A DNA stretch of 64,000 nt, from NCBI GenBank assembly GCA_031396695.1, contig JANNLG010000171.1, positions 6,053 to 70,052 on the forward strand, in the 5' to 3' direction. The translations under genes and the position numbers were made by a program. This DNA is from Deltaproteobacteria bacterium (GTDB lineage: Bacteria; Myxococcota_A; UBA9160; SZUA-336). Below the pieces are notes generated by a model that did no database searches, was not told the origin of the DNA, and was given only the letters and a program-made list of their open reading frames with translations. Shown piece by piece: positions 1 through 64,000 of the stretch (its first letter is position 1; the number at the start of each line of letters is the position of its first letter).

Positions 1-469
1 ACGCGAACAGGAGCCCGAGCGCCGCGCGAGAGTCGCGGCCGACCAGCACGCTCACGCGCCGCGAGCGCTCGATCCCGCGCAAGCCCTCGAGCTGCAGCAC
101 CGGCATGGTGAACGCGCGCAGCGGCGAGAAGCGCAGCCACGTGAGTGAGTGCAGGAGCCCCGTGCGCACGATCAACCTGGGCAGGCTCGCGAGCGTCTCG
201 ACGAGCGTTGGCGTGCGACCGAAGAGCGCCTCTGCGAGCACCGCGAGCGCGACGCGATCGTAGAGCGGCTTCAGCCACCAGAGGAAGAAGCTCGCCAGCC
301 AGAGCCGCTCGGAGAGTCCGGCGTAGAGCGCGAGCGCAACCGACGCGACCACCAGTGCGTGCGCGGGAAACAGCGGCCAGAACACGGCGCGTGCGAAGCG
401 GAAGCCCAGGTCCACCGCCTCGTAGCCCTCACGGGGCCGGACCTCGACGGCGATTCGCTCAGTCTGCAC
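1..469 (-). CDS. hypothetical integral membrane protein (3' part runs off window edge)
   Basis: Not in the ORF track because it is truncated by the window edge. My own reverse-strand translation from GTG 469 gives VQTERIAVEVRPREGYEAVDLGFRFARAVFWPLFPAHALVVASVALALYAGLSERLWLASFFLWWLKPLYDRVALAVLAEALFGR... It is open to position 1 and has hydrophobic helices. The start overlaps the stop of the upstream gene by 11 nt. Confidence 0.55.
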   Translation of the reverse strand, partial: MQTERIAVEVRPREGYEAVDLGFRFARAVFWPLFPAHALVVASVALALYAGLSERLWLASFFLWWLKPLYDRVALAVLAEALFGRTPTLVETLASLPRLIVRTGLLHSLTWLRFSPLRAFTMPVLQLEGLRGIERSRRVSVLVGRDSRAALGLLFA

Positions 470-1418
470 GCGATCGCCCCGCGCTGCCGAGCCAGAGCGC
501 GACCAGGACCCAGAGCGCCGCGCCGACGGCGAACTTCGCCGCAGCGGGCAGCGCGCGCGGCGACCAGAACGCCTCGATGCCCGCCGCGATCACCAGCATG
601 AGCGCCGCGCCCGCGATGATCGGCAGACTCGAGAGCGCCGCCGCGCGCAGCGCCGCGATGCGGCTCCGCGCACCCGGCGCGAGCACCGCCAGCCCGAGCC
701 GCATGCCCGACGCCGCCGCGAGCAGGATCGCGGTCAGCTCGAACGCGCCGTGGCCGATCACGAACGAGAAGAACGGCTCGGCCGAGCCCGCGCGCACCAG
801 GTGACTCGCGACCAGTCCGAAGTTGAGCGCGTTGAAGGTGACGCTCGCGAGTGTACCGACGCCGAACGCGAGTCCGCTCGCGAAGGTGCGGAAGGCGATC
901 GAGACGTTGTTCCAGATGTAGAAGCCGAACATCGTCGCGTCGTCGCCCGAGTCGCGCTCATGACCGGCGCCCGCCCCAGATGGGTCGTACATCTGCTCGA
1001 TCTCGGTCACGTTCGCCTGCGACATGAAGCTGTAGATCAGGTCCGGGTGCGCCCAGGCCAGCAGCGCGAGCGCGAGCGCGAGTCCGTAGAACAGCACGTG
1101 CAGGCTCGCGACCAACGGCAGCTCGCTGCGCACCGCGCGCGGAAAGTCGCGCGCGAGGAACGCGCCGATTCCGCGAATCTCGCCGGTGCGCGCCTGATAG
1201 AGCAGCCTGTGCCCGGCGAGCGCCAGCTCGTTCAGCTCCGCCACCAACGCGCCCGAGAGCTGGCGTTCGCGCGCAAGCGCGAGGTCGTGACAGAGTTGCC
1301 GATAGAGCGGTGGCAGCTCCGCCGCGTCGTCGGTCTCGCCACGCTCGAGCGCGGCCAGCAGGCGCGCGAAGCGGTCCCAGCGGGGTCGACCCTGCGCGTC
1401 GAATGCCTCGAGCTTCAC
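459..1418 (-). CDS. stage II sporulation protein M-like (DUF95-type) membrane protein
   Basis: C-terminal 319 aa of track ORF 459..2141(-). The GTG at 1418 forms a GTGA overlap with the stop of the upstream RDD gene. Multi-TM protein with the segments FGFYIWNNVSIAFRTFASGLAFGVGT and FVIGHGAFELTAILLAAASG, typical of the SpoIIM/DUF95 family. The N-terminal part of the track ORF is Arg/Ala junk. Confidence 0.8.
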   Translation of the reverse strand: MKLEAFDAQGRPRWDRFARLLAALERGETDDAAELPPLYRQLCHDLALARERQLSGALVAELNELALAGHRLLYQARTGEIRGIGAFLARDFPRAVRSELPLVASLHVLFYGLALALALLAWAHPDLIYSFMSQANVTEIEQMYDPSGAGAGHERDSGDDATMFGFYIWNNVSIAFRTFASGLAFGVGTLASVTFNALNFGLVASHLVRAGSAEPFFSFVIGHGAFELTAILLAAASGMRLGLAVLAPGARSRIAALRAAALSSLPIIAGAALMLVIAAGIEAFWSPRALPAAAKFAVGAALWVLVALWLGSAGRSRAD

Positions 1419-2095
1419 GCAGTCCGTCCCACCAGGTGGGCTGCCTGCGCGATCAGGCTCGCGCGCGGATCGTCCTGCCCCGTGAGCGAGCGCGGAATCG
1501 CCGACAGCTCGGCGGCACGCTCGGGCGAGAGACTCGCGGCGCGCTCGGCGAACGCGATCACCGCCGCTTGCTCGTCGAGCGTGAGTGGAATCGGTGGCGC
1601 GACCGGAGTCACGTCGGGGATTCGAGTCACGGGTGCGCGCGGCGCGTCGGCGTAGACGACCAGCGTGCCGGCCGCCAGATCGCCGAGACGGCGGAAGCTC
1701 GTGTCCGAGATCATCGACACCAGCCCCGCCAGGTACAGGAGCGGCAGGAAGTCCGCGACCAGCAAGAAGTTCCGCAGCACCGAAGCCGACCAGCCGACCG
1801 GCGTGCCGTTCTCCTGCACCACGCGCAGACCCATCAGGCGCTTGCCGGGAGTCTGCCCGTGCGCGCGCACTTCGAACAGCACCGGGTAGAACCAGAGCAG
1901 CGCGAACAAGCCGATCAAGTAGAGCCCGACGCCAAAACCCGCGAACGCGGAGAGCGCGATCTGCAGGCCGAGCGCGATTCCGCCCTGCAGGAGCGTGTCG
2001 ACGCCCCACGCGAGCGCACGCGGAACCGGCCCCGCCACGCGCAGGGCGAGGTCGACGCCCTCCGGCGTCTGGACGGCGTGGATGGTGTCGATCAT
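1415..2095 (-). CDS. RDD family membrane protein
   Basis: ATG at 2095 (MIDTIHAVQTPEGVDLALRVAGP...). Contains the PGKRLMGLRVV motif and the SVLRNFLLVADFLP / RRLGDLAAGTLVV segments characteristic of RDD domains. The rest of track ORF 1415..3055(-) lies antisense to ndh and is not coding. Confidence 0.8.
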   Translation of the reverse strand: MIDTIHAVQTPEGVDLALRVAGPVPRALAWGVDTLLQGGIALGLQIALSAFAGFGVGLYLIGLFALLWFYPVLFEVRAHGQTPGKRLMGLRVVQENGTPVGWSASVLRNFLLVADFLPLLYLAGLVSMISDTSFRRLGDLAAGTLVVYADAPRAPVTRIPDVTPVAPPIPLTLDEQAAVIAFAERAASLSPERAAELSAIPRSLTGQDDPRASLIAQAAHLVGRTA

Positions 2096-2164
2096 GCGCC
2101 CGGGATCGTAGGTGAACGCGCGCACGCCGCCAAAAGCGCACGCGCGCGCTAGCTTGCCGAGGAC

Positions 2165-3442
2165 GTGCGCGAGAGCGAGCAACGGACGCGGCCGCGGATC
2201 GTGATCGTGGGCGCCGGCTTCGGCGGCCTGCGCGCGGCGCGCGCGTTGGCGAAGGCCGACGTCTCGATCACGCTCGTGGACCAGCGCAACTACCATTTGT
2301 TCCAGCCGCTGCTCTATCAGGTGGCGACCTCGATGTTGCCGCCCGAGAGCATCGCCTACCCGGTGCGCGCGATCCTGCGCCGCCAGAAGAACCTCGAGTT
2401 CCGGCTCGCGCGCGTGGAGTCGGTCGACTTCGAAAAGCGCGAGCTCACGACCAGCGCGGGACCGATCGGCTACGACCGGCTCGTACTCGCGGTCGGCGGC
2501 CGCACGAACTTCTTCGGGCTCACGTCGGTGGAGCGCAACGGCTTCGGCTTGAAGGATCTCGACGAGGCCGTGAACGTGCGCAACCAGATCCTGCGCAGCT
2601 TCGAACGCGCGCTGCACGAGCCGAGCCCGGAGCGGCGCCGCGCCCACCAGACCTTCGTGGTGGTCGGCGGCGGACCGACCGGCGTCGAGAGCGCGGGCGC
2701 ACTCTCGGAGCTCGTGCGGCTCGTGCTCGCCAAGGACTTCGCCGCGCTCGAGATCAAGGACGTGCGCGTGATCTTGCTCGAGGCGACGCACGCGCTGCTG
2801 GCTGCGCTGCCCGAGAAGCTGCGCGAGGAGACCGCGCTGCGTCTCTGGCACAAGCACGTCGAGGTGCGCTTCGGCGCGCAAGTGGTCGAGTTCGACGGCG
2901 AGCGGGTGACACTGAAAGGTGGCGAGGTGATTCCCGCGCGCACGCTGATCTGGGCGGCGGGCGCGCGCGCGGCGGGCCTGATCGATCGACTCGGCCTGGC
3001 GCAGGGCGCGCAAGGCCGCGTGCGGATCGACGAGACGCTGCGCGTGCTCGACCACGACGACGTGTTCGCGATCGGCGACGCGGCCTTTCTAGAGCGCGCG
3101 GGTCAGCCGCTGCCGATGATGGCGCCGGTCGCCATGCAACAGGGCGAGCTGGTCGCGCGCAACGTCACGCGATCGCTCGAAGGCGCGCCGCTCGAGCCGT
3201 TCGCGTACCGCAACCCCGGTTCGCTCGCGACGATCGGCCGCAACGCCGCGGTCGCGCACCTGGGCCGCTTCGCGTTCACGGGCTTTCTCGCGTGGCTGCT
3301 CTGGCTGGCCGTCCACGTCGCGCAGCTGATCGGCTTTCGCAACAAGCTGCTCGTGCTGCTCGAGTGGGGCTGGGAGTACTTCACCTACGAACGAGCGGTG
3401 CGCCTGATCACCGCCGATCAGGTGCGCGAGCGCGGCGACTGA
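2165..3442 (+). CDS. ndh: type II NADH dehydrogenase (NDH-2), FAD-dependent
   Basis: Full-length track ORF. Has the N-terminal Rossmann motif RIVIVGAGFGGLRAARAL, then NYHLFQPLLYQVAT and a second VVVGGGPTGVE dinucleotide motif. The C-terminal hydrophobic tail is typical of NDH-2. Confidence 0.9.
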   Translation: MRESEQRTRPRIVIVGAGFGGLRAARALAKADVSITLVDQRNYHLFQPLLYQVATSMLPPESIAYPVRAILRRQKNLEFRLARVESVDFEKRELTTSAGPIGYDRLVLAVGGRTNFFGLTSVERNGFGLKDLDEAVNVRNQILRSFERALHEPSPERRRAHQTFVVVGGGPTGVESAGALSELVRLVLAKDFAALEIKDVRVILLEATHALLAALPEKLREETALRLWHKHVEVRFGAQVVEFDGERVTLKGGEVIPARTLIWAAGARAAGLIDRLGLAQGAQGRVRIDETLRVLDHDDVFAIGDAAFLERAGQPLPMMAPVAMQQGELVARNVTRSLEGAPLEPFAYRNPGSLATIGRNAAVAHLGRFAFTGFLAWLLWLAVHVAQLIGFRNKLLVLLEWGWEYFTYERAVRLITADQVRERGD

Positions 3443-3474
3443 ACCCGCGCGCGCGCGATCGGGTAGCATCGGGC

Positions 3475-4425
3475 ATGGCCAAACCCTTCCGCTTCGCGGT
3501 GCAGGTCTCGACGCTCCCCGCCGACGGCTGGATCGAGCGCGTGCGCTCGTACGAGCGACTCGGCTTCTCCACGGTCTTCTGCCCCGATCACTTCGGGCCG
3601 CAGTGGGATCCGACTGCGCTGCTCGCGGCGGCCGCCGCGGTCACGACACGACTCAATGTCGGGTCGCTGGTGTACGACGTCGACTACCGCCACCCCGTGA
3701 TCCACGCCAAGGGCGCCGCGACGATCCAGCTGCTCTCCGGCGGGCGGCACGAGTTCGGCATCGGCGCGGGTTGGATGCAGACCGACTACGACGAGGCGGG
3801 CATGCCTTACGACCGCCCAGGCCTGCGCATCGAGCGGCTCGACGAGGCGCTGCAGATCATCAAGAGCATGTGGGAGAACGAACGCACCACGTTCTCGGGC
3901 AAGCACTACAAGATCACCAACATCGCGAAGGCCGCCGAGCTGCCGGCCGGCGCGCGGCCCAAGATCCTGATCGGCGGTGGAGGACCGCGCGTGTTGCGGC
4001 TCGCGGGCCGGCACGCCGACATCGTCGGCATCAATCCGAGCCTGCCCGAGGGCAAGATCACGCGAGACAGTGCCGCCGATCTCGCGCCCGAGCGGCTCGA
4101 CGAGAAGCTGCGCCACGTGCGCGCGGGCGCGGAGGCCGCGGGCCGACGTTTCGACGAGATCGAGCTGAACTCGCTGACCTTCGTGGTGGCGATCACGGAT
4201 GATGCCTCGGGCCTGCGCGCGGGCCTGGCCGCGAACAGCGGAATGTCGGTCGAGCAGGTCGCGAACTGCCCGATCTTCCTGACCGGCTCCGCGGCGGAGA
4301 TCCGCGACGGGCTCGAGAAGCGGCGCGAGCGCTACGGGCTCTCGTACATCGTGATCCAGGGCCGCGATCCGGCCATGGTCGAGAAGTTCGCCGAGCTGAT
4401 CGTGGCGCCGCTGTCCGGCAAGTGA
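3475..4425 (+). CDS. LLM-class (luciferase-like) probable F420-dependent oxidoreductase
   Basis: ATG 3475 (MAKPFRFAVQVS...). Luciferase-like monooxygenase family pattern (FSTVFCPDHF, GGRHEFGIGAGW, PKILIGGGGPRVLRLAGRHADIVG). The upstream part of track ORF 3292.. overlaps ndh. Confidence 0.75.
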   Translation: MAKPFRFAVQVSTLPADGWIERVRSYERLGFSTVFCPDHFGPQWDPTALLAAAAAVTTRLNVGSLVYDVDYRHPVIHAKGAATIQLLSGGRHEFGIGAGWMQTDYDEAGMPYDRPGLRIERLDEALQIIKSMWENERTTFSGKHYKITNIAKAAELPAGARPKILIGGGGPRVLRLAGRHADIVGINPSLPEGKITRDSAADLAPERLDEKLRHVRAGAEAAGRRFDEIELNSLTFVVAITDDASGLRAGLAANSGMSVEQVANCPIFLTGSAAEIRDGLEKRRERYGLSYIVIQGRDPAMVEKFAELIVAPLSGK

Positions 4426-4503
4426 CGCGCGCGAACGAGCGAGCGCATGCGCTAGCAACTTTGCCTCAAGCGGGTGCGCGACACCTCCGATAACTTCGTG
4501 GAC

Positions 4504-7500
4504 ATGAGCGCCACGCTGGGGACGGACCCGCCGCTCTGGGAGCGCTACACCCGAACGCACGGCCGCGTGCACCTGACGGGTCTGCAAGCGCTGCTGCGCA
4601 TGACGCTCGACCAGCTGCGCAGCGACGCGCGCGCAGGGCTGCGCACCGGCGCGTTCTTCTCCGGCTATCCGGGTTCTCCGCTCGCGGGGCTGGACGGAAT
4701 GCTGCGCAGCCTGGCGCCGCTGCTCGCGCGCTCGGACGTGCGGCTCGCGCCGGGTCTGAACGAAGAGCTCGCGGCCAGCGCGGTGGCGGGCACGCAGCTC
4801 GTCGAGACCTTCCCGCACGCCCGCTACAACGGCGTGCTCGGGGTCTGGTTCGGCAAGGCGCCCGGTCTCGATCGCGCGATCGACGCGCTGCGCCACGCCA
4901 ATTTCGTGGGCACCGGACGGCAGGGCGGTGCGCTGGCGGTCGTGGGCGACGATCCGTTCTGCAAGAGCTCGTCGCTGCCGAGCCACAGCGAGCACGCCTT
5001 CGCGCACGCCTACATTCCGTTGTTCGCGCCGGCCGACCCGGGCGACGTGCTGCGCCTCGGACGGCTGGCGTTCGCGCTCTCGCGCTACACCGGATTGTGG
5101 AGCGGACTGCGCATGGTGGCCGACGTGGCCGACTCGGGCCGGATCGTCACGCTCGCCGACGCTGAGCCCGCGCTCGTGCTGCCGGAGTTCGTGAATCCGG
5201 CCGGCCGGCCGGCTCGGCGCATCGACACGAATCTGCTGCCGCCGAACGTGCTGCGCATCGAGCAGGATCTGGTCTTCGGCAGACTCGAAGCCGTGCACCG
5301 CTTCGCGCGCGCGAACGGCTTGAATCCGATCACGTCGAAGCACGCGCGCGATCGCGTGGGCCTCGTCGCTTCGGGCTCGCTCTACCGCGAGCTCGAGAGC
5401 GCGCTCGCGCTGCTCGGCCTCGACGAGCCCGAGCGCGAGCGACTCGGCGTGCGGCTGCTCAAGCTCGACCTGGTCTGGCCGCTCGAGACCGAGCGCATGC
5501 GCGAGTTCGCATCCGGACTCGAGGCGATCGTGGTGGTGGACTCGCGCCGTGCCTGGCTCGAGGAGCAGGTGCGCGCGGCGTTGTACGAGGGCGGGTCGCG
5601 CGCGCGCGTGCTCGGCCAGCACGACGAGCGCGGCGCGGCCTGGCTCGCGCGCCGCCACGAGCTCACCGGCGGTACGCTCGCGCAGGATCTCGCGCCCTGG
5701 CTGGGCGAGAAGCTCGGCGAGCCGAAGCTGGTTTCTCGCCTCGCGCCGCTCGAAGCCGCGCTCGCGCGCGCGTCCCACGCGGCCGAACCGTCGCGCGCGC
5801 CGCACTTCTGCAGCGGCTGTCCGCACTCGTCGTCGACCAAGCTGCCCGAGGGCTCGCTCGCCGGCGGCGGCATCGGCTGTCACACCATGGCGCTGCTCAT
5901 GCCCGAGCGCGCAGTGCGGCTGCTCGGCGCGATGGGTTCGGAGGGTGCGCACTGGATCGGTCTCGCGCCCTACACCGAGACGCGACACCTGTTCCAGAAC
6001 CTGGGCGACGGCACCTACTTCCACTCCGGCCGGCTGGCGGTTCGCGCCTGCGTCGAGGCCGGTGCGACGATCACCTTCAAGCTGCTCTGGAACGGAGTCG
6101 TCGCGATGACCGGCGGCCAGCACGCCGTGGGCGCCAAGCCGCTCGCGGCGCTGGTGCGGGATCTGCTGGCCGACGGGGTGCTCTGCGTGGTGGCGATGAG
6201 CGACGACCGCGAGGTCGCCGCGCTCGAAACCTACGAGCCGCGTCTTCGGGTGGTGGACCGGAACGGCTGGGACGGCGCCATGCGCGAGCTGCGCGAGCAG
6301 AGTGGCGTCAGCGTCATGATCTGGGACGAGCTGTGCGCGAACGAGAAGCAGCGGCTCGAACGCCGCGGCGTGCTCGCTCGGCCGAGCGCGCGCGTGGTGA
6401 TCAACGAAGACGTGTGCGAGGGCTGCGGCGACTGCGGCGTCAAGTCTTCGTGCGTGTCGCTGCGGCCGGTCGAGACCGCGCTCGGCCGCAAGACGCGCGT
6501 GCACGCGGGCTCGTGCAGCGACGATCGCGCCTGCCTCGACGGGGACTGCCCGGCGTTCCTCTCGGTCGAGGGTGCGACGGCCGCAGCGCTGCCCTTCGAG
6601 TCCCTGCTGACGGGGCCGCTGCCCGAGCCGCCCGCGCCGATCTGGGACGGCGATCGCTACGAGCTGCAGCTGGTCGGCATCGGCAGCACGGGCGTGGTCA
6701 CGATCGACGCGCTGCTGGTGCGCGCCGCCGAGCACGACGGCTTGTACGCGATGCACCTCGACCAGACCGGCCTCGCGCAGCGCGGCGGCAAGGTCGTGTC
6801 GCACTGCGTGCTCGCGCGCACCGAACTGACGGGCAGCCCGCGCATCGAGCCGGGCCGCGCGGACGTGCTGCTCGCCTTCGATCCGCTCGGCTCCTCGGAT
6901 CGCGACGCACTGCGCGCGCTCGACCCGGGCCGCACGCGCGCGGTGGTGCACGAGCTGTACGTGCCGACCGGCGCCGACGTGGGCGCGCCCGGCTTCCAGC
7001 CGCCCGACCTCTCCTTGCTGATCGAGCCGCTGCGCGAAGCCACGCGCTCGCTCGAGCGCGTTCCCGCGGAGCTGCTCGCGGAAGTCGCGCTCGGCCAGTC
7101 GCTGTCGGCGAATCTGGTGCTGCTCGGCTTCGCCTGGCAGCGCGGACTCGTGCCGGTCTCGCGACTCGCGCTCGAACGCGCGGTGCGAGAGAACGGTGTC
7201 GCGGTCGAGGCCAACCTGCGCGCGATCGCGCTCGGCCGCGCGGCCGCGGTCGACGCGGAGCTGGTCGCGAAGCTCTTGCACGACGCGACTCCGCCGGCGA
7301 TCGGCGACGAGCCGGCGCTCGATCGCGCCGCGCGCGCGCTCGGTCCGGCCTGGAGCGCGGTGCACGAAGCGCTCGGCCGCTTCCAGCACGCGAAGGACTC
7401 CGATCGCGTCACTTCGCTGATCGCATCGTTCGCGGCCGATCTGGTCGACTACCAGGGCAAGCGGCTGGCGTCGCGCTACTGCGCGCGCGTCGCGCGCGTG

Positions 7501-8031
7501 GCCGAGGCCGCGGCCGCCGTCGATCCGGAATCGCTCGCGCTCACCGAAGCCGCTTCGCGCGAGCTCTACCGCGTGCTCGCGTACAAGGACGAGTACGAGG
7601 TCGCGCGGCTCTTGCTGCGCGGTCCGCACCGGCGCTGGCTGCGGCGCCATTCCGCGCACCAGCCGAGCATCCGCTACCACCTGCACCCGCCGCTGCTGCG
7701 CGCGCTGGGCTTGAAATCGAAGCTCGCGCTCGGAGCGTGGATCGAGCCGGTCTTCGCCGCGCTCGCGGCCGCGCGCCGGTTGCGCGGAACCGCGCTCGAT
7801 CCGTTCGGCTGGACGCGCGCGCGCCGGCTCGAGCGCGAGCTCGCGAGCTGGTACGAGGGCGTGCTCGACGCGGTCGCCGCGCACGTGCGCGCCGAGAATC
7901 GCGCGGAAGCGCTCGAAATCGTGCGGCTGGCCGAGGGCATCCGCGGCTACGAGGGGATCAAGGAAGCGCGCGCCGCCGAGCTGCGGCCGATCATCGAGCG
8001 CAAGCTCGCGGCCCTCGTCGCGCCTCGCTGA
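4504..8031 (+). CDS. indolepyruvate ferredoxin oxidoreductase family protein (fused alpha/beta)
   Basis: Protein of about 1175 aa. The N-terminus LWERYTRTHGRVHLTGLQALLRMTLDQ and GYPGSPL, the ferredoxin-type Cys cluster CEGCGDCGVKSSC and the C-terminal DUF6537-like tail all match the family. The start is either ATG 4504 or GTG 4474. Confidence 0.9.
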   Translation: MSATLGTDPPLWERYTRTHGRVHLTGLQALLRMTLDQLRSDARAGLRTGAFFSGYPGSPLAGLDGMLRSLAPLLARSDVRLAPGLNEELAASAVAGTQLVETFPHARYNGVLGVWFGKAPGLDRAIDALRHANFVGTGRQGGALAVVGDDPFCKSSSLPSHSEHAFAHAYIPLFAPADPGDVLRLGRLAFALSRYTGLWSGLRMVADVADSGRIVTLADAEPALVLPEFVNPAGRPARRIDTNLLPPNVLRIEQDLVFGRLEAVHRFARANGLNPITSKHARDRVGLVASGSLYRELESALALLGLDEPERERLGVRLLKLDLVWPLETERMREFASGLEAIVVVDSRRAWLEEQVRAALYEGGSRARVLGQHDERGAAWLARRHELTGGTLAQDLAPWLGEKLGEPKLVSRLAPLEAALARASHAAEPSRAPHFCSGCPHSSSTKLPEGSLAGGGIGCHTMALLMPERAVRLLGAMGSEGAHWIGLAPYTETRHLFQNLGDGTYFHSGRLAVRACVEAGATITFKLLWNGVVAMTGGQHAVGAKPLAALVRDLLADGVLCVVAMSDDREVAALETYEPRLRVVDRNGWDGAMRELREQSGVSVMIWDELCANEKQRLERRGVLARPSARVVINEDVCEGCGDCGVKSSCVSLRPVETALGRKTRVHAGSCSDDRACLDGDCPAFLSVEGATAAALPFESLLTGPLPEPPAPIWDGDRYELQLVGIGSTGVVTIDALLVRAAEHDGLYAMHLDQTGLAQRGGKVVSHCVLARTELTGSPRIEPGRADVLLAFDPLGSSDRDALRALDPGRTRAVVHELYVPTGADVGAPGFQPPDLSLLIEPLREATRSLERVPAELLAEVALGQSLSANLVLLGFAWQRGLVPVSRLALERAVRENGVAVEANLRAIALGRAAAVDAELVAKLLHDATPPAIGDEPALDRAARALGPAWSAVHEALGRFQHAKDSDRVTSLIASFAADLVDYQGKRLASRYCARVARVAEAAAAVDPESLALTEAASRELYRVLAYKDEYEVARLLLRGPHRRWLRRHSAHQPSIRYHLHPPLLRALGLKSKLALGAWIEPVFAALAAARRLRGTALDPFGWTRARRLERELASWYEGVLDAVAAHVRAENRAEALEIVRLAEGIRGYEGIKEARAAELRPIIERKLAALVAPR

Positions 8032-8045
8032 GCTATCCTGCCGCC

Positions 8046-8264
8046 GTGTCGGAGTGGCTGCGAATCGCCCGCGAGCCGTCGGTCGTGCGACGTGCGTTTC
8101 GAACCATGCTCGTGGTCGGCGCGATCCTGATCGCCATCAATCACGGCGACGCGTTGCTCTCGGGTCAGCTCGACGCCGACCGCGTGTTCAAGATCTGCCT
8201 GACGTTGCTCGTCCCGTACGGCGTCTCGACCACCTCGAGCGTCGCCGCGCTGCGCTCGAGGTAA
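8046..8264 (+). CDS. nitrate/nitrite transporter NrtS-family small membrane protein
   Basis: GTG 8046, in frame with the tail of track ORF 6333..8264. The 72-aa product VSEWLRIAREPSVVRRAFRTMLVVGAILIAINHGDALLSGQ...LLVPYGVSTTSS matches the NrtS family pattern (INxGD, LVPY). Confidence 0.7.
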   Translation: MSEWLRIAREPSVVRRAFRTMLVVGAILIAINHGDALLSGQLDADRVFKICLTLLVPYGVSTTSSVAALRSR

Positions 8265-8272
8265 CGGGGCCC

Positions 8273-8294
8273 GGCGCGCGGACGGCCGCGCGCC
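8273..8294. terminator. GC-rich hairpin between convergent genes (possible bidirectional terminator)
   Basis: GGCGCGCGG-ACGG-CCGCGCGCC forms a perfect 9-bp stem. It lies between the nrtS-like stop (8264) and the stop of the minus-strand gene (8340). No U-tract is present. Confidence 0.4.
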
Positions 8295-8339
8295 ACCCGC
8301 ACTTCGCTCAGCTTCGCTTCGCTGCGCGCTTCGCTTGCG

Positions 8340-8933
8340 CTACCCGCCCGCGAGAAGTTCATCGCAGTCGTCGACGCGCAGACTCGTGGCCAGCAGCAGG
8401 CGCGTTGCGTCGGCGCGCATCGCGAACAGCGACGTGGCGTCGGCGCCGCTGACGGTGGACTCGGCGGATTCGACCCCGAGCGCTTGACCCGCGATCGTGA
8501 TGCAGAGCCACTTCTCGCGCGCTTCGAGGCGCCGATCGTAGCGGTCGATCAGCCCGCGCAGCTCGCCGTACACGATGCGATTCGCAGCGATCAGCGCGAA
8601 CGGCGCAGACAGATTCGCGATCTGGAGCTCGGACACGGAGCCGTACACGCTCTGATCGGGGTGCGCGCGCAGGTACTCCCGCGTCGAAGCGAAGCCGACC
8701 GCCGAGAGCGTCGCATTCACCGGCTCGTCGCCGAAGTCCTGGCTCTCGATCTTCGCGACCAGGTACGTGCCCTCGACCGGACCGTCGAGCGAGTAGCGCA
8801 CCACGTGCTCGTTCGTCTCGACCACGAGCTCGCCGCCTTCGAACACCGGGGCGAGTGGATTCGTGCGCAGATATCGCACCGCGAAGTGCCCCGCCACCAT
8901 CAGCGCGACGACCAGCAACGCCGTTTTCCACAT
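8340..8933 (-). CDS. hypothetical membrane-anchored protein
   Basis: ATG 8933 (MWKTALLVVALMVAGHFAVRYL...) provides an N-terminal TM anchor. The body has balanced, non-shadow composition. No family recognised. Confidence 0.6.
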   Translation of the reverse strand: MWKTALLVVALMVAGHFAVRYLRTNPLAPVFEGGELVVETNEHVVRYSLDGPVEGTYLVAKIESQDFGDEPVNATLSAVGFASTREYLRAHPDQSVYGSVSELQIANLSAPFALIAANRIVYGELRGLIDRYDRRLEAREKWLCITIAGQALGVESAESTVSGADATSLFAMRADATRLLLATSLRVDDCDELLAGG

Positions 8934-9018
8934 TTCTACGTATCGGCGCGCCGGGGCTCGAGCAAGAGGCGAGAAGCCGCAGTTGCACACGCGTGACGGT
9001 CCACTCAATATCGCGCAC

Positions 9019-9786
9019 GTGTTGCTTCTCTCCTGGAACGTGAATGGGCTGCGCGCCGCCGGCCGCGGCGGTTTTCTGGACTGGTTCGCAGGCCAGCGCC
9101 CGTTCGCGGTGTGCGTGCAGGAGATCAAGGCTCGGCCCGAGCAGCTCTCGGACGAGCTGCGCAACCCGCACGGCTACCACGCCTACTACCACTCGGCCGA
9201 GACGCCTGGCTACAGCGGTGTGGCCACCTTCACGCGTGAAGAGCCGCTCGCGGTGGTGCACGGCATCGGCTCGAAAGAGTTCGACCGCGAGGGCCGCGTG
9301 CTGCGCACCGAGTTTCGCGACTTCGTGCTGGTGAACGCGTATTTCCCGAACAGCCAGCGCGACCATGCGCGGCTCGACTACAAGCTGCGCTTCTGCTCGG
9401 CGATGCTGCGGCTGATGAACGGCTATCGGCGCTCCGGCAAGCACGTGCTCTTGTGCGGCGACTACAACATCTCGCACGCCGAGATCGATCTGGCGAACCC
9501 GCGCGAGAACCGCCTGAACGCGGGCTTCCTGCCGGAGGAGCGCGCCTGGATGGATCGCTTCCTGGCACGCCACGGCTGGATCGACACTTTTCGGAGTCGC
9601 TGCCCCGAGCCGGGGCACTACACCTGGTGGAGCAACCGGCCCGGCGTGCGCGAGCGGAACATCGGTTGGCGGCTGGACTACTTCGTCGCGAACCTCGAGC
9701 TGATGGACCGCGTCGCGCGCATCGAGCACCAGACCCAGGTGCGCGGCTCCGACCACTGTCCTGTGGCGCTGAAGGTGCGGGACTAG
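9019..9786 (+). CDS. xthA: exodeoxyribonuclease III
   Basis: GTG 9019 (VLLLSWNVNGLRAA...). The segments CVQEIKA, VNAYFPN, LCGDYNISH and the C-terminal SDHCPV are the hallmark EEP/ExoIII motifs. Product is 255 aa. Confidence 0.9.
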   Translation: MLLLSWNVNGLRAAGRGGFLDWFAGQRPFAVCVQEIKARPEQLSDELRNPHGYHAYYHSAETPGYSGVATFTREEPLAVVHGIGSKEFDREGRVLRTEFRDFVLVNAYFPNSQRDHARLDYKLRFCSAMLRLMNGYRRSGKHVLLCGDYNISHAEIDLANPRENRLNAGFLPEERAWMDRFLARHGWIDTFRSRCPEPGHYTWWSNRPGVRERNIGWRLDYFVANLELMDRVARIEHQTQVRGSDHCPVALKVRD

Positions 9787-10616
9787 ATGTCGTAGGTCGG
9801 GTCGATCGAGCCCGACTCCGAATCCTTGTGCTTGACCTGGAGCTGCGGCGGCGTGATCTGCACGCGCGAGAAGGCCGGCACCGATTCGTGTAGCCAGACG
9901 TTGCCGCCGATCACCGAGCCCTCGCCGATCACGGTGTCGCCACCGAGGATGGTCGCGTTCGGGTAGATCGTGACGTCGTCCTCGATCGTCGGGTGGCGCT
10001 TCTTGCCGGAATCCAGCCTGCCCTGCTTGTTCGAGAACGCTCCGAGCGTGACGCCGTGGTACATCTTGACGCGGTTGCCGATCACCGCGGTCTCGCCGAT
10101 CACCACGCCCGTGCCGTGATCGATGAAGAAGTGGCAGCCGATCGACGCGCCGGGATGGATGTCCATGCCGGTCTTGCTCTTGGCGTGCTCGCTCATGATG
10201 CGCGCCGCGACCGGCGCGCCGAGTTCGTAGAGTACGTGCGCGATGCGGTAGGTCGAGACGGCGTACGCCGACGGATACGCGGCGATCACCTCCGCGTACG
10301 ACTTCGCCGCGGGATCTCCCTTGAAGGCGGCCTCGACGTCCATGCCCACGCAGTGCCGGATGTCCGGCAGATGCTCCAGGAACTTCGATGCGAGATCGGA
10401 GCCGATCAGCCCCGAGAGCAGGCCGTGCACGACTTCTAGATCGGAGTTGAGCCGCTCGTGCGGGGTCTGCTCCAGCACGATCGCGCGCAGATTCTCGAGC
10501 ACGTCGACCACCCGCCGGGTATCGGGGCAGGCCTGACGACGCGCAACGCTCACGGGATCGTTCTGATCGCGCTTGGCGATCAGATGATTCGCGATGGATT
10601 CGGTCAAGGTGGACAT
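9783..10616 (-). CDS. cysE: serine O-acetyltransferase
   Basis: ATG 10616 with GGGAG upstream. Has the SATase N-terminal region followed by hexapeptide repeats (DIHPGASIGCHFFIDHGTGVVIGETAVIG, VTLG, HPTIEDDVTIYPNATILGG). Confidence 0.9.
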   Translation of the reverse strand: MSTLTESIANHLIAKRDQNDPVSVARRQACPDTRRVVDVLENLRAIVLEQTPHERLNSDLEVVHGLLSGLIGSDLASKFLEHLPDIRHCVGMDVEAAFKGDPAAKSYAEVIAAYPSAYAVSTYRIAHVLYELGAPVAARIMSEHAKSKTGMDIHPGASIGCHFFIDHGTGVVIGETAVIGNRVKMYHGVTLGAFSNKQGRLDSGKKRHPTIEDDVTIYPNATILGGDTVIGEGSVIGGNVWLHESVPAFSRVQITPPQLQVKHKDSESGSIDPTYDI

Positions 10617-10728
10617 GTCTCGGACTCCCTTCACCTCTGACCTCCCGCCCCGGCGGAAGGTTACGCGTGGGCCCGGCATTTTCAAAGCGGGCCCGAAGCC
10701 CCATACTGGCCCGGCCTCTGGGGGGAGC

Positions 10729-11592
10729 GTGACCGAGTACAGCCACTCGCGCCTGTCGTCGTTCGAGAACTGCCCCCGCCAGTTCAAGTACCGCTACGTC
10801 GACCAGATCAAAGTCGACACCGAGGGCGTCGAGGCGTTCATGGGCAAGCGTGTCCACGAAATCCTCGAACGCCTCTACCACCACGTGGCGCGCAACGCGA
10901 AGCCGCCCAGCCTGGCGCAGGTGCTGGAGCGCTACAAGCAGGACTGGGAGCGGAGCTGGCACGCCAAGATCCAGATCGTGCGCAAGGAGAACTCGCCCGC
11001 GTATTACTCGGAGCGCGGCGCGCGCTGTCTGGAGAACTACTACCGCGGCCACTACCCGTTCACGAGCGGCGAAACGATCGCGCTCGAAGAGCGGCTGCGA
11101 CTCCGGCTCGACACCGATGGGCGTTACAAGATGCTCGGCATCGTCGACCGCATCGTGCGCACCGGCGACGGCGCGTTCGAGATCCACGACTTCAAGACCA
11201 GCGCGAACCTGCCGCAGCAGCGCAGCATCGACCGCGACCGCCAGCTCGCGCTGTACCAGATCGGGCTCGAGCAGACCTATCCCGACGTGAAGGAGGTCGA
11301 GCTGGTCTGGCACTACTTGATCCACAACAAGACGCTGCGCTCGCGGCGTTCGCCCGAGGCGCTGGTGGAACTGCGCCGGGCGACCATGGCGGTGATCGAC
11401 GCGATCGAGGCGGAGTCCGAGTTCCGCGCGCGGCCGGGGCCGCTGTGCCGCTGGTGCGACTACGCGAGCATCTGTCCCGAGGCGCCCGGGGCGGCGCGTT
11501 CGTCCGCTCCGGATCGGCCGGAGTTCGCCGCGCAGCTCGCGCCCGAGCCCGACGACGACTTCGGCCGCCAGCTCTCGCTGCTCGGGGATTGA
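10729..11592 (+). CDS. PD-(D/E)XK nuclease family protein with Cas4/AddB-type Fe-S Cys pattern
   Basis: GTG 10729 preceded by GGGGGAG. The N-terminus reads YSHSRLSSFENCPRQFKYRY. Nuclease core residues are present (GIVDRI...EIHDFKT). The C-terminal CRWCDYASIC is a CX2CX5C motif, and together with the N-terminal Cys it gives the four-Cys pattern. Confidence 0.8.
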   Translation: MTEYSHSRLSSFENCPRQFKYRYVDQIKVDTEGVEAFMGKRVHEILERLYHHVARNAKPPSLAQVLERYKQDWERSWHAKIQIVRKENSPAYYSERGARCLENYYRGHYPFTSGETIALEERLRLRLDTDGRYKMLGIVDRIVRTGDGAFEIHDFKTSANLPQQRSIDRDRQLALYQIGLEQTYPDVKEVELVWHYLIHNKTLRSRRSPEALVELRRATMAVIDAIEAESEFRARPGPLCRWCDYASICPEAPGAARSSAPDRPEFAAQLAPEPDDDFGRQLSLLGD

Positions 11593-11605
11593 CGCCCGGC
11601 GGCCG

Positions 11606-12043
11606 ATGAGAACCGCAATGACACGGCTCCTGTGTCGCTGCATGGGGATGTCGAGCCAGTGCGTCGCGGATCGGGTCCGCGAGCGCGGACTCGGCGACGT
11701 GGAGTCGATCGCCGCGAGCCTTGGCGCGGGTGGCTGCTGCGGAAGCTGTCGACCCGACCTCGAGGAGATCCTCGCCGACCTGCGCGGGGAGCCATTGCCC
11801 GAACCCGTGCGCCGCGCCAACCGCCTGCGCGGCGAGGCCGAGGCCTTCCGCCGCGTGGAAGCCGTGCTGTTCGGCAGCATCGTCGCGCGCCTGCCGCCGG
11901 GCACGGAGCTCGAGCTCGTTTCCGTATCCGGTTTGCGCGCGGAGCTGCACGTTGCGCACGGGGACTCACCGGAGCTGCGCACGCTGGTCGCCGAACGCCT
12001 GCAGAAGCTCGTCTGCGTCGAGCTCGAGGTGCAGTTCCGCTGA
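11606..12043 (+). CDS. (2Fe-2S)-binding BFD-like domain protein with C-terminal extension
   Basis: LLCRCMGMSSQCV...GAGGCCGSCRPDLEEIL is the BFD-like [2Fe-2S] four-Cys pattern. It is followed by a tail of about 80 aa. The start is ATG 11606 or ATG 11618. Confidence 0.7.
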   Translation: MRTAMTRLLCRCMGMSSQCVADRVRERGLGDVESIAASLGAGGCCGSCRPDLEEILADLRGEPLPEPVRRANRLRGEAEAFRRVEAVLFGSIVARLPPGTELELVSVSGLRAELHVAHGDSPELRTLVAERLQKLVCVELEVQFR

Positions 12044-12060
12044 TCGGGTAGACTGGCGCG

Positions 12061-12861
12061 ATGCGAGTCGAACGCATTCCGACGCTGCGCGACAACTACA
12101 CGTACCTGGTGATCGATCCGGCTTCGAACGAGGCGGCGGTGATCGACGCGCCGGAGGCCGCGCCGGTGATCGCGCGCGTCGCGAAGCTCGGGGTGCGCGT
12201 GACGAAGGTGATGTCGACGCACCACCACCTCGATCACAGCGGCGCGAATCCCGAGCTCGCCGCGCACTTCCGCGCGCCCGTGATCGGACACGCCTCCGAC
12301 GCCGCCCGCATTCCGGGCTTCACCACCGGCGTGGAGGAAGGCGAGCGCGTGCGCGTCGGCGCGCTCGAGGCCGACGTGCTGTTCATCCCGGCGCATACGC
12401 GCGGGCACGTCGCCTACGTGTTTCCCGGCGCCGTGTTCTGCGGTGACACGCTCTTCGCCGGCGGCTGCGGGCGGCTCTTCGAGGGCACCCCGCAGATGAT
12501 GCACGAGGCGCTGAACGTGAAGCTCGCGAAGCTCGCCGACGCGACGCTCGTCTACTGCGGGCACGAGTACACGGAGGCCAACCTGCGTTTCGCGCTCACG
12601 CTCGAGCCGGGCAACTCGGCGCTCGCCGCGCGCATCACGACGGTGAAGGCGCGCCGCGCGCACGCCGCGAGCGATTGGCACGACGCGACGGAGGCGGAGA
12701 TGACCGTGCCCTCGACGCTCGCCGACGAGCGCGCGACCAATCCGTTCATGCGTACGTCGGCGGCGGAGCTCGTCGCGAGCGTGCGCGCGCAGCTGCCCGG
12801 TACGTCGTCCGATCCCGTCAGCGTGCTCGGCGCGGTGCGCGCGCTGAAGGACAAGTTCTGA
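12061..12861 (+). CDS. gloB: hydroxyacylglutathione hydrolase (glyoxalase II)
   Basis: Full-length track ORF. The segments DNYTYLVID, the STHHHLDHSG metallo-beta-lactamase motif, GHEYT and NPFMR are typical of GloB. Confidence 0.9.
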   Translation: MRVERIPTLRDNYTYLVIDPASNEAAVIDAPEAAPVIARVAKLGVRVTKVMSTHHHLDHSGANPELAAHFRAPVIGHASDAARIPGFTTGVEEGERVRVGALEADVLFIPAHTRGHVAYVFPGAVFCGDTLFAGGCGRLFEGTPQMMHEALNVKLAKLADATLVYCGHEYTEANLRFALTLEPGNSALAARITTVKARRAHAASDWHDATEAEMTVPSTLADERATNPFMRTSAAELVASVRAQLPGTSSDPVSVLGAVRALKDKF

Positions 12862-13508
12862 GCGAGCGCTGCTCATTCCTCGGGCTGTTCGCGTTGCTCT
12901 TGCTCTTGCCGATCGGTGCGTCCGCGGATCTCGGCCATCGACCGGAAGATCGGGTCACGCTCACACACGTCGACAACCAGGTCATCGCCGTCACCGCGTC
13001 GGGCTTCGCGGCGGTGCTCTCGAAGCTCGAGCTCGGCGAGTCGGTGATCGCGCTGCGCAGTCAGGGCAACGTCGGCGTCGCGGTCACGACGCGGCGCCTG
13101 CTCGCGATCCAGACCCGCGCCGCCAATTTCGTCGAGCTGCGCTACCGCGTTTCCGAGTCCGCGCCGAGCGAGCACGACCTGCAGGTGCGCGACGGCCTGA
13201 TCGTCGCCGCGTTCCCGGCGCGGATCCTCGCCTTCTCGCCGCAGATCGCCGCCTGGCAGGAGTTCGGGCTCGGGCCAGGCGAGAAGCCGATCGAAGTGAT
13301 CGCCGAGCAGAACGTCGCGGTGGTCGTCACGCCGCGCCGCGCGGTCGCGTTCTCGCCGCTCTCCGCCGGCTTCGTGCCTTATCCGCTGACGCCCGGCGAG
13401 GATCCGGAACGCAGCACGCTCGGCGACGACTCGATCACGCTGATCCTTCCGCACCGGGTGCTGATCTTCCGCGCGGGCGACTCGGCCTGGTCGAGCGTCA
13501 ATCGCTGA
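12858..13508 (+). CDS. secreted hypothetical protein with about five internal repeats (start uncertain)
   Basis: Tail of track ORF 12675..13508. A signal-peptide-like N-terminus (L/M)SERCSFLGLFALLLLLPIGASA-DLG begins exactly at CTG 12858, which overlaps the gloB TGA. Alternative starts are TTG 12894, which would cut the signal peptide, or ATG 12675, which would overlap gloB by 187 nt. Confidence 0.6.
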   Translation: MSERCSFLGLFALLLLLPIGASADLGHRPEDRVTLTHVDNQVIAVTASGFAAVLSKLELGESVIALRSQGNVGVAVTTRRLLAIQTRAANFVELRYRVSESAPSEHDLQVRDGLIVAAFPARILAFSPQIAAWQEFGLGPGEKPIEVIAEQNVAVVVTPRRAVAFSPLSAGFVPYPLTPGEDPERSTLGDDSITLILPHRVLIFRAGDSAWSSVNR

Positions 13509-13530
13509 GATTTCCGAGCTGTCGAGGCGT

Positions 13531-13545
13531 TGACGATAACCGTCA
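13531..13545. promoter_or_regulatory. inverted repeat TGACG-N5-CGTCA (candidate enhancer-binding-protein site)
   Basis: Perfect 5+5 inverted repeat, TGACGATAACCGTCA. It lies about 120 bp upstream of the sigma-54-type promoter at 13654, within a non-coding gap. Confidence 0.3.
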
Positions 13546-13653
13546 CCGGACTGACGGATCTGGTCCACATCGGGCCCTGCAGCGAGGCCGCGACAGTGTC
13601 GCCAGGCTCGAATATCCGCGGACTTCGTCGCGTCTGGTGCGTATGGCATACGT

Positions 13654-13669
13654 TGGCACGCCTGATGCA
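13654..13669 (+). promoter_or_regulatory. sigma-54 (-24/-12) promoter candidate
   Basis: TGGCACGCCTGATGCA compared with the consensus TGGCACG-N4-TTGCW has correct GG/GC spacing and a single mismatch (ATGC for TTGC). It lies 37 nt upstream of ATG 13706. Confidence 0.5.
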
Positions 13670-13705
13670 AATCCTCAGGCTCGAAACAGAGGGGAGCATT
13701 TCGGC

Positions 13706-13930
13706 ATGGCACTGGTCGCGCACACGCTCAGGAATTTCGAGTCCGCGGAGCAGATCGCGGAGCCCGGCCACCCCGAGACGCTCACCCTGCTCGACCTTGT
13801 TTCTGCAATCGCGGACGAGGCCGAGACCGACGAAGAGGTCGTCGCCACGATCCAGCATCTGATCGAGACTGGAAAGGTCACCCTGGTCGGGAACTTCCGC
13901 TCGAACGACGTCGGCCGACGCAAGGACTGA
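13706..13930 (+). CDS. hypothetical small acidic protein (74 aa)
   Basis: ATG 13706 has GGGGAG 9 nt upstream. Product: MALVAHTLRNFESAEQIAEPGHPETLTLLDLVSAIADEAETDEEVVATIQHLIETGKVTLVGNFRSNDVGRRKD. Composition is non-shadow. No family recognised. Confidence 0.55.
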   Translation: MALVAHTLRNFESAEQIAEPGHPETLTLLDLVSAIADEAETDEEVVATIQHLIETGKVTLVGNFRSNDVGRRKD

Positions 13931-13943
13931 GCGCCGCTCAGAC

Positions 13944-15086
13944 CTACAGAGCCTTCGCCGCCTCTTCGAGCGCGACCACCACGTGATAGACGCTGGTCGC
14001 GTTCTGCGCGTCCGAGATCACGCGCCCGTCGCGCGCGAGCTGCTCGAACCAGCCGTGCGTCTTGGGATCGACGTGACGAGCGAAGCAGTAGCGCAAGCCG
14101 GCTTCCAGCTCGCGCCGCGCGATCGCGTCGCCCGTCGCCCGCGCGCGCGCGGCCAGCGCCTTGACGCGCTCGGTCTGCGGCCACAGTCGCTTGGTCACGG
14201 CGAGCGTCCGGCCCTCGGCGTCGATCTGGTCGAAGACTCCGCCGTCGGTGTCGACGCCCAAGCGGCGGCCGAACTCGAAGAGCCGATCGGACAGCGCGCG
14301 CGCCGCGTCGCTCGGCGCGAGCGACTGCAACCGATCGAGCAGCCAGACCCACTCGAAGTGATGCCCGGGCTCGACGATGCGCCCGGCATCGCCCGCGAGC
14401 GGCCGCCAGTGGGAGTCGAAGTGTTCGCCGAGCGCGCCCGTGCGCGCGTCGAGCCAGCGCGCGCCGAGCAGCTCCACGAGCGAGCGCGCGTCGCGCAGCG
14501 CGCCGCTGTCGGGCGCGACCTCGGCCAGCACCAGTAGCGCCTCGACCAAGTGCATGTGCGGGTTCTGTCGCCGCGGCCCCGCGAGCGGCTGCCAGTCCTC
14601 GCTCGCGGTCTCGAAGAAGCCACCCGAAACGGGATCGCGCAGCCGTTCGCGCAGGAGCTCGAGCGTCGCGCTCGCCAGCCGCAGGGACTCCGGCTCGCCG
14701 CTTGCCCGGTGGTGCTCGGCGAGCGCGAAGATCGCGAACGCATGCCCGTACAGATCCTTGCGTCGGTCGAGCGGCGCGCCCGCCTCGTCGGTGGTGGTGA
14801 ACCAACCGCCGAAGCGCGGGTCCCAGAAACGCGCGTGCAGGAACTCGAGTCCGTGCGCCACCGCGTTTCGCGCCCACGCGCCGGCGCCAAGTTCCGACGC
14901 GCGCGTGAACGCGAAGATCTGGCGCGCGTGGACCAGGAGTCGCTTGTGACCGTCGGGCAGCGGCGCCAGATCGGGTCCGAGCCGGTTCCAGTAGCCGCCG
15001 CGGTTGCGATCGAGACCGTGCCGTTCCCAGAGCGGCAGCAGCTCGTCGACCAGATGCGCGCGCAGCGTCAGGCGCGAGTGCTGCAT
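13944..15086 (-). CDS. AGE-family epimerase/isomerase (N-acylglucosamine 2-epimerase / mannose-6-P isomerase-like)
   Basis: ATG 15086 (MQHSRLTLRAHLVDELLPLWERHGLDRNRGGYW...). Shows the repeated (alpha/alpha)6-barrel pattern with KRLLVHARQIFAF, KDLYGHAFAIFALAE, NPHMHLVEALL, PGHHFEWVWLL and RLWPQTERVKA. Confidence 0.85.
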   Translation of the reverse strand: MQHSRLTLRAHLVDELLPLWERHGLDRNRGGYWNRLGPDLAPLPDGHKRLLVHARQIFAFTRASELGAGAWARNAVAHGLEFLHARFWDPRFGGWFTTTDEAGAPLDRRKDLYGHAFAIFALAEHHRASGEPESLRLASATLELLRERLRDPVSGGFFETASEDWQPLAGPRRQNPHMHLVEALLVLAEVAPDSGALRDARSLVELLGARWLDARTGALGEHFDSHWRPLAGDAGRIVEPGHHFEWVWLLDRLQSLAPSDAARALSDRLFEFGRRLGVDTDGGVFDQIDAEGRTLAVTKRLWPQTERVKALAARARATGDAIARRELEAGLRYCFARHVDPKTHGWFEQLARDGRVISDAQNATSVYHVVVALEEAAKAL

Positions 15087-15093
15087 CGCTCGC

Positions 15094-15435
15094 TCACGAC
15101 AGCGCGTCGGTGTAGGCCTCCGCGTTCCAACCGACCAGCAGCGTGTCGCCGACCACCAGCGCCGGCGCGCGCAGATTTCCGGTCGGCCCGAGGACGGCCT
15201 CGACGATCTCGTCGGGCGCTTTTCCGCCGGGCGTGAAGCTGCGCAGCGCTTTGCCTTTCGCCACGACAACGCGCCTCGCGGCCTTCACCAGCTTCGCGGC
15301 GTCGGCCTTGCCGAGCTTCTTGCTCGCAGAAACCGTCGCGACCGGCTCGATCTTCCTGGCGTCCAGAAACTTGGACGCTCGTTCGCAACTGGTTCAACCG
15401 TTGCGGTGGTAGTACCAGTCGATGCGCTTGGCCAT
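15094..15435 (-). CDS. ArsC/Spx/YffB-family protein with in-frame TGA at codon 14 (probable selenoprotein, U-x-x-C)
   Basis: ATG 15435 has GGAGG 9 nt upstream. The reading is MAKRIDWYYHRNG-[TGA 15396..15394]-TSCERASKFLDARKIEPV...AAKL, which runs in frame with no other stop into track ORF 15094..15288. The total is 113 codons, which is the family size. The TGA sits where the family has the first Cys of CxxC(R/K)KA..(F/W)L. A hairpin lies 15 nt downstream. Confidence 0.8.
15359..15378 (-). promoter_or_regulatory. SECIS-like stem-loop downstream of UGA
   Basis: The mRNA can form GCGUCCA-AGUUUC-UGGACGC, a perfect 7-bp stem with a 6-nt loop containing GU. It starts 15 nt after the UGA, so the loop falls about 22-28 nt downstream, within the range reported for bacterial SECIS elements. 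Confidence 0.6.
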
Positions 15436-15475
15436 GCGATCCACCCTCCGATTCGGAGATCGAGCTTAGCAAGCG

Positions 15476-15697
15476 TCAGGCGGGGACGGACTCCCCGCCC
15501 GCGAGACAGACGCTCGGGGCGCGCTGGCGGCGCTCGCCGTGGGTCTCGGCGAGCAGATCGTGCACCGTCTCGCGGCAGCCGCCGCAGCTCGAGCCCGCGC
15601 CGCACATCTCGGCGACCTGACAGGGCGTGCGAGCGCCCGCACGCGCGGCGTGCTGGATTTCGCGGTCGGTCACGGCGTGGCAGCTGCACACGATCAT
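15476..15697 (-). CDS. bfd: bacterioferritin-associated ferredoxin, (2Fe-2S)-binding
   Basis: ATG 15697. MIVCSCHAVTDREIQ...CQVAEMCGAGSSCGGCRETV is the canonical Bfd C-x-C...C-x2-C pattern. Product is 73 aa. Confidence 0.85.
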   Translation of the reverse strand: MIVCSCHAVTDREIQHAARAGARTPCQVAEMCGAGSSCGGCRETVHDLLAETHGERRQRAPSVCLAGGESVPA

Positions 15698-15718
15698 GAC
15701 CGACAGCCTACCTCGGAT

Positions 15719-15737
15719 GATAATGACAATCAATTAC
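15719..15737. promoter_or_regulatory. Fur-box-like operator
   Basis: GATAATGACAATCAATTAC matches 15 of 19 positions of the classical GATAATGATAATCATTATC. It lies in the AT-richest patch of the bfd/lemA divergent gap, 21 nt from the bfd start. Confidence 0.55.
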
Positions 15738-15776
15738 CAAGTTGCCGGCGGCGCATCTGGCGAATACCCTGGCGGC

Positions 15777-16367
15777 ATGAAAAACCCAAATCGTTCAATG
15801 GCTTGCGTTCTCGCCCTGCTGGCGTTGGCGGTCTCGGGCTGCGGCTACAACTCGATCCAGGGAGCCGACGAGAACGTCAAGGCCGCTTGGGCCGAGGTGG
15901 AGAACCAGTATCAGCGCCGCATGGACCTGATCCCGAATCTGGTCGCCACCGTGAAGGGTGCGGCGAACTTCGAGAAGGAGACGCTCGAAGCCGTGATCCA
16001 GGCGCGCGCCAGCGCGACCCAGGTGAAGATGGACGCGAGCGTGCTCGACGACCCGGAGGCGTTCAAGAAGCTGCAGGAGGCTCAGAGTTCGTTGTCGGGC
16101 GCGCTCTCGCGACTGTTGGTGGTTTCGGAGCGCTACCCGGAGCTGAAGGCGACCGCGGCGTTCAGAGACCTGCAAGCGCAGCTCGAGGGCACGGAGAATC
16201 GCATCACCGTCGCCCGCAAGCGTTACGTCGAGACGGTGGCCGAGTACAACAAGCTGGTGCGTTTCTTCCCGACCAACCTGACCGCGCGCTTCATCCTGGG
16301 CGTGGAGCCGCGGCCGACCTTCGAGGCCACGCCCGGCTCCGAGAAGCCGCCCGAGGTGAAATTCTGA
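15777..16367 (+). CDS. lemA: LemA family lipoprotein
   Basis: ATG 15777. Has the lipobox LALAVSGC. The segments GYNSIQGADENVKAAWAEVENQYQRRMDLIPNLV and RYPELKA...FRDLQAQLEGTENRI are typical of LemA. Confidence 0.9.
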   Translation: MKNPNRSMACVLALLALAVSGCGYNSIQGADENVKAAWAEVENQYQRRMDLIPNLVATVKGAANFEKETLEAVIQARASATQVKMDASVLDDPEAFKKLQEAQSSLSGALSRLLVVSERYPELKATAAFRDLQAQLEGTENRITVARKRYVETVAEYNKLVRFFPTNLTARFILGVEPRPTFEATPGSEKPPEVKF

Positions 16368-17125
16368 GCGCGAGCCCCGCGCGCGCCGCGCTGATCGTTC
16401 TCGCGCTCGTCGGTGTCGCGTTCGCTCGCGATGCGCGCGCGCTCGAGATTCCCGAGCTGCGCGCGCACGTGCTCGATCGCGCGGGTCTGTTGCCGACGCA
16501 GTCGGCGCAGTCGCTCGAGCGAACACTCAGCGACTTCGAGCGCTCGACCGGTCACCAGGTGGTGGTGCACGTCACGCCATCGCTCGAGGGGCTCGAGATC
16601 GAGGACTACTCGATCCAGACCGCCGAAGCCTGGAAGGTCGGCCAGCAGAGCCTCGACAACGGCGTGATCCTCACGGTCGCGCCGAACGAGCGACGCGTGC
16701 GGATCGAGGTCGGCTACGGGCTCGAGGGCGTGCTGCCCGACGCGCTCTCCGCGCGCATCGTGCGAGACGTGATCCTGCCCGAGTTCCGCGCGGGCCGGAT
16801 GGATCAGGGCGTGCTCGCGGGCACGCGCGCGATTCTCGGCGTGATCTCCGGCGAGGTCCTGCCGGTCCCCGCGCAAGGCGGTCGACCTGCGCCATCGAAG
16901 TGGATCGTGGGGCTCTGGATCGTGTTCATCGTCGTGATGCTCCTCTCGCGCGGCCTCTTCTTCGCGCCGCCGTTCGGTGGACCCGGCATGCGGCGCGGCC
17001 GGAGCTCGAGTGGAATGCCGCCGTTCGGCGGCGGTTTCGGGCGCGGTGGCGGGGGCTTCGGTGGCGGCGGATTCTCGGGTGGCGGCGGCGGCTTCGGCGG
17101 CGGCGGCGCGTCGGGACGCTGGTGA
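16364..17125 (+). CDS. TPM domain-containing protein (YgcG-like) with Gly-rich C-terminal tail; proposed CTG start
   Basis: Tail of track ORF 15539..17125. The signal peptide (L/M)SASPARAALIVLALVGVAFA begins at CTG 16364, which overlaps the lemA TGA, with GAGGTG 5 nt upstream. The TPM core is present (VLDRAGLL, GHQVVVHV, GVILTVAPNERRVRIEVGYGLEG), followed by a TM segment and a GGGFGGGG tail. Confidence 0.8.
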   Translation: MSASPARAALIVLALVGVAFARDARALEIPELRAHVLDRAGLLPTQSAQSLERTLSDFERSTGHQVVVHVTPSLEGLEIEDYSIQTAEAWKVGQQSLDNGVILTVAPNERRVRIEVGYGLEGVLPDALSARIVRDVILPEFRAGRMDQGVLAGTRAILGVISGEVLPVPAQGGRPAPSKWIVGLWIVFIVVMLLSRGLFFAPPFGGPGMRRGRSSSGMPPFGGGFGRGGGGFGGGGFSGGGGGFGGGGASGRW

Positions 17126-17748
17126 TGCGCGCTTCCGAGCTGCTCGACGAGCGCGGCCGCGCGGCGATCGCCGCGGCGGTGCAGGCGGCGGAACGCGCGA
17201 CCTCGGGTGAGATCGTGCCGGTGATCGTGGAACGCAGCGACGCCTACGCCGAGCCGCGCTTCGGCGCCGCAGCGCTGGTCGCCTTCGCATCGGGCGCGGT
17301 CGCGCTCGCGTTCGCACCGGGGCTCGCGCCCTGGCTCGTGCCGACACAGCTCGGTGTGTTCGCGGCCGGCGCGTGGCTGTTCGGCCGAGCCGCGCTGCTG
17401 CGCCGTCTGGTTCCCGAAGAAGTCGTGAGCCGGCGCGTCGCGCGCGCGGCCGCGCTCACTTTCCACGAAGCCGGGCTGGTCGAGACGCGCGAGCGGACCG
17501 GCATCCTGATCTACGTCTCGCTGCTCGAGCACCGCGTAGTCGTGCTCGCCGATCGCGGCATCCACGCGCGCGTCGAGCCGGGCACCTGGGACGAAGTCGT
17601 CGCGCGCATCGTCACCGGCATCCGCGAGCGCCGCGCCGAAGCCGGCCTCGCCGACGGCATCCGGCTGTGCGGAGAGATCCTGAGCGAGCGGTTCCCGATC
17701 CGCCCCGACGACCGCAACGAGCTACCCGACACACCGCGCGGCGGCTGA
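17125..17748 (+). CDS. TPM domain-containing protein (second, cytoplasm-facing type)
   Basis: ATG 17125 forms a TGATG overlap with the upstream stop. The segments AIAAAVQAAERATSGEIVPVIVERSD and TGILIYVSLLEHRVVVLADRGI match the DUF477/TPM pattern. This is the classic third member of a LemA-TPM-TPM operon. Confidence 0.8.
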   Translation: MRASELLDERGRAAIAAAVQAAERATSGEIVPVIVERSDAYAEPRFGAAALVAFASGAVALAFAPGLAPWLVPTQLGVFAAGAWLFGRAALLRRLVPEEVVSRRVARAAALTFHEAGLVETRERTGILIYVSLLEHRVVVLADRGIHARVEPGTWDEVVARIVTGIRERRAEAGLADGIRLCGEILSERFPIRPDDRNELPDTPRGG

Positions 17749-17774
17749 GCGCACCGGGTGCCGCTGAGTCCCGT

Positions 17775-18230
17775 TCAGACCCTTTGCTTTTTCTGGCACC
17801 TCGGGCAGATCCCGTACAGGATGTGCCGGTGCTGGGTGAGCACGTAGCCGTGCTCGGCGGCGACCTTGCGCTGCTCTTCCTCGATCGTCTCGCGCTCGAA
17901 CTCGACGATCGCGCCGCAGACCTGACAGATCAGGTGGTCGTGGTGGTGGCCCTCGCGCTCGTAGAGCGTGACGCCGTCGCGGAAGTGATGCGCGCGAGCG
18001 ACGCCCGCCTCGCAGAACAGCTTCAGCGCGCGGTAGACGGTGGCGGCGCCCACGTCCGGGCTCGAGTGCAGGACGGCCTCGTACAGCTCTTCGCTGGTCA
18101 CGTGACCCTTCGCGTGCAGGAACGCGTCGAGGATCGCGTCGCGCTGCTTCGTCTGCTTCAGACCGTGGCGCGAGAGATGCTCCGACAGCTTCTCATGGGC
18201 GCGCCGGTCGGACTCGACCCCGGATGCCAT
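17775..18230 (-). CDS. fur: Fur family transcriptional regulator
   Basis: Full-length track ORF. Shows the winged helix (GLKQTKQRDAILDAF...TVYRALKLF), the HHHDHLIC metal site, and the CxxC...CxxC pairs (CQVC, CPRC). Confidence 0.9.
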   Translation of the reverse strand: MASGVESDRRAHEKLSEHLSRHGLKQTKQRDAILDAFLHAKGHVTSEELYEAVLHSSPDVGAATVYRALKLFCEAGVARAHHFRDGVTLYEREGHHHDHLICQVCGAIVEFERETIEEEQRKVAAEHGYVLTQHRHILYGICPRCQKKQRV

Positions 18231-18242
18231 CGTCGGGCCACG

Positions 18243-20585
18243 CTATCGGGGGGCCGAACGCCTGTCAACGCGAATGCCGAGCAAGCGCCGCATCAGCGCG
18301 CCGAGATCGGGGTCGGAGAACATGCCGAGTGTCTCGTAGACTCTCGCGAGGCGATCGCGCACGTCGCTCGAGCGCGGCGCGAGCGCGATCTCGCGCGCGC
18401 AGTCCGTCATCGCCGAGGCGTCGGTCCGGCGCACGACCTGGCGCAGCGCAAGCACCGAGAACGGCGCCATCGAGAGCTCCTCGATTCCCATGCCGATCAA
18501 GAGCGGCGCCACGACCGGATTGCCGCCGAGTTCCCCGCACAGCGAGCACGGGATGCCGGCCGCGCGCGCCGCATCGACGCTGCGCTGGATCTCGGACAGC
18601 ACACCGGGATGGAACGGATCGTAGATCCCGGCCACGCGCTCGTTCTCGCGGTCGGTGGCGAGCGTGTACTGCATCAGATCGTTGGTGCCGATCGAGAAGA
18701 AGTCGGAGCGCGCGGCCAGGTGCTGCGCGATCGCGACCGCGGCGGGCGTCTCGATCATGACACCGAGCGGTGGCATGGCCGCGCCGAGCTCCGCGCAGAC
18801 CGCCAGCAGGTGCTCGCGCGCCGCCTCGAGCTCGTCCACCGACGCGATCATCGGCAGCATGATGCGCAGGTTGCCGGTGCCGTTCGCGCGCACGATCGCG
18901 CGCAGCTGTGCGCGAAACAGCTCGGGCCGGTCGAGCAGGATGCGGATCGCGCGCCAGCCGAGCTGCGGGTTCGCCTCTTCGATCGACTCGCCGGACAGCG
19001 CCTTGTCGCCGCCCAGATCGAAGCAGCGGATCACCACCGGGTCGGGGGCGATCTGCGTCGCCACGCGCAGGTACGCGCGCTGCTGCTCGTCCTCTTCGGG
19101 CACGCCGCGCGAGCCGAGCGCGAACACCTCCGTGCGCAACAAGCCGATGCCTTCCGCGCCGTAGCGCTTCACCAGATCGACGTCGGAGAGTCCGCCGACG
19201 TTGGCCGAGAGGCGGATCTTGCGGCCGTCGCGCGTCTCGCTCGGCAGGCCGCGCAGCTCGTCGAGCCGTCCGCGCGTCTTGCGATAGCGCCCGGAGATCA
19301 CCGTGTACTCGGCTCGCTGTGCGCGCGTGGGCGCCGCGATCACCACACCCTCGAGCCCGTCGACGATCACCTCGTCTTCGGGTCGCAGCCGCGCCGCGAT
19401 GCGCGCCACGCCGGAGACGGCCGGGATCTCGAGCGAGCGCGCGAAGATCGCGGAGTGACTGGTCGGCCCGCCGTGCTCCGTCACCAGCCCCGCGATCTTC
19501 TCGGTTTCGAGCAGCACGAACTCGCTCGGCGCGATCGCCGACGCGACCACGATCACGCCGTTGCGCAGCGGCGGATTGTGCAGTCGCACGCCGAGCAGCT
19601 CGCCGACCGCGCGCTGCAACACGTCCTCGACGTCGGCGGCGCGCTCGCGCACGGTCGCGTCGGGCGTCGCGGCGAAAATCGCCGCGTAGCCCTGCATGGT
19701 CTCCACCAGCGCGCGCGCGCCGTTGCCGTGCAAATCGACGCCGCGGCGCAGCTTGGCGCGAAAGCCCTGGTCTTCGAGGATCATGATGTGGGTGGTGAAG
19801 ACGTCTGCGAGCTCCTCGCCGAAGCGCTCGCCGACGCTCCCGCGCAGGTCGTTCAGCTGGCGCACGGTTTCGCGCAACGCGCGCTGCACGGCGCGGAACT
19901 CCGCCGCAGGCGTGCGCGCCGGCTCGTAGTCGATCGCACCCAGATCGAGCCGCGGCGCGATCAGGTGCACACGTCCGCGCGCGATGCCCGGTGAATTGCC
20001 GTTGCCGCGCAGCACCGTGCCGCGCGCGAGCGGCTCGGGCGCGCTGGCGGCGAAGCGTCTACCCGGAGCGCTCTCGCGCAGCGCGCGATCGAGCAGCCGC
20101 GCGTTGAGCACGATTGAGCCCACCTGCGCCGCGATCATCTCGAGCAGCTCGAGCTGCTCGGGCGGGAACACGCGCACGCGCGCGGTGCGCGCGGTCAGCA
20201 CACCGACCGGCTCGCCGCGCACCAGCAGCGGCACCGCCACCAGCGAGCGGAAGCGCTGCTCGCCCGAGAACGACACGGTCTGCACGCGTGTGTCGAGTCG
20301 AACGTCCGGCACCGCGATCGTCTCGCGCTGCTGCAGCGCGCGGCCCGCGATGCCCTGGCCGAGCCGGATGCGCACGCGCCCGACGGCCTGCGGGTTCAGG
20401 CCGCGCGTCGCGCGCAGCACCAACGTCTCGCCGTCCTCTTCGAGCACGTAGATCGAGCACGCCGAGGCGTGCATCCAGCGCGCGACCAGACGCACGACGT
20501 TTTCGAGCGTCTCCGCGAGGTCGTGACTGCGCGTGAGCAGCCGGCCGACGTCGCGCAGAAAGTTCGCGGATGCGCCTCGAGGCAT
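18243..20585 (-). CDS. ptsP: phosphoenolpyruvate-protein phosphotransferase with N-terminal GAF domain (EI-Ntr type)
   Basis: Full-length 780-aa ORF. An N-terminal GAF region is followed by EI motifs (GGPTSHSAIFARSLEIPAV, FFSIGTNDLMQY, CGE). Confidence 0.9.
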   Translation of the reverse strand: MPRGASANFLRDVGRLLTRSHDLAETLENVVRLVARWMHASACSIYVLEEDGETLVLRATRGLNPQAVGRVRIRLGQGIAGRALQQRETIAVPDVRLDTRVQTVSFSGEQRFRSLVAVPLLVRGEPVGVLTARTARVRVFPPEQLELLEMIAAQVGSIVLNARLLDRALRESAPGRRFAASAPEPLARGTVLRGNGNSPGIARGRVHLIAPRLDLGAIDYEPARTPAAEFRAVQRALRETVRQLNDLRGSVGERFGEELADVFTTHIMILEDQGFRAKLRRGVDLHGNGARALVETMQGYAAIFAATPDATVRERAADVEDVLQRAVGELLGVRLHNPPLRNGVIVVASAIAPSEFVLLETEKIAGLVTEHGGPTSHSAIFARSLEIPAVSGVARIAARLRPEDEVIVDGLEGVVIAAPTRAQRAEYTVISGRYRKTRGRLDELRGLPSETRDGRKIRLSANVGGLSDVDLVKRYGAEGIGLLRTEVFALGSRGVPEEDEQQRAYLRVATQIAPDPVVIRCFDLGGDKALSGESIEEANPQLGWRAIRILLDRPELFRAQLRAIVRANGTGNLRIMLPMIASVDELEAAREHLLAVCAELGAAMPPLGVMIETPAAVAIAQHLAARSDFFSIGTNDLMQYTLATDRENERVAGIYDPFHPGVLSEIQRSVDAARAAGIPCSLCGELGGNPVVAPLLIGMGIEELSMAPFSVLALRQVVRRTDASAMTDCAREIALAPRSSDVRDRLARVYETLGMFSDPDLGALMRRLLGIRVDRRSAPR

Positions 20586-20617
20586 GGCTTTCAGTCTAGC
20601 CGCCCCTTCGCTGGCAC

Positions 20618-20660
20618 AAAAAAGAGAGACACGGCCCGTTCGCGGGTGCCGTGTCTCTCT
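20618..20660 (-). terminator. rho-independent terminator
   Basis: On the minus strand, AGAGAGACACGGC-(12 nt loop)-GCCGTGTCTCTCT forms a perfect 13-bp stem followed by a T-run. It begins 22 nt after the stop of the HTH gene (20682). Confidence 0.75.
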
Positions 20661-20681
20661 TCTCGAGCTTGAAGCTCCGGC

Positions 20682-20924
20682 TCAGTCGAGGAAGACCTGG
20701 TCTTTGTCCTCGAAGCGCATGCCGAGCGCGATCAGGATCTTGCGCTTGGTGTCCATGCGGCAGTTCATGCCCTTTTCCACGGAGTGGATCGTGCGGAGGG
20801 CGACCTTGGCCTTCTTGGCCAGCTGCGCCTGGGTCATGAGCTTGTTTTCGCGAAGCTCACGCACCCGGTTCCGCTTCCGCGGCTGCTTGTCGTCCATCGA
20901 TTCTGTGAAGCTCATGTGCTCCAT
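20682..20924 (-). CDS. XRE-family helix-turn-helix transcriptional regulator (80 aa)
   Basis: GGGAGGAG lies upstream of ATG 20924. LRENKLMTQAQLAKKAKVALRTIHSVEKG is a typical HTH_3/XRE motif. Confidence 0.8.
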   Translation of the reverse strand: MEHMSFTESMDDKQPRKRNRVRELRENKLMTQAQLAKKAKVALRTIHSVEKGMNCRMDTKRKILIALGMRFEDKDQVFLD

Positions 20925-21129
20925 TCCGCGGAGCTCCTCCCGGTCAAGTAGGGGTGCCCACCCTCATAGGCTCGCCCTTGCGTACTCACCGCATCCGATC
21001 GGGCTCGCGTTTCCGGTTCTTTAGCGGCGGCCAGCGTTTACGCGCTCCGGACTCAAAAGCCGTGCACGTGCGAGAGGCGACCGCGCGGCGGGGATTTGCA
21101 AAGGTCTTGCGCGAGCCTGCGCGCGTCGC

Positions 21130-23826
21130 GTGCCGGCATGTGATACGCAGCTGGACCGCGATTTGGGTGAGAGGGGAGAGGCTCTGGCGCAGCCCGATTC
21201 CAAGCCACGGGCCAGCCGCGCGCGGCGGATCTGGCGGCGGCTCGGCTTGTCCGTGCTGGTGCTCGGCCTCGCGTCGGCGGCCGCACTCACCGCCCTGCTC
21301 TACAGCGCCAACACGGAGTTCGTGGCCGGCGCGCTGTCTCGACTGACGGGAAGGCACGTCGAGATCGGCGCGATCTCGTTCCGGCCCGGGGCGAGCCTCG
21401 AGGTCGAGATCGAGCGGCTGCGCATCGAGGACGATTCGGGCCCCGACGCACCTGCGCTGTTCGAGGTCGAGCACGCGATCGGTCGCCAGGCCTGGCCGCG
21501 TCTGCTGGCGGGGCAGCTCCTGCCGCTCGACTGGGTGCTGGAGCGCCCGGTGCTGCGCCTGCGCGCGCCTGAGGCGGGCTCGACGGACGGCGGATTCGAA
21601 CTGGCCGCGCTGCCGCGATTGGGCTTGTCCGTCAGCGATGGCGAGCTCTCCTACCGAGCCAAGTCAGGGGAGCCGTGGGTGCTGAGCGGTCTGCGGCTCG
21701 AGACCACGCGCGCGGCCTTTGGCAGCCGCGTCGAGGGCGATGCGACCGGTCGCGTCGCGCGCGGCTCGAGCGCGCTGGGTGAGCTGGCCGTGCGCTTCGC
21801 CGCGGATCGCAGCCACGCCGAAGCGCGCGGCAGCGTGGTCGGGCTCGACCTCGCACTGCTGCCGCAGACGGCCGCGAAGGCGCGCGGCAACGCCACGGGA
21901 ACCTTCGACCTCTCGTACGGCTACGGCGCGGGGTCGATCGCGGGCAAGCTCGACCTCGATCTCGCCAAGCTCTCGATCGCCGTGCCGACGCTCGAGCGCC
22001 CGATCGCGCCGGCGCGCGCCAAGCTCGCGCTCGACGTGGATTGGAAAGGAGGCGTGCTCGCGCTGGGCTTGCGTCCGCTCGCGCTCGACGACTTGGTCGC
22101 CACCGGCACGTTCACGCTCGACACCGACAGCCCGGGCCGGCTGGCGCTCGACGTGAAGCTCGCGGACTTCGAGCCCGGCCGGCGCGACCGCCTGAACCCG
22201 CTGACGCTGCTCGGCATGAAGATCGACACCTGGCGGAAGGTGGCCGCGCAGATCGAGGCGGGCACGGTCTCCGACACGCACCTGGTGATCGACGTGCCGC
22301 GCATCACCGCCGGCGCGCGCCTGTCGTTCGACGCGCCGCTCGCGCCCGAGGCGTTCCAGCTCGAGCTCACCGCGCGCGACGGCACCTACCGGCCCGATCC
22401 CGACACGCGGCTCGAGAACATGAACGGGCGGCTCGCGATTCGCGGCAACCTGCTCGAGATCTCCGCGCTGCGCCTGACCGACGAGGGCAGTCCCACGCCC
22501 GAGATCAACGTGCGCATCGACGGCCTCGACCGACTCGTGCGCCTGCCTGACGACGAGGACGAAGTCGTGGGCGGTCCGGGAGCTGAGCTGCTCGGGCTCG
22601 AGGCGGCGATCGACGGGCTGGTCGGCGACGACGGGAGTGGCGGCGCCGAGCCGCCGGCACTCACGTTCAGCGAGCTTGCGCTGCGCTACCCGGCCTTCGT
22701 GCTGCCGCTGCGCGACGCCTCGGGCGTGCTGCGCTTTCCCGCGGGCGGAATTCACACCGAGGGCGCGCGCGGCGTGCTCGGGGGCGCACCAGCGGAGCTC
22801 GACGTGACATGGCAGCCGGCCGCCGACCGCGTCGAAGTCGGGATCCGCTTCCTCGACGAGCTCAGCCGCGGCCAACCGATCACGGGGCCGACCTGGCTCT
22901 CGGGGCGGATCGCGCTCGACTCGCTCGACATCGGCGAGCTGCGGCCCACGAACGTACTGGCGCGCATCGACGCGGAGGGCACCGACGTGCGCTTCACGGA
23001 CGTCTCCGCTGCGATCGCGGGCGGCGCGCTCACCGGCTCGGGCCAGGTGGCGCTCGGCGAGGCCGAGCGCGCGCCGTTCAGCTTCGACCTGGACGTTCGC
23101 GACTTCGACGCCGCGCCGGTCGCGACGGCGTTCGAGCTGCCCGAAGCGAGCGTGGTCGGCCGTGGCAAGGCGGCGGGTCGCGTCGCCGGAACGCTGCGGA
23201 CCGGCGGCCGCTTCGCGACCGAGGGCGAGCTCGACGTGCACGTGGAGCTCGTGAAGGGCAGCGTCGCCAAGCTGCCCGGGCTGGTGGCGCTCGCGCGCCT
23301 GCCGTCGCTCTCCGGTGTCAGCGGTCTGCTCGGCCGGCCGCTGCCGTACGACACGCTCTCGCTCGACTTCAAGCTCGCGAACGGCCAGCTCGGCCTCGCA
23401 GACGCGAAGCTGCTCGGCTCGCAGCTGCGCATGCTGGGCTCGGGCGAGATGAACTTGAACACGCCGACCAAGGAGTCCGACTTCGTGGTCGCGCTCTTGT
23501 TCCTGCAGACGCTCGACTCGGTGATCGGCAGCTTGCCGATCGTGCGCAACGTGATCCTGGGCAAGGACAAGAACCTGCTCGCGCTCTACTTCCACATGTA
23601 CGGACCGCGCGACGACATGTTCGTCACGCCGCTTGCTCCGGAGCGCCTGCGCGACATCGTCGGCTTCGCGTCGAGCGCGGTGATGAAGGGCGTGCGCACG
23701 CTCGGCGGGCTGATCCCCGGCGGCGGCGGCGAAGCGGCTCCGCCGGATGCAACCGGCCCTACGGACGAGAACGAGACGACGGACGAGACGGAGCCGACGC
23801 CGACGCCCAGCCCGTCGCCGCCCTGA
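21130..23826 (+). CDS. AsmA-like / YhdP-type large envelope protein
   Basis: Track ORF of 898 aa. Has an N-terminal TM segment (RRLGLSVLVLGLASAAALTALLY). The C-terminal AsmA-like region reads LDFKLANGQLGLADAKLLGSQLRMLGSGEMNL...LPIVRNVILGKDKNLLALYF. The start is uncertain: GTG 21130, or a later start downstream of GAGAGGGGAGAG. Confidence 0.7.
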   Translation: MPACDTQLDRDLGERGEALAQPDSKPRASRARRIWRRLGLSVLVLGLASAAALTALLYSANTEFVAGALSRLTGRHVEIGAISFRPGASLEVEIERLRIEDDSGPDAPALFEVEHAIGRQAWPRLLAGQLLPLDWVLERPVLRLRAPEAGSTDGGFELAALPRLGLSVSDGELSYRAKSGEPWVLSGLRLETTRAAFGSRVEGDATGRVARGSSALGELAVRFAADRSHAEARGSVVGLDLALLPQTAAKARGNATGTFDLSYGYGAGSIAGKLDLDLAKLSIAVPTLERPIAPARAKLALDVDWKGGVLALGLRPLALDDLVATGTFTLDTDSPGRLALDVKLADFEPGRRDRLNPLTLLGMKIDTWRKVAAQIEAGTVSDTHLVIDVPRITAGARLSFDAPLAPEAFQLELTARDGTYRPDPDTRLENMNGRLAIRGNLLEISALRLTDEGSPTPEINVRIDGLDRLVRLPDDEDEVVGGPGAELLGLEAAIDGLVGDDGSGGAEPPALTFSELALRYPAFVLPLRDASGVLRFPAGGIHTEGARGVLGGAPAELDVTWQPAADRVEVGIRFLDELSRGQPITGPTWLSGRIALDSLDIGELRPTNVLARIDAEGTDVRFTDVSAAIAGGALTGSGQVALGEAERAPFSFDLDVRDFDAAPVATAFELPEASVVGRGKAAGRVAGTLRTGGRFATEGELDVHVELVKGSVAKLPGLVALARLPSLSGVSGLLGRPLPYDTLSLDFKLANGQLGLADAKLLGSQLRMLGSGEMNLNTPTKESDFVVALLFLQTLDSVIGSLPIVRNVILGKDKNLLALYFHMYGPRDDMFVTPLAPERLRDIVGFASSAVMKGVRTLGGLIPGGGGEAAPPDATGPTDENETTDETEPTPTPSPSPP

Positions 23827-23853
23827 GGTAGACTCCGCCCCGCGGGTGACACT

Positions 23854-24773
<920 letters not shown>

Positions 24774-24777
<4 letters not shown>

Positions 24778-25640
24778 ACCGGGAGCTCCTGCGCTCCGAC
24801 GCCGCGCGCGCCGCGCGGGCTCTGCGCGTGCGCGCGCGCCGCGACGTGTCGACGTCGCTGACCGGCGCGTACCGCAGCGCGTTCCGCGGTCAGGGGCTGA
24901 CGTTCGAAGAGCTGCGCGACTACGTGCCCGGCGACGACGTGCGCTGGCTGGAGTGGAACGCGACCGCGCGCATCGGCCGGCCGATCGTGAAGCGCATGCG
25001 CGAGGAGCGCGACGTGGTGCTCGCGCTGCTGGTCGACCTGTCGCCCTCGCTCGACTTCGGCTTCGCGGGCGCGACCAAGCTCGAGGCGGTGCGGCGCGCG
25101 GCCGCGGCGCTGGCGGCGGCCGCGACCGCGGCGCAGGACCGCGTGGCGCTGGCCGTATTCTCGCAGCGACTCACCCGCGTGCTGCCGCCCGCCAGCGGCC
25201 GCTCCGCGCTCGAGCGCGTGTTCCGCGCGCTCGAAGCGCCGAGCGAGGGTGAATTCACCGACGCGTCCGGCGCGCTCGGCTGGGCCGCGGAGAAGCTGCC
25301 GCGCCATTCGGTGGTCGTGCTGGTCTCGGATTTCCTGTTCCCCGATCCGGGGCCGGAGCTGCGCCGCTGCGCGAGCAAGCACGACCTGGTCGCGCTGTGC
25401 GTGCGCGACCCCGCCGATCGGCCCGCGCGCGGGCTCCCGCCGATCCGCGTGCGCGACGCAGAACTGCGTCGCGCACGGTGGTGGAGCAGCAGCGCGGCGG
25501 CCGAGTCCGCGCTCGGAGCGGCGCTGCCCGAACGGAGCTTGCGCGCGATCGGCGCCGACTTCGGCGAGCTGTGGACGGGCACGCGGCTGCTGCCGAGTCT
25601 GTTGCGCTTCTTCGAGGAGCGCGCGCGGAGACGGCATTGA
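24774..25640 (+). CDS. DUF58 domain-containing protein
   Basis: ATGA overlap with moxR. YRSAFRGQGLTFEELRDYVPGDDVRWLEWNATAR is the DUF58 signature. Confidence 0.85.
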
Positions 25641-26524
25641 GGCGGCGTGATGCACTTGCGTGCTCGGTGCTGCTGGCGCTGGCGCCGCTCGTCGGCGGGT
25701 GTCGCGAAGCGGTCACGCTCGAGCCGGGGATCGGCGCGCGCGTCACGCTCGACCGCAGCGAGGCGCGCGTCGGAGATCCGATCGGCGTCACGGTCGAGAT
25801 CGAGACGCCGGCCGGCTTCACGCTGCAGACGCCGCCCGCGCCGGGCGACGGTCCGTTCGCGTCGGACTCCCTGCGCCTGATCGCGCCGATCTCGACGCCC
25901 GCGGGTCTGCGCCACCACTTGCTCTGGGTCGTGCGCGCGCGCGAGGTCGGCGACCAGTCCCTGCCGTGGCTCGAGATTCCGCTCGTGCGGCCCGACGGCG
26001 CGATCCAGCCGCTGCGCGTCGGCGGCGTGCCGCTCGCGGTGCGCTCGGTGCGCGCGGATCTGCCCGCGCGCGAGGCGGTGTTCGACATCCGCAGCGCGCC
26101 GCCGATCGAGCCGACACCGCTCTGGGTATGGGCGCTCTGCGCGGCCGGGATCGGCCTCGCGGTGCTGGCCTTCCGCGCGCTGCGCCGGCGCGCGAAATCG
26201 CTGCAGGCCGCGAGCACCAAGATCAGCGACGCCGGCCGCGCGGCGCTCGCGGAGCTCGCCGAAGCGGAGCGCGACGGCGATGCGCGCTCGTTCGCGGAGC
26301 GCGTGCGCGCGGCGCTGCTCTCGTTCGTGGGCCACGTGTGGAGCGTCGACACCGCCAGCGCGACGCCGGCCGAGCTGTCCGGGGCCGTCGATCGCGAGCT
26401 CGTGCGCATCCTGCACACGCTCGAGCGGGCGCGCTTCGCGAAGCGGCCCGCGCTCGCACCGCTCACACCGCTCGCGTCACAGGCGCGAGAGCGGGTCCGC
26501 CATGTGGCCAATCTCCGCGGCTAG
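25637..26524 (+). CDS. hypothetical lipoprotein/membrane protein in the Bat-operon slot usually held by a DUF4381-type protein
   Basis: TTG 25637 overlaps the DUF58 stop. Has the lipobox LALAPLVGGC and one internal TM segment (LWVWALCAAGIGLAVLAF). The family call rests on operon position only. Confidence 0.55.
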   Translation: MRRRDALACSVLLALAPLVGGCREAVTLEPGIGARVTLDRSEARVGDPIGVTVEIETPAGFTLQTPPAPGDGPFASDSLRLIAPISTPAGLRHHLLWVVRAREVGDQSLPWLEIPLVRPDGAIQPLRVGGVPLAVRSVRADLPAREAVFDIRSAPPIEPTPLWVWALCAAGIGLAVLAFRALRRRAKSLQAASTKISDAGRAALAELAEAERDGDARSFAERVRAALLSFVGHVWSVDTASATPAELSGAVDRELVRILHTLERARFAKRPALAPLTPLASQARERVRHVANLRG

Positions 26525-27542
26525 TGCGCTCGAGTTCGCGGCGCTCGGCGTCGAGGCGCCGGGTCTGCTGCTCGCCGGGCTCGTGTTGGTGGCGATCGCG
26601 CTGCTCGTCGCGCTGGCGCGCGGACCGCGACGCTTGCGCGTGCCGAGTGCCGGTCGCGACGCGGCCTCGTCGCGCGCGCGGCCGGATCTCGCGTTCCTCG
26701 TCTCGGTCGCGCTGCGCTGCGCGGCGCTCGGGCTGCTCGTGCTGACCGCCGCGCGTCCGGTCGGGCTCGTGCCGGAGAACCCCGCGGCCGGCTCGGGTGT
26801 GGATCTGGTGATCGCACTCGACGCGTCGGGCAGCATGCTCGCGCTCGACGGCCAGCTCGACGGCCGCCAGGTCACGCGACTCGAGCTCGCCAAGTCGGCG
26901 GTGTCGGACTTCGTGCACGCGCGCAGCGGCGACCGCATCGGACTGGTCGCGTTCGGCGAGCACGCCTTCACGCTTTGTCCGCTGACGGTCGACCATCGCC
27001 TGGTGCAGGAGTCGCTCGCGCGCGTCGAGGCGGGCCTGGTCGGCGACGCAACCGCGGTCGGCGAGGCGATCGGGCTCGGCACGCAGCGGCTCTCGATCTC
27101 GGGCGGACCCGAGGACGGACAGCGCATCCTGGTGCTGGTCACCGACGGTCGCCACAACTCGGGCAAGCTCGCGCCGCAGACCGCGGCCGAGCTCGCGAAG
27201 CGCGCGGGCGTGCGCATCCACGCGGTCGGCGTCGGAACTTCCGGGCTCGTGCCGTTCGCGCAGCCGGGCGCGGGTGCGCCAATGCGCTTCGAGCGCGTGG
27301 ATCTCGACCGGGACACACTTCAGAGTGTCGCCGCGAGCACCGGCGGACATTTCTTCCACGCGCGTCGACCCGAGGATCTGGGCGGAGTGGCCGCGGCGAT
27401 CGACCGGCTCGAGGCGCGTCCGCGCGCGAGCGAGCCGCGCTACCGCCACGCCTCGCTCGCGCCGCTCTCGCTGTCGCTCGCGCTCGGCTTGCTGCTGCTC
27501 GAAGCCGCGCTCGCGCACGGGCTGCTGCGGCGGCTGCCGTGA
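26502..27542 (+). CDS. VWA domain-containing protein (BatA-like)
   Basis: ATG 26502. N-terminal TM segments are followed by the VWA MIDAS motif DLVIALDASGSM, then LVAFGEHAF and ILVLVTDGRHN, and a C-terminal TM segment. Confidence 0.85.
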   Translation: MWPISAASALEFAALGVEAPGLLLAGLVLVAIALLVALARGPRRLRVPSAGRDAASSRARPDLAFLVSVALRCAALGLLVLTAARPVGLVPENPAAGSGVDLVIALDASGSMLALDGQLDGRQVTRLELAKSAVSDFVHARSGDRIGLVAFGEHAFTLCPLTVDHRLVQESLARVEAGLVGDATAVGEAIGLGTQRLSISGGPEDGQRILVLVTDGRHNSGKLAPQTAAELAKRAGVRIHAVGVGTSGLVPFAQPGAGAPMRFERVDLDRDTLQSVAASTGGHFFHARRPEDLGGVAAAIDRLEARPRASEPRYRHASLAPLSLSLALGLLLLEAALAHGLLRRLP

Positions 27543-29164
27543 CCACGCTCGTGTGGCTCGCGGCGTGCGCGATCGCTGCATTCGCGGGGCAGGCCGCGAT
27601 TCGAGGCCGTCGTGAGCTGCGCGCGTGGCTCGGCCGCGACCCGACGCCGGTTGCGCGCGCGACGCGGGCGCTCGCGCTGACGCTCGCGGCGCTGCTCTCC
27701 GCGCACGCGCTCGGACTCGCGCTCGAAACGCCCGATCGTCTCTCCGATGATTTCGCCGACGTGGTGATCGCGGTCGACACCTCCACCAGCATGGACGTGA
27801 CCGACGTCGCGCCGTCCCGCCTGCGCCGCGCGCTCCGTACGGCAGAGCGCGCGGTCCAAGAGGCACAAGGGGTGAGGTTCGCGCTGGTCGTGTTCGCCGG
27901 CGAGGCGTTCATCGCGCTTCCGCTCACCCAGGATCGCGACGCCGTGCTCACCTATCTGCGCGCGCTCGACAGCGAGACGATCTCGGTGAAAGGCAGCGAG
28001 CTCGCGCGCGGGCTCGAGGCCGCCGCTCGCGCGTTCGATCCGCGCTCGAGCCGACCGCGCACGGTGCTGCTGTTGACGGACGGCGAGCACTTCGGCCCCG
28101 CGCCCGACGCGCAGATCGCCGCGCTCGGCCGGCTGGCCGCGCAGGTGGTCGCGATCGGCTACGGCACCGAGGAGGGCGGCGCGGTGCCGGGTCAGCTCGC
28201 GCTCGCCGAAGCGGTACGGCGCGGCGAGGCGACCGTGTCTCGGCGTGGCGACGCAGTTCTGCGTCGGGTCGCGTCCGAAACCGGGGGCGCCTATTTCCGC
28301 GAGATCGAAGAGCGCCCCACGACCGCCGATCTGCTGCCGCCGCCCGTGCCGAGCGCGGAGCCCGAGCCGGAGTCGAAGGCCGATCCGCTGCTGCCCTGGT
28401 TGCTGGCGGCCGCGCTCGCACTGCTCGCGGAGCTCTGGCTGTCGGGCCAGCCGGGCGTTCGCATCTCGCGCCCGCGCGCGCGACGGCGTCAACTCGCCGC
28501 CGCGACACTGGCGGGTGTCGCGCTGGCGGGAACCGCCTTCGGCCCGCTCTCGAGCTGGCTCGAACAGGGCGACCAAGCGCTGGCCGCCGGGCGTCCGGAC
28601 GAGGCGCTCGCGCTCTACCGCGAGGCCGAGCGCGCGCGCGGCCCCGACGCGCGAACGCAGATCCGGATCGGCAACGCGTTGTTCCGGCTCGAGCGCATGG
28701 ATCAGGCCGCCAGCGCCTACCTCGAGGCGCTGCGCGCGCTCGCGCCCGACGATCCCGAGGCGCGCTTCGCGGCGAGCTTCAACCTGGGCAACACGCTGGT
28801 CGCGCAGAAGCACTTCGAGGAAGCGCGCGATGCGTACTGGGCCGCGCTGCTCGCGATGCCCGAGAGCCCCGAAGCCAAGTTCAACTACGAGTGGTCGGTC
28901 GAGCGCATTCTCGAAATCCCGCCGGTGCCCGAGACCGAGCCGAACCGCGACGCGCAGAGTGACTCCGAAGCGCCGCAGCCCTCGCCGTCCGGCGACGCGC
29001 CGGGTCGGGGCGAGCCGCAGCCCGCTCCCGGCGGACTCGACGAGCGCGAGGCGCAGGCCTGGCTCGAGACGCTCGAGGAGCCGGTCGGCGAAGCGCTCGA
29101 GCGCCAGGTGACCAACGAATTCGACGGCCAGCCGCGCGCGCGTCCGGGCAGCAAGACGTGGTGA
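27539..29164 (+). CDS. VWA domain protein fused to TPR repeats (BatB-BatC-like fusion)
   Basis: GTGA overlap at 27539. VWA motifs are VVIAVDTSTSMD and VLLLTDGEHF. After a TM segment come TPR-like repeats (ALALYREAERA..., AASAYLEALRA..., ARDAYWAALLA...). Confidence 0.8.
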   Translation: MTTLVWLAACAIAAFAGQAAIRGRRELRAWLGRDPTPVARATRALALTLAALLSAHALGLALETPDRLSDDFADVVIAVDTSTSMDVTDVAPSRLRRALRTAERAVQEAQGVRFALVVFAGEAFIALPLTQDRDAVLTYLRALDSETISVKGSELARGLEAAARAFDPRSSRPRTVLLLTDGEHFGPAPDAQIAALGRLAAQVVAIGYGTEEGGAVPGQLALAEAVRRGEATVSRRGDAVLRRVASETGGAYFREIEERPTTADLLPPPVPSAEPEPESKADPLLPWLLAAALALLAELWLSGQPGVRISRPRARRRQLAAATLAGVALAGTAFGPLSSWLEQGDQALAAGRPDEALALYREAERARGPDARTQIRIGNALFRLERMDQAASAYLEALRALAPDDPEARFAASFNLGNTLVAQKHFEEARDAYWAALLAMPESPEAKFNYEWSVERILEIPPVPETEPNRDAQSDSEAPQPSPSGDAPGRGEPQPAPGGLDEREAQAWLETLEEPVGEALERQVTNEFDGQPRARPGSKTW

Positions 29165-30396
29165 GGGTTCGAGTCGCCGCGCTGCTCGCGCTGGTTGCGC
29201 CGTTCGCGCCGTTCGCGCTCGGGGCGAGCGCCGCGCGCGCCGAACCCGCGCAAACGCTCGAGGTGCAGGTCGCGCTCGATCGCGAGCAGGTCTTCGTGCA
29301 CGAGCAGGCGGTGCTCTCGGTGATCGTGCGTCACACGCCCGATGCACGCGCGAGCTGGGAGCCGCCGCCCTTCGACGGTTTCTGGGCCGAGCGCATCGGC
29401 ACGCGCGGCCTGCCGCCCGACGCGCAGGGACTGCCGCGCACCGAGTTCCGGCGCGCGCTGTTTCCGACGCGCAGCGGCGAAGTCGCGATCGCGGCTTCCA
29501 AGCTCGTGCTCGTCGGCGAGGGCGGCTCGGAGCTCGAGATCCCCGTACCCGGCAGCGTGCTGCGCGTGCTGCCGCTGCCCGCCGAGGTGCCGGAGGGCGC
29601 GCTGGTCGGTCAGCTCGAGGTGCGCGTCAGCGCGAGCGACGATCGCCTGCGCTTGGGCAAAGCGCTCTCGCTCACGATCGAGCTCGCCGGCGAGGGCAAC
29701 GTGTGGGACGCGAAGGCGCCCGCGCTCGAGGCGCTCGTCGGCCCCGACGTCGAGGTGTTCCCCGAGGCCCCGCTGATCTCGATCGGCGAGAGCGCCGGCC
29801 GCGCCACCACGCGCCGCACCTTCCGCTATGCGCTCGTGCCCTCGCGCACGGGCACGCTGCGCGTCGAGCCGGTGCGCTTTCCGTACTTCGACCCGAGCCG
29901 GCGCGCGCTCGCGAGCGCCGAGAGCGCACCCGTGCTCTTCACCGTGTTCGCGGGCAGCGCAGACGCGGAAGAGCGCGCCCCGTGGGAGAACCGGCCCGCG
30001 CTGCGCGAGGCGACGCGCCTGCCGCTCGCCTGGCTCGCGTTCGCGTTCGCGGCCGCGCTCGCGCTCTCGTACTTCCTGCTGTCGCGTCGACGCCGCGCGC
30101 AGGCGGCGCTCGGTCTGACCGGAAGCCCGCCCTCGCCGCGCAAGGCGTTCGAAGCCGCACTCGCGGCGCGCGACACACGCGAGTGTCTGCCGCTGCTCGC
30201 GAACGCCGTGCGCGCCGCGATCACCGTCCGCCACGGCTTCGACGCGGGGACGCTCACGAGCCCGGAAATCGCCTCGCGCAATCCCGATCCGGAAGCGCTC
30301 GCGCTGCTGCTCGCGCTCGACCGCGCGCGCTTCGCGGGCACCGCCCGCGCCGACGACGCGCTGGTCGCCCGCGTGCGCGCGTACCTGAAAGTCTAG
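29158..30396 (+). CDS. BatD-like protein
   Basis: GTG 29158 overlaps the upstream stop. Has a signal peptide (VAALLALVAPFAPFALGASAARA). The repeated segments ...VFVHEQAVLSVIV..., ...FRRALFPTRSGEVAI... and ...FRYALVPSRTGTLRV... are followed by a C-terminal TM segment, as in BatD. Confidence 0.7.
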   Translation: MVRVRVAALLALVAPFAPFALGASAARAEPAQTLEVQVALDREQVFVHEQAVLSVIVRHTPDARASWEPPPFDGFWAERIGTRGLPPDAQGLPRTEFRRALFPTRSGEVAIAASKLVLVGEGGSELEIPVPGSVLRVLPLPAEVPEGALVGQLEVRVSASDDRLRLGKALSLTIELAGEGNVWDAKAPALEALVGPDVEVFPEAPLISIGESAGRATTRRTFRYALVPSRTGTLRVEPVRFPYFDPSRRALASAESAPVLFTVFAGSADAEERAPWENRPALREATRLPLAWLAFAFAAALALSYFLLSRRRRAQAALGLTGSPPSPRKAFEAALAARDTRECLPLLANAVRAAITVRHGFDAGTLTSPEIASRNPDPEALALLLALDRARFAGTARADDALVARVRAYLKV

Positions 30397-31391
30397 GAAG
30401 CGTGTTGGCGCTTCGCGCGCGCGTACAAGTCGGGCGTGTTGCCGACGTACGACTCGAGCAGCTCGCGATCGCCGATCGCCGCATCGGCTCGCTCACCGAT
30501 GAAGAAGAGGCCGAGTGCGGCGTCGCGCGCAGCCGGCCGCGACGCGAGCAGGAAATCGAAATACTTCACCCAGAACAACGTGACACGGCAGAGCGTCTTC
30601 ACGGCGAAGCGCGAGCGGCGTCCGCTCGCGAAGCCGAGCAACAGAGATTGGATTGCGTAGCCGAGGGCCGCACCCGGACCGGACGAGACACCCGATGAGA
30701 GCTCGCGGAAGCGCGCGAAGAGCCGCCGGTGCGCGAGGCCCGAGAAGCGGTTGAAGTCGTACGCACCGCCGTGCACCGGCAGCATGAACGGCGTGTCGGC
30801 ATAGACGATTCCCTCCGGCCGCAGCACGCGGTGGATCTCGTCGGCGATGGCCTGCGGATCCACGCCGTGCTCGAGCACACCGTCGACGATCACCGCGTCG
30901 AACGAGCCGTCTGCAAAGGGAAGCGAACGCGGGTCCGAGAGGACACCAACACCCGCGCCCGGAACGCAATCGCACTCGATGCAGGAAAGATCGGGATCCT
31001 GGCGCAGTACCGCGTTTGCGGCGCGCGCGTGCTTTCCGCCGATGTTCAGAATCTCCGGCCGTGCGCTGCGCGCGAACAGCAGGGCCTTGAGCTGCGCCGC
31101 ATTCCGCCGTGCGGCGAGATTCAGATCCAGGCTCGGCAGTGCGCGCAGCGCGAACGCGTGCAGGCGTGATTGCGGTGGCTTTCCCAGTAAACGCTCCGTG
31201 TAGTCGGCGATCCGAAGCACACTCTCGCGCTCGTCGATCAGGACCGGCGCTCCGTCGACGATCGGGAATCGGATCGCGCAGGCGCTCTGGAGACACTCGA
31301 GCTCCGGACCTCGCTCCCCCAGCGCGCCCCGACAGCGCGGGCAGCGCAGTCTCGTCACCGCCACGCGCAGAATCGACCTAGATTCCGTCAT
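30393..31391 (-). CDS. class I SAM-dependent methyltransferase with N-terminal Trm112-like zinc ribbon
   Basis: Full-length track ORF. The zinc ribbon is LRCPRCRG...LECLQSACAIRFPIVDGAPVL. Methyltransferase type-11-like motifs are ILNIGG, FDAVIVDGVLEH and LRPEGIVY. Confidence 0.8.
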   Translation of the reverse strand: MTESRSILRVAVTRLRCPRCRGALGERGPELECLQSACAIRFPIVDGAPVLIDERESVLRIADYTERLLGKPPQSRLHAFALRALPSLDLNLAARRNAAQLKALLFARSARPEILNIGGKHARAANAVLRQDPDLSCIECDCVPGAGVGVLSDPRSLPFADGSFDAVIVDGVLEHGVDPQAIADEIHRVLRPEGIVYADTPFMLPVHGGAYDFNRFSGLAHRRLFARFRELSSGVSSGPGAALGYAIQSLLLGFASGRRSRFAVKTLCRVTLFWVKYFDFLLASRPAARDAALGLFFIGERADAAIGDRELLESYVGNTPDLYARAKRQHAS

Positions 31392-31455
31392 TCAGTTGTC
31401 ATTCTAGCTCGGCCATGTGGCAGTATGCCCACGCCATGACGACGAATGAGACTCT

Positions 31456-32946
31456 GTGAGCTCGACCGCTGGGCAAGAGCCACACGTCCTGCTCGTCGAT
31501 CTGAACAACTTCGCGCGCTACCCGACCGTCGCAGTGGGGTTGCTCGCGGCGGTCCTGCGCGACGCCGATCTCGAAGTCGAGGTCCTGTCGCCGCTCGCAT
31601 TCGGCGTTCCCGGCGTGCCACGTGAGCCGCGAGCAGCTCCGTGGGGCGCGGTAGAAGCGAAGCTCCGCTATGCGACCGCGATGTCGCGAAACCCGATCGT
31701 GACTCGTGCGCGCGCAGCGCTCGTGGAGCGTCGACATCCGATCAAGAGCCGCGCCATGCGCATGCTGCTCGAGTCGCTCGAGGCGAAGCTCACGCTCGGA
31801 TGCAACGTGGTGCTGATCTCCGCGTACTTGATGTACTTCGAAGCGTGCCGCGAGATCGCGCGAGTCTGCGCGGCCCGCGGAATTCCGGTGCTCATCGGAG
31901 GCAGCTACTTCTTCCAGCCCGAAGTCGCCAGCGAGTGGACCGGCATTCCGGGCGTGAACGCGGTGGTGGGGGGCGAGGTCGAGCCGTATGTCGCCGAGAT
32001 CGTGCGCGCCGCCGTCGGCGGCAAGGAACTCGGCGGATTCCCGGGCGTCTGGGTAGAAGCGACGCAGACGGCGCCGGCGAGACCTCTGCTCGGTCTCGAC
32101 TCGTTGCCCTTTCCCGACTACAGCGATTTCCCGTGGCACCGCTACCCGGAGCGCATCGTGCCGATCGTCACCGGGCGAGGCTGCGGGTGGGGCGTCTGCA
32201 CGTTCTGCTCCGACGTAACGAGCACAGCGGGCCGAACCTTCCGCTCGCGGGACGCCGGCAACGTGCTCGACGAACTCGAGTTCCAAGCGCGGCGACACGC
32301 CACGCACTTGTTCGTCTTCACCGACCTGAAGTTGAATTCGGACGCGGAGGTCTGGAGCGCGCTCATCTCGCGCACGCGTACGCACGTTCCATCCGCGCGT
32401 TGGATCGGCGCGGTGCACGTCAACGGGGATCGGCCCGACGGCGTGTCGCTCGCCGAGCTCCGCGCGGCAAAGACGTCCGGTATGGTGCGGTTGACGACCG
32501 GACTCGAGTCCGGCAGCCAGCGCGTGCTCGACGACATGCGCAAGGGCACCAACCTAGGCACGACTCGCCGCTTCCTGGAAGATGCGGCCGTCGCGGAACT
32601 GAGCGTCCGACTGACGATGATCGTGGGCTATCCCGGCGAGCGAGCGGAAGACGTCGGGGCGAGTGCGACGTTCGTCGAGGAGAATTCGGCTCGGATCGAT
32701 CGCATTCTCCTGAACCGCTTCGCGCTCATGACCGGAACTCGCCTGCACCGGAACACGGAGCGCGATGCCCACGCGGATCTTGCGTCGGTTCGACCGAACC
32801 ACCGTGTCGCGCTACTCGACCACGAGTTCGAACCCGCGCGCGACCCCGCATACCGGCGCCAGGTGAACCGTCTGATCTCGGCCGTTCATCGCGTGAATCG
32901 CCGACCGATTCGCGAAGGCGCGAGCGAGTTCGAAGGCGTCATGTAG
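31456..32946 (+). CDS. B12-binding domain-containing radical SAM protein
   Basis: GTG 31456. The N-terminal B12-binding-like region reads VLLVDLNNFARYPTVAVGLLAAVLRDADLEVEVL. The cluster motif is GRGCGWGVCTFCS, followed by GLESGSQRVLDDMRKG. Confidence 0.85.
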   Translation: MSSTAGQEPHVLLVDLNNFARYPTVAVGLLAAVLRDADLEVEVLSPLAFGVPGVPREPRAAPWGAVEAKLRYATAMSRNPIVTRARAALVERRHPIKSRAMRMLLESLEAKLTLGCNVVLISAYLMYFEACREIARVCAARGIPVLIGGSYFFQPEVASEWTGIPGVNAVVGGEVEPYVAEIVRAAVGGKELGGFPGVWVEATQTAPARPLLGLDSLPFPDYSDFPWHRYPERIVPIVTGRGCGWGVCTFCSDVTSTAGRTFRSRDAGNVLDELEFQARRHATHLFVFTDLKLNSDAEVWSALISRTRTHVPSARWIGAVHVNGDRPDGVSLAELRAAKTSGMVRLTTGLESGSQRVLDDMRKGTNLGTTRRFLEDAAVAELSVRLTMIVGYPGERAEDVGASATFVEENSARIDRILLNRFALMTGTRLHRNTERDAHADLASVRPNHRVALLDHEFEPARDPAYRRQVNRLISAVHRVNRRPIREGASEFEGVM

Positions 32947-34147
32947 CGAGCGCCCTCTGGAAGAGCGCTTCCAGTCGCCCGACCTGCCGCTCGATCGTGT
33001 GCCGCTCGAGCACCAGCGCGCGCCCGCGTGCGGCCATCTCATCGAGGCGTGGGGCGGAAGTCGCGAGCAATTCGCGCAGCGCGTCGGTCAGGTCGTCGAC
33101 GGCGTCCGGCGACACCAGCCAGCCCGTCTCCCCATCGCGCACGAGCTCCGGAATCGCAGCAACGCGACTCGCGATCACCGGGCGGCCGAGCGCCAGCGCC
33201 TCGATGATCACGACCGGCAGGCCCTCCGCTTGGCTCGGTACGACGACGCCACGTGAACCGAGCAGAGCACTGCGAACCCGAGACTCGTCGGCCCAGCCGT
33301 GCACCGAGACACACCCGCGCAGGTCGAGCGCGTCGAGGCGGGCCTCGATCCCACCGCGAAGCTCCCCATCACCGACGAGCACCAGATCGAACGCAACGCC
33401 CTCGCGCGAAAGTCGTGCGGCGGCGTCGAGCAGTCGTAGTTGACCCTTGCGACCGCTCAGACGACCGACGCAGACCAATCGCTGCGACGCGGGATCGATC
33501 GGAGGAGAGCCGGACAGGAAAGCCGCATCGACACCGCACCGCACGACGCTGAGCTTTGAGCGATCCGCTTCGTCGCACAGCGCGGCTACCTGTTCGAAGC
33601 AATAGTCGCTGATCGCGACGGTGAAGACCGCCGCGCGGACCTTCAGCCGCAGGCCGTCGCGAGCCTCCGGCACGAACTCCTCGGGGCCGTGCACCGTCAG
33701 GCTGTACGGAGTCCCGCCGAACACCTGAATCACGTGCGCCACGGCAGCCGGATGCGTGCCGAAGTGCACGTGCAAGTGGGGTAGCCCGCGCAGAGCGAGC
33801 TCTCGCGCGAGAACGACGGCCTCGAACAGGTAGACGAACGCGTGCCGCAGGCGTCTACCGTCGGCGGGCGCTACGGCGTACGCCGCGAGCCAGGCCGCGA
33901 GCATGCGCCGTGGGTGCGTGACGAAGGCATGCAGAATGTCTCTCGCGATGCGCCGCTTCGACTGCTCGAGAACCACGAAGGTGAGCGCGATCTCCGCGCG
34001 GTCGGCTGCGTCGACGACAGCGTCATGTCCCGAGCGCAGCGAGCAGCGGAAGACCTCGTGTCCGCGCTTCTCCAGCTCGCGGATCTCGCGTCGGATGAAC
34101 GTGTGGCTGGGGTACGGATACCGGTGCGTGAGATAGGCGAGCCGCAT
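32939..34147 (-). CDS. glycosyltransferase family 4 (WcaL-like)
   Basis: Full-length track ORF. The N-terminus is MRLAYLTHRYPYPSHTFIRREI. The C-terminal GT1/GT4 motif is VVPSQAEGLPVVIIEALALGRPVIASRVAAIPELVRDGETGWLV. Confidence 0.85.
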   Translation of the reverse strand: MRLAYLTHRYPYPSHTFIRREIRELEKRGHEVFRCSLRSGHDAVVDAADRAEIALTFVVLEQSKRRIARDILHAFVTHPRRMLAAWLAAYAVAPADGRRLRHAFVYLFEAVVLARELALRGLPHLHVHFGTHPAAVAHVIQVFGGTPYSLTVHGPEEFVPEARDGLRLKVRAAVFTVAISDYCFEQVAALCDEADRSKLSVVRCGVDAAFLSGSPPIDPASQRLVCVGRLSGRKGQLRLLDAAARLSREGVAFDLVLVGDGELRGGIEARLDALDLRGCVSVHGWADESRVRSALLGSRGVVVPSQAEGLPVVIIEALALGRPVIASRVAAIPELVRDGETGWLVSPDAVDDLTDALRELLATSAPRLDEMAARGRALVLERHTIERQVGRLEALFQRALAT

Positions 34148-34187
34148 GGCCGCGGCAGTCTAGGGGGCGGCATTGAATTGCGGGTGT

Positions 34188-34775
34188 CTAGTTTTGAGCC
34201 GGCAGATCCTCCGGCCGATTCAGATTCCGCAAACTCGCGAGCTCGGGATCGAGCGCGCGCAGGTCGGCTTCGGGGACGAAGACCGTGTTCAGGTCGCGCA
34301 GCAGCGCTTGCAGCGCGAGCTCGCCGCGCGCGATGCGGCGCTCGAGCTCGGGCAGGATGCGCGGGCGGTAGACGGCGAGCAGCGGCTCGGGGCCGCGTGG
34401 GCCGAGCGGCGCGACCACGTCGGCGCCGCCCTCCGTGGACACCAGCGCGAGCAGCGCGAGCAGCACGCGCGGGTCGATGTCGGGCAGATCGCATGCGGCT
34501 ACTAGCACGGCGCTCGACTCGCAGGCGGCCAGCGCCGCCGCGATGCCGACCAATGGCGCGCGCTCGGCGTGGCGGTCGACGATGCACTCGAGACCGAGCT
34601 CGGGCAGCTCGTCGGGTCGCGCCACGAAGCGCACGCGCTCCAGACACGCGCCGAGCGCGGCCGCGACGCGCGTGGCGAGCGGCGCGCCCTGATAGTGGAG
34701 CGTCGCCTTGTCGCGACCCATGCGCGTGGAGCTGCCGCCGACCAGCACCGCGCCTTCGACGTGCGAGAGCTTCAA
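34188..34775 (-). CDS. mobA: molybdenum cofactor guanylyltransferase
   Basis: TTG 34775 forms a TTGA overlap with the moeA stop. The segments GAVLVGGSSTRMGRDKA and VAACDLP are MobA motifs. Confidence 0.8.
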   Translation of the reverse strand: MKLSHVEGAVLVGGSSTRMGRDKATLHYQGAPLATRVAAALGACLERVRFVARPDELPELGLECIVDRHAERAPLVGIAAALAACESSAVLVAACDLPDIDPRVLLALLALVSTEGGADVVAPLGPRGPEPLLAVYRPRILPELERRIARGELALQALLRDLNTVFVPEADLRALDPELASLRNLNRPEDLPAQN

Positions 34776-36028
34776 AACCCGGGCTCGGTCTGCAGATCGT
34801 CGGAGTGGAGCAGCTGCACGGGCACTCGCGCGCCGGCTTCGACGCGGGTCGTGTCCTCGGCCACGAAGGCGAGCCCGTCGGCGCGCACCATCGAGAGCAG
34901 GATGTTCGAGCCCTGCGCGCCGGTCTCGCGCGCGTGCAGCTCGCCTGCCCGGCGCTCGAGCGTGACGCGCACGAAGTGCGCGCGGCCCTTGGGCTTGTCG
35001 TAGGCCTCATCGAGCACGGCCGACTCCACCGCACGGTACACACGTGTGTGTCCCATCATGCGCAGCAGACACGGCCGCACGAACTGCTCGAAGGTGACCA
35101 GCGTCGAGACGGGATTCCCGGGCAGGCCGAACACGGGCCGCTCGCCGATCGTCACGAACGCGAGCGGCGCACCCGGCTTCATGCGGATGCGCCAGAGCCG
35201 CAGGTTTCCGCCCAGACCCGCGAGCACCTGCTTGATCCAGTCGCGGTCACCGACCGAGACGCCGCCGGTCGAGATCACCGCGTCGCAGGCGAGCGCCGCG
35301 CGGAACTGGGCTTCGATCGGGTCGGGCTCGTCGGGGGCGATGCCCAGGTACACGGGCTCGGCGCCGATCTCGCGCAGGCCCGCGCACAGCGCGTACGAGT
35401 TCGAGCTGGCGATGCGGCCGTCCGCGCGCAGGCGGTCGGGCTCGACCAGCTCGTCGCCGGTCGCGAGCACCGCCACGCGCGGCCGCGCGCGCACCGAGAC
35501 CTGCGTGCGTCCGAGCGCGGCGAGCATGCCGACCAACGGCGCGCGCAGGATGTCGCCGGGTGATGCGACCAACACCCCGGGGTGTACGTCCGAGCCCGCG
35601 CGACGGATGTGCTGGCCGAGCTTCGGCGCGCTGCGCACGCGCACCTGCTCGCCCTCGACCGCGGTGTCTTCGACCATCACCACCGCGTCGGCGCCGGCGG
35701 GAATCGCGGCGCCGGTCATGATCCGCGCCGCCTCGCCCGCCCCGATCGCGCGCTGGCTGCGCTTGCCCGCGGGCAGGTCGTCGACGACGCGCAGCAGCGA
35801 CGGCGCGCGGACGGCGTCGGCGGCGCGCAGCGCGTAGCCGTCCATCGCGGAGTTGTCCTCGGGCGGGATCAGCACTCCGGCGTGGATCTGCTCGGCCAGC
35901 ACGCGTCCGGTCGCGCGCTCCAGCCCGAGGGTCTCGCGCCCGAGCGCGGGGGCCGAGCCGAGGATCAACTCGCGCGCCTCCGCGACGCTCACCGTCGACC
36001 GCTCCGCCTCGCCCTTGGCCTCGCGCAT
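34772..36028 (-). CDS. moeA: molybdopterin molybdotransferase
   Basis: ATG 36028 with GGAGGGG upstream. The segments NSAMDGYALRAAD, TGAAIPAGADAVV, STGGVSVGDRD, MKPGAPLAF and GLPGNPVS match MoeA. Confidence 0.9.
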   Translation of the reverse strand: MREAKGEAERSTVSVAEARELILGSAPALGRETLGLERATGRVLAEQIHAGVLIPPEDNSAMDGYALRAADAVRAPSLLRVVDDLPAGKRSQRAIGAGEAARIMTGAAIPAGADAVVMVEDTAVEGEQVRVRSAPKLGQHIRRAGSDVHPGVLVASPGDILRAPLVGMLAALGRTQVSVRARPRVAVLATGDELVEPDRLRADGRIASSNSYALCAGLREIGAEPVYLGIAPDEPDPIEAQFRAALACDAVISTGGVSVGDRDWIKQVLAGLGGNLRLWRIRMKPGAPLAFVTIGERPVFGLPGNPVSTLVTFEQFVRPCLLRMMGHTRVYRAVESAVLDEAYDKPKGRAHFVRVTLERRAGELHARETGAQGSNILLSMVRADGLAFVAEDTTRVEAGARVPVQLLHSDDLQTEPGF

Positions 36029-36104
36029 CACCCCTCCGCGGGCTAGTCTGCCCAAAACTTAGGCAGATCGCCCTGCGATCGCCGCGGCGTGAGCATGCAC
36101 CGGT

Positions 36105-36121
36105 CGGCTCCGCCCTTGCAT
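36105..36121 (+). promoter_or_regulatory. weak sigma-54-type promoter candidate upstream of the sensor kinase
   Basis: CGGCTCCGCCCTTGCAT has GG (36106-7) and GC (36118-9) at the canonical 12-nt offset, and TTGCAT is a good -12 element. The -24 half matches only GGC-C. It lies 17 nt before ATG 36138, so the leader would be very short. Confidence 0.3.
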
Positions 36122-36137
36122 CTAGCTGGCGGGTCCG

Positions 36138-37219
36138 ATGAAAGAAACCCTCGAGCGCATCGACGACATCCTCGGATCGCTCCGCGTGGGGATCCTCGCG
36201 ATCGATGCGGACGGCCGGGTCGAGCTCGAGAACCCCGAGGCGAGCCGGATCCTGGGCCAGTCGATCGTGGCCGCGGTCGGCCGCCCGCTCCACCAGGTGC
36301 TCGGCCGCCAGCACCCCGCGAGCGCCCTGCTCGAGACCGCGCTGCGCGAAGGCCGGGCGGTTTCGGAGCACGGCTGCCTAGTGCCCGATCGGATGGGTGG
36401 CCGGCCGCTGGTGGTCGATCTGTCCGCGGCCCCGATCGGACGCGGCAGCGAGGTGCACGGCGCCGTGCTCTCGCTCAGCGACCGCACGATCGGCGTCGAG
36501 CTCGAGGACCTGCTCGGCCAGCGCGCGCGCTCCGAGCTGTTCGCGCAGCTCGCGGCCGGCATCGCGCACGAGCTGCGCAACCCGCTGTCCGGCATTCGCG
36601 GCGCGGCCGACCTGCTGCTGGGCAAGCTCCCCGAGTCGAGCCTCGCGCGCTACCCCGAGCTGATCCGCGCGGAAGTCGATCGCATGCGTCGGCTGCTCGA
36701 CGACCTGGCCGAGCTCACACGCGGCGGCGACCTGCGCCCGCGCCGCGCCAACCTGCACCGCGTGATCGACGACGTGGTCGAGCTGCACAGCCACTCCGAG
36801 ACGTGGCAGGGCATCAAGATCGAACGCAGCTACGACCCGAGCATTCCCGAGTTCGAGTTCGACCCCGACCGCACCACGCAAGTGCTGTTGAACCTGATGC
36901 GCAACGCGGTGCAAGCGATGGCGGGCAGCGGCACGCTCACGCTGCGCACGCGCATCGAGTCGGCGTACCACTTCGAACACGTCGGGCCCGAGCGCGCACG
37001 GCTCGTGCGCATCGACATCCAGGACACCGGCCCCGGCATTCCCGACGAGGACCTGCCGCTCCTGTTCACGCCGTTCTTCACGCGCCGCAGCTCCGGCACC
37101 GGGCTCGGTCTGGCCGTCGCTCAAGCCTGGACCGTGAAGCAGGGCGGGCGGATCCTGGTGCGCAGCCGCGCCGGAGAAGGAACACGCATGCGTGTAGAGC
37201 TGCCCCTCCGGAAGCCGAC

Positions 37220-37223
<4 letters not shown>
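36138..37223 (+). CDS. PAS-domain sensor histidine kinase (NtrB-like)
   Basis: Full-length track ORF. A PAS-like N-terminus is followed by the H-box AAGIAHELRNPLSGI and the N/G boxes (LLNLMRNAVQA, DTGPGI, GTGLGL). Confidence 0.85.
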
Positions 37224-38685
<1,462 letters not shown>

Positions 38686-38689
<4 letters not shown>

Positions 38690-39342
38690 CGGTTGCCGGG
38701 CTCGAGCGCGTGCAGGGTGTGTACGCGCTCGTGGACGACGACCCGCGCTGGCGCAACCATCCGCGCGCGCAGCTCGCGGGCGCGCTCGCGGGCGGCTCGA
38801 CCGTGATCCAGCTTCGGCTCAAGCACCAAGGCGACGGCGCGACGCTCGCACTCGCGCGCGAGGCGGTCGTCCACACGCGCGCGGCTGGCGCGCTGCTGTT
38901 CGTGAACGACCGTTTCGATCTGGCGCTGCTGGCGGGCGCGGACGGCGTGCACCTGGGGCAGGACGACCTCGCGCCGGAGGGGATCCCGGCCGACGCGCGC
39001 GCGCGGCTCCTGGTCGGGCTCTCGACCCACACGCTCGAGCAGGTGCGCGCGAGCCGCGCCAGGCCTGTCGACTACGTCGCGTTCGGGCCGGTCTACGGCA
39101 CGCGCTCGAAGGCATCGGAGTTCTCGCCGCGCGGGCTCGCGCTTCTGTGCGAGGCCGTCGCGCTGGCCGAGCGGCCGCTGGTCGCGATCGGCGGAATCAC
39201 GGCCGAAAACGCCGCGGACGTCCGCGCTGCGGGCGCCGTCGCGATCGCCGTGATCTCGGCCATCGCCGACGCGAGCGACCCGGCCGAGGCGACGCGTTAC
39301 CTTCGGGCGCGCTTTCTGGCCTCGCCCCCCGGGAGAAACTAG
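38686..39342 (+). CDS. thiE: thiamine phosphate synthase
   Basis: GTGA overlap with the regulator stop. The segments VYALVDD, VIQLRLK, LFVNDRFDLALLAGADGVHLGQDD, DYVAFGPVYGT and LVAIGGI match ThiE. Confidence 0.85.
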
Positions 39343-39346
39343 CTCG

Positions 39347-40591
39347 TTGGAACGCGCGATGGGTCTCGTCGGGGTCGTCTGCCTGCTCGCGATTGCGTTC
39401 GCGCTGTCGACCAATCGCAAAGCGGTGCAGTGGCGGCCGATCGGCGTCGCGCTCCTGATCCAGCTCGCGATCGCGCTGGCGGTGCTGCGCACGCCGTTCG
39501 GAGCGAGCTTCTTCGCGCTGGTCAACGACGGCGCGGCGGCGTTCATCGGCGCGGCCAACGTCGGCATCGATTTCGTGTTCGGCGCCTGGCCCGAGACCGT
39601 GCTCGGCCCCGACGGACAGGCGCTGCGGCTGCCCTACGTGTTCGCGATCCGCGTGCTGCCGATCCTCGTGTTCATGAGCAGCGTGTTCGCGGTGCTGCAG
39701 CACTTCGGAATCTTGCAGCGCGTGGTCGAAGTACTCGCGCGCGGACTGCGCCGCACGCTGCGCACCAGCGGCGCGGAGTCGCTCGCGGCGATCGCGGAGG
39801 TCTTTCTCGGCATGACCGAGGCGCCGCTGATGATCCGGCCCTACGTGGCCGGGCTCACGCGCAGCGAGCTGTTCTGCGTGATGACGGCCGGGCTTGCGAC
39901 CGTCGCGGGCACCGTGCTGGTCGCGTACATGGGCATGATCGGGCCCGAGTACGCGGGCCATCTGGTGGCCGCGAGCTTCATGGCCGCACCGGCCGCGATT
40001 GCGATCGCGAAACTGATGGTGCCCGAGGAAGGGGTGCCGCAGACGCGCGCGCTCGCGCACGTCGCGCTGCCGCGCACCACCGTGAACGCGATCGACGCGG
40101 CGGCGAGCGGCGCCGCCGACGGCGTGCGACTCGCGCTCAACATCGGCGGCATGCTGGTCGCGTTCGTGGCGCTCGTGCACGTGGCCAACGCGCTGCTCGG
40201 CTGGGCGGGCGGGCTGGTCGGCGTTTCGGAGCTCTCGTTCGAGCGCATCCTCGGCACGTTGCTCGCACCGCTCGCCTTCGTGCTGGGCGTGCCCTGGCAT
40301 GACGCCGCCAAGATCGGCGAGCTGTTGGGCGTGAAGACGGTCCTGAACGAATTCATCGCGTACCAGCTGCTGGCCGAGGCGAAGCCCGGGCTCGACCCTC
40401 GCTCGATCGTGAGCGCGAGCTACGCCCTGTGCGGCTTCGCGAACTTGGGCTCGCTCGCGATCCAGATCGGCGGGCTCGGCGGCATCGCGCCCGAGCGCCG
40501 CGGCGACGTGGCGCGCGACGCCATGCGCGCGCTGGTCGCGGGTTCGCTCGCGAGCTTCATGACCGCGGCGATCGCGGGCATGGTCTACTGA
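39347..40591 (+). CDS. NupC/NupG-family concentrative nucleoside transporter
   Basis: Track ORF with TTG 39347 (ATG 39359 is the alternative). The segments LLAIAFALSTNRKAV and GVKTVLNEFIAYQLL plus the C-terminal FANLGSLAIQIGGLG are typical of the CNT family. Confidence 0.9.
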   Translation: MERAMGLVGVVCLLAIAFALSTNRKAVQWRPIGVALLIQLAIALAVLRTPFGASFFALVNDGAAAFIGAANVGIDFVFGAWPETVLGPDGQALRLPYVFAIRVLPILVFMSSVFAVLQHFGILQRVVEVLARGLRRTLRTSGAESLAAIAEVFLGMTEAPLMIRPYVAGLTRSELFCVMTAGLATVAGTVLVAYMGMIGPEYAGHLVAASFMAAPAAIAIAKLMVPEEGVPQTRALAHVALPRTTVNAIDAAASGAADGVRLALNIGGMLVAFVALVHVANALLGWAGGLVGVSELSFERILGTLLAPLAFVLGVPWHDAAKIGELLGVKTVLNEFIAYQLLAEAKPGLDPRSIVSASYALCGFANLGSLAIQIGGLGGIAPERRGDVARDAMRALVAGSLASFMTAAIAGMVY

Positions 40592-41478
40592 GGCGTCGGC
40601 GGCGCGGGCTCGGACGCGACCGGCAGGAAGAGCGACACCCTCGCACCGCCGTCCGGGTTGTTCGCCCGCCGCAGCGATCCGCCGCTCGCGCGCGCGATAC
40701 GCTCCGCGGTGTAGAGGCCGAGGCCGAGCGACCCGCGCTTGCTGCTCTCGAACACCTCGATCGGCTGGCCGAGCTGGGTCTGCGTGAAGCCAGGGCCGTC
40801 GTCGCTGATCTCCACCGCAACGACGTCGACCTCTTCGCTGATGCCGACGCGCACGTCGACCCGCCTCGCGCGTGTCAGACCATCTCCCGCGCAGCCGTTC
40901 TCGAGCACCGCGACGAGCGCGCGATCCAGGCCCGTCCGTCCGGCGGAAACGGCCACGCGCGCCACGACGACGTCGCTCGGGGGCGCGTGCACGACCAACG
41001 TCGTGCGCTTGTGACGCCTGCGGACGTGCGTCGCGCTCGCCTGCAAGACCTCGAGCAGGTCGACCGGCTTGATCAGCGGCGAGCGCGGAGGCGTCGTCGT
41101 CTCCGGGCGCCGGCCGCTGTCGATCACGGCCTTCAGCTGACGGAGCGCGTCGACCATGCCGTTCGCCGCCGCTCCGAGATCCGCGAGCGCCGCCGGCGAC
41201 GCGTCGAGCACGCGGCTCGAGTCGATGAAGAGCTGAGTGGAAAGGAGAGCCGTCGAGAGCACGTTGTTCACGTCGTGCGCGCGCTTGCGCAGATCGCGCA
41301 CCGTGGCCTCGAGGCTCTCGTCGCCGCGGATGCGGTTCTCCCAGACACAGGCTTCGAGCGCCGCGCGCAGCGCTTCCAGCTTCTCGCGCTCGCGCAGCGC
41401 CCGGAAGCGAAGCCAGAGCGCGAGTGCGGCCAGCGCCGCGAGCAACGCGAGTCCGCCGAACAGGGGAAGAACCTGCAA
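40585..41478 (-). CDS. sensor histidine kinase
   Basis: TTG 41478. An N-terminal TM segment is followed by the H-box KRAHDVNNVLST and the HATPase motifs (DDGPGF, GSLGLGLY). Confidence 0.75.
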   Translation of the reverse strand: MQVLPLFGGLALLAALAALALWLRFRALREREKLEALRAALEACVWENRIRGDESLEATVRDLRKRAHDVNNVLSTALLSTQLFIDSSRVLDASPAALADLGAAANGMVDALRQLKAVIDSGRRPETTTPPRSPLIKPVDLLEVLQASATHVRRRHKRTTLVVHAPPSDVVVARVAVSAGRTGLDRALVAVLENGCAGDGLTRARRVDVRVGISEEVDVVAVEISDDGPGFTQTQLGQPIEVFESSKRGSLGLGLYTAERIARASGGSLRRANNPDGGARVSLFLPVASEPAPPTPQ

Positions 41479-41482
41479 CGCC

Positions 41483-42073
41483 TCAGTTGCGCCCGCGGCG
41501 CTCTCCCCGGGCTTGCGCGAGCTCGATCAAGCGGACCGCCTGCTGCACCGCCTGCCGGCTCACACCGAGAATCCGCGCCGCGCCGCTGCGGCTGCCGTGT
41601 TTGCGGGCGAGCGCCTCGTCGACCATCACGCCGCGCACCTCGTCGAGCACCTGACGCATCGGTGTGTTGCCGACGTGCGCGGCGACCAACGGCCCGAGAT
41701 CCGGGCGATCGGCCAGCGCCTCGTCGACGGAGCGGGTGAGGTCCTCGAGCGAAATCGGCTTGGGCAGGTAGCGGCGCGCGCCCAGCCGCGCGAGCTCGAA
41801 CGCTTCTTCCGCGGAGGCCTGTCCGCTCATCGCGATCACGGCGGGCGCGGGGCGTTGCTTCACGGCGTGCTCGACGATCGGCCGCGCGGTCCCGTCCGGG
41901 AGCGCCACGTCCACGATTACCAGATCGGGGCTCTGCGCGAGGCACTCGAAGGCCTCGCGGACCGAGCCGGCTTCGAGCACTTCCGCGCCCCAAGCCCGCG
42001 CGGCGCGCGCGAGCGCCTGCCGTAGCGGCTTGTGGTCTTCGACGATCAGAACCCGACTCGGTTGGCTCTCCAT
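41483..42073 (-). CDS. response regulator with short Fis-type HTH (RegA/ActR-like architecture)
   Basis: ATG 42073 (MESQPSRVLIVEDHKPLR...). The REC domain is followed by the C-terminal GSRSGAARILGVSRQAVQQAV. There is no AAA+ domain. Confidence 0.8.
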   Translation of the reverse strand: MESQPSRVLIVEDHKPLRQALARAARAWGAEVLEAGSVREAFECLAQSPDLVIVDVALPDGTARPIVEHAVKQRPAPAVIAMSGQASAEEAFELARLGARRYLPKPISLEDLTRSVDEALADRPDLGPLVAAHVGNTPMRQVLDEVRGVMVDEALARKHGSRSGAARILGVSRQAVQQAVRLIELAQARGERRGRN

Positions 42074-42248
42074 CGCGCTTCCGCTACTCCCGCGGCCACC
42101 GTACCACGCCTGAAGGATTCCGAGGCCCTGCAAGCACTCTTGCATTACGCGATTCGCGCCGACGCGCCATGATCACGCCAAGCGAGAAAGATCCCTTCCC
42201 TCTCGCAAATGAGCCTATGGCGGGCTAGCCCGCCGCGAGCGGCTCTTC

Positions 42249-42284
42249 GGGGGCGGCAGTGGCCCGAACGGCGCTACCGCCCCC
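42249..42284 (-). terminator. GC-rich stem-loop downstream of the PLP-enzyme gene (possible terminator, no U-tract)
   Basis: GGGGGCGG...CCGCCCCC forms an 8-bp perfect stem that can be extended with A-T, G-C, T-G and G-C pairs. It lies 24 nt after the stop at 42308. Confidence 0.35.
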
Positions 42285-42307
42285 GAGTCTCGTCCGGGCA
42301 TCGACGC

Positions 42308-44143
42308 TCAGGACATCAGCTCCGCGGTACCCGGCTGAGCCTCCGCGTAGCGGCGGTGCGTTGCGGTGTAGGTCTCGCGCCAGAAGGCGTCGATCTCGGC
42401 CGCGGACGGAAACGCCGCCGAGAAGCCGGGCTGCACCGGATCGAGCGCGAGCTCCGAGGCGCGGATGAAGTGCGCGAGCAGCGTGCGCGGGTCCTCGTCG
42501 CCGACCGCGATCCGGATCGTGGTGGGAGAGATGCCGGCGGCCGCGAGCGCATCCGCGGCGAGCTCCGAGTGGCTGGTGAGCGCCGGGCACAGCACCACCG
42601 TGTTGGTCTGACCCAGGCTCACCTGCAGCCCGAACGCCGGCTCGAGGCAGTCGAAGAAGCGCTTGAACGCCTCGATCCCGATCGGCGCCGCGCCGCCCGC
42701 CTCGCCCTCGAAGTCGATCGTGAACAGCGGCGCGGGCAGCCCCAGGTACAAGAGCCGCTCGCGCAGCGGGCCGTTCTCGTCGCCCGGCACGGCGTTGCAG
42801 CGCACGCGGATGCCCGGGTGGCGCGCGAGCACCTGCGCGAGCACGAGCGTCGCGATGCATTTCTGCAGCATGCGCAGCTCGAGCGTGCGCATGCCGTTGA
42901 TCACTTCGAAGGCCTTGTCCGCGTCTAGGAACGCGCCCTTCACGTAGTAGACGTTCCAGAACAGCGTGTCGCTCCAGTCGAACACGCGCAGCTTGCCGTC
43001 GGGGCCGGGCAACTCGAGCGACGAGCCCTTGGGAATGAACATGCGCTCGTTGCGCGCGATCGCGACGCCCGCCGTGGTGGTGCCAGTGCCCACCAGATCC
43101 TTCGTGTAGGAGTGGATCACGAAGTCGGGCCGTTCGCGTGGATCGTCGCGCCGCAGCACCGGATGCAGAAACGGCGTGCCGACCGTCGCGTCGCAAATCA
43201 CCTCGATGCCCGCGGCGTGCGCGACGCGACTTATGCCCGGCACGTCGAGCACGTAGCCGTGCGGGTTGCAGGGCGACTCCAGGTACACGTAGATGCGTCG
43301 GCCCTGCGCGATGCGGTCGCCGAACTCGTCCTGCACCGCGGCGAGCGCGGCGTCGAAGTCGGCCACGCCGGTGCCGTCGAAGAAGCGCACCGCGATGTCG
43401 AGGTTGCTGCGCTTGCCGTACCAGTCGTGCAGGAGCTGGTGCGCGCCCCCGTAGACGTTGCGGCTGGCCAACACGATGTCGCGGTAGCCGACCAGGTGCG
43501 CGAGCACGGCATCGATCGCGGCCATGCCGGAATTGAAGTTCCAGGCGAAGTACTCACCCGCGAGCGGTCCGCACTCGACGTCGACCACGTGGTTCGCCAG
43601 GCAGGTCGAGGTCGGGTTCATCAGCCGCGAATAGATCTCGTGCAGCAGCTCCTTGCCCTGGAAGGCGTCGTCGATCCACTCGGTGCAGGCGTACAGGTAG
43701 GTCGCGGTGCGCGTGATCACGGGCGTGGAGCTGAAGATCGCCGTCACGTTGTCGAAGATCGGGTAAGGCCCGCGCGCGGGACCGGCCGAGTGCTCGACCG
43801 CCAGCGACTGCCAGGTCTTGCGCATCGGGTTCTGCAGCGTGTCGAGCACCTTGGCGAGCTGGAAACACAGGAAGCGCTTGGCGTTGAAGAAGGCGATGCG
43901 ATCGCGCCGGTCGAGCCGCGCGAGCTGGCGCACCGTCTCTTCCCAGAGCCCGTGCATGGCCTGGTTCGCGCGGTAGACGTGGGTCGCGACTTCCGCGAGC
44001 TCACGCCCGAGCGGGCTCGCGGGGTCGAGCGAGAAGTGGCGCAGCTGCTCGTCGACCAGCGCCTCGACGCTGTTCGCGCGCGTGGTCTTGCGCAGCGGGC
44101 TCAGCTCGCGCGCGTGCTGCCGTTCGGAATCGAATCCGCTCAT
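42308..44143 (-). CDS. PLP-dependent transferase of the Cys/Met-metabolism (trans-sulfuration) fold with a long N-terminal extension
   Basis: ATG 44143 preceded by GGGGGGGAG. Product is 611 aa. Core motifs are NPTSTCLANHV, FNSGMAAI, YLESPCNP and the Schiff-base region IHSYTKDLVGTG. The first 170 aa or so were not recognised. The remainder of track ORF 42308..46276 is an out-of-context extension. Confidence 0.8.
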   Translation of the reverse strand: MSGFDSERQHARELSPLRKTTRANSVEALVDEQLRHFSLDPASPLGRELAEVATHVYRANQAMHGLWEETVRQLARLDRRDRIAFFNAKRFLCFQLAKVLDTLQNPMRKTWQSLAVEHSAGPARGPYPIFDNVTAIFSSTPVITRTATYLYACTEWIDDAFQGKELLHEIYSRLMNPTSTCLANHVVDVECGPLAGEYFAWNFNSGMAAIDAVLAHLVGYRDIVLASRNVYGGAHQLLHDWYGKRSNLDIAVRFFDGTGVADFDAALAAVQDEFGDRIAQGRRIYVYLESPCNPHGYVLDVPGISRVAHAAGIEVICDATVGTPFLHPVLRRDDPRERPDFVIHSYTKDLVGTGTTTAGVAIARNERMFIPKGSSLELPGPDGKLRVFDWSDTLFWNVYYVKGAFLDADKAFEVINGMRTLELRMLQKCIATLVLAQVLARHPGIRVRCNAVPGDENGPLRERLLYLGLPAPLFTIDFEGEAGGAAPIGIEAFKRFFDCLEPAFGLQVSLGQTNTVVLCPALTSHSELAADALAAAGISPTTIRIAVGDEDPRTLLAHFIRASELALDPVQPGFSAAFPSAAEIDAFWRETYTATHRRYAEAQPGTAELMS

Positions 44144-45057
44144 CGCTCCCCCCCGGCGGCCGAGTCTACCGACGCCTCGAGCAGCGCGCACACGGCGGCG
44201 TTGAGCGGTGTCGCAATTCCGTGTCGTGCGCCGATCCGGACGACCGCGCCGTTGCGCGCATCGCCCTCCAGGCGCCGGCCGGCGCGGCGATCGTAGAGCA
44301 TCGACGTGCCCGCCTTGCCCGGCACCGCGAGCAGACGCGCGACCAGCGCGTCGGGAAGCGCGTCGTCGAGCGTCGCGCCCTCCGCGCGGCCCACCGTCAG
44401 GCACTCCGCGATCAGTCCGCGCGCGAGCGCAGCCATCCCCGGCGCGTGCAACACCTCGTGCGGCCGGCCGGTCAGCGCGAGCAGCGGCCCGCTCGCGACG
44501 TTCAGGCACAGCTTGCGCCACGCGGCGCTGTTGAAGTCCGCGGTTACCTCGACCGCCACGCTCGTACCGGCGAACAGCGCGGCGAAGGCCTCGCCGGGTC
44601 GGCCGACCGGCACGCTCAAGCGCGCGGGCCCGCGCTGCGTGACGCGACCCGGCGCGCTGCGCTCCGCCGGACACTCGACCACCACGGGCAGGATCTCCGC
44701 CTCGCCCGCGTACGCCTGCACGCGCTCGCGGTGCTCGACGCCGTTCTGCAGCACCGCGAGCGTCGCGCCGGCGCGGCACAATGCGCGCAGCCAAGGCGCG
44801 GCGCCGGGCACGTCGTAGGCTTTGGTCGCGAGCAGGATCCAGTCCACGGGCGCGAAGCGCGCATTGGTGGCCGCGAAGCGCGTGGGATCGCGCTCGCAGT
44901 GAACGGGCAAGTCGAAGCGGCCGGCCGGGCTCTCGAGCACGAGCGACGCGAACGTCTCGCGCACGCACAGCACCAGCTCGTGCGCGCCGGACGCGGCGAG
45001 CGGCGCCGCCACCGCGCCCCCGATCGCACCGACTCCGATGACCGCGATCCGCGCCAC
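44140..45057 (-). CDS. 2-dehydropantoate 2-reductase family protein (PanE/ApbA-like)
   Basis: GTG 45057. The N-terminal IAVIGVGAIGGAVA Rossmann motif is followed by LLATKAYD, LQNGV and the C-terminal SMLYDRRAGRRLE. The gene's stop (44140) overlaps the start (44143) of the downstream PLP-enzyme gene as ATGA. Confidence 0.8.
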   Translation of the reverse strand: MARIAVIGVGAIGGAVAAPLAASGAHELVLCVRETFASLVLESPAGRFDLPVHCERDPTRFAATNARFAPVDWILLATKAYDVPGAAPWLRALCRAGATLAVLQNGVEHRERVQAYAGEAEILPVVVECPAERSAPGRVTQRGPARLSVPVGRPGEAFAALFAGTSVAVEVTADFNSAAWRKLCLNVASGPLLALTGRPHEVLHAPGMAALARGLIAECLTVGRAEGATLDDALPDALVARLLAVPGKAGTSMLYDRRAGRRLEGDARNGAVVRIGARHGIATPLNAAVCALLEASVDSAAGGER

Positions 45058-45066
45058 GCGCGCGCC

Positions 45067-45636
45067 TCAGCTTCGCGGCACGAGATCGAGATCCGCCTCG
45101 ATCTCGGCGCGCTTCGCGTCGCGCCAGGCGCGGAACTCGGGCCCGTCCCAGGCGCGCTGGTCGCCGAGCAGGTAGCTGCGCGCGTTGCGCTCGTACAGCC
45201 AGGCGTTCAAGCGGTTCTCGCGCGACGAGTCGCGCTCCGCGATCACCTTGGCGGGAATGCCCACGAGCACCACCCCGGGCGGAAACTCCTTGCCCTCGGG
45301 CACCAGTGCACCGCCGCCCACGATCGAGCCCTTCCCGATCACCGCGCCGTCCATGATCGTCGCACCGATCCCGATCAAGCAGTGGTCGCCGATGGTCGCG
45401 CCGTGGATGGTCGCGCGGTGCGTGATCGAGCAGAACTCGCCGATCCGCGTCGGCGCCTCGTAGCCCACGTGGATCATCGCGAAGTCCTGCAGGTTGGTGT
45501 ACCGGCCGATGCGCACCTCCTGCGCCTCCGCGCGGATCACCGCGTGCGGCCATAGCGATGCGTGCTCGGCGATCGTCACCCGGCCGTAGATCTGCACGCC
45601 CGGGGCGCGGAAGACGCTCTCGTGGATCGACTGCAT
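45067..45636 (-). CDS. gamma-class carbonic anhydrase family (hexapeptide-repeat) protein
   Basis: ATG 45636 with GGGGGGAG upstream. The segments WPHAVIRAE...IGRYTNLQDFAMIHV, HRATIHGATIGDHCLIGIGATIMDGAVIG and PPGVVLVGIPAKV match the family. Confidence 0.85.
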   Translation of the reverse strand: MQSIHESVFRAPGVQIYGRVTIAEHASLWPHAVIRAEAQEVRIGRYTNLQDFAMIHVGYEAPTRIGEFCSITHRATIHGATIGDHCLIGIGATIMDGAVIGKGSIVGGGALVPEGKEFPPGVVLVGIPAKVIAERDSSRENRLNAWLYERNARSYLLGDQRAWDGPEFRAWRDAKRAEIEADLDLVPRS

Positions 45637-45704
45637 GGTCGCTCTCCCCCCGGGTGGGTCTAGCCTTGGCGAGGACGGCCGGCCAGCGATACGATGCCGG
45701 GCCC

Positions 45705-46733
45705 ATGGCTGGAAACGTCGAGAAGGGTCGGAAGGTCGCGATCGTCGGTGCAACCGGTGCGGTCGGCGAGGTCTTGTTGCGCGTGCTCGAGGCGCGGAAC
45801 TTTCCGGTGGCCGAGCTGCGGCCGCTGGCGAGCGAGCGCTCGATCGGTACGACCATCCGCTTCCGCGGCGAGCAGATCCCGGTCGGGCTCGCGCAGCCCG
45901 ACGCCTTCGACGGGCTCGATTTCGTGTTCTTCGCCGCGACCGGCGCGCTCTCGAAGACGCTCGGCCCCGAAGTGGCGAAGCGCGGCGCGATCGCGATCGA
46001 CAAGTCGAGCACCTGGCGCATGGACCCGGACGTGCCGCTGGTCGTGCCCGAGATCAACGGCGCCGCAGTCGAGCAGCACAAGGGCATCATCGCCTGCCCG
46101 AACTGCACCACCATCCCGTTCGTGATGGCGCTCGAGCCGCTGCGCCGGCTGTCGCCGCTTCGCCGCGCGGTGATCACGACGTTCCAGTCCGTTTCGGGCG
46201 CGGGTCTGCCCGGGATCGAGGAGCTCGAGTCGCAGCTGAACGCGCTGCACGACCACAAGCCCCTGCCTGAGCCCAAGAACTTCGCGCGTCAGATTGCGAA
46301 CAATGTGGTGTCGCTGTGCGGCTCGTTCGGCGACGACGGCTACACGGACGAGGAAGCGAAGCTGCTCCACGAGTCGCGCAAGATCCTGGAAGACAAGAGC
46401 TTCGAGGTCGCGATGACTTGCGTGCGCGTGCCGGTGCCGGTCGGGCACTCGGCTTCGGTGCTGCTCGAGACGGCCTCGCCGATCTCGCCAGACGCCGCGC
46501 GCCGTGCGCTCGAGGCGTTCCCCGGCATCGTCGTGATGGACGATCCCAAGCACAACATCGTTCCGACGCCGGCCGACGCCGCGGGCCGCGACGAGGTCTT
46601 CGTCGGGCGCATCCGCAAGGACCTGACGAGCGATCGACTCTGGCTCTGGACGGTCGGCGACAACCTGCGCAAGGGCGCGGCCACCAACGCGGTGCAGATC
46701 GCCGAAGAGCTGATGCGCCGGGGACTTCGCTGA
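45705..46733 (+). CDS. asd: aspartate-semialdehyde dehydrogenase
   Basis: ATG 45705. VAIVGATGAVG is followed by the active-site segment IACPNCTT, then QSVSGAG and DNLRKGAATNAVQIAE. Confidence 0.9.
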   Translation: MAGNVEKGRKVAIVGATGAVGEVLLRVLEARNFPVAELRPLASERSIGTTIRFRGEQIPVGLAQPDAFDGLDFVFFAATGALSKTLGPEVAKRGAIAIDKSSTWRMDPDVPLVVPEINGAAVEQHKGIIACPNCTTIPFVMALEPLRRLSPLRRAVITTFQSVSGAGLPGIEELESQLNALHDHKPLPEPKNFARQIANNVVSLCGSFGDDGYTDEEAKLLHESRKILEDKSFEVAMTCVRVPVPVGHSASVLLETASPISPDAARRALEAFPGIVVMDDPKHNIVPTPADAAGRDEVFVGRIRKDLTSDRLWLWTVGDNLRKGAATNAVQIAEELMRRGLR

Positions 46734-46746
46734 GCGAGGCGCGCCC

Positions 46747-48687
<1,941 letters not shown>

Positions 48688-48709
48688 CCACGAGCTGCGA
48701 GTATACGAC

Positions 48710-49813
48710 TCAGGCCGCCGCGGGCGTCTCCGGTAGCGGACCGACGTAGCGCGAGCCGGGCCGGATGATGCGCGAGCTCTGGCGCTGCTCGTCGATGTGC
48801 GCGAGCCAGCCCGCCACGCGCGCGACCGCGAAGGTCGGCGAGAACAGCTCCTGCGGCAGACCGATCGCGTCGAGCAGCACGGCCGTGTAGAACTCGACGT
48901 TCGCGGCCATGCGGCGCTCGGGGCGGCGCTCGCCGAGCGACGCGACGGCGACGCGCTCGACCGCGCGCGCGAGATCGAGCCGATCGCTGCGCAGGCCCGT
49001 CTCGCGCAGGCGCTCGACGGCGCGCTCGAGCACTGCCGCCCGCGGATCGCGCACGCGGTACACGCGGTGGCCCATGCCCATGATGCGCCGGCCCGAAGCC
49101 AGCTCGCCGGTGATCCAGCTCGAGGCGTTCTCGGGCGTGCCGATCGCGTCGAGCATCGCGAGCACCGGCCCGGGCGCGCCGCCGTGGCGCGGCCCCTTCA
49201 GCGCGCCGAGTGCAGCCACCACGGCCGACACCGTGTCGGAGTCGGTCGAAGCGACCACGCGCGCGGTGAACGTGGATGCGTTCATGCCGTGATCGGCGGC
49301 GGTGACCAGGTACGCGTCGAGCGCGCGGCTGCGCGCCGGATCGCTGCCGTGCGCGCTCGCCATGCGCAGGTAGTCGGCGGCGTGACCGAGCGCGGGATCG
49401 GGTGCGATCGGCGCCGAGCCGCGCTGTTTGCGCGCCCACGCCGCCGCGAAGACCGCGACCGAAGCCGTGAGCTCGGCACGCAGCTCGCACTCCGGAATCT
49501 CGCTCGCGCGCAGCTGCGCGAGCGCCCCGCGCACGGCCTCCATGCCGTCGGGCGCATCGAGCGCGCGGCCGAGCGAGCGCAGGCGCGCGAACGCGCGAAC
49601 GCGTGCTCGGCCCAACTCCTCACGCACGTCCTCGTGCGCAATCGGACCGGGCAGCTCGCCGCTCCAGAGCAGCGCGCAGGCCGCCTCGAAATCGGCTCGC
49701 TGCGCGAGCTGCTCCACGTCGTGCCCGCGCACCACCAGGCGGCCGCGCTCGCCGTCGACGTCGGAAAGGCAGGTCTCCGCCACCACCACGCCCTCGAGTC
49801 CATCCATCTGCAT
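48710..49813 (-). CDS. citrate synthase family protein (small type)
   Basis: ATG 49813 (MQMDGLEGVVVAETCLSDVDG...). The segments DHGMNASTF, LKGPRHGGA, GMGHRVYRVRDPR and NVEFYTAV match the family. The rest of track ORF 48710..51052 is an antisense shadow. Confidence 0.85.
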   Translation of the reverse strand: MQMDGLEGVVVAETCLSDVDGERGRLVVRGHDVEQLAQRADFEAACALLWSGELPGPIAHEDVREELGRARVRAFARLRSLGRALDAPDGMEAVRGALAQLRASEIPECELRAELTASVAVFAAAWARKQRGSAPIAPDPALGHAADYLRMASAHGSDPARSRALDAYLVTAADHGMNASTFTARVVASTDSDTVSAVVAALGALKGPRHGGAPGPVLAMLDAIGTPENASSWITGELASGRRIMGMGHRVYRVRDPRAAVLERAVERLRETGLRSDRLDLARAVERVAVASLGERRPERRMAANVEFYTAVLLDAIGLPQELFSPTFAVARVAGWLAHIDEQRQSSRIIRPGSRYVGPLPETPAAA

Positions 49814-49865
49814 CGCACTTCTCCTTGGACCTCTACCTTGCCGCTGATCCATTACTTGATCAACG

Positions 49866-49881
49866 TTGATCGATCGATCAA
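49866..49881. promoter_or_regulatory. perfect 16-bp palindrome TTGATCGATCGATCAA (candidate operator)
   Basis: It lies in the 78-bp gap between the divergent citrate-synthase paralogues. It is preceded by the related 8-bp palindrome TTGATCAA (49856..49863). It lies 10 nt upstream of the GTG of the HTH-fused paralogue. Confidence 0.45.
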
Positions 49882-49891
49882 GATACGAGCC

Positions 49892-51133
49892 GTGAAGACG
49901 CGAACCGACGCAGCGCTCTGCGCGCGCGAGGCGGCCGAATTCCTGGGCGTGAAGCTCGCGACGCTCTACGCCTACGCGAGCCGCGGCCGCTTGAAGAGTG
50001 TGTCCGGGACGCGCGGCCGCGCGCGGCGCTACGCGCGCGCCGATCTCGAGGCACTGCGCGCGCGCAGCGCCGGACCCGCCGCGGGCGCGCTGCGCTTCGG
50101 CGAGCCGGTGCTCGAGACGCGCATCACCGACATGACTCCGCTCGGGCCGGTCTACCGCGACCGGCTCGCGAGCGAGCTCGCGAGCGCACGCGCTCCCTTC
50201 CCGTCGGTCGCGGAGCTGCTTTGGACCGGCGCCCTGCCCGCGCGCGCGCCGAGCTGGCCCGCCGGCGCGACGATCTGGCCGGCGCGCGAGCTCGCGAAGC
50301 TCGTGCCGCGCGGCAGCCCACCGCTCGGCGCGCTCGCGATCGCGCTGCCGGTGCTCGCGGCGAACGATGCCTCGCGCTTCGACGCGCGACCCGAGGCCGT
50401 GCTCGCGCGCGCGCGCGGCTTGCTGCCGCAGCTCGCGGCCTCGTACGCGCTCGCGCTCGATCCACGCCGGCTCGCACCCGCGCTCGAGGCCGGCGACCCG
50501 GCGCGCGCGCTCGCGATCGCGCTCGGCGCGCCGACCACGAAGCCCGCGCTCGAGCTCCTGAACGTCGCACTCGTGCTGCTCGCCGATCACGAGCTGAACT
50601 CGTCCACGTTCGCGGCGCGCGTGGCGGCCTCGACCGGCGCCGACCTGTACGCGTGTCTCGGCGCCGCGGTCGCCGCGCTCAGCGGACCGCTGCACGGCGG
50701 CGCGAGCGAGCAGGTCGAGATCCTCGCTCGCGAAGCTGCGAACGCCGCCGGCGCGGCCAGCGCCGTGCGCGATCGCATGCGCCGCGGCGAGCGCATTCCC
50801 GGATTCGGTCACTCGCTCTATCCGGATGGCGATCCGCGCGTGCCGCCGCTGCTCGAGGCCGCAAGACGGCTTGCCCCACGCGCGCCGCGCGTGAAGACGA
50901 TCGCGGCGATCCTCCACGCGATGGACGAGGCCGGCCGGCCCAAGCCCAACGTCGACGTGGCGCTCGCCTGCGCCTGCGCTGCGCTCGATCTGCCCCAAGG
51001 CCAGGGCCCGGCGATCTTCGCGATCGGCCGCGCGGCGGGCTGGGTTGCCCACATCCTGGAGCAGTACGAGGCCGGCTTCGTGCTGCGACCGCGCGCCCGT
51101 TGGGCGGGCCCCGCTGGTATGCTGCGCGCGTGA
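49892..51133 (+). CDS. citrate synthase family protein with N-terminal helix-turn-helix (excisionase/MerR-type) domain
   Basis: GTG 49892. LCAREAAEFLGVKLATLYAYASRGRLKS is an HTH_17-like motif. The citrate synthase core follows (DHELNSSTF, LSGPLHGGA, GFGHSLYPDGDPR, PNVDVAL). Confidence 0.8.
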   Translation: MKTRTDAALCAREAAEFLGVKLATLYAYASRGRLKSVSGTRGRARRYARADLEALRARSAGPAAGALRFGEPVLETRITDMTPLGPVYRDRLASELASARAPFPSVAELLWTGALPARAPSWPAGATIWPARELAKLVPRGSPPLGALAIALPVLAANDASRFDARPEAVLARARGLLPQLAASYALALDPRRLAPALEAGDPARALAIALGAPTTKPALELLNVALVLLADHELNSSTFAARVAASTGADLYACLGAAVAALSGPLHGGASEQVEILAREAANAAGAASAVRDRMRRGERIPGFGHSLYPDGDPRVPPLLEAARRLAPRAPRVKTIAAILHAMDEAGRPKPNVDVALACACAALDLPQGQGPAIFAIGRAAGWVAHILEQYEAGFVLRPRARWAGPAGMLRA

Positions 51134-51245
51134 GCGGCAAGCCCGAGGTCGATGAGCGGATCGGTCCGTCAGTGGTTCGAATGCGGTGCGGCGAGCTCGG
51201 ATCGAAAACCCGCGGCCTTTTGCCGTGACTACCCCGGAGGCGTGA

Positions 51246-52070
51246 ATGTACGAGCAGATCCTCTACTCGGTCGAAGACCCCGTCGCGCTGATCACGCTGA
51301 ATCGGCCGGAGCGACTGAACGCCTGGACCGATCGCATGGGCGACGAGCTGCGCCACGCGATCGCGCGCGCGGAGGCCGACAAGAGCGTGGTCGGCATCGT
51401 GCTCACCGGGGCGGGCCGCGGCTTCTGCGCGGGTGCGGACCTGAAGGGACTGCAGGCGATCACCGTTGGCGAGCGCGAGCGCGGCGGCACCGCTTCGGGA
51501 CTCGCCGCCGACCCCGGCGACACCGAAATGGGTGAGTCGTTCCGCAAGCACTACTCGTACCTGATGTCGGTGCGCAAACCGATCATTGCCGCGATCAACG
51601 GACCGTGCGCCGGCATGGCGATGCCGATCGCGCTGTTCTGCGATCTGCGCTTCGCGGCCGAGAGCGCGACCTTCACGACCGCCTTCGTGCGCCGCGGCCT
51701 GATCGCGGAGTGGGGCCTGGCCTGGACGCTGCCGCGGCTGGTCGGCTCCGCGCACGCGCTCGACCTGTTGCTCTCGGGCCGCAAGATCGATGCGCGCGAA
51801 GCCGAGCGGATCGGGCTCGTGAATCGCGTGCTCTCCGACGAAAAGCTGGTCGCCCACTGCGTCGACTACGTGCGCGAGCTGGCGGCGAACGCCTCGCCGG
51901 CCTCGATGATGGTGATGAAGCGGCAGGTCTACCAGCAGCTCACGAGTGAACTCGGCCCGGCGTGCGACGAGGCCGTGAAGCTGATGGTGGAAAGCTTCTC
52001 GCGACCCGACTTCAAGGAGGGCGTGCAGTCCTTCCTGGAACGGCGACCGCCGAAGTTCCCGCGCGTCTAG
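51246..52070 (+). CDS. enoyl-CoA hydratase/isomerase family protein
   Basis: Full-length track ORF with GGAGG upstream. The segments ALITLNRPERLNAW, GAGRGFCAGADL and IAAINGPCAGMA match the family. Confidence 0.9.
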   Translation: MYEQILYSVEDPVALITLNRPERLNAWTDRMGDELRHAIARAEADKSVVGIVLTGAGRGFCAGADLKGLQAITVGERERGGTASGLAADPGDTEMGESFRKHYSYLMSVRKPIIAAINGPCAGMAMPIALFCDLRFAAESATFTTAFVRRGLIAEWGLAWTLPRLVGSAHALDLLLSGRKIDAREAERIGLVNRVLSDEKLVAHCVDYVRELAANASPASMMVMKRQVYQQLTSELGPACDEAVKLMVESFSRPDFKEGVQSFLERRPPKFPRV

Positions 52071-52080
52071 AGGAGTCCGC

Positions 52081-53535
52081 ATGGTCGGGTGGCTCTGGCT
52101 CGCTCCGTTCATCCTCGCCTTCACACCGACGGCGATCTGGCTGTACCAGCGCGGCACGCAATCGGCGTTCAGCGAGGTGCACACGCTGTTCATGCCGCTC
52201 GTGCTCGCGTACCTGATTCGCGAGCAGCTGAAGCTCGATCCGGACCCGACCCCGCGCTCGTCAGCACTGGGCTTCCTGTTCGTCGTGCCCGCGCTGGCGC
52301 TGGTCGCGCTCGACGCGGCGATGCACACGCAGATGCTGGGCGCGATCGCGCTGGTGATTGCGCTGCCGGGGATCTCGCTGCTCCTGCTCGGCACGCGCCG
52401 CACGCGCGAGCTCGCGTTCCCGCTCGCGCTGGCCGTGTTCATCGTGCCGATTCCCACGGGCATGCTGACGCCGCTCTACAGCGTGCTGCGGCCGATCGCC
52501 GCGATCGGCACGACCTGGCTGGTGCCGCTGTTCGGCATGCCGATCGCGCGCGTCGGCACGGCGCTCTCGGTGCCGGGACTCGCGGTCGAGGTCGCGGACA
52601 ACTGCTCCGGCTGGTCGTCGCTGCAGGCCGCGGTGATCACGGCGCTGGTGCTCGCGCACTTCTCGAGCTCGAAACAGCGGAGGCTCGCGCTACTGCTCTC
52701 CGCCATCCCGGTCGCGATCGTCTGCAACATCCTGCGCGTGACCGCGCTCGTGTTGCTGGCGCAACGCTACGGCGCCGAGCTGCTCGACACCACGCTGCAT
52801 CCCGCGTCGGGCGTGATCCTGTTCGGTGTCGTGATCGCGGTGCTGTTCGCGATCGCGGGACCCGACGCCATGCGCTCGGCCAAGGCTTCGGGCCAGCGCG
52901 TCGTCGTCGCGACGCGCTACGCGCTGGCGCTCGCGGCGCTCTGCGCGCTCGCGCTGATCCCGGTCGGCATGCACTCGACCGCGCGCCTGCGCGGCGACGA
53001 CTGCGCGAACGCCGCCGCGCTCGTGCCCTCGGACGGAAGCGTCGATCCCGCCCGCGCGCTGTTGATGCAGCAGCAGTACAAGGCCTCGCAGTGGCGCGAG
53101 GGTACGCTGCCGGCAACCGCGGACACGCCGGCGCTTCGCTACGCCGTGATTCGCAACTACGAACCGAGGCTGCTCTACTACCGCGGCTCGCGCCGGCTCT
53201 GGCAGGACGTCGAGCCTGGCGCCGACACCATCGAGTGGCTGGAGTCCGACGACGGCCGGCTGCCGATCGTGCGCTCGCAGCTCGCGGGCGATCGGCCGGG
53301 GCAGCCGCGCGCGGTGATCGCGTCGCTGCTCGTCTACGAGGGCGAGCCCGTCGAAACCGGCTGGCGCGCGCAGCTCCGCGCGGCGCCGCGCCAGATGTTC
53401 ACGGGCAGTCGCCCGATGACCTTGTTCACGGTACGGGGTGACGTGCAGGGCGGCGATCACGCGGCGGTGGAAAAGCGCGCGCACGCGTACCTGCTCGATT
53501 CGTGGCGAACCTACCGGGCTCTGTGCCGGCACTGA
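52081..53535 (+). CDS. exosortase-family protein with C-terminal EpsI-like domain
   Basis: AGGAG lies 5 nt before ATG 52081. The multi-TM core carries the exosortase catalytic signatures: VADNCSGWSS (Cys), CNILRV (Arg) and LHPASG (His). An extra TM segment and a soluble tail of about 200 aa resemble EpsI; that part is inference. Confidence 0.75.
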   Translation: MVGWLWLAPFILAFTPTAIWLYQRGTQSAFSEVHTLFMPLVLAYLIREQLKLDPDPTPRSSALGFLFVVPALALVALDAAMHTQMLGAIALVIALPGISLLLLGTRRTRELAFPLALAVFIVPIPTGMLTPLYSVLRPIAAIGTTWLVPLFGMPIARVGTALSVPGLAVEVADNCSGWSSLQAAVITALVLAHFSSSKQRRLALLLSAIPVAIVCNILRVTALVLLAQRYGAELLDTTLHPASGVILFGVVIAVLFAIAGPDAMRSAKASGQRVVVATRYALALAALCALALIPVGMHSTARLRGDDCANAAALVPSDGSVDPARALLMQQQYKASQWREGTLPATADTPALRYAVIRNYEPRLLYYRGSRRLWQDVEPGADTIEWLESDDGRLPIVRSQLAGDRPGQPRAVIASLLVYEGEPVETGWRAQLRAAPRQMFTGSRPMTLFTVRGDVQGGDHAAVEKRAHAYLLDSWRTYRALCRH

Positions 53536-55769
53536 GCACACGCACCGCGTTCCGAACCTGCCCGATCTGCGAGGCGAGCTGTGGACTCGCGCTCTCGCTC
53601 GAGGGCGAGCGCGTGCTGCGTGTGCGCGGAGACGAGCGCGACGTCACCAGCCGCGGCTACCTGTGCCCGAAGGGCGCCGCGCTCGGCGAGCTGCACCACG
53701 ACCCCGACCGGCTGCGCACACCGCTCGTGCGCGGGCCCGAGGGTCTGCGCGCGGCGAGCTGGGACGAGGCGTTCGCGGAGATCGAGCGGCGCCTGCAGCC
53801 GGTGATCGAGCGACACGGCCGCGGATCGGTCGCCGTCTACGTCGGCAATCCCACCGCGCACGACTACTCGCTCTACGCCTATCTGCCCGCGCTGCTGCTG
53901 GCGGCCGGCACGCACCAGCTCTACACGGCGGGCACGGTCGACCAGCAGCCGAAGCAGGTCGCGGTGAACTGCATGTTCGGCACGGCCTGGGGCATTCCCG
54001 TGCCGGACGTCGACCGCACGCAGTATCTGCTCGTGCTGGGCGCGAACCCGGCGGCTTCAAACGGGAGCCTGCTGGTCGCGCCGGATCTACAGGGCCGGCT
54101 CGACGCGATCCGCGCGCGCGGCGGGCGCGTGGTGGTGGTCGATCCGCGCCGCACGAAGACCGCCGAACGCGCCGATGAATGGCTGCCGATCCGACCTGGC
54201 ACCGACGCGCTGTTCCTGTTCGCGCTGGTGAACACGCTGTTCGCGGAGGGGCGCGTCGCACTCGGCGCGCTCGGCGCGCACGTGAACGGAGTCGAGCGGC
54301 TGCGCGAGCTCGCGGCGGAGTTCACGCCGGAATCGGTCGAGGCGCGTTGCCGGATTCCCGCAACCACGATTCGCAGGATCGCGCGCGAGCTGGCGAGCGC
54401 CGAGCGCGCCGCCGTGTACGGCCGCGTCGGCACCTGCACGCAGGAGTTCGGCACGCTCGCGAGTTGGGGGATCGACGCGCTGAACGTGCTCACCGGAAAC
54501 CTCGATCGCGTCGGCGGCGTGATGTGGAGCCGGCCGCTGGCCGGCGGCGACCACACGCGCGGCGCGAAGGGGCGCGGACCGGAGTTCCAGGTCGGCCGCT
54601 TCCGCACGCGCGTGCGCGGGGCGCCCGAGGTTCTGTTCCAGCTGCCCGCCGCCTGCCTCGCCGAAGAGATCGACACCCCCGGCGAGGGACAGATCCGCGC
54701 GCTCGTGGTGATCGCCGGAAATCCCGCACTCTCGGTGCCCGACGGCGAGCGGCTCGACCGCGCGCTGGCGCAGCTCGACTGTCTGGTCTCGCTCGACCTG
54801 TTCGTGAACGAGACCGCGCGCCACGCACACGTCGTGCTGCCGTCGCCCTCGCCGCTGCAACAGCCGCACTACGACGCCCTGCTCTATCAGGTCGCCGTGC
54901 GCAACGCCGCACGCTACTCGAAGCCCGTCCTGCCGCTCGACGTCGACGCGCTGCCGGAGTGGCAGATCATGCTGCGCCTGGCCGCGATCTTCGCCGGCCA
55001 GGGCGCGAAGGCGGACGCGAACGCGCTCGACGACGGCTACTTCGCCGCGCGGCTACACGCACAGGTGTCGGACCCGAGCTCGCCGATCCACGGCCGCGAC
55101 CCGGGCGAGCTGGTCGCGCTCGCCGCCGGACGGCGCGGGCCCGAGCGCATCCTCGACCTCGAACTGCGCACCGGTCCCTACGGAGACGGCTTCGGCGCCG
55201 TGCCGGGCGGGCTCTCGCTCGCGGAGCTCGAGCGCCACCCGCACGGGCTCGATCTCGGTCCGCTCGAGCCTGCGCTGCCGGACGTGCTGCGCACGCCGAG
55301 CGGCAAGATCGAGCTCGCGCATCCATACCTGGCCGCCGACCTGCCGCGGCTGCGCGAGCGCCTGTCGCGTCCTGACGACGACGGGCTGCTGCTGATCGGC
55401 CGGCGCGACCTGCGCTCGAACAACTCGTGGCTGCACAACGCGCCGTCGCTGATGACCGGTCGCGAGCGCTGCACGCTGGTCGTGCACCCCGCCGACGCCG
55501 CCGAGCGCGGCCTCGGCGGCGGCGATCTCGCGCAGATCCGTTCCGCGGCTGCGACGCTGGTGGTCGCGGTAGAGGTCAGCGACGAGGTCGCGCGCGGCGT
55601 CGTGTGCTTGCCGCACGGCTTCGGACACGGCCGGGCGGGCGCGCGTCTCACGGTCGCCGCACGCCGACCCGGCGTGAACTCGAACGCGCTCTCGGATGCC
55701 CGCGCGCTCGACGCGCCGTCGGGAACCGCGGTCGTGAACGGCATCCCGGTCGAGGTCGCACGCGCCTGA
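53523..55769 (+). CDS. molybdopterin-dependent oxidoreductase (Mo/W-bisPGD family)
   Basis: GTG 53523 (or GTG 53502) overlaps the exosortase stop. The N-terminal 4Fe-4S motif is CPICEASCG...YLCPKG. Molybdopterin and dinucleotide-binding domains follow, ending with the C-terminal VNGIPVEV. There is no in-frame TGA. Confidence 0.85.
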   Translation: MPALSTRTAFRTCPICEASCGLALSLEGERVLRVRGDERDVTSRGYLCPKGAALGELHHDPDRLRTPLVRGPEGLRAASWDEAFAEIERRLQPVIERHGRGSVAVYVGNPTAHDYSLYAYLPALLLAAGTHQLYTAGTVDQQPKQVAVNCMFGTAWGIPVPDVDRTQYLLVLGANPAASNGSLLVAPDLQGRLDAIRARGGRVVVVDPRRTKTAERADEWLPIRPGTDALFLFALVNTLFAEGRVALGALGAHVNGVERLRELAAEFTPESVEARCRIPATTIRRIARELASAERAAVYGRVGTCTQEFGTLASWGIDALNVLTGNLDRVGGVMWSRPLAGGDHTRGAKGRGPEFQVGRFRTRVRGAPEVLFQLPAACLAEEIDTPGEGQIRALVVIAGNPALSVPDGERLDRALAQLDCLVSLDLFVNETARHAHVVLPSPSPLQQPHYDALLYQVAVRNAARYSKPVLPLDVDALPEWQIMLRLAAIFAGQGAKADANALDDGYFAARLHAQVSDPSSPIHGRDPGELVALAAGRRGPERILDLELRTGPYGDGFGAVPGGLSLAELERHPHGLDLGPLEPALPDVLRTPSGKIELAHPYLAADLPRLRERLSRPDDDGLLLIGRRDLRSNNSWLHNAPSLMTGRERCTLVVHPADAAERGLGGGDLAQIRSAAATLVVAVEVSDEVARGVVCLPHGFGHGRAGARLTVAARRPGVNSNALSDARALDAPSGTAVVNGIPVEVARA

Positions 55770-55784
55770 GCGGGCGATCTCGAG

Positions 55785-56654
55785 TCAGGCGTAGCCGGCG
55801 GGCAGCTCGCGGGCCGGTGATTCCTCGAGCAGGTAGCTGCGATTGCAGAACGCTTCGCGGAAGCCGACGCGCTGGTAGACGTGGCGGGCGGCTTCGTTCG
55901 CCTCGTCACAGTAGAGTGTCACGATCTCGTAGCGATCGAAGAGCCGGGCGCAGATGCCGCGAACGCCCTCTGTCGCGTGACCGCAGCCGCGCGCAGCGCG
56001 CGGGACGAACACGCCGCCGAGCTGCACCGTGTTCGCGCTGGCTGCGCCGACGTGCACCTGGAACACGATCCGGCCGCGCGCGCGCGCGATCCACCAGCGG
56101 CCGTCGCGCACGTCGCTCGCGTGGCGCTCGCGGAAGCCCGCGGCGTCGGCGGCCTCGCGGTCGTCGTGCAGGTCTTCGCGGTGCTGCTCCGCGCTGTTCG
56201 CGGTCAGCTCGAGCAGGTCGGACGCGCGCGCCGGCTCGAGCAGCATGCGCTGCGCGGCGGCGCTCGGCCCGCACAGCTCGGCCGCGCGCGCGGCGAACAC
56301 CGGCTCGCGGCGCGTCCAGCGCAGACCCGGGGCGTGGCGCTGGTACTCGCTCCAGAACGGCTCGGTGACGTCCTCGCTGCCCACGATGTGACGCGGCCGG
56401 ATTGCCGTGCGCGCGGCCGCCGCCGCGAGCGGTGCGAACGCGCGCGCGTCGCGCACTTCGAGCGCGGTTCCCCCTTGCGGGCCGATCATCAGCACCGCCT
56501 CGAGCCGCCCGCCGGGCGCGTAGCCGTAGAAGCCCGGCACCCGGCCCAGCACGCCGGCCGCGACCACGTAGTCGAGAAACACGTTGTGGAGCGGCCGCGC
56601 GCGCAGCAGCGCGCGGGCGTCGAAGCCGTCGGCGGCGGTCAGGGGGCGAACCAT
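55785..56654 (-). CDS. GNAT family N-acetyltransferase with N-terminal accessory domain
   Basis: Full-length track ORF. The C-terminal GNAT motifs are QLGGVFVPRAARGCGHA and ARHVYQRVGF. The 150 aa or so at the N-terminus resemble the DUF4081-type accessory domain; that part is inference. Confidence 0.7.
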   Translation of the reverse strand: MVRPLTAADGFDARALLRARPLHNVFLDYVVAAGVLGRVPGFYGYAPGGRLEAVLMIGPQGGTALEVRDARAFAPLAAAAARTAIRPRHIVGSEDVTEPFWSEYQRHAPGLRWTRREPVFAARAAELCGPSAAAQRMLLEPARASDLLELTANSAEQHREDLHDDREAADAAGFRERHASDVRDGRWWIARARGRIVFQVHVGAASANTVQLGGVFVPRAARGCGHATEGVRGICARLFDRYEIVTLYCDEANEAARHVYQRVGFREAFCNRSYLLEESPARELPAGYA

Positions 56655-56680
56655 CGGCGTCAGGGTACCATCGCGCTCCG

Positions 56681-58645
56681 ATGAGCTCGACCGAACTCAC
56701 CCCGAACGATTCGGGGACGGACCTCGACCTGTGGGGTCAACTGCGCGTGGTGCGGCGCTGCCTGCCGCTCCTGCGCGGCGTGCGCCGACACCTCGTGGTG
56801 TTGCTTCTCTCGATGGCCGCGCTCGCGCTCGTCGGCTTCGCGAGCTTCCTGGTCTACGCGCCCGCGCTCTGGAACGGCGCGTTGCAGGGCCAGCCGATCT
56901 CGGAGCTCGCCGCGCGCGCGGTCGGCATGGCGCCCGAGCGGGTCGCGCACGTGGAGGCGCTTGACGCTCCGCTGCGCCGCGCGCTCGCGGAGCGCCTCAC
57001 CTGGATGCTCGCCGGACTCAGCGTCTCGATCGCCGCGGGGATCATGGCGGTCGGCTACTACGGCATCTGGATCCTGCAGCGCGTGAACCAATCGCTGCGG
57101 CTGCAGCTGGTCGATCGCCTGCAGACGCTCTCGCTGCGCTTCCACGATCAGAGCCGCGTGGGCGACGCGATCTACCGCACCTATCAGGACAGCGCGATGG
57201 TCACGCAGGTCGTCCAGTCGTACATCATCGCGCCGATCGCCGGCGCCACGCAGGCGGTCACGCTGACGCTCGTGCTGGTCGCGTTCTCGCCCGCGCTCGC
57301 GCTGGCGCTCGCCGCGACCTGGCTGCCGCTGCTCGCGCTCGGGCTGTGGTTCTCGAAGCGCCTGCGCGCGCGCTTCCGCGTCGCACGCGAGACCAACAGC
57401 GGGCTGACCTCGCGGATCCAGGAGAGCCTCGCCGGAGTGCGCGTGATCAAGGCGTACGGGCTCGAGGGCTTCGAGCAGGCGCGCTTCGAGAGCGCCTCGC
57501 ACGCCGCGTTCGCGGGGGCGCGCGCGGCCCGCAGCCAGCTCGCGACTTTCGGCGTGCTCGTGTTCTGGGTGATCGGCGCGTCGACGCTCGCGGCCAGCGT
57601 GCTCGCCACGCTCGCGACGCGCGCCGAGTCGCCGCTCTGGATCGCGAGCCTGGTGGCTTCGCGCGGGCCGGAGTTCGCGCAGGCCTGGCTCGCGAGCGCG
57701 GGCATCGGCCTGTGGACGCTCGGCCTGTACAACGCCTGGAAAGGCATGTTCGCGTCGGGCGCAGGCAGCATCGTCGGGATCTTCCGCACCTGGGGCCGCG
57801 CGCAGGACATCGCCGTCGGGCTCGATCGCGTGTTCGAGCTGCTCGATACCGAGCCCGAGGTGCAGGACGCGCCGGATGCGATCGCGCTCGCGCCGCTGCG
57901 CGATCGGATCGCGTTCAAGGACGTGAGCTTCGCGTACCAGACGGAGCGGCCGGCACTGGTCGGTGTCAGCTTCGAAGCCAGAATCAGCGCGATCACCGCG
58001 CTGGTCGGTCCGACCGGCTCCGGCAAGAGCTCGCTGATGGCGCTCCTGCTGCGGCTCTACGATCCCGACTCGGGCAGCATCGAGTTCGACGGCGTCGACC
58101 TGCGCCGGCTGCGCGTTGCCGACCTGCGCGGAGCGATCGCGATCGCGCTGCAGGAGAACGTGCTGTTCGCCGCCAGCGTGCGCGAGAACATCCGCTACGC
58201 GGTGCCCGACGCGGACGATGCCGCAGTGCGCGAGGCCGCGCGTGTCGCCTGCGCCGACGAATTCATCACCGCGCTCCCGCAGGGCTACGACAGCATGCTC
58301 GGCGAGCGTGGCGCGAAGCTCTCGACGGGCCAGCGGCAGCGCATCACGATCGCGCGCGCGATCCTGAAGAACTCGGCCATCCTCGTGCTCGACGAGCCCA
58401 CGGCTTCGCTCGACGCCGAGACCGAGCACCGCCTGGTGCGCAATCTCGCCGCTTGGGGCGCGGGCCGCTGCGTCTTCCTGATCACCCATCGACTTTCGAC
58501 GATTCGCATGGCGGATCAGATCGTCTACCTCGACGCGGGCCGGATCGTCGAGTCCGGGCAGCACGACGCGCTGATGGCGCGAAGCGACGGCGCCTACCGC
58601 GCCTTGGTCGAGACCGAGCGCATCGACTCGCGAGTCGCGCCGTGA
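56681..58645 (+). CDS. ABC transporter ATP-binding protein/permease (exporter half-transporter 1)
   Basis: ATG 56681. A six-TM ABC_membrane region is followed by the NBD with Walker A GPTGSGKSS, signature LSTGQRQR and Walker B ILVLDEPT. Confidence 0.9.
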   Translation: MSSTELTPNDSGTDLDLWGQLRVVRRCLPLLRGVRRHLVVLLLSMAALALVGFASFLVYAPALWNGALQGQPISELAARAVGMAPERVAHVEALDAPLRRALAERLTWMLAGLSVSIAAGIMAVGYYGIWILQRVNQSLRLQLVDRLQTLSLRFHDQSRVGDAIYRTYQDSAMVTQVVQSYIIAPIAGATQAVTLTLVLVAFSPALALALAATWLPLLALGLWFSKRLRARFRVARETNSGLTSRIQESLAGVRVIKAYGLEGFEQARFESASHAAFAGARAARSQLATFGVLVFWVIGASTLAASVLATLATRAESPLWIASLVASRGPEFAQAWLASAGIGLWTLGLYNAWKGMFASGAGSIVGIFRTWGRAQDIAVGLDRVFELLDTEPEVQDAPDAIALAPLRDRIAFKDVSFAYQTERPALVGVSFEARISAITALVGPTGSGKSSLMALLLRLYDPDSGSIEFDGVDLRRLRVADLRGAIAIALQENVLFAASVRENIRYAVPDADDAAVREAARVACADEFITALPQGYDSMLGERGAKLSTGQRQRITIARAILKNSAILVLDEPTASLDAETEHRLVRNLAAWGAGRCVFLITHRLSTIRMADQIVYLDAGRIVESGQHDALMARSDGAYRALVETERIDSRVAP

Positions 58646-60603
58646 GCGGACCCGTCGAGCCGGTCGCGCGCTCTTCGGTCGAAACGCTGGCGAGCTTCGC
58701 GCGCGCGCTGCGCTACGCCGCGCCGCTGCGCGGACGCTTCGCGGCGAAGATCGGACTCACGGCGCTCTCGCTCGTGCCGATGCTGGTCCTGCCCGTGCCG
58801 ATCAAGCTGTTGATCGATCACGTGATCGGAGATCTCTCGATCGCCGATCGGATCCACTCGTATCCCATGCTCGCCCGGCCGTTCGTGCGCCTGCTCGAGC
58901 ACGCCGACTACACGGAGATCCTCGCCTGGACGATCGGCGCGCAGGCGCTGCTCCTGATCCTGATCGGGCAGATCGGCTCCGACGGCGGCGAGCGCGACCG
59001 CACCGACGCCTGGCTCGCGTCGGGCGTCGACGCCGCGACCGCGACCGAGAACGCGGCGAACGCGGGCTTCAGCTTCGCGGGCGGACTGTTCGGGCTGTTC
59101 GATTTCCGCTGGACGCTGCGGCTCACGCAGGACCTGAACCACCACTACCGAGCGAGGCTCTTCGAGCGCATCCAGAGTCTGCCGCTGCATCTGTTCGACG
59201 ACGCGCGCATCGGCGACGCGGTCTACCGCCTGATGTACGACACGCCGGCCATCACGCAGACTTGCTACCGGATCATCCTGGTGCCGACGCTCGTGCCGTT
59301 CGCGATCGCGGCCTACGCGTTCACGATCTGGGACAGCTTCGGCCAGTCGCGGCTCGCGCTGGCGGCGATCGCGTTCGCGCCGCTCGCGTTCATCGCGACG
59401 TGGCCGTTCGCGCGGCTCGTGCGCCGACAGGGCGGGCGCAGCCGCGCGGCCGGGTCCGTGTCCACGACCTCGCTCGAGGAAGGCGTCGCGAACATCTTGG
59501 CGGTGCAGACGCAGGGCGGCGAGGGCCGCGAACGCGCGCGCTTCGATCGCGACAGCGCGCGCTCGTTCGCGCAACACCGCGGCGTGATGGCGCTCGGGAT
59601 GATCGCGATCCTGGTCGCTTTCGTGCCCGGCATCGCGCTGCTGCGCTGGGTGTTTCTCGAGATCGTGGAATTGGTGATCTCGGGCGCGATCAGCCTGGGC
59701 GACTTCTCTGTGCTCTTCACCTATTTCATCCAGATCGGCGTCTTCGCGGTGATGTTCGGATCGCTCTGGTTCACGCTGCAGACTTCGGCGCCGGGCCTGG
59801 AGCGCGTGTTCTTCCTGATGGATCTCGAGCCCGAGCGCGACCCCCCCGGCGCGCGCGAGCTGCCACGCGCCACGCGCAGCCTGGCGTTCGAGGACGTCGA
59901 CTTCGCCTGGCCCGACGGCACGCCCGCGCTGCGCGGCGTGTCGTTCGAGGCGACACTCGGTCGCGTCACCGCGATCGTCGGCCCGGCGGGCGCGGGCAAG
60001 ACCACGCTGATCTACCACGTGCCGCGTTTCCTGCAGCCGACGCGCGGCCGGGTTCGCGTCGACGGCGTCGATCTCGCCGGCGTCACGCGCGATTCGCTGC
60101 GCGCGCAGATCGCGTTCATCTTCCAGGAGAGCGCGCTCTTCGACGGAACGATCGAGGAGAACCTGCGGCTCGCGAACCCGAACGCCTCCGAGCTCGAGCT
60201 GCGCCGCGCTGTGCAGATCTCCGGCGCGGACGAATTCGTGCGCCGTCTACCCGATGGCCTCGCGACGCGGCTCGGCCGCGCAGGCGCCGGGCTTTCGGTC
60301 GGCCAGAAGCAGCGCCTCGCGATCGCGCGAGGCCTGCTGCGAGACGCGCCCATCCTGATCCTGGACGAGCCGACCTCCGCGCTCGATCCCGACACCGAAC
60401 GGCGTCTGCTCGCGAGCTTGCGCGAAGCCGCGCGCGAGCGCATCGTGCTGGTGGTCGCGCACCGGCTCTCGACCGTGCGCGCAGCCGACCAGATCCTGTT
60501 CCTGCGCGACGGCGCGATCGTCGAGCGCGGCACCCACGACGAGCTGATCGCCATCCCCGGAGGCGCCTACCGCCGCTACGCGGAACTGCAGTCCGCTGGC
60601 TGA
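58642..60603 (+). CDS. ABC transporter ATP-binding protein/permease (exporter half-transporter 2)
   Basis: GTGA overlap at 58642. The TMD is followed by Walker A GPAGAGKTT, signature LSVGQKQR and Walker B ILILDEPT. Confidence 0.9.
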   Translation: MSGPVEPVARSSVETLASFARALRYAAPLRGRFAAKIGLTALSLVPMLVLPVPIKLLIDHVIGDLSIADRIHSYPMLARPFVRLLEHADYTEILAWTIGAQALLLILIGQIGSDGGERDRTDAWLASGVDAATATENAANAGFSFAGGLFGLFDFRWTLRLTQDLNHHYRARLFERIQSLPLHLFDDARIGDAVYRLMYDTPAITQTCYRIILVPTLVPFAIAAYAFTIWDSFGQSRLALAAIAFAPLAFIATWPFARLVRRQGGRSRAAGSVSTTSLEEGVANILAVQTQGGEGRERARFDRDSARSFAQHRGVMALGMIAILVAFVPGIALLRWVFLEIVELVISGAISLGDFSVLFTYFIQIGVFAVMFGSLWFTLQTSAPGLERVFFLMDLEPERDPPGARELPRATRSLAFEDVDFAWPDGTPALRGVSFEATLGRVTAIVGPAGAGKTTLIYHVPRFLQPTRGRVRVDGVDLAGVTRDSLRAQIAFIFQESALFDGTIEENLRLANPNASELELRRAVQISGADEFVRRLPDGLATRLGRAGAGLSVGQKQRLAIARGLLRDAPILILDEPTSALDPDTERRLLASLREAARERIVLVVAHRLSTVRAADQILFLRDGAIVERGTHDELIAIPGGAYRRYAELQSAG

Positions 60604-60656
60604 ATCCGGCGAGACATTGGAACGGGAGGGCCGGACGCGAAGCCGAGCGAAGTCAA

Positions 60657-61715
60657 TCAGGCGTAGCGCGAGCGCCGCTTCACCGCAAGCGCGCGCTCGA
60701 GGTAGAAGATCTCGACGCGCTTCTCGTCGCCGGGGCCGTGCTCGAACTTGTGGCCGCGCAGGATCACGTCGAGACGGCCGAGATCGGGGCGGCCCTGCAG
60801 GTCGCTCTTCGCCGCGATCTCCGTCGACGCGAACACCGTGTCGCCCGAGAAGATCGGCGCGGTGTGGCGGCCGGTCTTGTAGACGATGTCGCCCAGACTG
60901 TTGTCCGAGATGTCGGGGCTCGAGAGTCCCAAGCAGAGCGTGAAGGGAATGCCGCCGAACACGACCAGCTTGCCGCCCAGGTAGCGGCTCGGATCGCGGT
61001 CGATCATGGTCTGGTTGCAGTGCACCTGCGAGGTGTTGTCGAGCATGCCGGTCAAAAAGATGTGCTCGTCGGTCATCACGCGGCCGCGCGAGTGCTCGAT
61101 CGTGTCGCCGGGCTTGAAATCCTCGAAGTAGGTGTCGGCGTTCGAGAGGTGCGCGAGCTCGGCGTAGCCGGCGTTCGAGTCGTAGGCGGGCAGCTCGAGC
61201 GCGACGTCCACCTGCGCAGCGGGCACGTCGCCGAGATCGAGCAAGGCGTTCGCCTCGTGTCGGAACACCTGCACCTTGCGCTGGTAGGCGAGCACGATCT
61301 CGCCGGTCTGCTTGCGCGCGACGCTCTGCACGTGCACGACGCCGAGCTCGGGCCGGCTCGCCGAACTTTTCACGCCCAGCACCGTCGTCTCGGTCTCGAT
61401 CGTGTCGCCGACGAAGACCGGCGCGCCGAAGCGCATGTCGATGTACTCGAGGTTCGCGCGCGCGTTCTCGGAGATGTCCTCGACGGTCTGGCTGAACGCG
61501 ACCGCCATCACCAGGCCGGGCGGAATCGGCAGCGCGGCGTAGCCGTAGGCGCGCGCGTAGCGCAGGTTCTTGTGCAGCGGGTTGGCGGTGAACGAGAAGT
61601 CGGTGAAGTGCGCGGTGAGACCCTCGGTGACCGTGCGCCCGCCCTTGTGGCGGAACAGCTGCCCCAGACGGAAGTCCTCGAGGAAGTTGCCGGTCTTCTT
61701 GCGAATCAGTGCCAA
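60657..61715 (-). CDS. MaoC-family double-hotdog hydratase (mesaconyl-CoA hydratase-like)
   Basis: TTG 61715 with GGAGGA upstream. Product is 352 aa. The N-terminus GNFLEDFRLGQLFRH and two hotdog halves are present. The specific substrate assignment is inference. Confidence 0.75.
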   Translation of the reverse strand: MALIRKKTGNFLEDFRLGQLFRHKGGRTVTEGLTAHFTDFSFTANPLHKNLRYARAYGYAALPIPPGLVMAVAFSQTVEDISENARANLEYIDMRFGAPVFVGDTIETETTVLGVKSSASRPELGVVHVQSVARKQTGEIVLAYQRKVQVFRHEANALLDLGDVPAAQVDVALELPAYDSNAGYAELAHLSNADTYFEDFKPGDTIEHSRGRVMTDEHIFLTGMLDNTSQVHCNQTMIDRDPSRYLGGKLVVFGGIPFTLCLGLSSPDISDNSLGDIVYKTGRHTAPIFSGDTVFASTEIAAKSDLQGRPDLGRLDVILRGHKFEHGPGDEKRVEIFYLERALAVKRRSRYA

Positions 61716-61745
61716 AGGGGGGTCCTCCTGCCGCGCGGCCGGAGT

Positions 61746-63041
61746 CTAGAACTGCCCTCGTCGAGCGAGCAAGTGCGGGCGCAGAGCGCCGGCGAGGAAG
61801 ATCGAGCCGGCGATCACGATGCCGCCGTCGGAGCCGGAGCGGCGCCGTGCGAGCTCGAGCGCGCGCAGGGGATCACGCTCGACCTCGACGTCGGGAATCC
61901 CGGCCGCCCAGGCGAGCGCGGCCAGCTCGTCGGGATCGAGCGAGCGCTGCGGCTCCACCGCCGTGGCGACACAGAGCCGCGTCACGTCGCTGAGCTCGGC
62001 GACGATGCCCGCGGCGTCCTTGTCGCGCGAGACGGAGAGCAGCAGCGCGAAGCGCCGACCGGGCCAGAGCGTTTCGAGCGTGCGCCGCAGCGCGCGCGCC
62101 GAGTCGGGCGTGTGGGCGCTGTCGAGGATCACGTCGCCGATCCGCTCCAGCCGCGCGGGCAGCTCGAGCGTCTCGAGCGACGCGAGCTCCTTGGCCGTGA
62201 GCGCCCGCTCCAGGAAGCGCTCGGCCGCGTGCACCGCGAGCGCCAGGTTCACGGCCTGGTGCGCACCCAGCACGCGGCTCGAAACGGCGCGGCCGTCCTC
62301 GAGCCGGAAGGCGAGGCCCGACGCCGAGCTGTGTAGATCGGACACCTCGACGCCTTCGAGCGCGGCGCCGACCGCGATGCTCTGGGCTGCGATGGCGCCC
62401 CACGCCTCGGGATCGAGCTCGCCGTGCAGCGCCGGCACGCCGGCCCGCAGGATGCCGGCCTTCTCGCGCGCGATCAGCTCGAGCGTGCCGCCGAGCTTGT
62501 CGGTGTGCTCGAGCTGGATCGTGGTCACGACCGAGACTCGCGACTCGACGACGTTGGTCGAGTCGAGCCGGCCGCCGAGCCCGACTTCGATCGCGGCCAC
62601 GTCGACACCGGCCTTGCGGAACAGCGCGAGCGCGAGCGCGGTCGAGACGTCGAAGAAGCTCGGACACAGATCCGGGTCCAGCCGCAGGCGCTCGATCGGG
62701 GCTTGCATCGCGCGCAGCTCCGCTACCAGAGCGTCCTCGGCGACGAGCTCGCCGTCGATGCGGAAGCGCTCGCGCCAGCTCACCAAGTGCGGCGAGGTGT
62801 AGGTGCCGACGCGCAGACCGGCCGCGCGCAGGAGACACTCGGTCGCGAGCGTGACCGTTCCCTTCCCCTTCGAGCCCGCCACGTGCACGCACGGCAGACC
62901 TCGCTCGGGGCTGCCGATCGCTTCGAGCAGCGCGCGGATCGGCGCGAGCGCGAGTCGCTCGTAGTCGAACTGCGTCTTCTTCTCGCGGTTGATCAGTTGG
63001 TCGAGATAGCGCTCCGCGTCGCGCAGCGTCTGGAGCTCCAT
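61746..63041 (-). CDS. folC: bifunctional folylpolyglutamate synthase / dihydrofolate synthase
   Basis: Full-length track ORF. The segments HVAGSKGKGT, TSPHL, IEVGLGGRLD and DSAHTP match FolC. Confidence 0.9.
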   Translation of the reverse strand: MELQTLRDAERYLDQLINREKKTQFDYERLALAPIRALLEAIGSPERGLPCVHVAGSKGKGTVTLATECLLRAAGLRVGTYTSPHLVSWRERFRIDGELVAEDALVAELRAMQAPIERLRLDPDLCPSFFDVSTALALALFRKAGVDVAAIEVGLGGRLDSTNVVESRVSVVTTIQLEHTDKLGGTLELIAREKAGILRAGVPALHGELDPEAWGAIAAQSIAVGAALEGVEVSDLHSSASGLAFRLEDGRAVSSRVLGAHQAVNLALAVHAAERFLERALTAKELASLETLELPARLERIGDVILDSAHTPDSARALRRTLETLWPGRRFALLLSVSRDKDAAGIVAELSDVTRLCVATAVEPQRSLDPDELAALAWAAGIPDVEVERDPLRALELARRRSGSDGGIVIAGSIFLAGALRPHLLARRGQF

Positions 63042-63062
63042 CTTTGCTAGCCTGACTCCGTG

Positions 63063-64000
63063 ATGCCGCGCTCCGGAACGAGCGTCCGTTGGTGGGTGTA
63101 CGGTTCACCGACGCCGAAGCTCGACGCCCTCCTCGCGGATCCCGAGGCCGTCCTCGCGGGTCCCGGGATTCTTGCCCGCGAGCTGACCGGCCGCAAACGC
63201 TTCTTCCGCGTCGACGCGGGCCCGGCCGAGCCGGCCCTGTACGTGAAGGTCTTCGCGCTGCCGCCCGGCGCGAAGCGCCTGCGGTACTTTTTGCGCCGCT
63301 CGAAGGCGCGCATGGAGCACGCGATCGCCACGCGCCTCGAGCGGCTCGGCTTCGAAGTCGCCGCGCCGATCGCGGTCGGCGAGCAGCGGAGCAACGGCGT
63401 GCTCGAGAAGAGCTACTCGGTGATTCGCGAAATCGAAGCGCGCGATCTGGTGCGCGTGCTCGGCGACAACACGCTGCCGGGCGCCGAGCGCCGCGCGTTG
63501 CTCGAGCGCTTCGCGGCGCTCGCGCGAAGGCTTCACGACGCGGGCGTCGACCAGGACGACTTCGCGCCGAACAACTTCTTGGCGCGGCCGGACGGCGCGT
63601 TCGTGCTGATCGACTTCGAGCGCTGCCGCGTGCGGCGGCGGCTCGGCCACGCGCGCTGGACGCAGCTTGCGAAGCTGCACCGCCGCGATCTGGGCGTCTC
63701 GCGCAGCGACCGGCTTCGCTTCCTGCGCTCTTACCTCGGCGCGGGCAGCGGCCGCGCCGAGCGGCGCGAAGCGTGGGAGCGGATCTGGCCCGAGTTCCGC
63801 CGCATCCGACGCCACGACGCGCGCCACGCGGAGGCCTCGGCGTTCCGCGAGGGGCGCAACCTCGCGCGCCAGGGCGACACGTGGGTGATGCGCGCGCGCG
63901 CGAGCGCGAAGACGATCGCGCTCGAGCTCGACGTCGAGACTGCACGCCGCTGCTGGCTCCGCGCACAGCAGCTCGAGCGGCTCGGCCTGCCCGCGTTGCG
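63063..64000 (+). CDS. lipopolysaccharide kinase (Kdo/WaaP/InaA) family protein, 3' end beyond window
   Basis: Not in the track because there is no stop inside the window. My own translation from ATG 63063 gives MPRSGTSVRWWVYGSP...RKRFFRVD...LYVKVF...KARMEHAIATRLERLGFEVAAPIAVGE...LHDAGVDQDDFAPNNFL...FVLIDFE. It shows the kinase catalytic-loop and DFE-type motifs of the family. Confidence 0.65.
   Translation, partial: MPRSGTSVRWWVYGSPTPKLDALLADPEAVLAGPGILARELTGRKRFFRVDAGPAEPALYVKVFALPPGAKRLRYFLRRSKARMEHAIATRLERLGFEVAAPIAVGEQRSNGVLEKSYSVIREIEARDLVRVLGDNTLPGAERRALLERFAALARRLHDAGVDQDDFAPNNFLARPDGAFVLIDFERCRVRRRLGHARWTQLAKLHRRDLGVSRSDRLRFLRSYLGAGSGRAERREAWERIWPEFRRIRRHDARHAEASAFREGRNLARQGDTWVMRARASAKTIALELDVETARRCWLRAQQLERLGLPAL

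Follow-up and report, generated by a model that had tools for sequence, protein, structure and literature searches.

The best-described counterparts of the protein analysed here are EpsH and EpsI of Methylobacillus sp. 12S, together with the exosortase-EpsI fusions (TIGR02602 plus TIGR02914/PF11984; PMC1569441). These systems are linked to PEP-CTERM proteins and combine a core of 8 transmembrane (TM) helices, carrying a Cys/Arg/His triad, with a partner that consists of one TM helix and a periplasmic domain of ~180 aa. As described by Haft (2006; PMC1569441), the partner occurs either split from the exosortase or fused to it. Since 2006, EpsI has been described as having "no known function", and a literature search found no experimental work on it. 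Among the exosortase subtypes, XrtA (TIGR03109) is likewise tied to PEP-CTERM-type substrates, and XrtD (TIGR04152, 486 aa) and XrtW (NF038142, 494 aa) share a two-part architecture. A homologous catalytic core is found in the system of archaeosortase A (ArtA) and PGF-CTERM, which may serve as a mechanistic model in that removal of a C-terminal TM signal is coupled to anchoring. According to bioRxiv 10.1101/2023.06.07.544157, lipid attachment has been demonstrated only for ArtA.

In the window, i.e. the whole 64-kb stretch of DNA that was analysed, one gene encodes a protein with the same 8-TM core, triad and partner layout as EpsH/EpsI, and its partner domain is predicted to have the same fold class and order of secondary-structure elements. 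The wider family of this protein also adjoins genuine PEP-CTERM proteins. However, the gene lies outside an EPS locus, and its C-terminal domain falls below the curated EpsI models, lacks the H-x-P-E-x-C motif of EpsI and has an invariant Cys pair of its own (C308/C482).

Exosortase core and subtype

The gene and the residues of its catalytic core are located as follows:

52081-53535, + strand: exosortase-EpsI-like fusion gene, 484 aa, with ATG at 52081 and stop codon TGA at 53533-53535
52081-52866, + strand: exosortase core (aa 1-262), a polytopic membrane Cys protease/transpeptidase domain
52603-52605, + strand: Cys175 of the catalytic triad, in ADNCSG
52735-52737, + strand: Arg219 of the catalytic triad, in NILR
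52798-52800, + strand: His240 of the catalytic triad, in LHPASG

All three signatures claimed in the first-pass annotation are present at verified coordinates, and Cys175, Arg219 and His240 are invariant in an alignment of 59 sequences that includes genuine, PF11984-positive exosortase-EpsI fusions. Residues 8-259 match PF09721 (E=2e-48; 165.4 against a cutoff of 25.7). The generic exosortase model TIGR02602 is passed with 123.4 against 105.55, and the protein also carries the TIGR04178 signature (57.5 against 23) that it shares with ArtA, although ArtA is archaeal, has no EpsI-like domain and uses a different signal. None of the Xrt subtype models (XrtA, B, C, D, H, J, N, O, Q, S, T, V, W, X, Y, Z and the cyanoexosortases) reaches its curated cutoff. 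Since no subtype model claims the protein, it was not placed in any well-characterised exosortase type. Look-ups with the exact protein sequence returned no record.

The best subtype score was obtained with XrtA, which aligns end to end (positions 6-256 of 261) at 132 bits, far below its cutoff of 208. As for XrtA, PEP-CTERM-type substrates are presumed for the exosortase of the window, but the XrtA-associated genes are missing from its surroundings, namely an EPS cluster, PrsK/R/T and the associated acyl-CoA ligase, ACP and hydrolases. XrtD (115 against 400) and XrtW (107 against 425) are similar in total length, but only the N-terminal ~240-260 positions of these models are matched, and their cognate VPLPA-CTERM signal was not seen for the window protein. 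The stand-alone partner at locus L045 does match the C-terminal part of the XrtW model weakly (296-456, E=6.5e-4). XrtV (97 against 313) and XrtB (74 against 275) follow, with the remaining models scoring lower.

C-terminal domain and its family

Beyond the core, the following features were delimited:

52897-52983, + strand: ninth TM helix (aa ~273-301), a hydropathy segment
52984-53532, + strand: divergent EpsI-like periplasmic domain (aa 302-484), with ~183 soluble residues and a predicted Mog1/PsbP-like fold
53002-53004, + strand: Cys308 of the conserved Cys pair
53524-53526, + strand: Cys482 of the conserved Cys pair

The additional TM segment and soluble domain noted in the first-pass annotation are thus both found. 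The ninth helix has its counterpart in the N-terminal signal-anchor helix of stand-alone partner proteins, which start with M-I-S-x-R-Y followed by a TM helix. Both cysteines are invariant in this branch and might form a disulfide.

The resemblance to EpsI proposed for this domain stands as a remote homology, based on intermediates and fold, but does not extend to the curated EpsI models (TIGR02914 and PF11984, i.e. DUF3485), which give no match even at E<=10. In hhalign, the family alone compared to EpsI reaches a non-significant 0.4%. Profile comparison links the family to intermediate sequences (100%, E=1e-49) and connects these in turn with genuine EpsI (92%, E=7e-7; 180 aligned columns), both signature regions being in register, and a merged profile scores 74% against EpsI. 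The EpsI link is therefore carried by the intermediates and the fold. The intermediates themselves are sub-threshold for the curated models but in register with them (PF11984, 22.6 against 26.1; TIGR02914, 19.3 against 42.8). The secondary-structure elements follow nearly the same order in the window family as in EpsI, and the modelled fold is Mog1/PsbP-like, as in the genuine EpsI domain. EpsI and the intermediates share a His-Pro-Glu motif that the clade of the window has lost (LYYRGSRRLW is found instead), so the function of the domain may have shifted.

An alternative would be that the domain is unrelated to EpsI and that an independent Mog1/PsbP-like domain was recruited, with a role in, for example, sensing or lipid binding. 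The silent curated models and the hhalign result for the family alone are in line with this, and since many periplasmic proteins have a Mog1/PsbP-like fold, sharing it is in itself weak evidence of kinship. However, the chain of intermediates reaches significance and aligns in register with the EpsI signature motifs, and no Pfam family other than PF11984 recurs among the hits of the family members (weak matches in 9 of 121). The architecture, a signal-anchor TM helix plus a domain of ~180 aa, is identical to that of EpsI, as is the position directly downstream of or fused to an exosortase, and the near-identical order of secondary-structure elements also speaks against independent recruitment, which is considered unlikely. 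The intermediates, the secondary-structure order and the shared predicted fold show the C-terminal domain to be a very divergent EpsI relative. Judged by its sequence, the gene product is a real, intact exosortase fused to this very divergent EpsI-like domain.

The Cys-pair branch comprises ~209 clusters, nearly all of them stand-alone proteins of ~210 aa that adjoin an exosortase gene and are called "hypothetical protein" where the sources name them. Members of the branch occur in Myxococcota, Acidobacteriota, Desulfobacterales and further lineages. The fusion form is rare within it and is found in the Myxococcota clade of the window; at loci L013-L025, L036, L041, L045 and L050-L053, the partner is encoded separately, directly downstream of the exosortase. 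This split or fused occurrence mirrors that of EpsH/EpsI and was counted in favour of an EpsI relationship. The branch belongs, by the same remote homology, to the EpsI (DUF3485/TIGR02914) superfamily, as an unannotated and very divergent part of it that is paired with unclassified exosortases. Two other candidates were set aside: P0063, which appeared to be a stand-alone C-terminal domain, is an N-terminally truncated gene call, and P0054 results from a gene call that wrongly reads through from the hydratase gene.

Gene neighbourhood and synteny

The surroundings of the exosortase gene in the window are:

45558-46733, + strand: asd gene, marker of an older syntenic frame
51099-51191, no strand: position at which ~1.6 kb, including the carboxyltransferase gene, has been deleted (from blastn comparison with L006, L005 and L001)
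51246-52070, + strand: enoyl-CoA hydratase gene, 274 aa (NF004857, 361 bits against a cutoff of 341; PF00378, E=6e-56), with stop codon TAG at 52068-52070
52071-52080, + strand: spacer aggagtccgc (10 nt), with AGGAG, resembling a Shine-Dalgarno sequence, 5 nt upstream of the ATG
53502/53523-55769, + strand: Mo-bisPGD oxidoreductase gene, cytoplasmic-type (PF04879, PF00384, PF01568)
55785-56654, - strand: convergent GNAT acetyltransferase gene, without an NCBIfam match; with asd and MaoC a marker of the older syntenic frame, in which the exosortase of L014 also lies
60657-61715, - strand: MaoC gene, marker of the older syntenic frame

These matches bear out the identities given to both flanking genes in the first-pass annotation, and the two junctions are as it had described them. 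The exosortase starts 10 nt after the hydratase, and its stop at 53535 is overlapped by the oxidoreductase start, either the GTG at 53523 or the alternative in-frame GTG at 53502. In L006 and L008 the overlap takes the form ATGA; this ancestral start has been mutated to CTG in the window. The gap between hydratase and exosortase measures 8-13 nt in five clade genomes (the window, L006, L008, L002 and L009), and neither exosortase junction contains a terminator-like site. A simple promoter scan gave 0 sites, a result that is uninformative for this organism. Based on the short gap, the ATGA overlap and the missing terminators, co-transcription of the exosortase with the hydratase and the oxidoreductase, i.e. 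the single transcript proposed earlier, is plausible, and the exosortase is probably translationally coupled to the oxidoreductase.

The exosortase is surrounded in the window by genes of the acyl-CoA, citrate synthase, Mo-enzyme, GNAT and ABC types. Among the GNAT, GDSL lipase, ABC exporter, MaoC, citrate-synthase-like and Kdo-kinase-like proteins, none matches a curated exosortase-associated family. An EPS biosynthesis locus of the XrtA/PEP-CTERM type was not found at the exosortase, nor were PrsK, PrsR or PrsT nearby; the sole kinase/regulator pair of the window is NtrB/NtrC-like (405 with the PrsR model, against a cutoff of 502.6).

In every relative the hydratase is preceded by a carboxyltransferase gene, of which tblastn found none in the window. 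The hydratase-exosortase adjacency occurs only in L001-L012, one clade of near relatives in which the flanking genes, including the hydratase, are 84-94% identical. Outside this clade (L013-L053), none of the 41 loci has a hydratase near the exosortase. The oxidoreductase fills the downstream slot only in the window, L005, L006 and L008, which form one subclade; elsewhere in the clade this slot is empty or taken by a convergent GDSL lipase gene. The nearest outgroup, L014, shows the order asd-exosortase-partner-sulfatase-family-GNAT-MaoC, with asd (aspartate-semialdehyde dehydrogenase) immediately before the exosortase and no acyl-CoA block at all. In L013, a sulfotransferase and a Wzx flippase lie beside the exosortase-partner pair, and the outgroup loci have envelope/EPS neighbours.

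The operon logic read into the hydratase-exosortase-oxidoreductase order by the first-pass annotation was not upheld by this comparison, with the adjacency confined to one clade and the full order to one subclade. The position of the exosortase between a hydratase and a Mo enzyme looks like a lineage-specific accident of gene order and not like a new pathway, in which case the hydratase is probably a neighbour without a functional part in the sorting system and the oxidoreductase a variable passenger.

Two further cases were discounted. The Mo-oxidoreductase near the split exosortase of L052 (740 aa) is a paralogue with 30% identity and does not represent a recurrent linkage. P0062 from L005, seemingly a 44% relative that keeps the oxidoreductase, comes from a frameshift-ridden assembly that is 86% identical at the DNA level and therefore provides no independent evidence. 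The tight coupling to the hydratase is conserved clade-wide, and synteny alone does not formally separate coupling from function.

Substrates and proposed function

Six-frame scans of all 64 kb revealed no ORF that ends in a PEP-like motif, a TM helix and a basic tail, in agreement with the first-pass annotation. Its view that the substrate is unexplained holds less well, since relatives have PEP-CTERM or PEP-CTERM-like proteins nearby. Genuine PEP-CTERM proteins (TIGR02595, 21.6-27.2 bits against a cutoff of 16) are encoded within 10 kb of distant exosortase-partner pairs. Within the clade, one PEP-CTERM-like tail is found in L004 and conserved in its 50% homologue P0232, intact in both, and another in a frameshifted remnant in L006; both in-clade tails lie below the TIGR02595 cutoff (13.9 bits, or weak family-model matches). 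At most loci of the Cys-pair type (L013-L025, L050-L053), no sorting-signal protein was found within 10 kb, and the cognate signal could therefore differ from classic PEP-CTERM. A "PEP" tail in L022 was not counted, being part of a wrong-frame stop-to-stop ORF.

The gene most likely encodes a PEP-CTERM-type sorting enzyme that has its substrates encoded elsewhere in the genome, is co-transcribed with unrelated genes and owes its position to lineage history. The exosortase is predicted to be a functional intramembrane Cys/Arg/His protease and probable transpeptidase, with the accessory partner fused to its C-terminus rather than encoded by the next gene. The core would recognise secreted proteins with a PEP-CTERM-type tail (VPEP motif, TM helix, basic cluster), cut the tail at the membrane face and pass the protein to a cell-surface acceptor. 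On the periplasmic side, the EpsI-like domain may act as a module binding the substrate, the acceptor or a partner. The gene would occupy an old slot between asd and GNAT/MaoC, with the acyl-CoA block lying upstream of it in the clade and the downstream slot filled by different genes in different subclades. Despite their probable co-transcription, the exosortase would share no pathway with the hydratase or the oxidoreductase.

It could also be argued that the operon is a functional one, in which the exosortase, hydratase, carboxyltransferase, GDSL lipase, GNAT and MsbA-like ABC exporters make a lipid-type anchor and attach it to sorted proteins. The short hydratase-exosortase gap, an adjacency kept while other genes come and go, the ATGA overlap with the oxidoreductase and the acyl-, lipid- or export-related neighbours (GDSL lipase, GNAT, MsbA-like ABC pair) would fit such an operon, with ArtA-dependent lipid attachment, outlined in bioRxiv 10.1101/2023.06.07.544157, as an established analogue. 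However, the adjacency is limited to genomes with such similar flanking genes that shared descent is enough to explain it; it is missing at all loci outside the clade, asd takes the upstream place in L014, and no neighbour matches a curated family associated with exosortase systems. The hydratase itself is of an ordinary PRK06210-type and is grouped with the carboxyltransferase, citrate synthases and acetoacetyl-CoA synthetase, so that it looks like part of a catabolic block. In the window, the carboxyltransferase was lost while the exosortase was kept. A functional operon of this kind appears improbable. The idea that the exosortase lost its substrates and now drifts as an orphan relic, retained only through its operon location, starts from its faster evolution: between the same genome pairs, it is 51-57% identical, against 84-94% for the flanking genes, and dN/dS compared to L006 is higher for the exosortase (0.26; 0.14 in the core and 0.28 in the C-domain) than for the hydratase (0.11) or the oxidoreductase (0.16). 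Values for distant pairs were discarded, as dS was saturated or compressed at ~90% GC3. The missing substrate gene in the window, the frameshift in the PEP-CTERM-like gene of L006 and the lost His-Pro-Glu motif point the same way. Yet ~50 clusters keep an intact fusion reading frame of full length (484-489 aa), the triad and Cys pair are invariant, dN/dS is well below 1 in both domains, which indicates purifying selection, and L004 and P0232 retain an intact signal. Faster evolution than that of core metabolic enzymes is also typical of envelope proteins, and a relic is very unlikely.

A sorting enzyme with substrates encoded elsewhere remains the preferred reading. It is highly improbable that the Cys-pair branch forms a distinct, unnamed exosortase system with a signal other than classic PEP-CTERM, which in the clade of the window is tied to acyl-CoA/lipid enzymes and gives sorted proteins an acyl- or lipid-type anchor; if true, this would be a bacterial counterpart of ArtA-dependent lipidation.

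This locus warns against reading shared function into genes that are tightly packed in an operon in only one lineage. The EpsI superfamily is wider than the curated models capture, with a separate Cys-pair branch that is paired with unclassified exosortases in several phyla, and the results support two new annotation models, covering the partner domain and its exosortase subtype respectively. As EpsI and the Cys-pair branch are both predicted to be Mog1/PsbP/DcrB/LpqN-like in fold, these domains may represent a periplasmic binding module, for a ligand or for a partner.

The exosortase gene and its junctions

Three consecutive genes occupy the positions first assigned to them:

51246-52070, + strand: enoyl-CoA hydratase gene (ORF)
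52081-53535, + strand: exosortase ORF, 484 aa
GTG 53502 (in-frame GTG 53523) to 55769, + strand: Mo-bisPGD oxidoreductase (open frame)

All three have a GC3 of 0.90-0.93 and a codon-position GC as in real genes, which were told apart in this window (71% GC) by a GC3 above 0.85 and a GC2 of about 0.5. The very long antisense ORFs at 48710-51133 and in many other places (e.g. 780 aa versus 778 aa on opposite strands of one stretch of DNA) are artefacts of this high GC content. As the first-pass annotation described, an AGGAG-bearing spacer of 10 nt (aggagtccgc) separates the hydratase stop from the exosortase start, and the exosortase TGA (53533-53535) is overlapped by the oxidoreductase frame, whether this starts at GTG 53502 or at GTG 53523. 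In L006 and L008, two loci of the window's clade (L001-L012), the oxidoreductase starts within an ATGA overlap with the exosortase stop. The window has CTG in place of this ATG (53530-53532), so an upstream GTG (53523 or 53502) must serve as start. No terminator-like site was found at the hydratase/exosortase or exosortase/oxidoreductase junction, making co-transcription of the exosortase gene with its flanking genes plausible; this is no evidence for a shared function.

Within the exosortase, Pfam matches PF09721 at aa 8-259 (E=2e-48). Both generic NCBIfam models are passed, namely TIGR02602 (123.4 bits, cutoff 105.55) and TIGR04178 (57.5, cutoff 23). None of the subtype models run reached its cutoff (XrtA, 132 versus 208; XrtD, 115 versus 400; XrtW, 107 versus 425; XrtV, 97 versus 313), so the proposed subtyping with subfamily HMMs leaves the protein unclaimed. 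The catalytic signatures noted at first reading do align: Cys175 (ADNCSG), Arg219 (NILR) and His240 (LHPASG) do not vary across 59 aligned sequences, genuine exosortase-EpsI fusions among them. Judged from these matches and the invariant triad, the protein is a true exosortase whose subtype has no name.

A divergent EpsI-like C-terminal domain

After TM8, the protein has an extra hydrophobic helix (aa 273-301), followed by about 183 soluble residues. The resemblance of this region to EpsI, suggested at first reading, is not seen by curated models, as the region alone has no Pfam or NCBIfam match even at E<=10. A close-family profile compared with genuine EpsI domains also gives a non-significant hhalign probability of 0.4%. 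A genome scan identified distant relatives in other Myxococcota, Acidobacteriota, Nitrospirota, Methylococcaceae and Desulfobacterales. Most of these are stand-alone proteins of ~205-220 aa that begin with a TM helix and are encoded by the gene next 3' of an exosortase gene; only a few are fused to the exosortase. As intermediates, these relatives give weak, in-register matches to PF11984 (E=9e-5) and TIGR02914 (E=6e-4). Profile comparison links the family to the intermediates (100%, E=1e-49) and the intermediates to EpsI (92%, E=7e-7, 180 columns), with 74% for the merged profile against EpsI. In the alignment, the LYHHPE motif of the intermediates falls onto the EpsI H-x-x-E-x-C region, and their Y..Y.g..V...QL..A...L.G..PMTLF segment onto the EpsI YWY…L.GR…ALVR segment. 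For a genuine PF11984 domain, taken from the C-terminal half of comparison protein P0073, the model (pLDDT 84) shows secondary-structure elements in the order also seen in the window domain. According to Haft et al. (2006; PMC1569441), EpsI "has no known function" and is "fused with or adjacent to" an 8-TM protein, a precedent for the arrangement found here. Given the intermediates, the profile chain, the fold and this precedent, we conclude, despite the lack of a direct match, that the domain belongs to the EpsI superfamily, as a divergent member overlooked by curated models.

Searched exhaustively with phmmer, 1.84 billion cluster representatives gave only 209 matches at E<=1e-3 (105 at E<=1e-10). 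Almost all of these are free-standing proteins of some 210 aa, which public sources, where they give a name, call "hypothetical protein". In a 121-sequence alignment only two columns are invariant, both of them cysteine (C308 and C482, numbered as in the window protein); the two residues may form a disulfide. The His-Pro-Glu motif is lost in the window's clade, which has LYYRGSRRLW at this position.

Compared with L006 (dS about 0.28-0.35), dN/dS is 0.26 for the whole exosortase gene (0.14 for the core, 0.28 for the C-terminal domain), 0.11 for the hydratase and 0.16 for the oxidoreductase. The exosortase gene is therefore under purifying selection, looser than that on its two neighbours. This selection, together with the invariant triad and cysteine pair, argues against the gene being a decaying relic.

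Gene-order history of the locus

Full-length homologues (484-489 aa) form about 50 clusters, from Myxococcota metagenome bins where the source names the organism. The clade genomes are close relatives, with synteny over the whole ~20 kb and 84-94% identity in the hydratase, carboxyltransferase and MaoC proteins; the exosortase itself is only 51-95% identical. L005 (ena:ERZ25039555 contig_6206) was rejected as an independent distant case. Frameshifts break up many genes of this long-read assembly (asd is split, and the hydratase and ABC genes are truncated), so the 44% identity of its protein P0062 is an artefact that grossly understates a DNA identity of 86% to the window.

The first-pass annotation regarded the hydratase-exosortase-oxidoreductase order as an operon puzzle. 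Within the clade, the hydratase gene lies directly 5' of the exosortase gene at every locus (gap of 8-13 nt in the window, L006, L008, L002 and L009). The oxidoreductase is limited to the window, L005, L006 and L008. In L002-L004 and L009-L012 a GDSL lipase gene of convergent orientation takes the 3' slot, which is empty in L001/L007. Outside the clade, none of the 41 loci (L013-L053) has a hydratase near the exosortase. The nearest outgroup, L014, reads asd, exosortase, stand-alone partner (EpsI-like protein), membrane sulfatase-family protein, GNAT (-) and MaoC (-); because it shares the asd…exosortase…GNAT…MaoC frame, this frame is older than the clade. Only the clade carries an acyl-CoA block (acetoacetyl-CoA synthetase, two citrate-synthase-like genes, carboxyltransferase and hydratase) between asd and the exosortase. 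The finding is real and was correctly described at first reading; the puzzle of its context is for the most part explained by a gene-order history particular to this lineage. Elsewhere, the exosortase/partner pair adjoins a sulfatase-family membrane protein, a sulfotransferase and a Wzx-type flippase (L013) or follows a lipoate/2-oxoacid-dehydrogenase cluster (L050/L051). No conserved neighbour in the window matches a curated exosortase-associated family, and PrsK/PrsR are absent from the window.

The large PF00884 sulfatase-family membrane proteins adjoining the split pair (L014 10501-12564 and L013 3768-5645) have an LTA-synthase/phosphoethanolamine-transferase-like architecture and may be a recurrent envelope-modification partner in outgroup Myxococcota.

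Two divergently transcribed genes precede the hydratase:

48710-~49840, - strand: bona fide citrate synthase gene (NF009005, 393 bits)
~49900-51133, + strand: citrate-synthase-like gene with an N-terminal excisionase-type HTH

The latter fusion is kept across the clade (PF12728 HTH_17 plus PF00285 in the L001 and L002 orthologues), has no NCBIfam match at 1e-5 and may be an enzyme-derived metabolite-sensing regulator. In every relative, a carboxyltransferase gene (PF01039, mmdA-like) sits between it and the hydratase; a clean ~1.6-kb deletion removed this gene from the window (51099-51191 versus L006 6626-8218), and no copy occurs elsewhere in the 64 kb. Judged from translations only, a + strand run at 23854-30396 (an AAA-type gene and a DUF58-like gene, followed by genes whose products have TM-anchored C-termini) resembles a Bat/MoxR-type aerotolerance cluster, which is unrelated to the exosortase.

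Candidate substrates

In six-frame scans covering all of the window, no ORF ended in a PEP-like motif, hydrophobic helix and basic tail, in agreement with the first reading. At four loci of distant family members in Acidobacteriota (L028, L040, L046 and L048), genuine PEP-CTERM proteins lie within 10 kb of the exosortase and partner (TIGR02595, 21.6-27.2 bits, cutoff 16). Within the clade, L004 encodes a 316-aa secreted protein with the C-terminal end AVPEPGQLALVGLASLAAAARLLSMRK; its only homologue, P0232, is 50% identical and keeps the AVPEP, helix and basic tail. L006 has a ~700-bp insertion between oxidoreductase and GNAT (12814-13505, - strand), versus a gap of only 15 nt in the window. 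Located 2.3 kb 3' of the exosortase, this insertion carries a small, frameshifted gene whose product has a signal peptide and a VVVPEPRAGMLLWLGATGLAIRRS tail (VPEP-TM-RR; TIGR02595, 13.9 bits); either the gene is a PEP-CTERM-like pseudogene or its frameshift comes from the assembly. As these in-clade signals are sub-threshold, they suggest, rather than demonstrate, a PEP-CTERM-like substrate class for the window exosortase. Most Cys-pair-type loci have no signal-bearing neighbour, which fits dispersed substrates and also leaves room for a different signal. What is left is of modest interest: an exosortase subtype that has no name, joined to an unannotated Cys-pair branch of the EpsI superfamily with a Mog1/PsbP-like fold.
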